Shown here: positions 1 through 64,000 of the stretch, in pieces
Numbering within the stretch: the stretch's first letter is position 1
How the letters are laid out: each line of letters opens with the position of its first letter
NCBI RefSeq assembly: GCF_964194025.1
Contig: NC_134472.1
Span: forward strand, 63,922,001-63,986,000
DNA length: 64,000 nucleotides
Source: Convolutriloba macropyga
Lineage: Eukaryota
Reading direction: 5' to 3'
Translations under genes and position numbers: made by a program
Notes under the pieces: generated by a model
What the model was told of the DNA's origin: nothing
What the model saw: only the letters and a program-made list of their open reading frames with translations
Database searches by the model: none

Positions 1-409
1 GCCAACAATTTAATTAAAATGAGCAATAAAACTTATTCAGAAGCTGTGATTGGCCAATTTAAAACACTATTTCGTAAGCGGACAAATTTACCGCAGTTTT
101 TTGCTCGACTAGTGTAACGAAGGTCTATCAACTAGCGTAACAAAGGTATTTAACCACATCTGGCCATGCCTCGCGGGCCATGGCCATGCCTCAGCGGCCC
201 GTGGGACTTGATATGAATCTATCACAACCGAACTACTGATTTATGGACCAATGAGACTTTTATGACCAATTATGATAAAACTGTCGGCTAAATTTCCCAT
301 TTTTTCCTTGTCGGCTAAACGCCCTGTCGGCCAATTTCCTAGCACCGTGACTATTATTGTGTCTCTTATTGTGTCTATACTCACAAGTGTCTGGCGCACA
401 AAATTTTTT

Positions 410-615
410 GTGCGCTCCAAGGTCACTATGTTCAGACTTCCGTTCGTTCAAAGTTGCCTATGTCTAGACCATCGTGCGTTCAAATGTATCTCTGCCCAGA
501 CTACGTGCGTTCAAAATTGCCTATGTCCAGACTATCGTACGTTCATTTGTGTTTCCAGATCGTGTAATGAACGAAACCCTCCTTGTGCCTTCATTTCGAT
601 CTGGACATATCGACT
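410..615. repeat. Degenerate ~32-bp minisatellite (gtgcgttcaaaattgcctatgtccagactatc)
   Basis: About 5-6 diverged units. Confidence 0.65.
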
Positions 616-1498
616 TTAGGTCCGGAGAAAAGAGAAATGGCCGCGTGAGAAAGTTTGGGAGGCTTTTAACAGTTTGCAAGAATTTGCTTGAGAGATAATT
701 TTTGTGACGGATTTGTTTGTGCCATATCTTTAAACTTTGGTTCAAATATTCTTTTCTGCTACACGGGTCGAGATTTCCAATCAAGAAATGCGGCAAATTG
801 CAGCGAAAAAAGTTGACGCATTTACCACAAATCTCACTTTTTTAGACATTTTAGGGGTAATACGTAGACCGGGACTGAAAATATGAAAAATGAACTCTAC
901 TGCTCATAATAATTGAAGTAATTTGGAATTTCAGCACAATCTTTTTCTTGTTTACTTCTGAACACCCGCATCAAATTCAAATCACATATTTGCTGTTTTC
1001 GATTTACGTACGCACTTTGCAAAAGAAATTGCGAGTATGAGTTGATGTCTGATCACACATTTTTGGTAAAAGCGCAGCGACGTTGGGGGGGGGGGGATAA
1101 TCAATTAGTCAACGCAAATTGGAAGTTTTCTTTGTTTCCATATACTCAATCTTCAAAATAAAGTAATCATCTATAGTGTAATATTTTCAATTGACATGTC
1201 GGTAACGTGTTGTAACTTGAATGCTACGGCAGAAAAGCGCTGATTTTTAAGAATTTCAAATCTCAAAAATCGGTGATTTGAACATCCGTTTGTGCCCTCA
1301 GTACGTAATACATTCCCAGCTACTGAGCACGTGTCATTACATAGTAAATGATTAAGTAAAAAATAAGGCATGGGCGTCTGGGGGTGCAATTAAAAGCACC
1401 CACTAAGCTGCTGGGGGGGGGGGGGGCACAACACAAACGGAAGAGATCCAAAAAATCTTAATAGAAAGCTTGTTAGTAGTTTTGAAATATGTCTGTGA

Positions 1499-1714
1499 TT
1501 ATTGTTGATGATCTCGAGGATGTGGCGATGTTGTATGTGGTTGTTGTGGAATGGGTCTGAAAGTGGCCAGATTATGTCTGTAACTCTCTCCTATCTCCTG
1601 TTTTGAGAACTCAATCAAGTCCTCTGTCTCATGACTGAACTGTTCTCTCAATCTCCTCACCTCATCACTCTTCTCCCTCTCGAATGTCTTCCATTTGTCA
1701 CAAATGTCCAATAC
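1499..1714 (-). CDS. Coiled-coil protein gene, last coding exon (VLDICDKWKTFERE...PRDHQQ*)
   Basis: Acceptor gtgtgcag|GTA, phase 0; TAA at 1499-1501. The seven exons sum to 1884 nt = 627 aa plus stop. Confidence 0.85.
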   Translation of the reverse strand, partial: VLDICDKWKTFEREKSDEVRRLREQFSHETEDLIEFSKQEIGESYRHNLATFRPIPQQPHTTSPHPRDHQQ

Positions 1715-2502
1715 CTGCACACATCAACAATATTAATCCTAGAATGATTCATTTAAAATGACTTTGAGGGTCATATTTCAGACGACTATCAACTTCCGTT
1801 TCTGCCCCCCAGTACGCTATGCTCCCCCAGATACAGATCACGTGTCATTTCATGGTGTAAAAATATGGCACGTGCGTCTGGGGGTGCAATTTAAATGCAC
1901 CTATTAACCTTGGGGGGGGGGGGGGAGACACAAACGGAAAAGATCCCAAATTTGTGGTTTTGATTCATTTTACAATCATGCATGCAACATTCACCAAACA
2001 AACACATAGTTGAAATTTAAGAACCGCCCTTCCCCCCATGAATTTAATGTCTCTAAAGCAGTTTCCGTCAATCGCATACTTACAGGTTAGTAAGCCAAAA
2101 GGCTCTTACCAAAGTTAAAACCCTCGGGGCGTTACCTGTTTACCCCGTTTTTGAGGACGAAAAGATCAAAAAGTCAGACAAAAATTGCATAAAAAAGACC
2201 ACCGGACTAATATAATTGCTACAATCTTCGTTTTAGAGCAAATAAATATTAAGTTTTCTCACTGTCCGTAATGAAAACGAAAAAGCCCTTAGGATACTCT
2301 GTTCCAGTGCTGTTTTACTATTTCATTATTGGAATTTGATGTAACAGAACTGTTTTACTATGTTACCAGAGTCCGGGCATTGCGGTGAAAATAGTTCAAA
2401 TGGATAAGAACAGCAAGAAAAAATTTTAACTGCCTTCAGGAGGAATACGTACATAAATGCGGTAAACCGGCAATTTCGAATAATTCACTGCCATAAATGA
2501 TG

Positions 2503-3370
2503 AAACATAAACCGACAAATGTCGGAAGAATTGCCCTTAAACGACAGGCGAGGCAATTTAATTCATGGTCTTTAGTCTAGATCAATTTTTCTTTATGGGT
2601 GCAAAACACTTTGCCCAACAAACCACATTAAATTGTTTTTAAAAAATGCCGACACTGTTTTAGGTGCGCGGGGGGGCTAGGTGTGGTGGGTGGGTAGATA
2701 GGTTGGGGAGGTGGGTAGTGCTGGGGTAGTTGGGGGGGGGGTTAGGTGGGGTTAGCTAGGTGAAGGGAGGGGGTAGTTTGGGGGGTAGGGGTAGGTGGGG
2801 GAGGGGGGGGGGGGTAATTTGGGGGCGGGGAGCAGGTAGGTGTTGGGGGGTAGGTAGGTGGGTGGGTAGATAGGTTGGAGAGGTGGGTAGTGTTTGAGTA
2901 GTTGGAGAGGTGGGTTAGGTGGAGTTAGCTAGGTGAAGGGAGGGGGTAGGGGTGGGTGGTGGTAAGTTGGGGTAGGGGGATGCGGTGGAGATGGGGGTTA
3001 GGTAGGTGTTGGTGGGGGGTAGATAGGTGCTGGGCGGGGGGTGGTTGTGCGGTGTAGTTTAGATAATTAGGGATGACTTATATATGAACAAAAAATCTCA
3101 AAATGACCTCTTCACCATGAACATTACCAGCAGTTTCTATTTACTATACATTACAAACGAAGCTACTGTTAAAGTCCAATGTTCGAGAACAGAAGTCAAC
3201 TATCAAAAACGGAGGTAAACGCTCGAACAGAAAGAAATCAAAATTCAAGTCATGAACAAACTTGCTTTCTGCTAAAAAACCTGTAGAATCTCAATACTCC
3301 TCTTCGAGACGTAAAAAGACACACACGTTTACAGTAATTGCTATGAACTTCGTTCAAGAGCAATTAAAAA
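2503..3370 (-). mobile_element. HINE-A (non-autonomous Helentron/DINE-1-like) copy with an internal G-rich tract
   Basis: Left end aaacataaaCCGACaaatGTCGG stem-loop plus subTIR gaattgcccttaaacga; right end ttcgttcaagagcaatt followed by an A-run. Confidence 0.7.
2668..3056. repeat. G-rich low-complexity tract (GGGT/GGTAG), G-quadruplex-prone
   Basis: Dense G-runs with an internal ~175-bp duplication (ggtgggtagataggttgg...gctaggtgaagggaggggg twice). Confidence 0.85.
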
Positions 3371-3796
3371 CTGGCAAATTCGAATAATTCACTGCCATAA
3401 ATGATGAAAAATTAATTTATCCTTCATCCGGTGTTGATTTGCTTAAAAATTGGTCTAAAAATTGCTTTAAAAGTAATCATCTTGAACCTGAAACTGTAAC
3501 TGAAATTGCTATTAGGTTCCATACAATATCGGAATATCCAACATACTTGAATAATTCTATTGTGGAGGCGCTGATTTTGAAAATTTAGAATTTAGTTGGA
3601 AAAATTCTCACTAGGAGCAGCATGAACATGCAGCTCATCACTGGTTAATGCCATATTTGCTATTTTTTTGACAGTAATAATGGACACTTTTGCGCATAAT
3701 ACCACATTAATTGACAAAAATTCCAGGTCCCTCTGTAAACTTAGTATAATTTAACAGTGTGACTATTATTGTGTCTCTTATTGTGTCTATACTCAC

Positions 3797-3963
3797 AAGT
3801 GTCTGGTTTGTGGCAATGCTGTTGATTGTCTCTTTGGCAGTCCATCTGAGGTACTCGAGAGCAGCAGAGAGACTCTGTGACTTGTCTGTCCTCGGATCTT
3901 CCAATCCGAGTGCCTTGACCAGCTTGAAACTAGTCTTCTCTATGCTGCTGATCGTACGCTCCT
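3797..3963 (-). CDS. Coiled-coil protein gene, exon 6 (ERTISSIEKTSFKLVKALG...ATNQTL)
   Basis: Acceptor tttttcag|AG; donor CTT|GTGAGT; 167 nt, phase 1-0. Confidence 0.87.
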
Positions 3964-4780
3964 CTGAAAAATCATCAATCATTCGTTACAATCAAACATA
4001 TTCTTCAATTGGATTTAATCGCCTTCGCAAAATAGGCAAGAATATTTCGACATCTCGCAAGATAGAACTCGTAGTTGGACTAGTATAACCACAAAACTTC
4101 TTTAGTGAGCTTAAAACTTGATTTCTTTAAATATCTTTATTAAATACTTAAGTTACGGTTCAAACCCAAAGTTCGAAATGCAATACATCCATCACATAGG
4201 AAAGCTCCAATCCGAAATTAGCAGTGTCAGAGAAAACTATGTCAATATTTGTCAGTTAGGTGTTGCTCTTTTTTTTCCGGTCTATACGATTTATCTCTGC
4301 TATCTCTCACAACTACCCGGGTCAAGAAAATTATGTACGAAATGCGCTGAAAAGTGGCTGAATTTTCTGTAAATTCAGCCGCTTTTCAGCGCATTTCGTA
4401 CTCAACGCATTTCGAGATGTGATGAAATGCATACTCAAATTTCAAAAAATTCAGGGCATTTTTTTTTACAAAGTTCCAAATCATTTCATCGCATTTAACG
4501 CATTATTATGTAAGGTTTTTTCGCCGAATTTTCTGAAAATTTAGCCGCTTTTCTACGCAATTTCGGGAAAATTTCACCTATTTCTGTAAAACTTTTCAAC
4601 ATATCCTTAACTTATCCTATCCTATAAAAAAAACGAAACTTGCGCACAAATGTCCCTTGATTAAATTCTCAAGAAAACTCGAAAGCTAACTATTGTTGTG
4701 GCGGCCAAAAGATCAAACAATTAAATACAGATAAAACAGAACTTTCTGCACTGAAAGGTAATCGCAAATAAAAAAATTAC

Positions 4781-5369
4781 CCATTTTCTGAAGCGTCTCT
4801 TCGAGTAGAACAAATTTGCTCTTTATGTCCGCCAGCTTCATCTCAGAAATCTTCAAGTCATCTTCCACTTTGCCTTTGTCATCTTTCACTTTTTTAATCT
4901 CAATCTCAAACTTCTCTCTCAGTTTCTTTTCCAAACTCTGAAGTTCTGTGTTCGAATCCGACTGAAGCTTCTCTTTTTGAGACAAAATTTCTTCTCGATT
5001 TTTCCTTTTGACATTTTCAATTTCAACAACTAAATCGTTTTCCCGTTTTTTCAGTCGCTCAATTTCGACTTCAAGCTTTTTGTTTTTGTCTTCCAGTTCT
5101 TGATTGTGATTGGTCAGTTTGCGTCTTAAATTGTCCAATTCGTATTCGTGTTTGTTAGAGAGTGATCGCTGTAAGTCGTGTAACTCTGACTGAGTTCGTT
5201 CCCTCTCTCGACTGATGGTCGTCTGCAGGGTTCTCTCGTGGTCCTCTTTCAGTTTGCTCATCAGAGACTGAAACATTTTCCGTTCAATATCTAATATGCA
5301 AGATTTCTGTAATGCTTTTTTTCGGACGTCATCGGTGCCAAGCTTAGTGTTGATTGAATTCAAAGCATC
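4781..5369 (-). CDS. Coiled-coil protein gene, exon 5 (DALNSINTKLG...LEETLQKM), long heptad-repeat segment
   Basis: Acceptor ttttcaccag|GAT; donor ATGG|GTAATT; 589 nt, phase 0-1; overlaps the longest ORF in the window (216 aa), E/K/L-rich. Confidence 0.9.
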
Positions 5370-5755
5370 CTGGTGAAAATGAGAGGCAATGTTCTAACGC
5401 TTCAAAGCCCAAGTTTAACAATTTAATTAGAAAGTTTTCTAATACCTAGACAAGTTTCTGTCAAACTAATTGCCCGATTTATGGTCTCAGAAATTGAAAA
5501 ATTCCGGATGTCAGAGAAACACTTGATCATTTTGTTGAGTTTGAACTGTACTATATCTCTGATGTCGGCAAATCCTCAACTTCAGAGAGCATAAATTGGT
5601 CAATTAATTTGACAGAAACTTGATAAGGCTGTTGGTGCTGAGCTTGCGTAGGAAGAAAAATAACAATTTTGTTTATTTTATCCAATTTTTGTTGCCACAG
5701 CAACTATGTAGGTCAATATTTCCGTACTCTGTTGACAGAGCTATGTCGACTTTTC

Positions 5756-5889
5756 GGGTCTCCCATTATAGCTTCCCCCCTCCCCCAGCTTAGTGGTTAG
5801 GTAATTTATAGTCAACCATCTCGGTAGTTATACCATAATAGAGCGCGCTATAATTTCGTGTGGGGGGATGGCTATAATAGGAAAGACCC
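5756..5889. mobile_element. MITE with 8-bp TSD (gacttttc)
   Basis: TIR gggtctcccattatagc / gctataataggaaagaccc; perfect TSD at 5748-5755 and 5890-5897; related copy at ~18202-18328. Confidence 0.8.
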
Positions 5890-6931
5890 GACTTTTCTAA
5901 CCAAAGAAAAATCACTTGACAAAATGAAAAAAAAGGTACAAAAAAACAACAAAGCACTCAACAAGAACCGTCTCCAATGCGCTACTTTTCTATTACTAAT
6001 CAAACTTTTAGAAAAAAATGATTTTAATACCGTGTTTTTCACTCTAAACTTACAAAAACTACAGAAGTACAAGAACTTTAGAGAAGTTGCCCATTGTTAC
6101 GAACCGCGAGAGCTGGTTCTGACGCTTATCGAGAACTGAATTTATCCAGAATTAGCCTTGTTTAAAACACTCACGTAAACTTTTTAAATTGCCAAATGTT
6201 GTGCAGAATGTCGAACGCGGTGCAAGAAGTTTCTATACAGGTAGCCAGATGTTAACTTTCACTTACTTTAGTCACTTTAATACGTGCTGGTTGCATGTTT
6301 TAAGAAGTCAGGTAACCTACAACAAAATCTCAACTCGCAAACTTGAAAATGCCGAAAGTTCATGGCAGTAAACTTCTGGCTACGTATGCGAGAACTTCTA
6401 GCATTTTAACTCCTGGCACAGTAATTATTGGCACTTTAAGACTTCCGTGTTTAAGTCGTGGATTAGAAAGGGAATAAGCTTTTTTGAAACTACCCATAGG
6501 GATCTAAAGTTATCAGCAATTAAACTCGATCAATAATGTTTTAGGCTATCGGAATGGGAATGCTCAAAATCGTGGAAATCGGTTGCGTTTATCTGCAAAT
6601 ACGAGTGACGAAAATAATTATTTTTGTCACTAATGGTCATAATTAACCTAACAACTTATCATAGCGAATATCAAATTGGTTTTTGCCACGAAAATTCAGT
6701 CGTTTAGAACTCGCTGTTCAAGTCAAACGGGAATATCAAAAACCAGTCAAGATTAATTTTGCTCCTTGAAAGAAATATTCTGTCAAGATCACAAGTCATG
6801 TAGGCATAGAAAACTTACCAAGTCGACACTGACATTGACTACAAGAGTACAAAACATTCAGTCATACTTGGCTCAGAGGTTATTTTGGCCTCTGACCTGA
6901 AATGTGTACATGAACTGAACACATGACTAAC

Positions 6932-7152
6932 CCTGTGTTCAGTATCCTGTCTTGCAATTCTTCCGTTCAGTTCTGTTATGTTGTGTTCCAACTGTTGTCT
7001 CTTCATATCAGATGACTTCTCTACTTTGTTCATCTCACTCTCGTGTGACTCTGTCAAACTTTTCCTCATCTTGTCCAGTTCGTACTCCATCTTCTCACTG
7101 TTCAGTTTCCTCACTTTCTCCAACTCATCCTCGTGTTGTCCAGTCAGGCTAA
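6932..7152 (-). CDS. Coiled-coil protein gene, exon 4 (SLTGQHEDELEKVRKLNSEK...QDTEHR)
   Basis: Acceptor ttaaccag|TT; donor AGG|GTTAGT; phase 1-0; overlaps ORF 6839..7123. Confidence 0.87.
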
Positions 7153-7477
7153 CTGGTTAACAAAACAGTCTCCTCCCTTCTTTGGAACTATAGTACTATT
7201 TGTATAGGGTACTCAATTGTTAGAGCTTTAGCTTCTCTTTAACAATCCAACATCGCTTTTTTCACTGGCCATTAAGACTACAATGTACTATGATTGAAAG
7301 TAGAATTTATACGTACACTATCGATCAATTCTTCAATTTAGGACTGAAATCACTTTTACCTACAGCAAACAAAAAATGTCATTCCGCATAACGGAGTCAA
7401 GTTGCTCACACATAAAAATACACTGAAAGTTGAATTAAGTCATGATTATGGAGAGGAAGCAAAGGTGTGTTAATTAC

Positions 7478-7627
7478 CAATTTTATTGTTGATTGAGTCA
7501 ATCATGGCCGAGCTGGTGTGGTCACGTGACTCCATCTCTCCCTTCATCAACCTGGACTGTTCCATCAGCTGGGAGACATGAGCCTCACTCTTTTCCAAGG
7601 ATCTGGTCAGGTTGGCAATCTCTTCGT
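7478..7627 (-). CDS. Coiled-coil protein gene, exon 3 (DEEIANLTRSLEKSEAHVSQLMEQ...INNKI)
   Basis: Acceptor ttttcatag|AC; donor ATTG|GTAATT; 150 nt, phase 1-1, open frame. Not in the ORF track. Confidence 0.85.
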
Positions 7628-7741
7628 CTATGAAAAGGTCAAAAGATGATCAATTCTCTTACTTTTTCATGATTTTCCCCCAGGTTGAAAAATGACTTAT
7701 GAAAATGCCCATCCAGGCCATTTTTGCTTCCAGGCAATTGA

Positions 7742-10700
7742 AAATACACAGGCAGACCGAAACCACCTATGATACAGAATTTTGCTCGTTCAAAGTTTAG
7801 GTGCGTTCATGTGCTTGCTCAAGAATCCTTATGAAAAGACACGTCCAGAGCAAAATGGAACATGGTCCAGACACTGGCTCGTTCTATTTATGAGAAGACT
7901 CAGGCAGACAGAAAAATTTCATGATCCAGACTCTGAAAATAGCAAATTTTAAAAAAGCCAATGATGATGGCATTAAAAAAATTTTCTCGCTATAGATAAA
8001 GTTGTCAATGCCATGAATAAGTTTCTGTTCTGTATTTATATGAGTTAACATTCAGTCAAACAAGAAAGGGATTTAATTGCAACTAGTCTGGCTAAGGAAT
8101 CCATAATTGAGCGGGATGAACTATTACAGAACAAATTCAACGTGCAATGGCAAACGAAGTACCACAGATTTTTGCGATCATCACCAATCAGCTGTAGTCC
8201 ACATTTAATGAAGTAGCTGAAAAATTGTACAAAAGTGTCGAAAAATGGTGAGATTGGACAGTGACCTGTACCTGTACTTTCTGGAAAAGAAGGCAGAGCT
8301 CATTCTAAATACTGAAAATAAGCAAAATGACTTGCAAAGTTGGATAGAATAGGTAAAATTTTTTGAGCTATTCTTGACTCATTTAACCCCATGAGTCCCA
8401 GCGAGAAAAGGTGTGCCTTATAGTATCATCGTAAAATTCACAAGAAAGGTAGAAAAAACTGATTTTATGAGAAAAATAAGTAGCTTCGGTAAACTGAAAA
8501 AAAATAAAAGTTTCATGAAGACTTATTACAAATGCTTTCGGGATAAAATTCCAGGCCTTCTGATTTGATCAACGCATAGTTTAATCGCTATCTTGCGTAA
8601 AAAAAATTGTCAGTTTTTTCGTCCAAATTGAGTTTTGGTTCTATGAACTAATGATTTACCGATCAATGAGATTTTTTAACCTTTAGGATGAAATTGTTGG
8701 CTGAACTTTTACATTTTCTCTTAGAAGGTTAAGAGATCTGTTGCCTAAATTTTGAAGTAACCACAAATACGGCGATCATATCTCGTTACTTTTAGAACTA
8801 ATGTTATTTTTCAACCCAATTGTTTGCTTTTTAGTCTTTTCTAGTGACCTATGAGATGAATTAAAATCAATATTTTTTATGATATCAGTAATACCTGGAA
8901 GTGAACCAGTGAAATTGAGACTGCTCTTTGGTAAATATAAAACGTTTAAATAAAGCAACTGAAAGTCAAAAACTTATGCCGTCAAACTAGAAAAAAAAAT
9001 GCAGCACTTTTTTGTACGTTAAGTGCTCTTAGGTTCGGTAATTAGCTTTCTGTTAATATCGCTTTCAATGAAAAATTTGCATCGTGATTTTTTGTAGGTT
9101 GGAGCTAGTTCTTATCTTCTAAACTTTTTGTGCATTAATTTTTTTTGAAAAAAAAGTTCGAAAATTTTTTTTTGATGACAAATGAAACTTCACTCAAATT
9201 AGGATCGAACTCTTTTTCTTGGTAAAACGTCATACAAACTTCTTTAATTTCATTCAAGGTCACATAAAACTCCCAGTTAACACACAAAGTTCAAATATGC
9301 ATTCCTATAAAATATAGAGAAATCACAAATAAATTGCTGTCTGAAAAAATGTGCTTATCTTTTTCAGAAAAACTTTTCGTTAATGATACAACGTCATATA
9401 TGAAACATAAAATTTCACCAATGCAGTAAATACCCGCATAATGTTATCAAAATGTACTAAAAATTAAAAAACTCATCAGAAGTCTATTGCTTAACCCTTT
9501 AGCTGCATCGATACCATAACACACGTTTGTCTCCCTATTTAGAACATGTTTTGTATTTATCTCAACATTCTACAGGATTTTCATGTATGACTTTAATAAA
9601 CATAACCTGGCAGCTAAGGTTATCTAAATTACTCATCTTCGTACAATCACTCTCAAATTAAGCGTCCATTTTTTTCAATCAAAATTCCATATCAACTGAT
9701 TTTGACGCATCGCAAAATGGTTCCCGGGAATCACATCATTGAGGATTTTTGATAAAAAAACCTGATCATAACCGACTGGCGAGCGGTTAGCTCTTAATCA
9801 AACAACTGGCGAGCGGTTGGCCTGGTCTGCAGATAACTACCGTTTAGGAAGGGGTTTGGGGTGAGCGCTTTTTACAAAAGTGTCGAAAAATGGTGAGATT
9901 GGACAGCGACCTGTACCTAAACTTTCTGGAAAAGAAGGCAGAGCTCATTCTATAAACTGAAAATAAGCAAATTGATTTGCAAAGTTGGCAAGAATAGGTA
10001 AATTTTGTTAGCTATTCTTGAATCATTTAACCCCATGAGTCCCAGCGAGATGTGGTGTGCCTTAGAGAATCATCGTAAACTTCACAAGAAGGGTAGAAAA
10101 AACTGATTTTATGAGAAAAATAAGTAGCTTCGGTAAACTGAAAATAATAAAAGTTTCATAAAGACTTATTAAAAATGCTTTCGGGATAAAATTCCAGGCT
10201 TTCTGATTTGATCCACGCATAGTTTAATTGCTATCTTGCGAAAAAAATTGTCAATTTTTTCGTCCAAATTGAATTTTGGTTCTATGAACTAATGATTTAC
10301 CGATCAATGAGATTTTTTAACCTTTATCTTGAAATTGTTGGCTAAACTCTCACATTTTCTCTTAGAAGGTTAAGAGATCTGTTGCCTAAATATTGAAGCA
10401 ACCACAAATAGGGCGATCAAATCTCGTTAGTTCTAGAACTAATGTTTTTTTCAACCCAATTATATGCCTTTTAATCTTTTCTAGTGACCTATAAGATGAA
10501 TTAGAATCATTACTTTTTTTTGATATCAGTAATACGTGGGAGTGCACCAGTGATATTGAGACCGCTCTTGGGTAAATATAAAACATATAAATAAAGCAAC
10601 TGCAAGTCAAAAACTGATGCCGTCAAACTATAAAAAAATGCAGCACATTTTTGTACGGTAAGCGTTCTTAGGTTCGGTTTTTAGCTTTCTGGTAATATCG

Positions 10701-13640
10701 CTTTCAATGAAAAATTTACATCCGGATTTTTTGTAGGTTGGAGCTAGTTCTTATCTTTTAAACTTTTTGTGCTTTAATTTTTTTTGAAAAAAAGTTCTTA
10801 AATTTCTTTTCGATGACAAATTACACTTCACTCCAATTAGGATCGAACTCTTTTTCTTGTTAAAACGTCATACAATCTTCTTTAATTTCATTCAAGATCA
10901 CATAAAATTCCTGGTTAACAAACAATCATCAAATATGCATTCCTATAAATTATACAGAAATCACATATAAATTGGTGTCTGAAAAAATGTGCTTATTTCT
11001 TTCAGAAAAATTTTGTTAATGATACAACGTCATATATGACACTTAAAGTTTCACCAATGCAGTAAATACCCGCATAATGTTATCAATAAGTACTAAAATT
11101 AAAAAAACTCATCAGAAGTCTATTGATTGACCCTTTAATGCATCGATACCATAACACAAGTTTGTCTCCCTATTTAGAACATGTTTTGTAGTTATCTCAA
11201 CATTCTACAGGTGTTTCATGTATGACCTTAATAAACATAACCTGGCAGCTCAAGTTATCTAAATTACTCATCTTCGTACAATCACTCTCAAATTAAGCGT
11301 CCATTGTTTTCAATCAAAATTCCATATCAACTGATTTTGACGCATCGCAAAATGGTTCCCGGGAATCACATCATTGAGGACTTTTGATAAAAAAACCTGA
11401 ACATAACCGACTGGCGAGCGTTTAGCTCTTAATCAAACAACTGGCGAGCGGTTGGCCTCGTCTGCAGATAACTACCGTTTAGGAAGGGGTTTGGGGTGAG
11501 CGCGGTGAGGGGTGACAATACACAGGCAGACCAAAACCATCTACGATACAGAATTCGGCTCGTTCAAAGTTTCGGTGCGTTCATTTGCTCGCTCAGGAAT
11601 CCCTATGAAAATACACGTCCAGAGCAAAACGGAACACGGTCTAGACTTTGGATCGTTCTATTTATGATAGGACACAGGCAATCTGAAAGTTTCATGATCC
11701 AGACTCTGCCTTGTTCGTGTTTGTGAAAAAAGCAAATTTTAAAAAAACCAATGATGATGGCATTAAAAAAATTTTCTCCCTATAGATAAAGTTGTCAGTG
11801 CAATGAATAAATTTCTGTTCTGTATTTATATGAGTTAACATTGAGTCAAACAATAAAGGGCTTTAATTGCAACTAGTCTGGCTAAGGAATCCATAATTGA
11901 GCGGGATGAACTATTACAGAACAAATTCAATGTGCAATGGTAAACGAAGTACCACAGATTTTTGCGATCATCACCAATCAGCTGTAGTCCACATTTAATG
12001 ACGTAGCTGAAAAATGTACAAAAGTGTCAAAAAAAAGGTCAGATTGGACAGTGACCTGTACCTGTACTTTCTGGAAAAGAAGGCAGAGCTCATTCTAAAA
12101 ACTGAAAATAAGCAAATTGATTTGCAAAGTTGGCAAGAATAGGTTAAATTTTTTTTATCTTTTCTTGATTTATATAACCCCATGAGTCCCAGAGAGAAGT
12201 GGTGTGCCAAGAAGGGGAAGAAAAAAACTGAATTTATGAGAAAAAGAAGTAGCTTCAGTAAACTGAAAATAATAACAGTTTCATAAAGACTAATTACAAA
12301 TGCTTTTGATATAAAATTCCAGGCTTTCTGATTCGATCCACGCATAGTTTAAATGCTATCTTTAGAAGTATAAATTTTTAGTCTTTTCGTCCAAATTGTA
12401 TTCTGGTCCTATGAACTAATGATTTACCGACCAATGAGATTTTTTAACCTTTAGGATGAATTTGTTGGCTAAATTTTTACGTTTTCTCTCAGAAGGTTAA
12501 GAGATCTGTCGACTAAATTTTGTAGCAACCACAAATAGGGCGATGATATCTCGTTAGTTGTAGAACTAATCTTATTTTTCAGCCCAAATTTATGCATTCT
12601 AATCTTTTCTAGTGACCTATAAGATGAATTAAAATCAATATTTTTTATGATATCAGTAATACCTGGAAGTGAACCAGTGAAATTGAGACTGCTCTTTGGT
12701 AAATATAAAACGTTTAAATAAAGCAACTGAAAGTCAAAAACTTATGCCGTCAAACTAGAAAAAAAAATGCAGCACTTTTTTGTACGTTAAGTGTTCTTAG
12801 GTTCGGTAATTAGCTTTCTGTTAATATCGCTTTCAATGAAAAATTTGCATCGTGATTTTTTGTAGGTTGGAGCTAGTTCTTATCTTCTAAACTTTTTGTG
12901 CATTAATTTTTTTTTGAAAAAAAAGTTCGAAAATTTTTTTTTGATGACAAATGAAACTTCACTCAAATTAGGATCGAACTCTTTTTCTTGGTAAAACGTC
13001 ATACAAACTTCTTTAATTTCATTCAAGGTCACATAAAACTCCCAGTTAACACACAAAGTTCAAATATGCATTCCTATAAAATATAGAGAAATCACAAATA
13101 AATTGCTGTCTGAAAAAATGTGCTTATCTTTTTCAGAAAAATTTTTCGTTAATGATACAACGTCATATATGAAACATAAAATTTCACCAATGCAGTAAAT
13201 ACCCGCATAATGTTATCAAAAAGTACTAAAAGTAAAAAAAAACTCATCAGAAAACTATTGCTTGACACTTTAGCTGCATCGATACCATAACAAACGTTTG
13301 TCTCCCTATTTAGAACATGTTTTGTTGTTATCTCAACATTCTACAGGTGTTTCATGTATGACCTTAATAAACATAACCCGGCAGCTCAGGTTATCTAAAT
13401 TACTCATCTTCGTACAATCACTCTCAAATTAAGCGTCCATTTTTTTCAATCAAAATTCCATATCAACTGATTTTGACGCATCGCAAAATGGTTCCCGGGA
13501 ATCACATCATTGAGGATTTTTGATAAAAAACCCGAACATAACCGACTGGCGAGCGGTTAGCTCTTAATCAAACAACTGGCGAGCGGTTGGCCTCGTCTGC
13601 AGATAACTACCGTTTAGGAAGGGGTTTGGGGTGAGCGCGG
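7742..13640. repeat. Tandem segmental array A-B-B'-A'-B'' (A ~490 bp, B ~1.64 kb)
   Basis: B starts acaaaagtgtc at ~8229, ~9874 and ~12018 and ends ggggtttggggtgagcgc at ~9868, ~11502 and ~13638; A (aatacacaggcagacc) at 7742 and 11517. Confidence 0.92.
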
Positions 13641-13999
13641 TGAGGGTCTGGCGGGGAGGGGGGTACGGCTTGACGGTTGTGTCAGAGGTAAAAATTGGGG
13701 AGCGGTTGAAAGGGGGCCGGTTCGGGGAAAAAGTGAAGTGGAGGTGGGAGTTGGGAGGGGGTAAAATGGGAGGACCAAACTCCAAGAACCGCCCTTCACA
13801 CCCAGAAAATATGTCTTCAAAAAACTTTCGGTGCATAGTTAAACCCTAGCAAGAGAAAAAGCTCTAGTGACTTCCGGGTGTTGCCTGTTGATCCCATTTT
13901 TGAGGATGAGTGTTAAACAAAAAATCTTCCAGCCAATTTTTTCAAACCAATACCATAAGCCAACAATAATATGCTACAAACTTCATTTGAAAGCAATTA
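13535..13999 (-). mobile_element. HINE-A copy closing the 7.7-13.6 kb tandem array
   Basis: aacataaccgac start; aagaaccgccc core shared with 2019, 40284 and 53208; ends cttcatttgaaagcaatt. Confidence 0.6.
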
Positions 14000-14389
14000 C
14001 ATCAATGCAAGGAAAAAAGATTTCTGATTTCTGTTATCATACTAGTGTAATATATGGAATTTTGGAAACCAAACAATAATCAAATCCAATTTCTTTGGTT
14101 TTATAGTATGATTCAACTAAGAAAATATGTTTTGAACAGTAAATAAAAACAAAATTTAGCGCGAGTGATAATTGAACGGTTGTTGAATCTTGACTCACAT
14201 TTCGATGTCATGCAAACATTTTCACTACGCTGACGTAAACTGAAAGCGTTTCTGTTGGTTACTTTGAACTCTTTATTATTGAATAATTTTGTCAACGTAG
14301 GTTGAGGTCCAGACCGAAATGATTTCTAATCAGATTGTTTTGAACTCCGATCAGTCCTTCCAGATCAAAGTGACCTCTGATAGGACTTT

Positions 14390-16298
14390 AGGGCACTTTA
14401 CCCGTGTCAAATTTTCACCCGAAAAAAAGATGTATGATTAGGGGGGTAATTGGGGGGAGTTTTAAACCAATTCACCTCAAAACTTTTGCATCATTTTGGC
14501 AGGAAATGAAGGTAAATCGATGCAAGAGTAGGGGGTAATGGGGGGGGGGGGGTAATTGGGTGTGGGGTTAAAATGGTGTAAGACTAGGGGGCAATTTTGG
14601 GCGGCAAAATGATGAAAGAGCAGGGTTAATGGGGGGGGGTTAAAACGATGCCCCTTACTCTTGCATCGTTTTATCCCCCAGCCGCCCCAATCTTACATCG
14701 TCTACTACGTCTATAGTCGCAGAGTCATAGCCATGAACCCACAACCTCGTTCCCCTGAGCCAGTTTGCCTTAGAATGCCAAGATACCCACTAATCTTGCA
14801 TCTTTTTGGATGGTCGTTTTGCGGAGTAAAATCTAACAACTCCCCTTCACTCCCACTTATCCCTTATCTTATGTCATTTTAACTTGTAATTTTTTCTTAT
14901 TAGTTTTATTGGGATTTAGATCTAACAATTCCGCCCTTACCCCCATTGCCCACCTAAACCTACATCGTTTTACCCCCCTATATTTAGGCCCTAATCCTAC
15001 ATCTTCTTTGGGGTTAATTTCGGGTGCTAAGGTGTAAAAATTCCCCTTTACTCCCCATTACCTCCGTTATCTTACACCGTTCTACCCGCTTAATCTTACA
15101 TTTTTCTGGATATTAATTTTGGGGGTAAATTCCAACAATTCTCTCTTAACCCGAATCACCCCTTTATCTTACACCTGTTTAAACCCAAAAATTATCCCCC
15201 AATCTTAAGTCTCTTTGAGGGGTAATCTCGCCTTGCTCCGTATTACCCCGTTAACCTAACGTCGTTTTACCCACCTAAATTTATCCCCCAGTCCTACTTG
15301 TTTTTTGGGAAGTGTTTTGGGGGCAGAATCTAAAGTTCCCCCTATTACAACCCATTACCACCCTAATCTTAGATCGTTTTACCACCTTAAAGTTATCCCC
15401 TAATTTTGCATGCTTTTGGGCGTTATTTTTGGGGTATTACATCTAAAAAGTCCCCCCTTACCCCCCATTACCCGGTTTAACCCCCCTAAACAAACCCCCT
15501 AATCAGAAATCTTTTGGTATGTTAACTTTGAGGCGTAAAATCAATAAATTTCCCCCTACTCCCCATTACCATACTTACCTTACATCGTTTTACCTCCCCC
15601 CCCCCCACCACCCCGCCCCAAAAAAAAGATCCCCCACCAATCTAACATATTTTTGGATGGTATTTTTGGGGGTAAAATATAAAAAATCCACACTTACTCC
15701 CCATTTACACCCTTTATCTTACATCGTTTCTACCCCAGCTCCCAAAGAAGAATCCCTCCCCTAATCTAACGTCATTTGTATGGTAATTTTGAGGGGTAAA
15801 GTCTAAAAATTTCCCTTTACTCCCCATTACCTCCCCTATCTTGCATCGTTTTACCCCCCCCCCCCCACCCCCCCCCCCCAAAAAAAAACGAATCTCCCCT
15901 CTAATCTAACCTCTTTTTGGATGGTAATTTCGGGGGTAAAATCTAACAATTCCAAGCTTACTCCTATTTACACATCTTATCTTACATCGTTATACCACCT
16001 AAAACTACCTCCTAATTTTATATCTTTTTGAGGGGTAAATTTTGGGGACGTAAAATCTTACAATTCCCCCCTACACCCCATTACCGGCTAACCTTGTATC
16101 ATTTTACCCCCCTAAACCCTCTCCACAATCTTTTTTTAGCGGGGGGTAATTTTTGGGGGGTGAAATCTAAAAATTCCCCCACTGCCTCTATTACCCCCGA
16201 CCTAATCGTACATAGTCTCTCCCTATAGACCGTTACCCCTCTACTCTTACATTACTTTGGGTGGTAATCAGGGGGTAATTTGGACAAAGGTAAGCTCT
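14390..16298. mobile_element. Foldback-like element / minisatellite of ~115-130 bp GGGGTAA/TTACCCC units
   Basis: Short G-rich left arm (14440-14645) is inverse to a long C-rich array (14650-16250); degenerate terminal inverted repeats. Confidence 0.6.
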
Positions 16299-17008
16299 GC
16301 ATGTGCAGGCAGTGAGGTCAAAATCAACAGTGATGAGACCAATGAGACCAATCTAGACAGAAAGGACCTCTGTTAAGGCTATCCAAGAAAAAAATTGATC
16401 CTAATCAAACATGTTTCAGATCATTGTCCAAACTTCCGAGCGTTCAAAACCACCTCCGGTTACAGTTCGAGCGATAAAATTTATCTCTGATCTGAACAAA
16501 AATTATTTTTTTCATACACAAGCCAGGGCATTCTGTTGCTTTACAACGCATTCTTTTCTAAATTATGTGTTGTGTCATCCAACTGTGTGTAGGGTTGATT
16601 GGTAAACTATGTGTTTTGATAGGACACACATTGCTGTCGCTTTCAAAAATGTACAGCTCTTTTCGTTTTTTTAAATCCTTTCCATGTGAAAATTTCCTTA
16701 ATACAACATCGCTTCAACATCTGCATTATACAGCACTGATCATACCATACCAGACCGAGGTGAAATCTGATCGCACAAGTTTAACACCATCGTCCAGACT
16801 TTTATGCACTTAAAAATTGTTTCATTGGGACTTTTATGCATTGGGTATAATGGCATTGAGTATATTGTCCTGACACCAATTCAAGACCAGGATGCAAATG
16901 TGAGAGCTCAAGGATGGTGGGATCAGATGGCACACTGACCTGAGTGCTGAAGATGTTTAAGACTTTGTCTACGGCATCCTCATATTTTGGAGTTCTGGAA
17001 AAAATTTC

Positions 17009-17165
17009 GGATCTATTCTGTTTCGGCCCGCCAGTGTTTTTTATGACCCCCAGTTACAAATTACATGTTGTTATATAGCACGTTACTATGTAAGAAAATA
17101 GCAGGTGCGCCTGAGGGTAATAAAAAATTCATGCTCACTAAGCTGGGGGGGAACAGAATAGATCC
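17009..17165. mobile_element. MITE (GGATCTATTCTGT TIR family)
   Basis: TIR ggatctattctgt / acagaatagatcc; near-perfect 8-bp TSD; further copy at ~17341-17515. Confidence 0.8.
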
Positions 17166-17703
17166 AAATTTTCGTTTCAAGAAGACCTCATACGATGTTA
17201 TTTTTCAATCCGGTTCAATTCGGAATAAAACTTAACACCCAAATCATATTATTTGATAATCCATTTAACTGAATACGATGGTAGGTTTTAAAGAAAAACA
17301 GCACCGAAATCCATATGAGCAGCAAATCAAGACAAATTGGAAATCTATTCTGTCCCCCCCCCCCACCCCCCCCCCCCCCCAGTGTTTTTATGGCCCCCAG
17401 TAACAAATTATAGATTGTTATATAGCACGTTACTATGTAAGGAAATAGCACGTGCGCCGGGGGGTCATAAAAAATTTATGCTCACTATACTGGGGGCCCA
17501 AAACAGAATAGATCCCAAATTAGTTAGAGTTGATTTTAAAAAAATTAAAGAAAATTAAAAAATTAATTTAACCGCTTAAAATTTAATTTCTAAATTTAGA
17601 AAAAAAAAATTAAAAATTTAATTTAACTATAAAATTAATTGCTTTTCCATCCCTTAGTTGGCGCCAATATGGAGGTATTTGGATAAGTAAAAAGGTGTGT
17701 AAC

Positions 17704-17937
17704 CTTTGGAGTGAGTGATTGATTTAATAGAAGAGGCATTTTTGACATTGATGTGTTCCATGTCTCTCTGAAGAGTGTTCACTCTCCTTTCCATTTGAAG
17801 AGAGAGTGACTCACAGTCTGCCCTCTTAGCCCTCACTTCCCTCTCACTCTGTTCCAATTGGACTGCCAGTCTCTCTATCTCCCTCTGCTGCTCCTCAAAT
17901 GTACACATGTAACTCTTCTTCAGCTGCAGAAGGTCAC
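17704..17937 (-). CDS. Coiled-coil protein gene, exon 2 (GDLLQLKKSYMCTFEEQQREIERL...ITHSK)
   Basis: Acceptor gaacag|GT; heptad-rich E/Q/R/K peptide; donor AAAG|GTTACA (weak, phase 1) is compatible with the exon starting at 7627. Confidence 0.82.
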
Positions 17938-17989
17938 CTGTTCACACGCATAATACGGATCAGTTTCTGCTTATGGAACAATAGATATC

Positions 17990-18169
17990 GGATCCATTCT
18001 GTCCCCCCGCACTACAGCTTAGTGGCAATATATGTTTTTCGACCCTTAGGCGCACGTGCATTATTTTCACATAGTAACGTGCTATATAACAACATATAAT
18101 TGGTAACTGGGGGTCATAAAAAACACAAAAACACTAGGGGGGGGGGGGGGGGGGGGACAGAATAGATCC
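17990..18169. mobile_element. MITE (GGATC TIR family) with 8-bp TSD tagatatc
   Basis: TIRs present; perfect TSD at 17982-17989 and 18170-18177. Confidence 0.85.
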
Positions 18170-20750
18170 TAGATATCAACTAAGAGAACATGGGATTTTT
18201 CGGATCTTTCCCATTATAGCCCCCATGAAATTATATCCCCCATTATGGTATATTTACCATAATGGGGGGAGCTATAGGTTATCTGACTACAAAGCTCAAA
18301 GCTGGCGGGGCTATAATGGGAAAGACCCAATTTTCCCTTCATTTCTAAAATGAAGAAAATGTCTTGATTAACTTTTCTCTGAGAAGTGCCATTTAAATGC
18401 TTTCATTTGCCACTAATGCAATCAATCTGCATGTGCAGACTTCTGTAAATCTGTTAACACTATATGGTTAACATCTTACCAAATCTGTTCAACTCAAATA
18501 GCCGAAGACAAACAATAGTGAGGCTGAATTGAACTGTCTGATATAAATTGTTATTTTCCCGTTAATTCAAAAAGTTTTAATCTTAGAGCTTTCATATTAT
18601 GGAACATTGACTTCAAAAATCAACAAAGTTTTAAAAAATTGGTAGAACTACAACATTGTCATAAATGAAAGTTCTATGACTAAAACTATTTCATAAATGA
18701 AAGTTCTATGATTACAATCTAAAAGAAGTTCAAGTAAATTTGCCTGAGCAAAAAAAAACATCTGAATTTGCCTGAATCGTTCAGGCAATTTTTTATCACC
18801 TGAGAAATACCTGAAGCACCAGAATTTGACATGAAAATTCAGTCATCACTGGCTAAATTTGTACCTGAAAAGCATCAGGAAAGCCTGAAAAAAACCAGAA
18901 AATAAGGCTTGAGCAGTAAAGGAAAAATTCTCATTTTCATGTGTTTTCACCTCAGTTTTCCCAGATTTACTCAAATATTGCGGCCAAAATTAAGTAAGAA
19001 GTTTAATTTAAATTCAGGTAAAAACACCTGAAAAAATTACCTGAAATTTATAAAATTAGAAAATATCATATTATGACGTCTATATGAATATGTAGTCATA
19101 AAAATTTCATTGAATCTGTTGTAAAACTTCTTATTTATTGTTTTAAAACTTCTTGAATACTGAGGTCTACCCGGCTTGTAAAAATAACATTAGAACCAAA
19201 ATTTTGTGTACAAATAAAAACAGAAGAAATTTGGACTGCTTAAATTTGGTTAAGTTCTTTCATTGAAAAAGTTAATTAAATGAAATTGTCAGAGAAATTG
19301 CAGAAAAAGAGTTCCAGATTAGTTTTGCGCCTTGGTAGTAGTAAATGACACATTTTTTTAAGGAAAACACATGACTAACTAAAACATTGACATATTTACA
19401 AATAATCGCAAAAAACAGCTTACGACCTGCAAAGTGGTAACAACATTTTATATAGAAAAAGCACGTGTTTTCGACGTCAAACAATTCAATTCTTATAAAA
19501 AAGAATTTATCGATTTCCAAAGTGAACCTCTTCCTAGTCAAGTTAAAATGTATTATGTTTTTTTGTAAAGGCTTTTGGCAGCATGTTGCAATCAAAATGG
19601 GAAATGTTCATCCATTTTGCTTTTTTTTGTCTTCGTTATTTTGAAGCGGCCATATGATTAGGCCTAGTATAAGATGTCGCAAAACCATGATCGAGATCAC
19701 AATAAATAACTCCGTTAACTACATTCTGTAGGACGAAAAGATCTCTTCGTGCTAGCTGAAAACAAACAGGTAAAGCACTTAACCGCTTCATGCAGTCAAT
19801 ATAACTGCTCTAACCGGTACAGAGAGAAAACGAAAATGAAGTCCACATATGACAACGAAATTGAAATTTTTAATTTTTTCTTTGGGACACTTAAGAGGGG
19901 TGCCATGTCGGGGATGCGTATTGCAAAATTAGAGGCATCATTGAGACCTCTACTGCTACTTACTCGAGCCAGAAATGTATATTATGTGCTACTGCTCAAC
20001 GATACAGTTATAGCATGTAGCAAAGCTCTAAAATGACGAAACTCATGAGCGAATCCTATTTTATCCTAGTAGAGACTTATAGTGTCATGATTTCCCATTC
20101 TGTTTTTTGTGACAACCACAAAAATACTTCAAAATTATAAAATAGAGAAACCTATTTGTTAAAAAGGCGTCTCAGGTCCAGCCAATTGATTTCCCGTAAT
20201 GGGCGAACATAACGACATATGCATCAATTAGCTTGTCTCAGTTTGCATAATTTGTAATTACTTTAAAAGTTTTCACTCCGAGTTGAAAAACAATTGTAAA
20301 ATAGATAGCCGAGGTAGTTGTCAACAGAGCTTTTCTCCTCCACTGCCTCTAATTTAGCTTTAATCACATTTTACTGATTGGTAGTTCAAGAACCTTTATG
20401 ATCTGAGAAAAATGCAACCTATTTTCTCTGACAACAGCCAGCTGAGCTTGAACAACTTTTTCAAAACTAACTCGGCTCTACAGAACTCACTTTAACAACG
20501 TATGGAGTGAGCAGCCGTTAAAACAGTTTTTTAAGAGTTCTTCCTGATTATTTTTTGCTATCTTTGCGTTGATTTTTCTGAGACGTTACAAAAGTGGCAT
20601 TTCAACATTAAGTGGCTTTTCCATTTCTCTCTTCTCCAGTTTAGTGGGTGCATATTATTTGCAAACCCCAGAAGCACGTGCCATATTCTTTACACGATGT
20701 TTTACTGTGTAATGGCACATGCTCTGTAACTGGGGAAATATAACGTACTT

Positions 20751-20948
20751 TACAACACGGTTGTCAGAACATGCATTTAATCAAGGAACCTCCCTCAGTA
20801 TGTTATATTTCCACCAGTTACAAAGCACGTGCCATATTCTTTACACAGTGTTTTACTGTGTAATGGTACGTACTCTGTAACTGGGGGAAATATAACGTAC
20901 TGAGGGAGGTTCGTTGCTTCAAATGCATGTTCTGACGACCGTGTTGTA
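20751..20948. mobile_element. Palindromic MITE (TACAACACGG...CCGTGTTGTA)
   Basis: Long imperfect inverted arms (~80 bp); the interior is repeated just to the left (20655-20748). Confidence 0.65.
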
Positions 20949-21097
20949 ACTTTTTGCTTAAAAGCGGAATTTCATTGTTTAAAATTAGCCCATTGTGACT
21001 AAAACATTAGATCGTTTCCGTTTGTGCCCCCACCTTAGTGGCAGCATATTATTTGCACCCCCAGACACACGTGCCATATTTTCACATAGTGATTTAC

Positions 21098-21260
21098 GGA
21101 TCTATTCTGTTTCCCCCCCCCCCCGTGTTTTATATGACCCCCCAGTTACAAATTATATGCTGTTATATAGCACGTTACTATGTAAGAAAATAGCACGTGC
21201 GCCTGGGGGTCATAAAAGATTTATGCTCACTAAGCTGGGGGGCCAAAACAGAATAGATCC
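21098..21260. mobile_element. MITE with 8-bp TSD tgatttac, nested in a related MITE (~21010-21333)
   Basis: Perfect TSD at 21090-21097 and 21261-21268; the outer element has ttccgtttg / caaaacggaa ends, like copies at ~1285-1449 and ~1793-1946. Confidence 0.85.
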
Positions 21261-21502
21261 TGATTTACTATGTAATAGTACATTCCCTGTAATTGGGGGA
21301 GCATAACGTCCTGGGGGCCAAAACGGAAAAAATCAAAATTTTTTCTACTACTGTAAGTTTCCTCCTCGCTCTCCGGCTAAATCGTTAAAGTCTACAATTT
21401 TGATCTTGCGATTTGCGATTAAGTTGTTTTGCTTTCCCTTATAACATTTGGTGTCTTTGAATCAACTTTTCCATTGGTTTTTATTAAGAGATAGATACAT
21501 AC

Positions 21503-21809
21503 CTTTAAGAGTCCAGTCGAGTGCCTCCAACTCGGCACTGAAGTTGTTGCCATGGAGACCACCTCCATTCCTAAAGGATGTCGTTGACTTAGGGAGAAGG
21601 ACAGGTGCTGAGTAGGGAATCAGAGACCTCTCCTCGACAGAAGACTCTAACCCCCCACCTCCTCCTCGTCCTCCCCCATCAGATGCCAATCTGCGCTGTG
21701 TTGATGAGTCACTGTCATCATCTGTGACCTCCGATCGCAAATAGCGACTTCTTATGAGACAAATTGGCTCTTTTCTTTTTAAGATTACCTTTCGATAAAT
21801 TTCTTTCAT
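21503..21809 (-). CDS. Coiled-coil protein gene, first identifiable coding exon (MKEIYRK...SAELEALDWTLK)
   Basis: ATG at 21809 with an in-frame TAA shortly upstream; Ser/Gly-rich ORF; donor AAAG|GTATGT at 21503 (phase 1) joins the phase-1 acceptor at 17937. The true start is uncertain. Confidence 0.7.
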
Positions 21810-24800
21810 TATTGTGACACTTCTGTCTTTAAAAAAAGTGGATTAGCCGTGTTCTGAGTTTCAAATATACTACCAGATATACTACAACACAAAAATATTA
21901 GCAAACTGAACTAATTTACAAATGAAAGCTCGAAAGCATTCACTATTATTAGAAATGAACAATGAACTTCCCTGGAAGTTTAAAAAGTGACACAAACATC
22001 AATAACTATACCTAGTTCCCAATCTAGTAAATGATTCTAAAAGATTAACCAAGGAACCTATCATTTAATTAGGAGGAAGAAATGTGCAGCTCGTTGTAGT
22101 TATCTTCAATCCAACCAGTCGAGTGTCAACCCAGCTGATAAAAACAATAAGATCAATAATTTTGGTTCCTCCGTAATCGCAGCGGAACAGCATTAGGCCT
22201 ACTGCGGCCTGTTCTCAGATGCCATTTTTCTTATTATTCCGCACATTTCAGACTGTTCTTTTTATGAGCAGCATTGCTCTTTTTTTGGTGACTATGGCCA
22301 CTTTTTTTGCGTCTCAAATTTTCATGTGGTACCATCATTGCAGCCAACGTTGGTCAGGCTATGGTCAGACTGAATCAAAAACCCATCAGGTATGTCATCA
22401 GGTAAAGGAAAACTCATCAGGTAGGTGGTAACGCAGAACATGGAATGTCGACTAGTGTCACACTTCAGTACAACTTGAGTTTTCTGCTAGTGAACCAATT
22501 TTTCTACAAGTAGTTAGCCCTAATCTCAGAGTGATTTACATTTAATTGCCTCTGTGGGGCACAGAGTGTTGATACTCTAGAAAAACATTTACCTATCACA
22601 GGTTCGCAATCATTTTTGCTATTGTCCCGATTCGAAGAAGACATTAACTCCTAACCTACCTTAATGTTTGATATTTTTCGATAACAACCTTAGTTCTCGT
22701 GAAACCGCAATTATACATGGTTCTCCAGTGTCAAGTTCTACATGTCCCCACATTTTTTATTATAACTAATATGAATTTAAAGTGGTGAATTAACCATAAA
22801 CCTGACGCCAACTAACTATTTTTCAAGAATCAATCCAAATATTTTCCAAACATATTTTCTCACTTTCTATGCAGACTCTGAATTTGCATTAACTATATCA
22901 AATGATACCGAAAACTTAGAAAAAACAAAAACAAGGAACAACTACTACAGCTGGGAACAACCGTGTTTCAGAACAAGCAACTTAAAATGCAATCAAGTCA
23001 TTGGGGCCGAAAATACACTGCTAATCTATGTCTATTTTTTATTCTCAAGTCCGACTTTAGGAAACTTCAATGTATCATACGGGAAGAATACTTTTTGCGA
23101 TATGTTTTTGGAAACCACTCAACGTCTTGACGCAACTTTTCCCTAATTTTGTAAGGTTTGTTTTCAGTAGGCCTTGGTAGTTCACGGGAGATTTTATCTT
23201 TTTTCAAAGTCAGCGATTCATTATCAGGAATGATATTTGGTTAGTCAACAGCTCCCATCAGATTGGTTTTTTGTGCCATTATCCGTTTAAAACTGCTTCT
23301 AATTTGATATTTCTCAATTATTTTTAAAATTGGGAACAACTCAAAGCCTTTCATATTTTGTTTTTTCTTCTAACTACTAATTTTAACTCCTAAACTGAGC
23401 GGATTCTCTAATAGAGAAGAAACACTTAAAATTCTGCCAAAATCGTAACTGTTGTACGTGACCAAAATTAGACACACTCAATTATTATTCAAAAAGAGCC
23501 ATGATTTGACAAGCTAGCCTGTCATCGATAAGTCTCAACAGAGAAGTAGTAGGCAGAGACGCTATGTCCACTTTAGGAGTCATAGTTCCCAATCTGTTTC
23601 CACTGCGACTCCTCAGCGACATTACAATTGGGGTATTTATAACTGAATCGATTATAACTCCACCACCACAACCACCACTATCACGTAACAATAACTTAGA
23701 CGTCTTGTAATTAATACTGTATAGCCACTATGGCTAGAAGCAAATTCTGATAATTCTGAAGCAGATGATACGAATGAGCATAAATTAATATTGCTGTATG
23801 TTAAAGAGTATGGCCAGCTGTTCTATGTATTACAATAGCATCTCAATTTGGTCTCTTCTATCATGCTATAACACCTCTTGTAATCAAATTAAAATATCTC
23901 TGCTAACCAGACCGTAGTCGCTTTTTTGCGTAGTCTCATAACCTTTCGCTGGTCACAAACCTCAGATAACTTTTAAACATATCACAGTAAAAAAAATCAA
24001 ACGAGTTCGTAACTTTTCATTTTTTGACCTGCTTTGTTCTTAGCATGTTTTAATCCGGAGTAAAAACTGATAATTTGAGACTTTCTGCGTGCAAAGTTTG
24101 CTCTAATTGGTGTGCCTAGAAGTGCTGTGTCAGTAAAACATGCATATATTAAACGAAATAAGATTGAGTAAAATTGTAATTTGGCATTTGTTTAGAATTT
24201 GATACAAGCACTCGCTCTGTATTAAAGAGAAGAGTTAATTACTGCTTTGATGATATTTGAGAGTAGAGACTGAAAAATAAAGAGCAAAGCACAAATTAAT
24301 TATGGAGAATTGTGATTAGAAAATAGACGGGGCAATGTGAGATGAAGTCAATGTACTTACTGACTTTCTCAACTACGAAAAAAACTCGATGAGAAAAATA
24401 ACTCACTCTGCTCATTACAAAAAAAAAACGAAAAATATTTCACGCAAAACTAAAAAGTTCACTGATTTTTTAAATTAAAATTCTAAAAATTTTCATCTGG
24501 ATACTAAAATGAATGAAAAAATGAACATAAAACTTGAAAGCAATCAAAATTACTCTTTAATGCGACAAAGGAACTACGCGATTAAGAGGACAAAAATTCA
24601 CTTACATTCTTTACACGAAAAAAAGAAAGTAATTACAGCAAATCATTGGAAAGCACGCCGCAATCTTTTTCTTCTCCACAAAAACATGATTCAGAAGAGG
24701 CCAACAGTGAGAACAATAATTCAATTTTTTTTCACGCCGCTTCAACCAAGCTGTTACGTAATTTTTACCGCAATGCCCCTACAATTGAATGAATTATTTT

Positions 24801-25079
24801 TTATCGCTTAAATTTAAAGGATAATTGACTTGGTTAACATAACGGTGGTTATCAATACAATAGATCAACAGTTTATGAATCACATTTCATCAGTCTTTTT
24901 CATTTTCCACATAAACAATGTTTGTTTTCATTCTCCCCACTTTGGTCAGGTAAGAACAAAAGTGGTAGAACTCCAAATTAAAAAAGCTCCCGTTTGGTGC
25001 AAGGGTTTCGCAGCTTATCGCAAAACACCAATCTGGACTCTTCTAATTGAGGACCCGTAACTAAATCTGGTTAATTTGA

Positions 25080-26760
25080 GCCAGCCAAAATCATTGAGAC
25101 AGACCCCCTGATTAAATGTAGACAATGATTGCGATAATCTATTGTAAGATACTGATAGTCCGTCCCTTCGAAAACCAATTCCGACTGTTAGTCGATAGGG
25201 CCAAATTCTTGAGAATCTTTTTCAGAATAAACGACAAAACCCCCAAATTAGCGTTATGAGTTTTGAAGTTCCGCTCCTCAGCTATTTTGGTGGTCACTCC
25301 TGCCTGCCATCGCTGCCGCACTGAAAACTCTTGTTGACTGCAGCTATGACGTAATCGTAACGTCAAAAGCAGCTGGTTTGTCGGCTGTCCAGGATGGAAT
25401 GAAATTTTTACCTGGTCTTATTTCGCTTTCGGGAATCAAGTTTTCCTTCTCTAGGATTGGTGAAAGATTTGCAAACGAGAAAGCTGCAGCAAGACGATCT
25501 CTGATCCAATGATGTCTTGCAATTCCGTCTTTTTGACTGCATCAAGCGACAGCATGGTTGCCGTACAAATCTAATGTTCTAGTTTTGCAATATGGGCATT
25601 TTCGTAACAATCACAAACCAGAATGCCTAAACGGCATTTCTAACTTAACCCATATTCATTCGGTTGCAAAAGAAGGCCTAGTGAGGGAACAGGTGTTGCC
25701 GCAAGCCATGCTCCTTCTTGGGAAGTGACAGCGACAAAAACGGGTTTTTTCTCTGTCGTGCGTTTGACTGAATAACAAATCCTTGATTATCTTTGCATTT
25801 TTAGTTTCTTGAGATAAATTTTTTGTATAATTTTTAATGACAAGATGCGAGATGCTTGAAATAAGATCAAGGTAAACTTCTGGCAATTGGACATCTGCAT
25901 TTTGAGAAGCTACTGAGGAAACTGATCTTATACAGTCAACACAAGCTGCTTTGACTTCATCCGTAGGTCCCATTACAACTATTCACGACTGAATGACAGG
26001 CAAATTTGCTAGAAGCCACGCATCTTCTGGCAATGTTGAACACACAATGTTTTCAAGGATATCCCTTTGCAGGTTACCAAAGGATCCTAAGATCTCCAAA
26101 ACTTTATAAGAAGGAGTTTTGCACCTTAGCGGATAAACAATTTTCACAGAACCAAGACATTGACGCAGAATCGCAAACAGCTAAAGCGCATTGAAGATCA
26201 TCCATGTGATCAAGGCCTTCCAACAATACTGCTATTTTCTCGACTCGTTTTTGCAAACATGAGGCATGATGCATTATAATCGCGAGTGCCAACCGCAGTA
26301 CCAAGTATTTCAAGTCCCTGCGGTTTGCTCCGCAGGATAGATTTATCTAATTCCAGAAGTTCGAGGGGTGACCACAATTCACATTTGTCTTTGTGTAAAG
26401 TTAGTCCTGTTTTGGGCCTCCCCTACATAGAAATTGCGACCTTCGATTTAATTGAATTCCGGTCCCAGCTTCAACGCTGTTATCGACATACCAAGTATTT
26501 TGCTACTGTTTAGGCATCTTTTTGTTGATTGATTGCATAATTGGTCAAAAAATTTATTGCAAATAAAGGTCCTTATTAGTCACCTTGCTGTACTCCAGTG
26601 CAACTAGTGATGATTTTATCACCAAAAAATAATTGGCTGTGCCTTGCGTAACAAAAAAACTAAAAGCCGCTATTCCTGTCATGAATGCATTCAGAAGAAA
26701 GCTCCTTTTGCATTCAGTTTTTAAATTTTTTTCCCTCATGTCAACCCGAAGTTATTCACT
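25080..26760 (-). mobile_element. Decayed CRE-clade non-LTR retrotransposon (RT, CCHC knuckle, restriction-like endonuclease)
   Basis: Frameshifted motifs in the expected order on the minus strand: GVQQGD (~26590), WYVDN (~26485, for WYLDD), GLTLHKDKCELW, LEILGTAVG, EGAWLAATPVPSLGL (~25700), CPYC..DLYGNHAV..C..ARHHWIRD, AAFDVT, RLSQSL..SMILA. Confidence 0.8.
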
Positions 26761-27339
26761 TCCGGAACCAAATGATCGCTAGTTGTTCTAGAGCAATTGA
26801 TCGCACGTTAGTGAGATATGTTTAAGAATAGGTAAAATCGTTGCTATTCGCATCAAATTTAAATTTGGCATGTCATGAATTAGATTTCAAAACGACAAAA
26901 CTACACAATTGCTCTCGATTGTTTTACTGACTTGTTTGTGTTTTTCAACCACCTTGAAGTTTATTTACCTTGAAGTTAAGCAAAACCAACCACAAACAGG
27001 TTTGTGAAGGTTTTTCAATGGTAGGGCCGGAGGAATTCATGAGCGGAGAAAGTCTTCTACAAAACAGATTGTGTAAAATGAATATCGGTTACAATTCGAT
27101 ATCAGTTACTTTGATCTGATATTTGTGATTGACTTCTTAATAGTTCAAAAAAAGGTTAAAAAAAGTGGGTCGTTTCATTCCTATAAGTCAATTTGTCAAT
27201 CCAGCAACTTCTGTCTCTTGTGAGCGAACTTCTTTCCAGCAAATTTTTTCAACATTCCAAAAGATAGAAAACATTATGACTTCCACTGAAATAAAGCATC
27301 CGAAATAAGAAAAGAGAACAAAATCAACGTTTCAGAGGC

Positions 27340-29100
27340 GTCCGCCTCAGGGACATTACCTGGGCAAAGTTTTCTGTTTTAACTTGGCCGTGAATTGTCT
27401 TCAGAAAAACAGCGGTTTGGTTTTTAGTAGGAACATATTTTAACTCAACATGTTCTTTTCATATAAGTAACGTTAATGGCGAAGTTTAATGATGAATTGT
27501 TTGGACTTGCTATTGTAAGGTGTTTGTCTACTGAAAACAATACAAGTTTGATTTTCAACAAGAAATACAAGGGTAGCAGAAAAATTATATTTTATTTGAG
27601 ATAAAAACCTTTGAGATACATTATGTCCAGTGCAGCAGACCCACACGCATATACATTGCCTTCAGCTGTTGTCGCTGCAATTTTAGTTTATATTTTACTC
27701 GACAAATTCATAACACTAGAATTTTTGCCCATTTGAAAACAAAAGGCCCTAGCGCTTGACGATTGAAGATTACAACCTCACTCAGAGTCACTGTATGCAA
27801 TCAGTTTAGTGCCATTCTCCGTGGCTTTCCTGAAAGTCAACTTACCTTGTTAAGGTCCTTTTCAAGAACATAGTACATGTTTCACTGCTATCAAATGTTT
27901 TATCTTTGCAACTCCGAAAAGAACTTAAGCTATAAAACTTAAATAGCTTTTGCAACTTTTGGTCCAGAGGGCAAGAACAGATATTTCAAACTTGCAGTGA
28001 GACAACGGTATGTGGTCTGTCGACAAATGAAACTTTATTTTGAGCAAAATTTGTATACTTTTGTTTTTCGGCCAGCGATGTGGAAACCGATTTAACAGAA
28101 TTGCCGTAAATGCCAAATTTCAGTAACAGTTCTGTCAATAAGTTTTTTCAAACTGATTGATGCCTAATTCTTATGAAACTCTAAATTCATGTCCAAAAAC
28201 CAATTGAATTTCGAACCTTCGCTTACAACAAAATTACTAGACAATTCCAGTTCCAACCAGGAATAAAAACTTGCGGCCGAATGGAATTTTAATTCGTCAA
28301 CCCAGACACGCGTTTAGGCTATTAAGTTGCTTTATATTGACGTACTAACAAGGACACTGTATACATGCTCTAGATCTGATTTGCTGCAAATGGTTTTTCA
28401 GTTTAATGTACCAATTTCAAGCCGATCGTTTCAAACCACAACTGCTTTTGCTCCACTTCAATCGAAATGCTTATATCATTCGGTTTAAAGTATGTATAGA
28501 TTTTCATCGATGAATGCAAAAAAAGGCTGTTTTGCTGTTTTAATGTCCATTCGTTTTGTCCTCCCGCAACTTGTAGTGGTTTGTTAGATGACGCGGATGG
28601 CGCTCACCTTTGTTGTGGGTGACTAGGTTTCCTTGATGCAAACCGCCTACTGTTGACTGTAGCCTTGGCTATAAAAAAGCTTTTCTTTCGAAAATATTTT
28701 TAGTGCTCTCATGTTTGTTTGCGAAATGTAATCTGGTTCAATTAGATTTGACATCAATTGATTGAATATTTGAAAAACTGCGACACATTTTTTATAAGGA
28801 AAACGAATTCATTGTGTATTGCATCACACCAAGCAGGACAAAACAAAGCTTTAGATACGTTTTTGGACAATTTAATACCATCAGAAACCACTTTCATGTT
28901 CAGCGGAACACTCACAGCTATTTTCCTGTGGTTAAAGCGAGGTCATCTCCTGACCTTAAGAGCTAGTTCTTGTAATGATTCCTCGCCTAAATTAAAGCCT
29001 ACATTACGCGTTTCAGTAATATTTAAGTTATATTTTTTGAAAAAGCCAAGAACAACGTCATGCAACTGTACCTGGCTGATTGCCAGATTATCGCCGCTAT
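27340..29100 (-). mobile_element. Decayed Ty1/copia LTR retrotransposon, RT-RNaseH region
   Basis: Minus-strand remnants: QGYSQ..ET*SP (~28640), MDIKTA (~28545), VWVDEL (~28300, for YVDD), WFLDM, AYSDSE (~27790), SKSKQFII, VELKYVPTKNQ (~27435); purine-rich PPT-like tgaggcgga near 27345. Confidence 0.8.
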
Positions 29101-30879
29101 AGCATTGTAATGTGCAGTCACAAAAAGTAAAAAACAGAATTAACTTCTTTCATTAAACGCTGACATGTTTGACAGGTTATATTTTGATAGGGAGTCTGGA
29201 AAATTTTTTGCTCCTTCTATTAGCTGCTCAAAGAAAACCTGTGATATGAATGACAATCACACACACTTGACCTTAACACATTAAAAAAGTAAAGAAAAAT
29301 CTTTTTTAGAAAGAGGACGTCCGTCATTTTTGAGAGTGAGGAGAATCACGTGTGCCAACACCTTATCACCCGAATGAACAAAAAACTCGCTCTACCTAGA
29401 CAAATATGACGTCGCTCACGCAATTCACTTAAAGTTGCGTGAACAAATTGACTAAAATAGATATTTGAAAAGATTTCGATATGATAGGGTCGTAACAAAA
29501 AACTTGACAATGAAATAAAAAAACTTTCATTGAGTGAAAAGAGTCTACATCTGAAATGGGCAATAAAACAATTGGGAGAACCATTTAGAAAATCAGAAAG
29601 GAAATAGGAAAAACAGTAAAAGTCAATGTCACTTTCTCGCTTGCAGACAAAAAAAAACCAGCAGCGCGAATTTGAATTGCTTCTCAAAAACCGTTTTCTT
29701 ACTCTACTTCGAAATAAGAGCAAAAAAATCACGCCTCAGGAAACGAGTCGCCTTTTTTGCTCCAATTCATGTTTCGGTATAATCAAAATTACTATTCCAA
29801 TCTGAATTCAAAAATGAAATTGTAAGAACAGATCCTTAAAAAATGCCAAACCTATAGTTAGCATTGACCGCTTCTTCATTTTTTTAATTGACTGAAGCTT
29901 ACTTTTTTTGTTCGCGTTTTGTCTAAAGTTATATTCATTATGCCAATGAAATATTGATTTTAATTCTATGAGATTGAATTTACCTATTTTTTTTTGTATT
30001 TGCTTGATCATTTTAACAATCTGTTCTCCAGGATCCAAATATCAGCTAGTGAAAAGAAAAGCACCGAGGGATTTTTGTTAAAAATAATTAGAAGACAATT
30101 TTTATCTATACATTTAAAAGTCAAACAGCACTGAGTAAATTGTTTTAAAAACAAAGGAAAAACAGCAGTTTTTTAAATAAAATAATCAAAAATTCGAATT
30201 ATATCTATAAATTAGAACATCACTCAGTGATTTGCATTAAAATAATCTGCATATAATTATAAAATGTCTCTTTTTTGATGCTTCGATTAGCGTTTGGTGC
30301 CATTAAAATGATCGCCATTGAGTCAAATTCACTTGCAGATGAGCTAATTTGAGGTAAATGTAAGGGTGTGTTAGCTTATTCATTTTTCACTCTTTGATCT
30401 AAATGTTACAATTGTGGACAATGCTTACAAATTTCCGTAAATGACTTTGAAATTTTTGAATTAATTAATGGCAGCCAGCCAAATTCTGAGCGAAGCATTA
30501 AATTAAAAATGAAAAAGCATGCTCAAAGTTGCGGACATTGATGACGATGCCCCTGCTCACAAAATGGGAACACTGATGACAAAAAGTGATTTTTTGAGAT
30601 CAGTGACCGAAATTTGTCAGGATTATCTGCAACCCTTATTGTCATTGGTGTCCACAATTTTACTATATTCCCTCTACGAGGTAAGTGGTGACAAAATGTG
30701 GTCACTACTTTTTGCAAACGCGGTAAGTGCTGAGGTGTAGGATCGGCGACGTAATAACAGCGCCCAAAGGAATTCAAATTCGTTGAACGGTAAAAAACCA
30801 AAAGAGCACCAATAATAGCCTCAGCTATTACTTTGCGACTATTAAAAAGCTGCAATTAGAACACAGCACTAAAATAGTA

Positions 30880-33400
30880 TCTCTGATGCAGGCCCAGATT
30901 TTGCCGATTTCTCCGTTTGCAAGAGTCACTGATGATGGTCTGATAGTTACAAAGTCCAGCAGTTTTAAAAATTGTCCAGCAGTCACCCTCGACAAAAAGG
31001 AATAATTAACGCAACTGAGCCAGTCTGGTAGCTGCAATTTATAACGATTCTCAATTTTTTGCCAGAAACTTAAAACTGGGCAACCATACCAAGCCAATCA
31101 AAAACAAATTTAGGGCAAAATAACAACTGGATTTCTCAGGGCCCTTAACTCTCGAAGAACTTGAGAACATATTCCATTTTTTAGGAACCGACTCTTGGTC
31201 AAAAATTCATTGAACGTTTCTTACAAACTCCACATGCAGGAGAAGAATGTTAAGGCCTCTAAATCACTAACAATCACGAATGCTTATCTAGGTCTGTCTC
31301 GTCTTCAGTGAGTTCTCTTATGTCGTTACATCTCATAGCTCACATTCTTATTCTCAAAAGCAGCTTCCCAATCATTGCACGCTCTAGCGAGACGATCAAA
31401 ACTTGCGTTCAACTTTGTTATATTGTTGCTATGGAGGATCTAAGAAGAGTTACATAGGGGCTTTGTTCCTCTATATTCTTTGCTTTTAGTCTGTCATCAC
31501 TGTAGACCGGAAGACTTTTCCCCTAACGCTCAGTACACTCCTGGTGAGCAGTGCCTGCCTGTACGAAGCAAATCTGCTTCGTGCAATCAATTGTTCTCTC
31601 TGGCAATTTTTCATTAAAATGTCATTCAAAAGGACGTTTTCCTTAAAATTGAGTTTATTAGAATCGTATGCCACCTCAAATATTCCCAATTAAATCTTTT
31701 CAATATTTTTGTCCTTACTCAATTGTTTTTGCATTCTCCACTCAATGATTAGATTAAGTGGTTGTCGGGAACCGCCAAACAGTTTCGATCGCTTCATGAA
31801 AAAGTATTTCTCTCTCACCGGGGTAAATCCTTTACCCACGCCCGCTACAGTCTACAGACACAATTAGTATTTACCCCTTACGATTAAAACTCAACAACCT
31901 TCCCCTCAAGACCCAGCTCATTCAAACAAGCTTCAACTGCAGGCTCATTGAAAGAACCGTTGATAAGAGTCCGAGTTCATCTTCCCCATTGACCTCACAG
32001 ATTATTTACACAACGTACTATCATTAAATACCATAGCGCTCAACCCCCAAAACAGCTATTCGAATCACCACTATCTCGAGTCGAGTAATTAAGTCAGTTC
32101 CTTATGCAGCACACCAGTTGCTATCGTTGAGTTCTAACCTGCCATTTACAATTAGCTCTTCATATGTGACACAGGGATACAAGTTCTCATAATCGCATTC
32201 CTTGTTGTGACAAGAACTGACAACCCAGTCTACAGGACAACCAAGGTGTTCGAATTATGAGGAATGGTTTTTCCTCCTTTGTTCGGCCTTCATTTCATTG
32301 CCCACACAGACCGCGTACCTCAGTTCGAATTCCGTGACCAAGCCCCATTTGTACCGGTACAACAACTTTTGCATCGCCCGTCTAGATAAAACTTCAGCTA
32401 CGACCAATTTACGAACCCTCTCTAATACAGGACACCGAATTCACTTCCCTAAACGTGTAAAACTACTTTGCGCTCGCACCAGATCATCCTCTTAAGCAAG
32501 TCCCAGTGCATTGCAGCACCGGTCAATTAGAAAACGAATACATCGAGGAAAAGGAGCGATTTCACATTGGGGTGTTTCCAATTTCCTATCAATCCAAAGT
32601 TTACGGTAATATTTCGCTACTCGTCCGAATATTTTTTTGCCCTTGCAGACAGAGCTAACGACTACTTTAATATTGTTCACTAGGGACACAATTATGAAGT
32701 GTATCGAAAATGTCATTTTTTGCAATTCACATTCTCTTATTTAACACACATGGTTGTAAACATCCAGACAGACTTGGTGAACATCAAAATTCAGCCTCCA
32801 ATGCATTTTCTTTATAGCTGATCAAAACTATTCAAATTGGGCAAATTCCCTGCCTCATGTTTGTTCAATCCTCAAGTACGTGAACACAAGAATAACATTA
32901 CCCTATTAAATGAACTATTCATATATTTCTGAACCGCATTATTGCTAAGGTACTTTGAGAAACTTTGATCCCATTCGGAATTAATTTATCTGTAAACACC
33001 TAATTGCGGGAAAACATCGACCTATAATCATCCCAACCAAGTTATTGAGTTGTATCGAGGTCGGAACTACTATATGTATGTACGGCCATTCATTTAATTT
33101 ATGGTACCAAGTATAGACCTCGAACGTTCTAGCGCATCACTCCCCAAACGCACAGAAAAGAATCTAACTCAGCTCATGACAATGGCTCCTCATTGCCAAG
33201 CTGAAGTTTATCTCGCAGCTCTTTCCGTTTTTCTCGCCCGTGAAACAGCAAACGATGAGGAATTCCAGCACCGTAATTAGAGACACAACTCTCACAGCCT
33301 GAAACTTGCCTCCCCGGCTTTTCCAAAAATTATCAAGCTTTTTCCCTCTGCCACAAATTAGAATTATTTTGCTTATTATCAGTTTAAATTTCTCCTTCAA
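30880..33400 (-). mobile_element. Highly decayed L1/Tx1-like LINE ORF2 fragment
   Basis: Minus-strand remnants in the expected order: GEKN (~33235), SAIKKM..SPSLSG (~32790), EHLGCPVDWV, TLINGSF, KRSKLFG..LGI, and a C-terminal CPVLSFWQKIE..IW..R zinc-knuckle tail in ORF 30828..31097. Confidence 0.6.
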
Positions 33401-33449
33401 TAATGTTTCTTTAATTTTATTTTTTCTTGCTATGGTCGCGATAAATATC

Positions 33450-36400
33450 TCTTAGTAGCTTTGATAGCTATTTTAACTATTTATAGTATAAATAGGTCAC
33501 GGCAGCTAAATAGAAAACAATCCAGAAGGTAAGCTGGTAAACCAACAGGACAAAGTAAACACAATAAAGCGTTCTCATCTGCGACACAGCTCTCCAATTG
33601 TCAAAAAAGTCTTTCTAAGAACTCTGTCAATAGGAGACATCTGACACCTACATGACTTAACACGCCAGGAAACCCTGTAACTGTCCACTGCGTTGACAGT
33701 ATACTCACCACGACGTCGCAATCTTCACTTTAAAGAATTCACAATAATTTCTGGCTGCAAACTATATCTCAAGTCAAAAATCTTTACTCTGGACTGCTAG
33801 CAGATAAGTATCAATTGTGTGTTCTCAATCAAAAGCAGACTGGGACGGCTCTATTTTCATTTATATGACCCATGCTTCTTTTATTTAGTCAGCCTACCAA
33901 TTATTCATATACCATGTGTACAGCTTTGACTGCGGCGACATTTATTACCGTTACAATTGAAGCCCACCTTCAGCGTTTTACTGAGCAGAAATAAGTAGCC
34001 CTCTCTTTAAGCTGCTCAGAATGTAAATATCTCATAGAACTGGCTGTTATTTATTTAAAAAAATCATAGGTTGACTTATTGAGATATGTTGCTTGCACAT
34101 TCAAATGAGTTTCTTAGTTTCCTTCAATTTTTCTGTAGAATTTGAATGATTCAATCGAACTTACCGATCCCTCTAACAATAGCCGACGAATACCGAAATT
34201 CGCAAATCCTACCGTTTAAATTATCAGAAAGACTAATTGGCATACACACTCATTATTTTTCATTTGCTAAAATGTCTTTTAGCAATCGCAGAGCATTTTC
34301 CTTCCGAATCTCAGATTGCCAGAAAAGTCTGGAAAAAATAGTGAAATTTCAATAACCAATTTATATGAACAATGAGCGAATATGAGCGTAGCTTGTTCTC
34401 CTTTTACACAACAAATTAGCAGATATTAATTTGCGAATAAGCTAAGCGGAAGCGGTTAAAATAAGCTACGTGTAAAAGAAGCAAGCACTTTTTGCAAGAG
34501 GAAACGAGACAACTATAAAAACGATTTATTTGCAATTAAATTACAGCATAGAAATAATTGTCCTTTCAAAATTTAGCAGAGCAATTATGTATTTGAGTCA
34601 ATTGGGACTGAGAGAGGAGGCCGATTGATGTAAGAAGAGTTATTTATAAGAGAACTTCAAAGTTAAAATTATCCACTCAACCAAAAGTGACAAATGAACA
34701 CCTGCTGCAGTGGAAGGAGGAAAGGGGAGACCGAATAGGCGGAATGGGAGTAGACTGCAGGTGGATTATTGATAAGAACTTTCTTTACGACAGTCCATAA
34801 CATAAAAAAAAACTTTGTCTGATGATTTTAAAATTTAAAAGAGATGGCACAAAAATTCTTACTCGCACATTATAACGTGGCAGACTAATTGTGAATTAAT
34901 TAAGCTGATTATGGGTCAATTATTCTGTTGTCTGATTATATTGAGGTTAATTTGAACACAAGCGAAAGTTAATCGCAATCAGGTTCTGAGAATCAATTTG
35001 GTGTGGATATTTTAGGGGACCTTTACTTGTTGCGGTGTGCTATTAAACTGATGCGGGCAGTGGTCCCTAGTAGTGACGTACAATTAAGCTCATATATGCG
35101 GGCCGAAAGCAACAATAGTAAAGATAAATTTTTTATCTCGCTTTAAATTATTTCAGCGATAAAAATTGAATCTGGTTTTCACTCGATTGTAATGATTGAT
35201 AGAAAAATTGTTGCTCTCAGCGCCAATGTTGTACGTGAACGAGACTAGAATCTGTTCCGAATGGTGTTTGATTGATAACTGAAAGAACATCTAGTGAGTT
35301 AGTCTTGAGAGTGGGAACTAAATAATCGAAAGAGGATTAATTGTCACTCTATAGGAAGAAGGCGAGGTGTGCGATGCAAACTTAAGAATAAACTATCTCA
35401 AAACATAAACAAAAAACATTTGCAATTCCACTTCAAGAAGAGGTATATTCTCCTATTTAGCAATAACGGAATTTATTTGAATCTGTTTAGTTTAACATTC
35501 ACATATCTGCCCTTCTCTACAACTGACGAATATACATTAGCGTGTAAAATTAACTCAAATCACCTTTCAACTTTCCTGGTATCATTTTCTTTCTTACCAT
35601 CTTTCGATAAAGTAGACCAACTCACAGTGTGTTATTGATATTTGTGCAAATTAGTGAGCTGTGATCAATCCGAATGAGAATGGAACAAAAACTGCTTCAG
35701 TCTATTGACAACACAAAAGTGTTTGTGATGTTGCAACATGGAGAGAGAGTGAGAGAGAGGGAGTGGGAGAGAGCGTGAAGCTGTCTCTAGAATAGCACCT
35801 TCTATTGGGAATCTATCTGACTCATACCACAATTGCTATCAAAACTTCAAGAATTTTTCTTATTTTTAAGGACCTTGCTTATAATCCCAACACATTAGAA
35901 AGTTGAACTAAATTGGTTCTAAGAGTGCCATTTTCGTCAAAATGTGAAAGGCTGTCCTGCGAAAGAATGAATACATACTGGTTGTTGTGATATCTTTGTT
36001 GCAAGATTCTTAAATGTGTTTTAACTAGGAACCCCAATTAGGCATAACCGTTCTTAATGCATAACCCACTTAGTAATGCTAACCTCAAACTAGTACCGTG
36101 CTGTAATACAATTAACATTTTGTTATAATTATATCCTCGACGTACCTGTGACACAAGTCTTTACGGCCTTCTTAATTAAGCCAACGCGAGATCTGCATCA
36201 GCCTTTTTCTTGGCTAATTGTTGCAGATTAAATAGCTGCATAAGGGTTACTCTTGATCGTCTACGAAGTCAATTTGAGAGTTGGGATTAAAACTCTGGCA
36301 TGTTCTTCACTACGGCAGAGCCTCTGTGATTCAATTTAGGCGACGTTGCATTTAAAGTGGGTGAAACTAAATGAATCTGTACACTACTGCAGTTTGGGAG

Positions 36401-37914
36401 AATGGGGAAAGACAAGAGGAGTAAAAGAACAGGTGCTGAGAATGGATATGGCTTAGAAAGGAGGAAGTCAGTCAACTAATTAACTAATCAATCCATTAAC
36501 TAACTAGTTAATAAATTAGTTAACTGTCCTCGCATGGTGAGCGTTTGTGTGAGAGAATATTCAGAGAGAGTACAGTAAAATACGGCGACAATACAATACA
36601 TATTTGAGAGGGGGAGGGGGGCAAAGGGAGCTAATCAAATCAAATCAAATTCAATCATTAAATTCATTTATGATATCATCGCAAATCAATAATCACTTGT
36701 AATCAATAATCTAATACACTGCTTCATATCTATGTATGCATATTCATGTATGAAAAATAACGCAAATTCGATCTAAATGGGACTTCATTAATTTACAACC
36801 AAACCAATACAATCACAGAAATAGTACATTTATATAGATCACATTATAAGTATCAGGCGTTACCAATAAGCGGATAAAATTTGGGAACATCACTCTTAAT
36901 CGCTCTATGTAGTGCGAAAGGGTGCACAAATGGAGGGAGGTGGTGGATGTAAAGGTCGACTATTCTATACGGCACAATTCTTTCAGTTTGACTGAAGTTA
37001 AAATGGACATAAAACGGGGCGAGTTTTTAACAAGATAAGATTGAAACGGCAAGACCAAATCGTAGATCACTACCAATCAATGTTTGACCATAATCATTGC
37101 TCTTGTATACAACACTAGCATCCTATCCCAGTTTTTGGTTTTCAGGAAACAAAATCAAAAGCCGTTCCAACAAAGAATCTTAGCAGCACAGAAGGGAGGC
37201 CTTTTGTTCACAAAAGGGACTGAGAAGTGTAATTGCTGAATCATGGTGGCGTGAGCAGTCTACTTCTGTATACACAATCTTTTCAAGAATAACAAACTGG
37301 GAGATATTCACTACAAATAGGATGCAAGTTGGTACCAAAATACACAACAAGACGTTAACCCACAAATTGGAACAAACAGCCGCAGCACCACCAACAGATA
37401 GAAGAGAAAGAAACATCTCATAACCCGCCACACACACACATCAATACAACATAATGTCTCTTTCCATATATACTGAAATATCTGATCTATTCGCAAAATC
37501 AATAACTAGAATATAACGGCCAGGCCAGATTTACAAAACAATGGCGACTGAAGTTTCAAAAGACATCAATGTTTGTGTTGAACAAACTGAAAAAGTAAAG
37601 AAAAATAGTCGACTTCTCAAATAGGAAAATGCTTCTGAGATTTTCCTCATCTTTGATATTTTGATGGAATTCATGGAAGGACTGCGACTGTTAACAGAAT
37701 CTCGCAACAAGGACACGTTGAGGAGGATTGACGTCTTGTGTCTACGTAGAGAAGCGATGCGGCTGCTCGAAGTATTCGAAGCTGAGGTCATTCTAGGTGG
37801 TCTGAGTTGATTGATGGTTTTGGTGGTTCACAAAATTGACAAAGAGAAAGGATAATAAATTTGAGATGAGGAGACTAGAATGATTTGAGAGTGAAGTGAT
37901 GTTATCTGCTGTCG
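33450..37914 (-). other. Probable long 3' UTR / downstream region of MARK
   Basis: Follows the MARK stop; no HINE or MITE copies recognised over ~4.5 kb. First minus-strand AATAAA seen at 35472-35477, with others near 34526, 33882 and 33417. Confidence 0.45.
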
Positions 37915-38028
37915 TCAGAGTTTAAGCTCGTTGGCAATTTTGGAGGCAATCTGTTTAAAACCGATTGAGGTACCCGAAATGCGTTTAAATCGGACACCGT
38001 TCAGAGACAGCCGAGGGAGTTTACACAC
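37915..38028 (-). CDS. MARK: MARK/Par-1 kinase, terminal exon ([37 protein letters not shown]), end of KA1 domain
   Basis: Near-identical to the canonical MARK C-terminus including the ELKL motif; acceptor tattctag|GTG, phase 0; TGA at 37915-37917. Not in the ORF track. Confidence 0.97.
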
Positions 38029-39445
38029 CTAGAATATACGCATGCGTCACAGGAGTCGAAGGAAAACAAAACATCAATGAACAACTTAAGAAGCTGTTCA
38101 TAAACACAAACCGACAAACGTCGAATGAATTGCTCTCGAAGGACAGGCGAGGGGCAATTTAACTGAGGGGTGTAGCTTAGGATTTTTATGGAGGCAAAAA
38201 ATGCGACCTCCTTTTGCGTGTCAAAGCATCGAAACCACTCACTTTTGATGATAAACCTGTACTGATAAACACTTAAACGTAATGATACCATCAACATAGC
38301 CAGCAGATTGCCGGAAAAGAGCCGATTACTGCTATTAGAATTAAAACAAGGAGAGAAAGGGAAACTCTTAGATGTCACTGAAAGCGTTTTATTGACAAGA
38401 GAAGCAATAATTATCAACAAGGAGGCTCAGTAATGTGCGCTCTCACATAAATTTCCGATCCCGCTCATCCACATTTTTGGCATAAATGTCTACCAAATGA
38501 GGAACAGATAGAAAACCCCCAAAAATTCCCAAGTATTTTTCAAAAAATGTGAATGATTAATTTGATTGCCTCCAACGTAAATAACTCAGTGGAGTAAAAA
38601 ATGCGACATTAGATTGATGAGATCAGCCATTATTACGAAAGTAAGTCAAGACGAACAAAAAAATTAGTAAAAATAGCGTCAGATAAAACTGAAAATAAAC
38701 AAAAAAACTTAAAAACTTGTACATCACTAAAAAAGATATAGGACCACTCCATAATAAGGCGGGGTAACAATTAGACAAAAAGAAAAAAAAACAGCAAAGT
38801 TAAAAAAAATTAATCAAAGTATGTTCAGTTAAGCCTTCCTCATTCGCCAACGCCAATAATGTGGTATGCGACCTCCCATTAATGAGAATAGGTAAAAAAG
38901 AGAAAAAACAGCAAAATGAAGTAAAATTTCTGAATCTTTCGAAAACATTTTTTTTCAAAGTCATGAAAGCCATCAGCTAAGAAATAAAAAAAATAGGTTT
39001 GTTTATTCGTCCAAAGGAAGCACTTGAGACCTGTAATTAATCAGAATACGTCTACAAAAAGAACGTCAAATATAGACAAAAATCAAAAATTAGTTTACTT
39101 TTGCGATAAACCCGTCGAAGCCAGTAAATAAATAACGACTTCTTTAAAAACATTAAATTTTGTACCTTTGCGCCCTACCTCGACCACAAAAATGACATTT
39201 GTGACCTGTAATTAACACGACTAGGTAACAAAAAGACAAAAAAATCCGAAGTAAAAGTATTTTTTAATTTTTGAAATCAATTATTTTCAACAAGTCATGA
39301 AAAAGCCATCAGCTATCTAGTCAAATTTTTGTGTTCGTTCTAACGTTTTTTCCGCATTGTTTGGCATGTAAGGAGAAGATATCTCACCTTGTTGCACAAA
39401 CTTCTTACAGACGTTCTGAAACTTAATCTGATATTGCTCTATGAA

Positions 39446-39815
39446 GAATTGCTCTTGAACGACAGGCGAATCAATTTAATTCAGGGGCTGTAGCCTAGAT
39501 AAACTTTTCTTTATGGGTGCAAAAAACCTTTCCCGCCGGGATTCGATACACTGACCTCCCGATTTACATCCACACGCACTAACCACTGCGCTACGAATCA
39601 CTTATCTCTGCTATTCTGTAACCGATTTAATATTAGCAACACGCTTTACTTCGGAGCAATAGAGATAACTCAAAAATGAACAACGAAAGCGTGAAAAAGT
39701 CACTTCAGAAGTCAACGAATGTTCTAGAAGAAAAGCGCAAAATTGTCAAGCGAAAAATTTGCATAAAAAGACACGTTTGCAATAATTGCTCTGAACTTCG
39801 TTCAAGAGCAATTAA
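39446..39815 (-). mobile_element. HINE-A copy carrying a tRNA-like cassette
   Basis: subTIRs gaattgctcttgaacga / ttcgttcaagagcaatt; tRNA-like segment at 39527-39598. Confidence 0.7.
39527..39598 (-). pseudogene. tRNA-derived sequence (Tyr-like, GTA at the anticodon position) inside HINE-A
   Basis: Minus strand: A box TAGCGCAGTGG, gaTGTAAAtc loop, degenerate B box GTATCGAATCC, then T6. Confidence 0.55.
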
Positions 39816-40530
39816 TAATTTCAACGCAATTAGAACCTCTGCCATAAACAAAATTATTGCTACGACTGTGCAACTTCAAAAACTGAAAACAATACCACTG
39901 GTGGTACACGCCTCTTAAACTTAAAAGACTGGCAAGCTGTTGGCTTCGCAAGTAGCTAGATTTGCATAAGGGAGGCTAACTTAAGCTTAACTTACAGAAG
40001 AAAAAGTAGAAAAAGAGGTTGCATTTGTGGGCTTAATTGGAGCGAAAGGGGGGGGGGGGGTCGCATTTGGGGGGAGTCGAACTTGCATGGTCAAGGGTGC
40101 TTTAAAAAGCTGCTTTTGCAATAAATATTAGCGATACTGTATCGAGGGATAAAACATAACCAAATAATATCGGGCTAATTTTGCTCCGATGAGTGGTTGG
40201 CTTTGGTACTAGCCAACTGGGGCTTAGGGATGCTAGCTAGCAATATGGGGGAGGGGAGATGGGGTCTCAGGGGTTCAAACACCAAGAACCGCCCCTTAAC
40301 ACAATGAATTTAAGTCACCTCAATAGCTTCGGTCGATCGCATACTTAGAGACGATTAAGCCGAAAGGTTCCAAAAAAACTTAACGCCTCCGAGTCTTTAT
40401 CTGTTTGTCCCGTTTCTGAGAAAGAAAAGTCAAAGGCGTCCGACGAAAAAATGATCAAGCAAATAATCGGATTAAAAAAACAGGACTGATATAATTGCTA
40501 AAATTTCCCTAGAGAGTAATTAAATAACAA

Positions 40531-41062
40531 AAACATAGCCGGAAAATTGTCAGGAAAAAACCGCCGTTGACCCGCTTGATGCATATCGGGATTGCAACAG
40601 AAAAAGAATAATAAGAGATAGAAAATGATCGAAATTTTCTAAGTGTCAAAATGTTCTTATTTGGTGTGTAAATTCTGCACATTTGGTAAAATTTGCACTT
40701 AAATACACTTAATTCAGCTTCTAAACTGACGGCTATTAAGCAGAATATTAATGCCAGCTAGCAACCGCTTTAAGGAAATTTGATAATGTAATGAATTATG
40801 ATTTAATGACCAGGCTTTAAAGGTTTATCTCCTTTCTTTTGATTTTGCTCTTTTGACTTTGACCTAATTCACAAAATTACTTAATTCAAAACAAAAGAAA
40901 TTAAAATCTATTCAGTTGAAACACCGAGTGAAGTAAAACAGAAGTCAATCGTGAAAACCGTGACTTATGTAAAAGAAAAAACGTGATCAAAAGGTAAAGC
41001 AAATTTTAAAAAGGAGAGCGCCTAAATAATAGCCGTTGAGAGGCTGACGGCGGCTACTAATT
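40531..41062 (-). mobile_element. HINE-B copy (second Helentron-like family)
   Basis: Left aaacatagccgg..ttgtcagg hairpin; right end ataatagccg...cggcggctact; interior similar to 60880-61310. Confidence 0.55.
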
Positions 41063-41479
41063 AGACACGGAAACAAAACTTTTAACTTCAACTTTGTGTT
41101 CCATTGCAAGCTTACAATATTTTTAAAAAAAGCCAACGAACTTCTCACTTGAGACCAACTGAAAAGCAGCGATTGAGCAGTGGAGAAAGGACCACGGTAG
41201 AAAATAACAGAAAGCTGCAATTTGCAGTCAGCTTTCAAGAAGGAGCAAGACAATCATACAATACTCGCACTTCTTGACGAATTAAAGGGAAAAAAACTAA
41301 CAAAATCTTTCCGATTGCATTTCAATTTCACTGCAAGCCTCCAATGTTTTTCAAGAAATAAAAGCACATACACTTAAGCATGTTCAAGAGAGCATCACAA
41401 AAACCATTCTTGCATCGAAAGACATCAGCCGGGATAAAAACAATGATAGAAAAGAACATAACGGGAACAAATGCTGTAC

Positions 41480-41757
41480 CTTAGATAAATTTTTCTTCAT
41501 GGATGCAAATAAATCCTACGATTGAGGAATAAGAATCCCCGACCTCCGGAGTCCTCGATAGAAGTATTTACCATTTGGCCATATCTTTCTTGTCATTTCC
41601 TTTGATACAATCGCATATATTTTAGCTACAAACTTTTTTCAGAGTGAGAGCAACTGGGATCATGCAAAAATGAAGAATGCAAAAATTTAAGCAAGAAAAG
41701 TACACAAAAGACTGACGTTTACAATAACTGCTTCAAACTTCGTTCGAGAGCAATTAA
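41480..41757 (-). mobile_element. Partial HINE-A copy with a degenerate tRNA-like cassette
   Basis: ttagataaatttttcttcatggatgcaaa block; minus-strand TGGCCAAATGG A box; right end ttcgttcgagagcaatt. Confidence 0.55.
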
Positions 41758-43074
41758 CATCACTATACCAGGCAACTAAGATTGATAAGTGTAAATACCT
41801 GGTAACTGAAACTGAGCTTTATGGGTTTAACCCATTTCTAATTTTTGGTTTATCTGATTTGTTACTGAGTTCTTTTTTCGATTCTGACTTTGTTCATTTT
41901 AGATTCCTCTGCTGAGCAACTACTGCTTAATAGCAATGCAGCACTTTAGGCATAACAAAAGAGCAGTAAAACTAGCCTCGAGAACTCAAATAGACGTCAA
42001 GCAAAATATCAAAAAGCGGCAAAATGGGGTTAACACAAAACAAATTTCCGTTTGACGAAGTGAAAAAAAGTAGGAGCGCGATAATAGCGGGCTGAGAGGG
42101 TGGCCATCACGTTAGATGAGCTGGCACTCAGAATTCATATGATAACATGAACGTAAAATTGCAACAATCCGCTTTGAAAATTGAAGTGGCATCCAATTTT
42201 TTATTAACGAAAGCCGATATAATATTTCTAAGTATTTACAGTTTTGATTAAATCTTTTTGTGTACTTCCATGATTTGAGTTATGGCTGCTGTTGTCGTTA
42301 ATTATCTTTTACTGGCCCCGGTGCTATGTTCGAATTGTATTTCAGTCAATTCATTTAGTCAACGAAAGGGGGGAAATGTTGGTTTTTGGAAAACTGTTTG
42401 CCAGGATGTTGAATACTTAAGAAACTCAGTTGAAGATGGCTTTCCTTCTTTCTGTGGTCTTTTAACTGTCATCAAGGATCTCTTCATATAAGAGTTTGGG
42501 AAGTTTAGTGCAGGGTGACTCAGAATCCCCTTGCTGTAAGCACCGACTAGCTTACAAGAATTGTTTGATAATAGTGAATTGACACACTTTGGTTTCGGCA
42601 GTAAAACAGTCAAGGAAAAATATGAGAAAAAGTTAGGAATCAAATCATGCTCAGAAGCGAAATCATAAAAGCAAAATAACATTAAAACTTGCGCTTTAGC
42701 AGACTCAATTGAGATTTTTTAATTGAAAAAAAAACTCGCCAAAAATCATCAAACCTAGCCGGCAGATTGCCGGAATAGCTGCGAAAGAATAGACACGCGT
42801 GCCGTATAATAGAGATAGAACCAGAGACAGATCTAAATTATAAAAATCGACGCCCCTCAAAAAGCTAGGTACACAATATTGAGCGATAAATTAATAAAGC
42901 TTGTTAAAATTCATCCCGCAGAAACCTCTGATTAGGGATCTTTACTGCACATATGAGTTCCTTTGACCTTAAGCAAATTCAAATTAAACTTAAATTTTAA
43001 AGAGCAAAAGTCATTTTATTGAGTGAGGTAAGTCACTTGTGACCAAAATCTAATCACGCAAAAAAGAACAAACA

Positions 43075-46000
43075 ATTTTTTCTCACTCTACTTCAAAATT
43101 AGACTAAAAAGATTTCACGCCGCAAAACCACTCGCTTTTTCGCTCCACTTCCCGTTTCAAAATCACTACTCCAACTTGACTTCAAAAATCATGAAAATGT
43201 GTGAACAGATCTTTAAAAAAAGACAGCGCCCCAATACAATTCAAATTCTTTGAATTGTAAACAAAACCAAGAGCACCGCAATATAGCTCCGCTCAGCTTA
43301 CAGCTCTAAACAAAAGTCTTGATTGTTTTATTAAGTATTTTGGGCCAATTTTGTTACTCACCAAGATAATAGAAGAAATTATAGTATTAAGAGTTAGTAG
43401 TAACCCTTGTAAACATTGACGTGAAAAGGAAAGTTAAGTAATGGGCTTTAAAAACTCTATAAACGCTATATCACTTTATCCTTAATTTTATTTACCTTCA
43501 ATGGCTCTGCTGAGCAACTGTTTCTTACAAACGCCTTGAGCCAGTTAAGAGAAGAGCGCATCTGGTCAATAGTTGCTGAAAATTTTCACTTAAACTAGTG
43601 CCAAAAGGTTAAGTAATAGATAAGTAATAGATTAAGTAATAGAGAAAGTGTTATATTTGCAAAGTATAAAAAAACAAGAGCGAACTAATATACGAATGAA
43701 TAGCTGACGCGGTCAACAATAAATGAAGTAACATCTCAAAAAGAGAGAATCCTCTGAGTAATAAGCATCCAGCATTTATACATCGCAAAAAAGAACGGAA
43801 AGTAATCGAAACGTTTGAAATACAAAACATACCCGGCAGATTGCCGGCAAGTAGCCGCCGTTGATTCCCATAACTCTATTGGGATTGAAAGAAAAGAAAA
43901 TATCAACAAAAACTGATTTTTGTAAATAAACATTTTTAAGTGTGACTTATTTTGATGTCATTTCGTAATTGCACATACTCCTGTCTCTCACTGAGAGGCT
44001 ACAGGATCTAGTATCAATACCAATAAGCATCATAGATAGTAACTAAAACTTATGAGAACAAAGTTCAAGTACCGGGCATCTAAAAATGGGCTTTATGGGT
44101 ATATCCCGTTTCTATTTCTGACTTTGATTTTTTTTAATACTGATTTTCTTCATTTTGAATAGCTTTGCTAAGCAGTGGCTGTTTAAAAGGACGTTGAGCA
44201 GAATGACAGAAGAGTGCAACCAGCCTAGAGAAGTCAATAAGATTTCATGCAAAATTTCGAAAAAGCGGCAAAATGGGTAAAGCGAAAAAGTTCGACGAAG
44301 TGAAAAAAACATAGCAGGACAAGTCTTGACCTACAATTCAAAGAAATTTCATTGACTAAACAGAAAACTAGACCTAGAACGGTCTATGAATGGATTGGGA
44401 AAACCATTTAGAAAAAAATCCAATCCAAAAAATCGAAAAACAGTAAAAATCAAAGTGAAATTGCCGCATGTGAACAAAACCACTAGCGAGAAAGCGATTT
44501 TTTGTTCAAACACCGTTTTCTCACTCTACTTTAAATTTAGAGCAAAAAAATTTCATGCCGCAACACCACTCGCTTTTTCGCTCCACTTCCTGTTTCGGCG
44601 TGACCAAAATCACTACTCCAATTTGACTTCAAAAATCATGAAAATGTGTGAAAAGATCTTTAAAAAAAGACAGCGCCCCAATACAATTCAAATTCTTTGA
44701 ATTGTAAAAAAAAACAAAGAGCACCGCAATATAGCTCCGCTCAGCTATAAACAAAACTCTTGATTGTTTTAAGTATTAAGTATTTTGGGCCAATTTTGTT
44801 ACTCATCAAGATAATCGAAGAAATTATAGTATTAAGAGTTAGTAGTAACCCTTGTAAACAGTGACGAGAAAAGCAAAGTTAAGTAATGGGCTTTAAAAGC
44901 TCTATAAACGCTATATCACTTTATCCTTAATTTTATTTACCTTCGATGGCTCTGCTGAGCAACTGTTTCTTACAAACGCCTTGAGCCAGTTAGGAGAAGA
45001 GCGCATCTGGTCAATAGTTGCTGAAAATTTCCACTTAAACTAGTGCCAAAAGGTTAAGTAAAAGATAAGTAATAGATTAAGTAATAGAGAAAGTGTTACA
45101 TTTGCAAAGTATAAAAAACAAGAGCGAACTAATATACGAATGAATAGCTGACGCGGTCAACAATTAATGAAGTAACATCAAAAAGAGAGAATCCTCTGAG
45201 TAATAAGCATCCAGCATTTATACATCGCAAAAAAGAACCGAAAGTAATCGAAACGTTTGAAATACAAAACATACCCGGCAGATTGTCGCCAAATAGCCGC
45301 CGTTGATTCCCATAACTCTATTGGGATTGAAAGAAAAGAAAATATCAACAAACTGATTTTTGTGAATGAACATTTTTAAGTGCGACTTAATTAGATGTCA
45401 TTTCGTAATTGAACATACTCCTGTCTCTTACTGAGAGGCTACAGGATCTAGTATCAATACCAATAAGCATAGATAGTAACTAAAACTTATGAGAACAAAG
45501 TTCAAGTACCGGGCATCTAAAATGGGCGTTATGGGTATATCCCGTTTCTATTTCTGACTTTGATTTTTTAATACTGATTCCCTTCATTTTGAATAGCTTT
45601 GCTAAGCAGTGGCTGTTTAAAAGGACGTTGAGCAGAATGACAGAAGAGTGAAACCAGCCTAGAGAAGTCAAAAAGATTTCACGCAAAATTTCGAAAAAGC
45701 GGCAAAATGGGTAAAGCGAAAAAGTTCGACGAAGTGAAAAAAAAACATAGCAGGACAAGTCTTGACGTACAATTCAAAGAAATTTCATTGACTATACAGA
45801 AAACTAGACCTAGAACGGACTATGAATGGATTGGGAAAACCATTTAGAAAAAAATCCAATCCAAAAAATCGAAAAAAAAACAGTAAAAATCAAAGTGAAA
45901 TTGCCGCATGTGAACAAAACCACTAGCGAGAAAGCGATTTTTTGTTCAAACACCGTTTTCTCACTCTACTTTAAATTTAGAGCGAAAAAATTTTACGCCG

Positions 46001-46105
46001 CAACACCACTCGCTTTTTCGCTCTACTTATTGTTTCGGCGTGACCAAAATCACTACTCCAATTTGACTTCAAAAATCATGAATGTGTGAACAGATCTTAA
46101 AAAAA
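43075..46105. repeat. Tandem duplication, period ~1440 bp, about 2.1 units
   Basis: ttttctcactctactt at ~43077, ~44517 and ~45957; the intervening sequence is nearly identical between units. Confidence 0.92.
43824..44750 (-). mobile_element. HINE-B copy (duplicated at 45265-46105)
   Basis: aaaacataCCCGGCAgatTGCCGG hairpin plus subTIR tagccgc; body shared with 55500-57000 and 59416-60309. Confidence 0.65.
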
Positions 46106-46214
46106 AACATAGCCGGAAGAATTCCGGAAACGACACGAAGGAGAAAAGCGCCCATAATATTGACTACACAACTAACAACTGGAACAACTATTGTGAACCT
46201 TGAACCTCCACAAA

Positions 46215-46935
46215 CGCCATAAAAATAAAGGAATAGAAACGGCATTCAAAAACATTCAACAAAAAACTATAAAAAATAAATGAGTTTTTTTAATAGTACG
46301 AGGAAACATAAAGCCGAATAAGGTTCCTTTGCAATTAGAGCAATGAAAAACAATGGGCAAGTTATAAAAGGGTGTGTAAGACACTTGTGTAAGATTAAAA
46401 AAAGAAAAACTGGAAAAAATGAGAAAAATGGTTTAAAATTTCTGAATTTTTTGGTCATTTTTCCTTAGAAAAAAATGCTTCATACCAACAAAACTTTAGT
46501 CAATTGGTATCTGACAATTCCTTAAGAAACAAGCTTCTATTCAAATCCCACTTAAAGCAGTAAAACAAAAAAAACAAGAAGAATAAAAACGGCATTCAAA
46601 AACAAATTGATTAAAAAAACGGGAAAAACGGGAAATGAGTTTTCTTTAATAGTACAAGGAAACATAAAACCGAGTAACATTTTTTCCAATTAGAGCGATA
46701 AAAAGCTCGCAAAACAATGTGCAAGTCATAAAAGGCTAAGAAACTTGTCGAAGAGTAAGAAAGAAAAAACTGCAAAAAAAATAAAAAAAGGTTTAAAATT
46801 TCTCAATTTTTCTGTCAATTTTCCTCTTTTCCTCAGAAAAAATTAGTTACATCAATAAAACTTTAGCCAGTTGGTAGCTGAATATTCCTTAAGCAACAAA
46901 CTTCTATTCGAATCCCACTTAAAGCATTAAAACAA
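46215..46935. repeat. Diverged ~355-bp tandem duplication
   Basis: aaacggcattcaaaaac...aatcccacttaaagca occurs twice. Confidence 0.75.
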
Positions 46936-47887
46936 AAATCAGGCAAAAAATCATTAAATTTCGTCTAAAAATCAGCAAAACTGATCAAAAGCCTCCAAAT
47001 GAGCATTAAACTCAAAATTAACTACTTGAAACCTTCAATTCCTATCAAAACAAGCCTGAAATTAATACAATATCATAACCAAACCTCATAACCATCAAAA
47101 GTTTTAAAAAAGTGCTTTTAAAAGCCGCATGTGAACAAAAATATTTCGCTCGCTTAGAGAAAAATTTTTCACACATCAATTTCTCGCTCTCTCAAAAACA
47201 GCGGTATGAACAAAAACCACTCTCCGCTCTTCACTTTTGTTCAGCACCAAAATCAATCCAAATTTTTTCACGCGTTTCATTTCCCGTTTCACCCTCCAAT
47301 CAAATTGATTTAAAAAAGGACTTCTTCAATACTCCTCTTCGAGTCGTAATAAAAAGACAGCGCCCCAATACAATTCAAATTCTTTGAATTGTAAAAAAAC
47401 TAAATAGGAGCGCTATAATAGCCGGCTGAGAAGATGAGGCGGCTATTAATAATTATATCTTGTATTATTTTTCCTGAAGACGACTAATTTTAGGACTACG
47501 GAGAATAACAAGAAAACGAGACGAGCAGCCCTTTTGTTAATTAACCATGAAACCGTTATTAGACAACTTAACCCAACTCCAAAAATACCAAGGTCTTTTA
47601 TATGCCCAATTCCAATAAATCTGCGGAAGAGATTCCATAAAGAACCTTCTAAGATACCGCTCTGAAGTTAGCACGAGAAATATTTTGATTTCAGTGGACA
47701 CAATGTAGCATTGAAAAGAAAAACCAAGAGAAGGCCAATAATAGCTCGTTATCGCAACTATCACTAAACTGGAGAGCTCACGAGAAATGCTCTGGTGATA
47801 TCGATGCGAGAAAGCGCTCTGCCATCGTCATGAACGTCAATTTCAGGTTGTTGGAAGTAGGGCAACGAAATAGGATATAAAACAAAC

Positions 47888-48071
47888 CTCCATCTCCCAC
47901 TGGATGATATTGGCTTCAGAGCCTCCACTGGATCCCCCTCCCACAGCTGCAGCAGCCACTCCAGCACCCCCTGCAACTCCAGAGACATCCTGATACGTGC
48001 ATAACAGTAAGAACCTCTCCCTCTGCTCGTAGTCACAGTTGTTGTTGTCCAAGATTTTCCGAATCTCACTC
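47888..48071 (-). CDS. MARK: MARK/Par-1 kinase, KA1 exon ([28 protein letters not shown]...ANIIQWEME)
   Basis: Matches MARK KA1 '[23 protein letters not shown]...QWEME'; acceptor ctcttag|G (phase 2); donor GAG|GTTTGT (phase 0). Confidence 0.96.
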
Positions 48072-51000
48072 CTAAGAGCAAAGACACTTTTGCAAGATGC
48101 ACTTAGAGCATGAACATAGCTGGTAATAATAGATGCAAAGTAGCTTTGCTTTATCGATAGCATTGCAACGGCCAAAGACAAAAATAAATTCCTCAAAACA
48201 CTTTTCGGGAGGTAAATGATGGAAGGCAGGTGAAGGGCGCATGGTGTGTGTGTGTGTGTGTGGGGGGGGGGGGAGGGAGGGGGGGGGGCAGACAGACTAT
48301 GCAATGAAAAAACTATAAGTCGAAAAGGATCAAAACTTCTTTATCTATTGTAAAAACTCTTTCCCAATGAGCTCAATCATTCGAGTCATTATAGCTCGAT
48401 GATTTTCTTAATTCATTCTACATGGGAAACTTTGATAACCATTTTTTGAACGATGGCCATAACAGAAAACATAGTTTCGTCAACATTCAAGAAATACTAA
48501 AAAATCATAAAATTCTTTAAAGACACGGTCAAAATCAAAAAACGACTTCTATGAACTCATGCCACTAATTAAATTCTCTTGTTTCTCATTATCATCCGAT
48601 GAAATCTGTCATTAATGGGGCTAAGTGATAAAACAGCAATAAGCTCAATAAATACTCGCAAAACTCAAATATTCACTAGTTTTTTTTTTAAAAACGAGCC
48701 GCATGTAAGTCAAAGAAAGCAATAGCTATGAATTGAAAAGATTTCAAACAAAAAAACTTTTTTAGAAACCATTAAAAATGGTAAATAATGAGACAAATAT
48801 ATAAGATAATAAGATAATAAACAACGAAAACTCGCAAAACTCAGAAATTCTATTATATTTCTCGAACACAATTGATGTCAAAGTCATGGAAGGCATCAGT
48901 TTTGAACAGAAACAATTTAATCAACTAGAATAACCCCTATTAGCAACCTATGAGGTCTGCTAATAATGACAATAAACAATAAGACAACAAAAAAAATCAA
49001 AAATACAACAAAAAATCAAAAAATAAACGTAGAATTTTTGAGAAAAAATAGCGTCAAAATCATGAACACTAATAAGCTATCAACTCGGAGCATTAATTAA
49101 GTTCTTTTGCGCCTCATTATCAACCAATGAGACCTGACATTTATGATACTTAGTTATAAGACAACAGATTTGAAAGTTGTCAAAATCAATAATTCTTAAA
49201 TGTTTTTTGATTAAAAAAAGTGTTCAGGTCATAAAAAGTTTCAGCTGCCCCTTGATGAATTCTAGAAATTTCAACTAGGCGCAATTAGAACACAAATGTA
49301 TCATACTAAAAGCAATCAAGGAAAAGAAACTCTGAAATCAGAAGTCAAATTGACGCACGTGAAAAAAAAACTGCCTCTCAAAAACTGAAAAAAACTGAAA
49401 AACTGAACACCAATTTCTGACTCCCCTTTAAGGGTAGTTTGGAAAAAATCACTCCTTAAACTTACTCTGATTTGCGCTCCCCTTTAGTGATTCAGCTTGA
49501 CTAAAATCACCACTCTAATTTGACTTCTCACTGACGTGAAAAAGCCGAAAAAAGCGTGAACAGATCTTAAAAAAAAGACAGCACACCAATACAATCCAAA
49601 TCCTTTGGATTGTAAAAACCAAGAGAACCCCAATAATAGCCCTAGCTATCGTTGTGCGGCTATTAAAGAATCTTTTCGGCCAACACTGTTAGCCGTCCCT
49701 GTCTAAACGAGTTTAATGCGTTTTGCATTAGAAGCGACGGTGTCGGGTCACGTTAGCTGCATTGAGCAAACTAATCAGGTGATGTCCTCCTTATAGGCAC
49801 CATTGAACTCATAAGATCAACGGATAACACACACTAATAAGAACCTACATGTTAATAATTGCTCAAAAAGTCTAGAGCTCACGCTATTGAAATGTTACTG
49901 ATAATAACGTCATACCACGTGACAATTACGTTAAAATTATGTAATTTTCATCACACAAAAACTTAACTCTTTTCACTTTCATGCTATTCAGTAATAAAAT
50001 TAAAACTAGCACTTATCGTCTCAGATACTTCGCTTTCAATATTGACCGCCAAACTAAGTTATCAAATCTAAGCCCTGTAGTAAAGATTGCTTACTTCCCT
50101 GAGAACTTCCAGATTCTCATCCGACGAAAACCCGGTCTAATAGAGGTTAGCAATATGGTTTTATATATTTTTTGAAATTGCTACTCTACTTGTCTTTTTT
50201 ATTCGTCAACAACATAAAATGCATCTGATAGTAAATAGTTTCAAAAAATTAAGCTTTTAATAAGAATAAAGTTTTTTATTTAACTTTTTGTTGTGTTCGA
50301 CAAGAAATATCCCCGAAAAAGGAATATCAACTCAGTGCAACTGACAAGAACGAATCTCAAGGGCCCAAATGAGGAATTGAAGTTCTAGTTTGTTTCTGAC
50401 GATTATGACAACGAGCAGGAACGGAAGCCAGAACAAAATTACAATGCTTGGGAGTACGCGTCAATAACTGAGCATTTGTATAGCAATTTGTCGTACAGAA
50501 GAAGAGAACACACTTGACCGAGATCTTGGTAGCAAAGAAACAACAAGACAGTCAGTCTTTTGGATTTCTCAAAAGAAACTGAAGCTGCTGATAATCCAAA
50601 GAAAAAGAAAGAGAGCATCAGTTGAAAAAATACATGGAATCAGCAAAAACGCCCATCTTGCCTTTTTCAATAGTTTACTTCCGTTGGATTACCTTTTAAG
50701 ACCTGTCAAGGAAAATATGCAAAAACGTCGTCAAAACTCTCAGCAACCAGTATACAAGAGAAAGCATATGGTACAGTTAATTGCGAGCTTCAAAGATGAC
50801 TGGAAAAAGACATGAGATGAAAACGAAGAGGAACTTTGTCCTCCAAAGCCAGAGTTTAGACGAGTAGCTGCATCATTTCGGAACCAGTACTAGCAATATC
50901 TGAAATATATCAATAACCTATCAAATTGCTCATATTCATTGCTAAGAACTAATACTATCAAGTTCTGAGCTGATTTCGCTGCTAATTTGCTCTCCAGAAA

Positions 51001-51079
51001 TGCAACTTCGTTATATCTAAATCATCAGAAAAAGAGTTTTTGAACGTAATTCCGAGACAAAATGCTTTTTGTACCTAAA

Positions 51080-51240
51080 TTTTCCTTTTAGTAAGTTTTC
51101 TTTAAAAAAATAATTTTCCTTTTAATAAGTTGTCTTTAAAAAATATTTGTCTTTAAAAAATTTTCCTTTTAATAAGTTGTCTTTAAGAATTTTCCTTCTA
51201 ATAAGTTGTCTTTAAAAAAATATTAAAAAAATAATAAGTT
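51080..51240. repeat. AT-rich minisatellite (ttttccttttaataagttgtctttaaaaaa)
   Basis: About 4 units visible. Confidence 0.7.
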
Positions 51241-51878
51241 GCAAAAAAATATAATTCAAAAGTCTGTAGAAAAATGTTATTTTGGGTATTATCTAACTCT
51301 TCCGGAAAAGCCGTTTTTATTATGTAAAAGTGATACAAATCTAATTATATCTGACTTCCTACTGTAAGTAATTTGCTGTAAAAATATTTTGTATTAAATA
51401 ATTCAACCACAAGTCTTTTTTATGTAATTTTTAAAAAGGTTCTGCAAAATTCTTACAAAAAGGCAAGTTTTTTAAAGCAAATGTTTTTGCAGCTTCTTTT
51501 TGTCACAAAAAATTTCATTGTTTACAAAATTGCAACCTGAAATACCTACTTACCAAAAACTACATTAAAAATGCATTTTTTGGAGCGCCGGGTTGTAAAA
51601 CTAACCTTCAAAGATTTGGAAATCATTGTCGTAAAAAGTCTAATTTTGATATTCCGGTACGAAAAAAATTTTTTTGGAAAAATCAAATTTCAACAAAAAT
51701 GTCTTATATTGTGTAACTTTGGAATTATGTTTTCTGCAAAAACTGTGTTTCATGATTCGTGTCTTGGAAATAAATGATGTGATCAACTTGAAAAACTTAA
51801 AACTCCCCAAAAATGTTCTCTCCTAACATTTAATTATTCTGAAATTGTTAATTCGATTTGAAACATTTTAAAATTTAT

Positions 51879-52297
51879 AACATGACCGACTAAACGTCGC
51901 AAGAATTGCTCTCGAACGACTAATGGGAGTTCTAATCAATTGCAGCCTGATTCAGTCGGAAGAGGGGGGAGGGGGAGCCTAAATGTGACTAAGAAGTTCA
52001 ATAGTGGGCTTTAAATAACCACATTAGAGGTTAACATATACCACTATAAAGATTTAAAGCAAAAAAATGGCACCAGTTTCGCCGCACTTTTCATTTGACT
52101 TTTAGTATTAAATTGCCGCCAATTGAATTCAGCTGCTTGAATTTGTCATTGAGAGAGAATTTTAGATCAGGCGAAACGCAAAAAGTCAAGGGAGTAAAAG
52201 TCACTCGAAAAGTCAAAATTCTCAAGCGAAAATTTTGCATAAAAAACACACACGTTTACAATAATTGCTATGAACTTCGTTCAAGAGCAATTAAAAA
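51879..52297 (-). mobile_element. HINE-A full copy (same subfamily as 63146-63562)
   Basis: Stem-loop CGACtaaacGTCG, both subTIRs, internal sequence closely similar to 63146-63562. Confidence 0.75.
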
Positions 52298-52991
52298 TGA
52301 CCATTTTTAGGTTTTCTTCATGTAACAGAACATAATTTAGCAATATCTAGTTGATCTGAGAAATTTCTAATTTCTGATCTAAGCCTTTTAGTACATTCTA
52401 CTTCTCGAAACACTTCAAAATATCCAACAAATCCAACTAAGTTTTGTTGTTTTAAAGCAGTTTTCCAAAACGCATTATGTAAAAAAACAATTTCAGAACA
52501 ATGAGACGTCGCAAAAGCATTGATTAAGAAAAATGAAACTCAAATTCGTTTCTACGAAGCAGTTCTCCAAAAAACGTTTTATGAAAAATGATTTGGGTAA
52601 AAGCAGAATGTTCAGGATGCTTTGTTCAATTTTTTTTTCCAAAAAAAGTTTCTGTACTAAAACTTAAAAAAAAACACTATTTGCCGATGAGTTAGAGCTA
52701 AAATGTAGATTTCTAAAAGGTAATTTCCAAAAACACATTTTCAACACAATTTTGCACAAAAAGTTCTACACAAAAAGTAAAAGTTTTAGGATACGATTCT
52801 TTAAACAACGACACTTTTGCAAAAAACTAAATAATTATTTATCAAAAAAACGAAAGCTTATTAAAATCATATTGCACCTTTTTAAAGGTAATTACATGAC
52901 AAAATAGATTTTTTACGACAGTTTTCCAAAAAACGCATTATTAAAAAACGAGGTGTTGTGGTAAAAAAAGTGCAAAAAGCATTACAAAAAT

Positions 52992-53440
52992 AAAACATAA
53001 CCGACTAACGTCGGGCGAATTGCTTGCTCTCAAACGACCGGCGAGCGGTTGGCTTGGTCAGTAGCTAGCCACGGGGGGGGGGGTGCACCGGGGGCTGATG
53101 GGGGCAGCACTGGGTGGGGGGGGGGGGGGCAAAAGCGCGGTGGGGGGGGGGGTGGAGCCAATAGTGGGGGTGGGGGGGGGGGGTCAACAAAGGGGGTGTC
53201 AACCTCTAAGAACCGCCCCTCACACCATAAGTATAAGTCTCCAAGACAGTTTGAGCTGAAACAGAACTGAAAGGCTCTAAGAGCACATAATGCCCGCTGG
53301 GCGCTACCTGTTTATCCCGTTTTTGAGGACGAAAAGTCAAAAGCGTCAGACGAAAAATTGGTCAAGCGAAAAATCGCATAAAAAAAGACCGACAGGACTA
53401 ATATAATTGCTACAAACTTCGTTTGAGAGCAATTAAAAAA
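52992..53440 (-). mobile_element. HINE-A full copy with poly-G interior
   Basis: CCGACtaacGTCGG hairpin; ttgctctcaaacga / ttcgtttgagagcaatt subTIRs. Confidence 0.75.
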
Positions 53441-54559
53441 ACACTGTAGAAAATTTGATATGAAGACTTTGATATAAAAATTTGCAATTAAGCTGAATGC
53501 AACAGCGATTTTCAGCCCTTCTTTATTAAAAAAAACAATTTTTACAGAAATTAGAAAAATTACACGAGTTTTTTTTTAAGAATTGTCGATTATTGTGGAC
53601 TTTTTGCAGAAGGAATTTTTCAAATCAAAAACAACACCCAGCCAACGCAAGTTTTCCTCTTCTTTACAAATTGCGAACTCGGGAAGAAGTGGTCCTCGAG
53701 ATTCTGGTTCAATTGCACATTTTACCCAGACAATTTTGGTTCAACAAAATATAACCTATACAAAAAAGCTTAACATGCGCGCAAAAAATATTGCCACAAT
53801 TTACTCACATATGAATCAATAAAGTATTTAGGAATCAAACAAGCATTACAGTATTATTTTGTTTCCAAATTTATGAAACGTTTTAATATCCTTTCGTAAG
53901 AATTACGTCGAATGAGAACATGAAGACACGGTAAATAATCTCGGGTGTTTAAGAGTTGGCGGCTTTGTTCTGCAGTAAGTATGAGACAGAAAACCTCTTA
54001 GGAAACGAAAAAACATATCATTTTGTTAGTAAATAGAAGAAAAATAAAAGTAGTACAAAAATTTGTCTTTCATTTGTGTGCGATGACAAGGAAATCAATA
54101 TGACGTAAGTGTGTCGTTATTATGAATACCAATTCAATCACTTGAATTGAATGGTGCTTAGCTTAGAAGGATAAGACCACCTCATAAGTTTGCTCGACAC
54201 AGCTAAGATAACCCGAATCTTGATTTCAAAAGCACTAAACTTATTTAGAATTGGAGAAACTGAAAGGAAATCAAGACATTGAGCTGTTTTTAATTAAAAA
54301 ATTCAATAATTTCCATAATTCGAAATGTTCAATTTTTTTTTACAATTTTTCGGGAAAACGGTAACATTTTTTTTAAAAAAAAAACGGCAAACGGCTATAA
54401 TCTGCTCTGAAACTATTACAAGTGATCACTTTACTCCCTTTGCTCAGTAACACGATCTCTGTTTGTAAAAAAAGTGTCTAAAGAATAACCAATCGAGCAG
54501 ATTATCCGGCTTGCTCTATACAAGAGTGGTTTGTAAATACAAAAATGGTCGCAACTTAC

Positions 54560-54715
54560 ATCATATCTGCAGGGTCCATGGCACTGGTGGTCTTCATGTT
54601 CCAAGTGAACCTGAGGGATCTGGGCTTGTGTCCTCCCGGTCCAGCCACACCTCCAGCTGCACCCGCACCCATACCACCACCTCCTCCCCCATTGGTCACA
54701 TTAGCGTCCGCATCC
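54560..54715 (-). CDS. MARK: MARK/Par-1 kinase exon ([12 protein letters not shown]...[22 protein letters not shown])
   Basis: Contains the MARK hallmark [15 protein letters not shown]; acceptor gtcttcag|G; donor AT|GTAAGT; phase 2-2. Confidence 0.96.
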
Positions 54716-55519
54716 CTGAAGACAAAACTCACTTTCAACCATACAGTTTTGAATACCTGCCAACTCCCGCGTAAATTCGATTCTATTAAATGTGATAATA
54801 TATAATAATAAATAACTGTCTATTTAAATCATTCATATATGACTGCCCTCTATCCTTGAGAAAAAATTGTAAATCTTAGCAACTTCTTTCCATAGCACGA
54901 ACCAAAATGAAATCAAGATATGTAAAATCTTGCAAGAGTTTTGTACATGTATCAAGAAACAAGCTCCGTTTCGAATCAGATCGGTGCTGTTGGAAACAAA
55001 TGCAGGGAGACATTTGTCTTGAACAATCTATTTCGATGCTTACCAGGATTAGCGACTTCTTAGAATGTTTATAATAACGCTCATAATAGAAAGTCATTCA
55101 AACTTGTCCGTATATCACGGTACACTTAGATCCAATCAAATGTTATTAAGATGTGAAAATGAAGAAAGTCGGACAATTCAACATATAATCCCAAATATAT
55201 TTTTCCAATTAGTGCTTCTGCTGATTAAATCAACTGACGCAACCGTAGATGAATTTCATACACATGAAGACAAAAAACATTCCGATGAGATGTGGCAAAA
55301 TTAAGCTGCATTTGGTTAGTGCAAATGAGCTTAAGCAAATCGTGGTGCGAAATATTCAGTCCATTTAGGTGTTGCATTTGCAGCTCTGATTTACTTGGGC
55401 AAAAAAGTTATCCAATTGCGTTCGGCAAATATAACGACAAAAAATCTAGTTATATTTTGAGTTATATTTTGATTAAAATAAGTTATATTTTGATTAAAAA
55501 TCTGTATAGGTTATTTTAT

Positions 55520-57025
55520 TGCTGCCTCTATTAGCTGATCTCAAATAACCTTCATTTAGAGTGACACACACCCATTTGACCTTATCTCTTTGAATTAAAG
55601 TAAATAAAAGTCAATTTCAAATTGAGGAAGTCAATTTTGAGAGTGAGGTAAGTCAAGTCTGACCAAAAATATAATCACGCGCATGAACAAAAAAACTCGC
55701 TCCACCAAGAGCGAAAAATGACGTCACACATGCAATTGAGTTGAAATTGCAAGAACGAATGAACAAAAAGTGGCTGTGACGTCATATGGTCATAACAAAA
55801 ATCATGACGACGAAATAAAAAAACATAGCAGGACAAGTCCTGACGTACAATTCAAAGAATTTTCGTTCACTAAACAGAAAATTAGACCAAGAATGGACTA
55901 TGAATGAAATGGGAAAACCATTTAGAAAAAAACCGATCCAAAAAATCGAAAAACTGTAAAAATCAAAGTGAAATTGCCGCATGTGAACAAAAAACCACTA
56001 GCGAGAAAGCGAATTTTTGTTCAAACACCGTTTTCTCACTCTACTTTAAATTTAGAGCGAAAAATTTCACGCCGCAAAACCAATCGGTTTTTCGCTCCAC
56101 TTCCTGTTTCGGCGTGACCAAAATCACTACTCCAACTTGACTTCAAAAATCATGAAAATGTGTGAACAGATCTTAAAAAAAAGACAGCGCCTCCATACAA
56201 TTCAATTTCTTTGAATTGTAAAAAACCAAGAGGAGGCCAATAATAGCCCCAGCTATCGCTGTGCGGCTATTAAAAACAGTCCAGTACAGCATCAATCACA
56301 AAACCCCCTATAGTACTGTTATTTGGAGCACATAGATCTTCTTCTTGCACAGTTTCCAAATACTTAGAAAAATAGACTGAAATCGAAATCCACTGTCCAT
56401 AAAAACGTTAGCCGAAGAACAGCATTGTCGGGCGGAAGATACAGCGGAGAAAAGCAAAACTTTAAAAATACCCAGTAGATTACCGGAAAATAGCCACCGT
56501 TGATTTCCATAACCCCGATTCGGAATGAAAAAGAAACATATCCACCAGATTGCCGGAAAATAGCCGCCATTGATTCCCATAACACCGATTGGGACTGAAG
56601 GAACAGAAAAACAATGATAAATATTGATTGTTGTACAAAAACATTTTGAAGGCGCGAACCAATTTGATTGATTTCGTAGTTGAGCATACTCTTGCTTCTT
56701 AATGAGACTTCAGGAACTAGTATCAATACAATGAGCATTAGAGATGTTAGCCAAGACTTATAAGAGCAGAGTTCAAGTAGCAGGCATCTAAAATTGTGCT
56801 TTAGGCGTTTAACCCGTTGCCATTTTTAAATTTCGCTTTTCGATTTTGCCTTGTTCATTCTAGATAAAATTGCTAAGTAATTGCTGCTTAGAAGAACATT
56901 GAGCGGAATGAGAGAAGAGTAAAACTAGCCTACAGAAGTCAAAAACATTTCACACTAAATGTGAAACAAGCTATGAACTAAGGTGAAGACAAAGTAAAAA
57001 AGTTTTTTCAACAAAGTAAAAAAAC
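55520..57025 (-). mobile_element. Adjacent HINE-B copies/fragments
   Basis: Element end gcggctattaaaaa at 56264-56277; hairpin+subTIR modules at ~56470 and ~56540; body matches 43824-44750. Confidence 0.6.
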
Positions 57026-57427
57026 ATGGTCTCAAAAATTAAAGAAATTACTCGAAGAGTAGTCTCAGTCATGAAAACTTCCCTTTCAATCAACTGGTAC
57101 ATTCTATGCTGAAGCAATTGAAAAGAAATTCTGTAGAAACTTTTAAAAAATAATAGGAGAAATTAGCCTAAAAACAACTTAATTTAAAAAATTGAAAAGT
57201 TCAAATACTTCTTTATATAACAGAAGCAAGTAAACTTTACAACAAAAATCATTTTCTTTTGAAACAGCTTAAACTGCTCATACAATGAAACAGCTTAAAC
57301 TGCTCATACAGCAATAGGCAAGCCATCTCAGGTTCACAAACTTTAACATTTACGGAAATGTGAACAACTGCAAGCAATTGGCAGAAAATAATTTTAAAAG
57401 TAATCGAATTTTTTTCTCAGCAAGAAA

Positions 57428-57582
57428 ACTTTTATACCATAAAAACTGTAATTGTTTAATAGGTAAAATTATTTTGAGCAATAGGCGTCGTTTCAGTTCC
57501 AATGACTTTTATACCATAAAAACTGTAATTGTTTAATAGGTAAAATTATTTTGAGCAATAGGCGTCGTTTCAGTTCCAATGA
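57428..57582. repeat. Perfect 77-bp tandem duplication
   Basis: acttttataccat...cagttccaatg twice, starting at 57428 and 57505. Confidence 0.9.
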
Positions 57583-58678
57583 ATGCGATAAAACAGCTCA
57601 AATAAAACAGATAAAATACCATAAAACCCAAATTGATTATTAAAAAGTTTTCAAAAGACTATCTGAACATCCTTATTTTTATTTAACTTTTTGCAAGAGC
57701 CTACTAAAACCACGTAAACTAAAAAAAATTAAACAAAAAAAAAATCTTGATAAGAAAAAAAGAAGAAGCTTGATAAGAAAAACAAAAGCTTGAAAAGAAA
57801 AACTCGCTCTCTCAAAAATAGCGGTTTGAACAAAAATCATATATCTTTTGGCTCCACTCTCAATTTTGTTCAACAATAAAACGACTGAAAAACTTTTCAC
57901 CCGTCAATTCCTGGTTCAAAATTCACTCCAATAAAACTTGTTTATACTGCGCTTCGAGTAGTAAAAATAGGGCCACTAATAGCCAGCTGAGAAAACAAGG
58001 GTGACTATTAAAAAGCCACCAATGGACACATTTACTAGATGACACGAGACTATGACTATCAGCAACGGAGACGATCAGAATCGATAATGATTGAAATGAA
58101 GATGACATTTGTTTGTACTGAATAGTAGCTCAATTTCAGCAGACAGACAATGTTAACTAGTTCATCATAGACAATGTTGCTAACAGAGTTACACAGTTAA
58201 GCTAAGCTCATGAGTATCAGTAGAAAATCACATCAAAACATCCCAACAGTTTCTTAACTCGGAACAAAATTGCCATCAACGTTTCATAGTTGTACTTCTT
58301 TGCCACGATTTACACTAAGTTGAATAATAGTGCTACCCTTAAACCAAACTAAACAAACAATTATCAGGGCAAAATTACTTCTTTCTTGGTAATATATGCT
58401 ATCCCGCCACCTTAAAAAAATAGGTAGTTTACATTTTATTTTATTTTTAATTTAATATATGTGAATTTAGGTGATTTTTTAAAGGTGGCTGGATAGCATA
58501 TATTACCCACTACTAACATTCAGACATATTTCCAGTATTTTTGTTTTTCAGGTTCTCAAAAATGCTAAAAACAATGTAGAATGTGATAAGTCCTCGAAAA
58601 ATTAGAATTTCACAGGTCACGAGGATATAAAGAGACCATTGGGTTGTTTGTCCGATGTATTGTGAGTGTGCTACTTGC

Positions 58679-58738
58679 CCTGCAGAAACAGCAGTAGAAT
58701 GATGTGTGAAAACTGAGAAACTTTTGTGACGACGGCCG
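58679..58738 (-). CDS. MARK: Candidate small MARK exon (GRRHKSFSVFTHHSTAVSAG) with a GC donor
   Basis: Acceptor attttcag|C; 60 nt open in phase 2-2, as the next exon requires; donor GG|GCAAGT (GC-AG type). Confidence 0.55.
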
Positions 58739-59055
58739 CTGAAAATATAGAATCAATTGTGAACTTGACCAGTGAATTTGGACGACACGACTCATGAAAA
58801 GTATGAATCATGAAACGTATTTAAACATAACTGACTAACTTCGGGCGAATTGCTCTCAAACGACTCGCGAGGAGTTTGCTTTATCAGAAGCTTGATACGG
58901 TTCAGGGAGGCCAGGTTTCGTTTAATTAACAAGTCCTGAATTACAATCCAAAAGGTTGAAAGCAAAATTTGATAATCACTGACTCAATCGGCAGACTGAC
59001 ATACCATTGCCAGACAAGCAAAAATTTTGTAAATTTACAGCAAAACATCAAAATT

Positions 59056-59415
59056 AAACATGACCGACAAGCGTCAGATGAAATTCTCTCGAACGACAGG
59101 GGGCCGTGGCCTAGATAAATTTTTCATTATGAGTGCAAAAAAAATCCGACTAGGGAGGGGTTCGAACCCGCGATGACCTACCCACTTATCCACTGCAGCA
59201 TTTACCACTCGGCCATCAGACCCTTGTGCTTGCTTATCTTACAGTCGATTTCGTTTCAGAAAGACTTAATTTCTGAGTAGGAACAATTTAGGTCACGCAA
59301 AAATCAAGCGTGAAAAAGTCACTAAAGTCACTCGAGAAGTGAAATCAAAATATAGAACAAAAGGGCAAAAATATTCCAAGAAATGCTTCAAACTTTCCTC
59401 GAGACCAATTAAAAA
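59056..59415 (-). mobile_element. HINE-A full copy with tRNA-like cassette
   Basis: Degenerate hairpin and subTIRs; directly abuts the HINE-B copy at 59416. Confidence 0.65.
59145..59222 (-). pseudogene. tRNA-derived sequence inside HINE-A
   Basis: Minus strand: A box TGGCCGAGTGG, B box GGTTCGAACCC, followed by a T-run; acceptor and anticodon stems imperfect. Confidence 0.6.
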
Positions 59416-60309
59416 CAGCTGACAGATTGCCAGAAAATAGCCGCAATAGCTTCGTCGGTATGCAGTCTCAAAAAGATAGTAAAAGAAACAGAAAACAAAT
59501 CTTTTTATTAAATGCTCAAAAATTCTATTTTGATCAAGAATCTGTCAGAATTATTGCTGCTTCTAATAGCTGCTCTCAAATAACCTTCATTTGGTGTGAC
59601 ACACATTTACTTGAGCTTATCTCTTTGAATTAAAAAAAAATTAATTTCAAAGTAAGGAGGACATTTTTGAGATTGACGTAAGTCACGTGTGACCAAAAAC
59701 TTCATCACGCTAAAGAACAAAAAAACTCGCTCCACTAAGAGCGAAAAAGGACGTCAAGCACTCAATTCAGTTGATATTGCATAAACGAATGAACAAAAAG
59801 CAGATTGTGACGTCATATGGTCGTAACAAAAATCTTGATGACGAAACTTAAAAAAAAGCAGGCCAAGTCCTGACGTACAATTCACAGAATTTTCATTGAC
59901 TAAACAAAAAACTAGACCTGGAATGAACTGGATGGGGAATGGATAGGGAAAACCAATTAAAGAAAATCCGATTCAAAAAATCGAAAAAATAGTAAAACAC
60001 CAAAGTGAAATGGCCGCATGTGAACAAGAAAGCCACTAGCGAGAAAGCGATTTTTGTGCAAACACCGTTTTCTCAAACTACTTTAAAATTAGAGCAAAAA
60101 AAATTCACGCCGCATAACCAATCGCTTTTTCGCTCCACTTCCTGTTTCGGCGTTACCAAAATCACTACTCCAATTTGACTTCAAAAATCATGAAAATAGG
60201 TGAACAGATCTTAAAAAAAACAGCACCCCAATAAAATTCAACTATTTTGAATGGTTAAAACAAGAGAAGGCCAATATTAGCTCCAGCTATCGCTGTGCGT
60301 CCATTAAAA
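59416..60309 (-). mobile_element. HINE-B full copy
   Basis: ctgacagattgccag hairpin plus aaatagccgc; degenerate end gtgcgtccattaaaaa; body similar to 55520-56276 and 29160-29840. Confidence 0.65.
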
Positions 60310-61655
60310 ACTCATACAATCCAAATTGCGTTGATTGTAAAAAACGGATTAGGAAAAGTACTGAATAACAGTGCAAAGAATTGAACAAAAAGCTGTAAGA
60401 TTTTGACCTGACCAGCCAGTCACTTAACCAAAAAGAGCCAGACAGACCAATAATAGCATTAACATTTTAAGAGATAATATTAAACATAGCCAACGTTTTG
60501 CAAAACAAAATAGCTGCCAACGACCAGAAGATAAATCGTCAGAAAATAAATCTTAGCGCCCGTTGGTTTATCCCTAATCGCTAGACACAGCTTTTCGACA
60601 CTGAATTTATTTGCGTAAATGTGCGGCATGAATTCCGAACTCGGTTCATTTGAAACAGTGAGAGGTAATTAAGAAGTCAACGGTAGAAATTGTGACTTAC
60701 GTAACCGTTTAGAGAATGACGACATCTACATAGATGCTCTTGCTGTGAAATATTGAAAGAAATGTGTCTCTATGAAAACGCAGGAAAGCTATAACAGATA
60801 AACTGCTAGTGAACGCAGAAAACTAGCTTGGCACAGATTTACAAATCGATTTACATATTGAATCAGAAAAGAAGAGATCAAATTTGACGGATTTTTTCTT
60901 AAGTTTCAAAAAGTGTTCTAATTCGGTGTGCAGTTTCAGTTTGATTCTAAAATTATACTTAATTCAGCTAGTAAACTGAAAGATATTAAGCTTAATACTA
61001 ATGTCAGCTAGCAATTCCTCTAAAGAACTTTGATAACCTAATGCACTATGATTTAATGACCGCGCTTTATTGGTATATCCCGTTTCTTTTGATTTTGCTC
61101 CTTCAACATTGACCGTATTCACTTTATTGCGTATTTCAATGTGTGAAAGAACTTTCAATCCATTCAGTTGAGACAGTGAGTGAGGTAAGTCACGAGTAAA
61201 AAAAATTGTGACTCAAGTAAAACGAAAAATGTGACCAAAAGGTAAAGCGAATTGAAAAAAAGGAGAGCACCTAAATAATAGCCGTTGAGAGGATGACGGC
61301 GGTTATTAATCACTCAAAAATGAAGACGAAAAGCGTGAAAAAGTCACTCGAGAAATCAAAGAATGTTTTAGAACAAAAGCGCAAAAATGGTCAAGCAAAA
61401 ATTTTGCACAAAAAAGACACCCACATTTACAATAGTTGCTTCAAACTTTGTTTGAGAGCAATTAATAAACAGTTCAGCAATCAGCTTTAAGATGATAGCG
61501 AGGATTAATATCCATTTTAGTCGTGATATGACATGCTATAATGGTTCCTTCATTTGTCAATTGTTCTAAGTCCAAAAGCCAAAGATACTTCTGATCTCTA
61601 AACAAATCCACAAGTCAAAAACATTTCGGCTTCGAGTGCTCACTAAAATCATTAC

Positions 61656-61712
61656 ATAGTTCCCATTGTCTCATGGAGTTGAGCAATGAGATGACGATGA
61701 ACATGGTGTTTG
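61656..61712 (-). CDS. Weak candidate MARK cassette exon (KHHVHRHLIAQLHETMGT)
   Basis: T-rich tract followed by aag|C; donor AT|GTAATG; 57 nt, phase 2-2, open. Both splice sites are weak. Confidence 0.25.
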
Positions 61713-62245
61713 CTTTTGAACAACAAAAAAGTAGGCGCTAAAAATTTTTGAATCGAACCAGCAAAAAAACTGCTATTTTTAACGCCGAGCCAGAAAATGA
61801 TGGCAGCTACAAAACACAAGACGAGTGATGTCAAGTCAAACATGTGAAGTACATGTAAATACAAATTGAACAGACAAAGAGATGAGTCAATTTTCTGTTA
61901 ATTTTTAGTTTAAAAATGAGTTAACTGTTAGCAATAAAATAAGCGTTTGTTGCTATGTTAATAGATCTTCCATGATTAGTATGGTTGAACACAATCGAAA
62001 GTCAAAATTTAGGTTTATCAGCAAATGTGCGAATTAAACTAATTTCTGTTCTTTTTGGATAGAAAGGAACGGGTAAACGTAGGGTTATAGAACGTCAAAA
62101 TATGAGTGGAGGTGTAGGAGATAGATTGAAAGGGGAGGTCTGAAAAAGGATTGATGGGTGGGTAAAATAGACGAATGAGATAATAGGAAAATGATAAGAA
62201 GATCAAGATAAGAGATGTTAGGAGGTTCTGAGCTGAGTTGGTTAC

Positions 62246-62296
62246 CTGGTGGATTGAAATCGTGTAGACTTGCTACTTGGTATGTCGCTTTTGAAC
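62246..62296 (-). CDS. MARK: Candidate small MARK exon (FKSDIPSSKSTRFQST)
   Basis: Strong acceptor tttctgctttgcag|G; donor CAG|GTAACC; 51 nt, phase 2-2, open. Confidence 0.6.
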
Positions 62297-63145
62297 CTGC
62301 AAAGCAGAAACAACACTTACCCAAACACGTACTCTTAAAAAACTTTCGACAACACTTGAAAATACCGCCATGACAACAATTAGCAATGCGATCCAACTTA
62401 TGCGAGATGGTCGATGAATTGAAGTGAAACGAATGAAGTCAACGCGAAGGGTTCAACCAATTGCGCAATCTGTTCATCACTTAAATGACTCAATGACTCT
62501 AGAAAAGCCGAACGCTGAAAAGTGATATATTGAAGTACTGAAAGACAGACATTTGACATTTTGGTCTTTTTGAACACTAATGGCTCTACTGCTTGTCCGT
62601 TTATGCTACGAAGGTCGCGAAACAAATTATTTTTATTAGAAAAACTATTCTAATATTGAAATCCAAAGCCCATACGTTACCTGAAGCGGACGGAAAGATC
62701 CAGCGAAAAATACCCAAAATTTTAAAAGTAAAAGATGTGTTGAGATAGATATACATCACTGGAATACACGAGAGTAACCCATAACTTTTTCCTGCTATTA
62801 GACGTTTTCTAAAAGCACATATGGTCAAATTTTCTTAAGAGATTTTGCCAAGAACAAGAGAAATGGTTTAAAAAATATGGAGTTTTATCACAGCATAAAA
62901 ACCTAATAGGAGGAAACGCATGTTTTGGATCGAAATGTCTTTCATTCACAACTGTTGGATATAGTTTCTCAAAGAAGAGACCAGAGTCAAAAAACCTCCA
63001 GCGACGAGATTCTCGACTTTTCAGCTAAATTGAACAAAAAGAAAAGCGATTACTTACTTTTGAGGGTGCAATACAATCAAATGGACGGTATTTGTTTGTT
63101 AGCTCCCCAAACAAGTTAAATAACAAAACCAATTGGTAACAACCG

Positions 63146-63562
63146 AACATAACCGACTAAACGTCGGAAGAATTGCTCTTGAACGACTAGTGGGAGCTCT
63201 AATCAATTGCAGCCTGCTTCAGTCGGGGGGGGGGGGGGTAGCCTAAATGGGACTAAGAAGTTCTATAATGGGCTTCAAATAACCACATTAGAGGTTAACA
63301 TATACCACTATTAAGATTTAAAGTAAAAGATCACACCAGTTTCGGCGCACTTTTCATTTGACTTTTAGTATTAAATTGCCGCCAATTGAGTTCAGCTGCA
63401 TGAAATTGTGATTGAGAGGGAATTTTAGATCACGCGAAATGCAAAAAGTCAAGGGCGTAAAAATCACTCGAAAAATCAAAATTGTCAAGCAAAAATTTTG
63501 CATAAAAAAGACACACACGTTTACAATAATTGCAATGGACTTCGTTCAGGAGCAATTAAAAA
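63146..63562 (-). mobile_element. HINE-A full copy
   Basis: CCGACtaaacGTCGG hairpin; gaattgctcttgaacga / ttcgttcaggagcaatt. Confidence 0.75.
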
Positions 63563-64000
63563 CATACACGGTAGACTGTCGCAAAATACCTGCAACTGAA
63601 TCTCAACTGATTAGGAGTGAAACAAACAGAAAAGAAAAAACAAAAACTGACTGCTTTATTTCGATTGCATTTGGTAAAGAGGCTTACTCCTACTGGTTAT
63701 TGAGAGGACAAAGGGACTATTATCAATACCAATTTTCGTTAGACCTGGTGACTAGCAAGGCCTAAAACAAACTAAAATAAAGTAGAGGGCTTCCAAATCT
63801 AGACCTTATGGGTTTATCCCATTTAATTTTCGATTTTTATTTTCGACATTGGAACCATTCATTTCAGGTTTTTTTTGTTTAGCAACTTCTCATTGTACGA
63901 ACATTGAACAGAATGAGCGAATTATTGAATTCGTCTAGTGATCATTCCACGGAAAATGTTGAAAAAGTGGGTACAGCGAAACAAATCAGTTTGACGTAAA

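Follow-up and report, generated by a model that had tools for sequence, protein, structure and literature searches.

A branch of HINE-type repeats in Convolutriloba macropyga carries an internal tRNA-gene-like unit with retained A and B boxes

Internal Pol III promoters are a textbook mark of retroelements. The TRIMp3 elements (Helenus, Ajax and Cassandra), for example, are non-autonomous retroelements with conserved boxes in an internal Pol III promoter derived from a small RNA, have lost tRNA function and make a transcript that is proposed as their template (PMC10886601, in the portions cited here); neither 'DNA transposon' nor 'Helitron' occurs in the main text of that paper. HINEs carry subTIRs of 12-15 bp, placed at 2-4 nt (5′) and ~38-60 nt (3′) from the respective element ends (PMC4067079, cited in part), and there are 0 occurrences of 'tRNA' in the main text of the same source. 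The related DINE-1 is reported, in the portions of PMC2374699 cited, as having neither Pol III boxes nor tRNA similarity. A literal-term search of open-access articles returned no report of an internal tRNA promoter in a Helitron/HINE or a MITE, though the HINEs tabulated with PMC4067079 may yet alter this picture.

The window, by which we mean the whole stretch of 64,000 nucleotides that was analysed, contains copies of a non-coding, high-copy repeat of ~400 bp with the build of a non-autonomous Helentron of the HINE/DINE-1 type, for which there are thousands of candidates genome-wide. As described in parts of PMC4067079 and PMC2374699 for HINE/DINE-1, the repeat has a 5′ subTIR with an adjacent inverted repeat, a 3′ subTIR, a 3′ hairpin, T-rich ends, a conserved 5′ part and a variable centre, occurs in tandem arrays, lacks ORFs and inserts at TT without changing the target. 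Its subTIRs are 14 bp long and occupy HINE-typical positions. Unlike DINE-1, one branch has as its centre a full-length unit of ~75 nt that resembles a worn-down tRNA gene, with an A box, a B box and a T-run; the unit is in the element's sense and the T-run is element-encoded. The copies mapped in the window, listed here, are on the minus strand:

2503-3367, minus: member of a different HINE family that shares the ends and 3′ block; unrelated interior including a G-rich tract at 2668-3056; no tRNA-like unit
38103-38250, minus: 3′ HINE fragment whose unit remnant has no B box; T run 38196-38201, 3′ subTIR 38130-38143, hairpin 38111-38124
39444-39815, minus: HINE copy of young subfamily A; 5′ subTIR 39798-39811, inverted repeat 39786-39796, 3′ subTIR 39449-39462; 3′ hairpin lost
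39527-39600, minus: tRNA-gene-like unit of the subfamily A copy; A box 39583-39593, damaged B box 39539-39549; profile E-value 8e-14
39521-39526, minus: T6, a predicted terminator for Pol III; the shared block comes next, at 39495-39519
41481-41757, minus: decayed B-type copy without its 3′ end; unit ~41520-41583, A-like box 41571-41581, B box absent
51878-52294, minus: copy of HINE family 'C'; same ends, non-tRNA centre
52993-53436, minus: HINE with a C-rich centre; same ends, no unit
58823-58870, minus: lone 3′ end with subTIR and hairpin
59056-59412, minus: HINE copy of old subfamily B with both ends kept; 3′ subTIR 59083-59096, hairpin 59064-59077
59145-59222, minus: tRNA-gene-like unit of the subfamily B copy; A box 59205-59215, intact B box 59158-59168, T8 59137-59144; profile E-value 2e-07
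61300-61465, minus: 5′ fragment with A/B-type interior that breaks off ahead of the unit
63145-63559, minus: second copy of HINE family 'C'; same ends

An earlier sequence-only reading of this DNA had proposed a rolling-circle element, rather than a SINE, that shares a sequence block between copies and carries tRNA-like units in its own sense running into an element-encoded T-run. These proposals hold: the block is present at four loci (2577-2608, 39495-39526, 41481-41512 and 59111-59142), both T-runs (T6 and T8) were located, and HINE anatomy is joined by insertion at TT without a target-site duplication. TT lies immediately 5′ in 60 of 70 copies, an end repeat of at least 7 nt was found in 1/70, and candidate paralogous empty sites were recovered for eight of 59 two-ended copies, four clean and four ambiguous. 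Contigs from four runs of one study, of unrecorded type, were compared with positions 38900-42200; among the 15 joints listed (431 more exist) no empty-site joint occurs, and this comparison is not counted as evidence. Other details needed revision. The unit placed at 39527-39598 is real and extends to 39600, but its B box has two mismatches, both at core positions, and the GTA loop that had been singled out is a peculiarity of this copy from which the subfamily majority differs. Of the two degenerate units suggested, the one at ~41520-41583 was detected by profile (E-value 0.001; its T run is interrupted), while the remnant near 38.2 kb had no match in the unit profile search and is recognised by eye only, from a surviving A-box end and variable loop.

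The geometry of the unit is that of a tRNA gene. The A and B boxes are spaced 44 nt apart in the majority sequences of five out of five subfamilies and in 97 of 107 two-box copies, compared with 43-44 nt in all 12 real tRNA types examined, and the unit, which starts ~220 nt from the element's 5′ end, is followed by T5-7 across the five subfamilies (at least T4 in 100/107 copies, at least T5 in 74/107). The cloverleaf, however, is lost and its stems are gone. ARAGORN found 0 tRNAs in the whole window, Rfam searches gave no tRNA match in the 36-64 kb region or in ten loci, and ARAGORN called the unit only when its threshold was lowered, at which point spurious calls appeared as well. In a comparison with only 12 anticodon types, the best isotype score (z 5.5) was that of subfamily B with Arg(TCG). 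One further unit type (E), the sixth, is found within another, long element and did not enter the final subfamily comparison. Units with A and B boxes also occur elsewhere in the genome, in an LTR family as well as in a CMC-like MITE and a MULE-like element; comparison of the MITE and HINE units gives z 1.0-3.2, near the unit-versus-tRNA level.

Across the five subfamilies the boxes are retained, with only 5 of 22 columns variable, the variants falling at degenerate positions of the A and B box consensus as generally known, compared with 58 of 69 in the rest of the unit (p=2e-7), a divergence that is inflated because subfamilies A2, A3 and D were chosen for their different-looking units. The comparison used the top 20-30 matches per family, and subfamily B is an old mixture. 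In the A/T-rich interior 44 of 141 columns vary, and the boxes are no more conserved than this (p=0.35 and p=0.62 in two separate comparisons), so that the expectation of boxes more conserved than their flanks is borne out against neighbouring unit columns but not against the interior, and the retention signal is relative to adjacent columns. To judge from these alignments, what appears to be new is a single HINE clade in which tRNA-gene geometry and boxes persist through five subfamilies as adjacent columns turn over.

Our preferred reading, to which we assign a probability of roughly 0.55, is that a HINE branch inherits a tRNA-gene-like unit together with its backbone, and that the boxes are kept since predicted occupancy by Pol III/TFIIIC aids the mobilisation of master elements. 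Changes between subfamilies relative to singletons number 7:56 in the boxes and 82:163 in the non-box unit (p=3e-4). Among inserted copies the boxes are unconstrained, their singleton rate (0.038 versus 0.027 in the interior) showing no depletion, so selection, if any, would act on masters rather than for the host; constraint on master lineages is suggested by this subfamily-versus-singleton contrast, which does not use per-branch site rates on a tree.

The most serious competitor, which we consider improbable though worth weighing, is that a tRNA gene captured in the variable centre is neutral cargo that merely decays, box retention reflecting few lineages and chance. It draws on the failure of the boxes to exceed the interior in conservation, on the centre of DINE-1 being its fastest-varying part (PMC2374699, in the portions cited), and on the unit-free families with the same ends, which thrive. 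Only 17 of 50 5′ ends bear a unit, mostly in one tandem array that supplies 15 of the 50, and since most HINE ends lack it the unit is dispensable for transposition. Against neutral decay stand the skew between box and non-box columns given above and the persistence of the 44-nt spacing and T-run in all five subfamilies despite the lost stems.

The sequence-only reading had also envisaged a slot in which different cassettes are exchanged. Swapping of different tRNA cassettes is mostly not supported, and units descend with their backbones: assignments of left flank, unit and right flank agree in 163 of 176 copies, and the unit at 59.2 kb, which had been taken for a different cassette, is a diverged homologue of that at 39.5 kb in another subfamily, the two aligning end to end. 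Slots with non-tRNA content belong to separate HINE families with common ends, as known for DINE-1 (PMC2374699, in part); the G-rich tract exists but marks a different family, for whose interior 2708 candidates were counted. A narrower form of exchange, in which the unit is swapped or gene-converted among sister lineages whose backbones are almost identical, is somewhat less probable than neutral decay. Subfamilies A and A3 differ in 25/69 non-box unit columns but in only 2/159 of the interior, 2/58 of the 3′ block and 0/47 of the 3′ terminus, and pairs at a left distance below 0.05 show unit distances of up to 0.44. However, near-identical units on divergent backbones were not found (of 15,400 pairs, 0 combine a left distance >0.25 with a unit distance <0.15), intermediate units exist (L046 and L049), and a query with the A3 unit and 3′ end returned A-like 5′ parts (majority over 20 matches, 9 of the 20 being listed), so no donor lineage is seen.

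That dispersed copies serve the host as small-RNA genes or TFIIIC insulators, with their boxes under purifying selection, had likewise been suggested, and the thousands of candidates and full A/B/T geometry would suit such a role. We regard it as quite unlikely, since singleton changes are not depleted in the boxes of inserted copies, a test that a few co-opted copies would escape, the B box is damaged or missing in two of the three profile-detected units of the window, and both a shared fold and an Rfam match are absent. An origin of the units as independent SINE insertions is very unlikely: tRNA heads characterise most SINEs (PMC10886601, in part) and one ancient capture of a SINE head could still be the origin, but the unit position is constant in all copies with neither tail nor target-site duplication around it, and in a 1.17-Mb fixed-interval genome sample none of the 27 unit profile matches (above chance, with 0 in a reversed control) was free-standing, 22 lying in HINE interiors in six stretches and five in other transposons, so the free-standing SINEs that would have undone the sequence-only reading did not appear.

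The unit probably derives from one captured tRNA gene. Because the T-run lies 3-5 nt beyond position 72-73, capture of a whole gene with its terminator would seem a better account than capture of a SINE head. The repeat shares with tRNA-derived SINEs (SINE2) its tRNA-like A and B boxes and its short, high-copy nature, but unlike them has an internal unit, in place of a 5′ tRNA head, followed directly by T5-7, with no LINE-like tail or target-site duplication. Mobilisation would proceed as DNA through a Helentron RepHel. The genome contains Helentron-like ORFs with OTU, Rep and PIF1 (2509 aa) and 90 matches to PF14214; among three Helentron/Helitron loci examined at length and 15 short loci, no autonomous partner with matching ends was found. 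Any transcript of ~75-80 nt would carry neither element end and could not be a transposition template, so a benefit would be in cis, perhaps as open or melted chromatin near the 3′ subTIR and hairpin. Singletons in the unit are in 1.4-fold excess (p=2e-4), and rapid non-box drift may combine absent constraint with a locally raised mutation rate. The C>T/G>A (deamination-type) bias of mutation at tRNA loci (PMC6130373, in the portions cited) is not seen in these singletons.

With TRIMp3 elements the repeat would share a non-autonomous nature and an internal, small RNA-derived Pol III promoter (here predicted) whose boxes are conserved after loss of tRNA function. TRIMp3 elements, however, are retroelements (PMC10886601, in part), whereas this repeat has DNA-transposon ends and a predicted terminator that would stop the RNA ahead of the 3′ end. 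We tentatively raise, as a possibility we would not favour at present, a DNA-transposon counterpart of TRIMp3, in which a working Pol III promoter that yields no template has been selected in parallel in the Helentron HINE, the CMC/EnSpm-like MITE and the MULE-like element, TFIIIC/Pol III occupancy leaving the donor ends open to access or free of silencing, while rapid evolution of the transcribed part lets it escape small-RNA surveillance. A rolling-circle DNA element that retains boxes, spacing and terminator from one subfamily to the next, its RNA unused as template, would demonstrate a cis role for Pol III machinery in DNA transposition; thousands of potential TFIIIC sites would be scattered through the genome, and SINE annotation would be misled.

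The block that the sequence-only reading had named as shared occurs four times in the window, as part of a minus-strand repeat. In the source genome (1.18 Gb, with tRNA genes in tandem arrays), the 39.4-kb copy returned 5015 first-look candidates, and the 40 that were scored are 87-90% identical across nearly the whole query. Thirty aligned copies share one layout: TT and a 14-bp 5′ subTIR that has an inverted repeat of its own come first, then an A/T-rich interior and the tRNA-like unit; a T-run and the block lead on to the 3′ subTIR, and a hairpin and T-rich sequence close the element. TT lies immediately 5′ of 60/70 A-clade copies, and an end repeat of at least 7 nt is found in 1/70. Candidate empty sites were recovered for 8 of 59 two-ended copies (4 clean, 4 ambiguous); at the clean sites, insertion added the element and its terminal Ts only. 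HINE/DINE-1 elements, as described in PMC4067079 and PMC2374699, have features matching these ends and insertion habits and are the closest known group for membership, agreeing in subTIR, inverted repeat, hairpin and TT insertion. The proposed rolling-circle build is supported by ends, TT insertion and empty sites.

Neighbouring HINE copies are co-oriented: between 2244 and 63559 of the window, 10/10 5′ ends and 8/8 3′ ends lie on the minus strand, with one opposite-strand 3′-type motif at 26776. Strand also agrees in 39/39 same-stretch pairs of the sampled stretches (L061-L117, L148-L207), which are non-independent, 31 coming from two stretches. Part of this pattern may be due to copies landing in the T-rich strands of older HINEs (loci L024 and L326).

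Genome-wide, PF14214 has 90 matches, and OTU, Rep and PIF1 occur together in one Helentron-like ORF of 2509 aa; the HINE ends were not found in any Helentron-like locus examined. Open Helentron-like ORFs of ~2470-2515 aa, some clustered, lie at L347:2027-9553, at 43.2-43.6 Mb of contig C10 and at 51.2 Mb of contig C4.

In the majority sequences of subfamilies A, A2, A3, B and D, the A and B boxes are spaced 44 nt apart in a unit of 75-78 nt that runs into T5-7, and the 12 real tRNA types compared have spacings of 43-44 nt. Both boxes are within one mismatch in 107/176 copies, 97 of these with 44-nt spacing, and no cloverleaf or Rfam tRNA match is left in the unit. The tRNA arrays themselves (loci L124, L134, L137) hold anticodon variants, namely a Cys-type body with GGA and a Lys-type body with TTG or TTA. 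Between subfamilies, of which A2, A3 and D were picked because their units looked different, variable columns number 5/22 in the boxes, 58/69 in the non-box unit and 44/141 in the interior; this comparison used top matches only, omitting the query copy of each family (in D, 9/20 rows: the query plus eight tandem-array copies close to it), and degenerate positions were judged against the general box consensus. Among 67 A-clade copies, the ratio of between-subfamily to singleton changes is 7:56 in the boxes, 82:163 in the non-box unit (boxes versus non-box, p=3e-4) and 56:284 in the interior (non-box versus interior, p=3e-6), with no significant difference between boxes and interior (p=0.35). 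The boxes of A-clade copies show no shortage of singletons (0.038 versus 0.027 in the interior), and the B box is damaged in the window's 39.5-kb and 41.5-kb copies. For the earlier proposal to compare boxes with flanks, boxes vary less than the non-box unit, but inserted copies reveal no constraint on them. Because the subfamily contrast favours the boxes and singletons are not depleted, the boxes persist in amplifying lineages and are free to decay after insertion.

Across the unit plus 22 nt of upstream flank, singletons are 1.4-fold commoner than elsewhere (187/5301 versus 452/17689, p=2e-4), peaking within 15 nt on either side of the A-box start. Active tRNA loci show a similar rise in divergence, but the C>T/G>A excess reported for these in PMC6130373 is absent among unit singletons. 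The raised rate hints at transcription, as a sign, not a proof.

From the geometry, a HINE ancestor most likely captured a tRNA gene together with its terminator, and ends and insertion sites suggest that the element is still mobilised as DNA. The predicted transcript would begin internally and stop before the element's 3′ end, and would therefore be unusable as a template. Because boxes, spacing and T-run are retained while structure is lost, the sequences point to TFIIIC/Pol III probably acting in cis at master copies. The main rival is neutral cargo, a unit carried along without a role.

The claim of a swappable cassette finds little support: left part, unit and right part are nearest the same group in 163/176 near-full copies, a set in which subfamily D accounts for 67, many of them members of tandem arrays and so not independent. 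The 13 discordant copies comprise four of family C, which lack the unit, and nine old copies fitting every majority sequence poorly. No pair among 15,400 from these copies combines a left distance >0.25 with a unit distance <0.15. The 59-kb copy's set is older (1168 candidates, 68-82% identity); it can be aligned to subfamily A along its whole length, including the unit, and intermediate copies exist. The supposed non-tRNA slots belong to distinct families that share these ends, represented by the G-rich copy's interior (2708 candidates) and by family C, which recurs in sampled DNA; a variable centre is already described for DINE-1 in PMC2374699. Sister lineages may still exchange units: A and A3 differ at 25/69 non-box unit columns versus only 2/159 interior and 2/58 block columns.

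Independent SINE insertions are argued against by a fixed-interval sample (117 stretches of 10 kb, 1.17 Mb) searched with a profile of the unit built from different loci, in which 0/27 matches are free-standing, upholding the earlier view that this is not a SINE. The reversed control gave 0 matches. Twenty-two matches lie inside HINE interiors (one tandem array accounts for 15 and five further stretches for 7), three in a MITE family, one in a MULE-like element and one in an LTR family. Since only 17/50 HINE 5′ ends lead into a unit, mostly in that array, the copies with a unit form a minority clade. A density of about 6 sites per 1.17 Mb extrapolates to a few thousand genome-wide. Subfamily D also forms tandem arrays of a ~690-bp repeat at several loci (L206; L228-L247), with an A/B unit in every repeat.

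Three other transposon families carry an A/B unit:

L097:7030-7680 and L208-L227, family M, a MITE of ~530-620 bp with a 2-bp TSD and an A/B unit followed by T6
L270:1162-3190, family X, an inverted-repeat element of ~2 kb that carries the remnant of a MULE-like ORF and, near one end, an A/B unit
L185:3080-3300 and L280-L291, an LTR-like element of ~10 kb with an A/B unit within its long terminal repeats, copies 95-99% alike

The inverted ends of family M (2619 candidates) read CCC...GGG; it also has subterminal repeats, and its A/B unit is internal with a box spacing of 43 nt; a 2-bp TSD flanks 6 of the 9 end pairs listed, the other three coming from two compound loci, and from end and TSD traits we take it to be CMC/EnSpm-like. 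Family X has 67 candidates with inverted ends and the unit, and its MULE domain match (E 4e-5) is below the curated cut-off. The LTR-like family (158 candidates, many as same-strand pairs ~10 kb apart) has DUF1759 downstream and is presumably BEL/Pao-like; it may represent a full-length relative in the TRIMp3 sense. HINE-derived interior, unit and T7 also occur, lacking HINE ends, inside a young long repeat (L349:90-301; L292-L311). On contig C3007 this repeat is in tandem, each unit 16.55 kb long and with ORFs of 1452, 483 and 281 aa. These ORFs have no Pfam match and a sole PDB match, to an N-terminal zinc finger; we read the repeat as Polinton-like. Other dispersed or tandem repeats occupy window positions 7934-13650, 43069-46090 and 14903-15997 (periods ~1.6-2.1 kb, 1.44 kb and 73-nt units).

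A literal-term search of the main texts of open-access papers returned no report of a DNA transposon with an internal tRNA promoter. For the retained promoter, the closest known system is TRIMp3, as described in PMC10886601. HINE/DINE-1 and TRIMp3 are already known; what appears new is a HINE-type element with a retained tRNA-like promoter.
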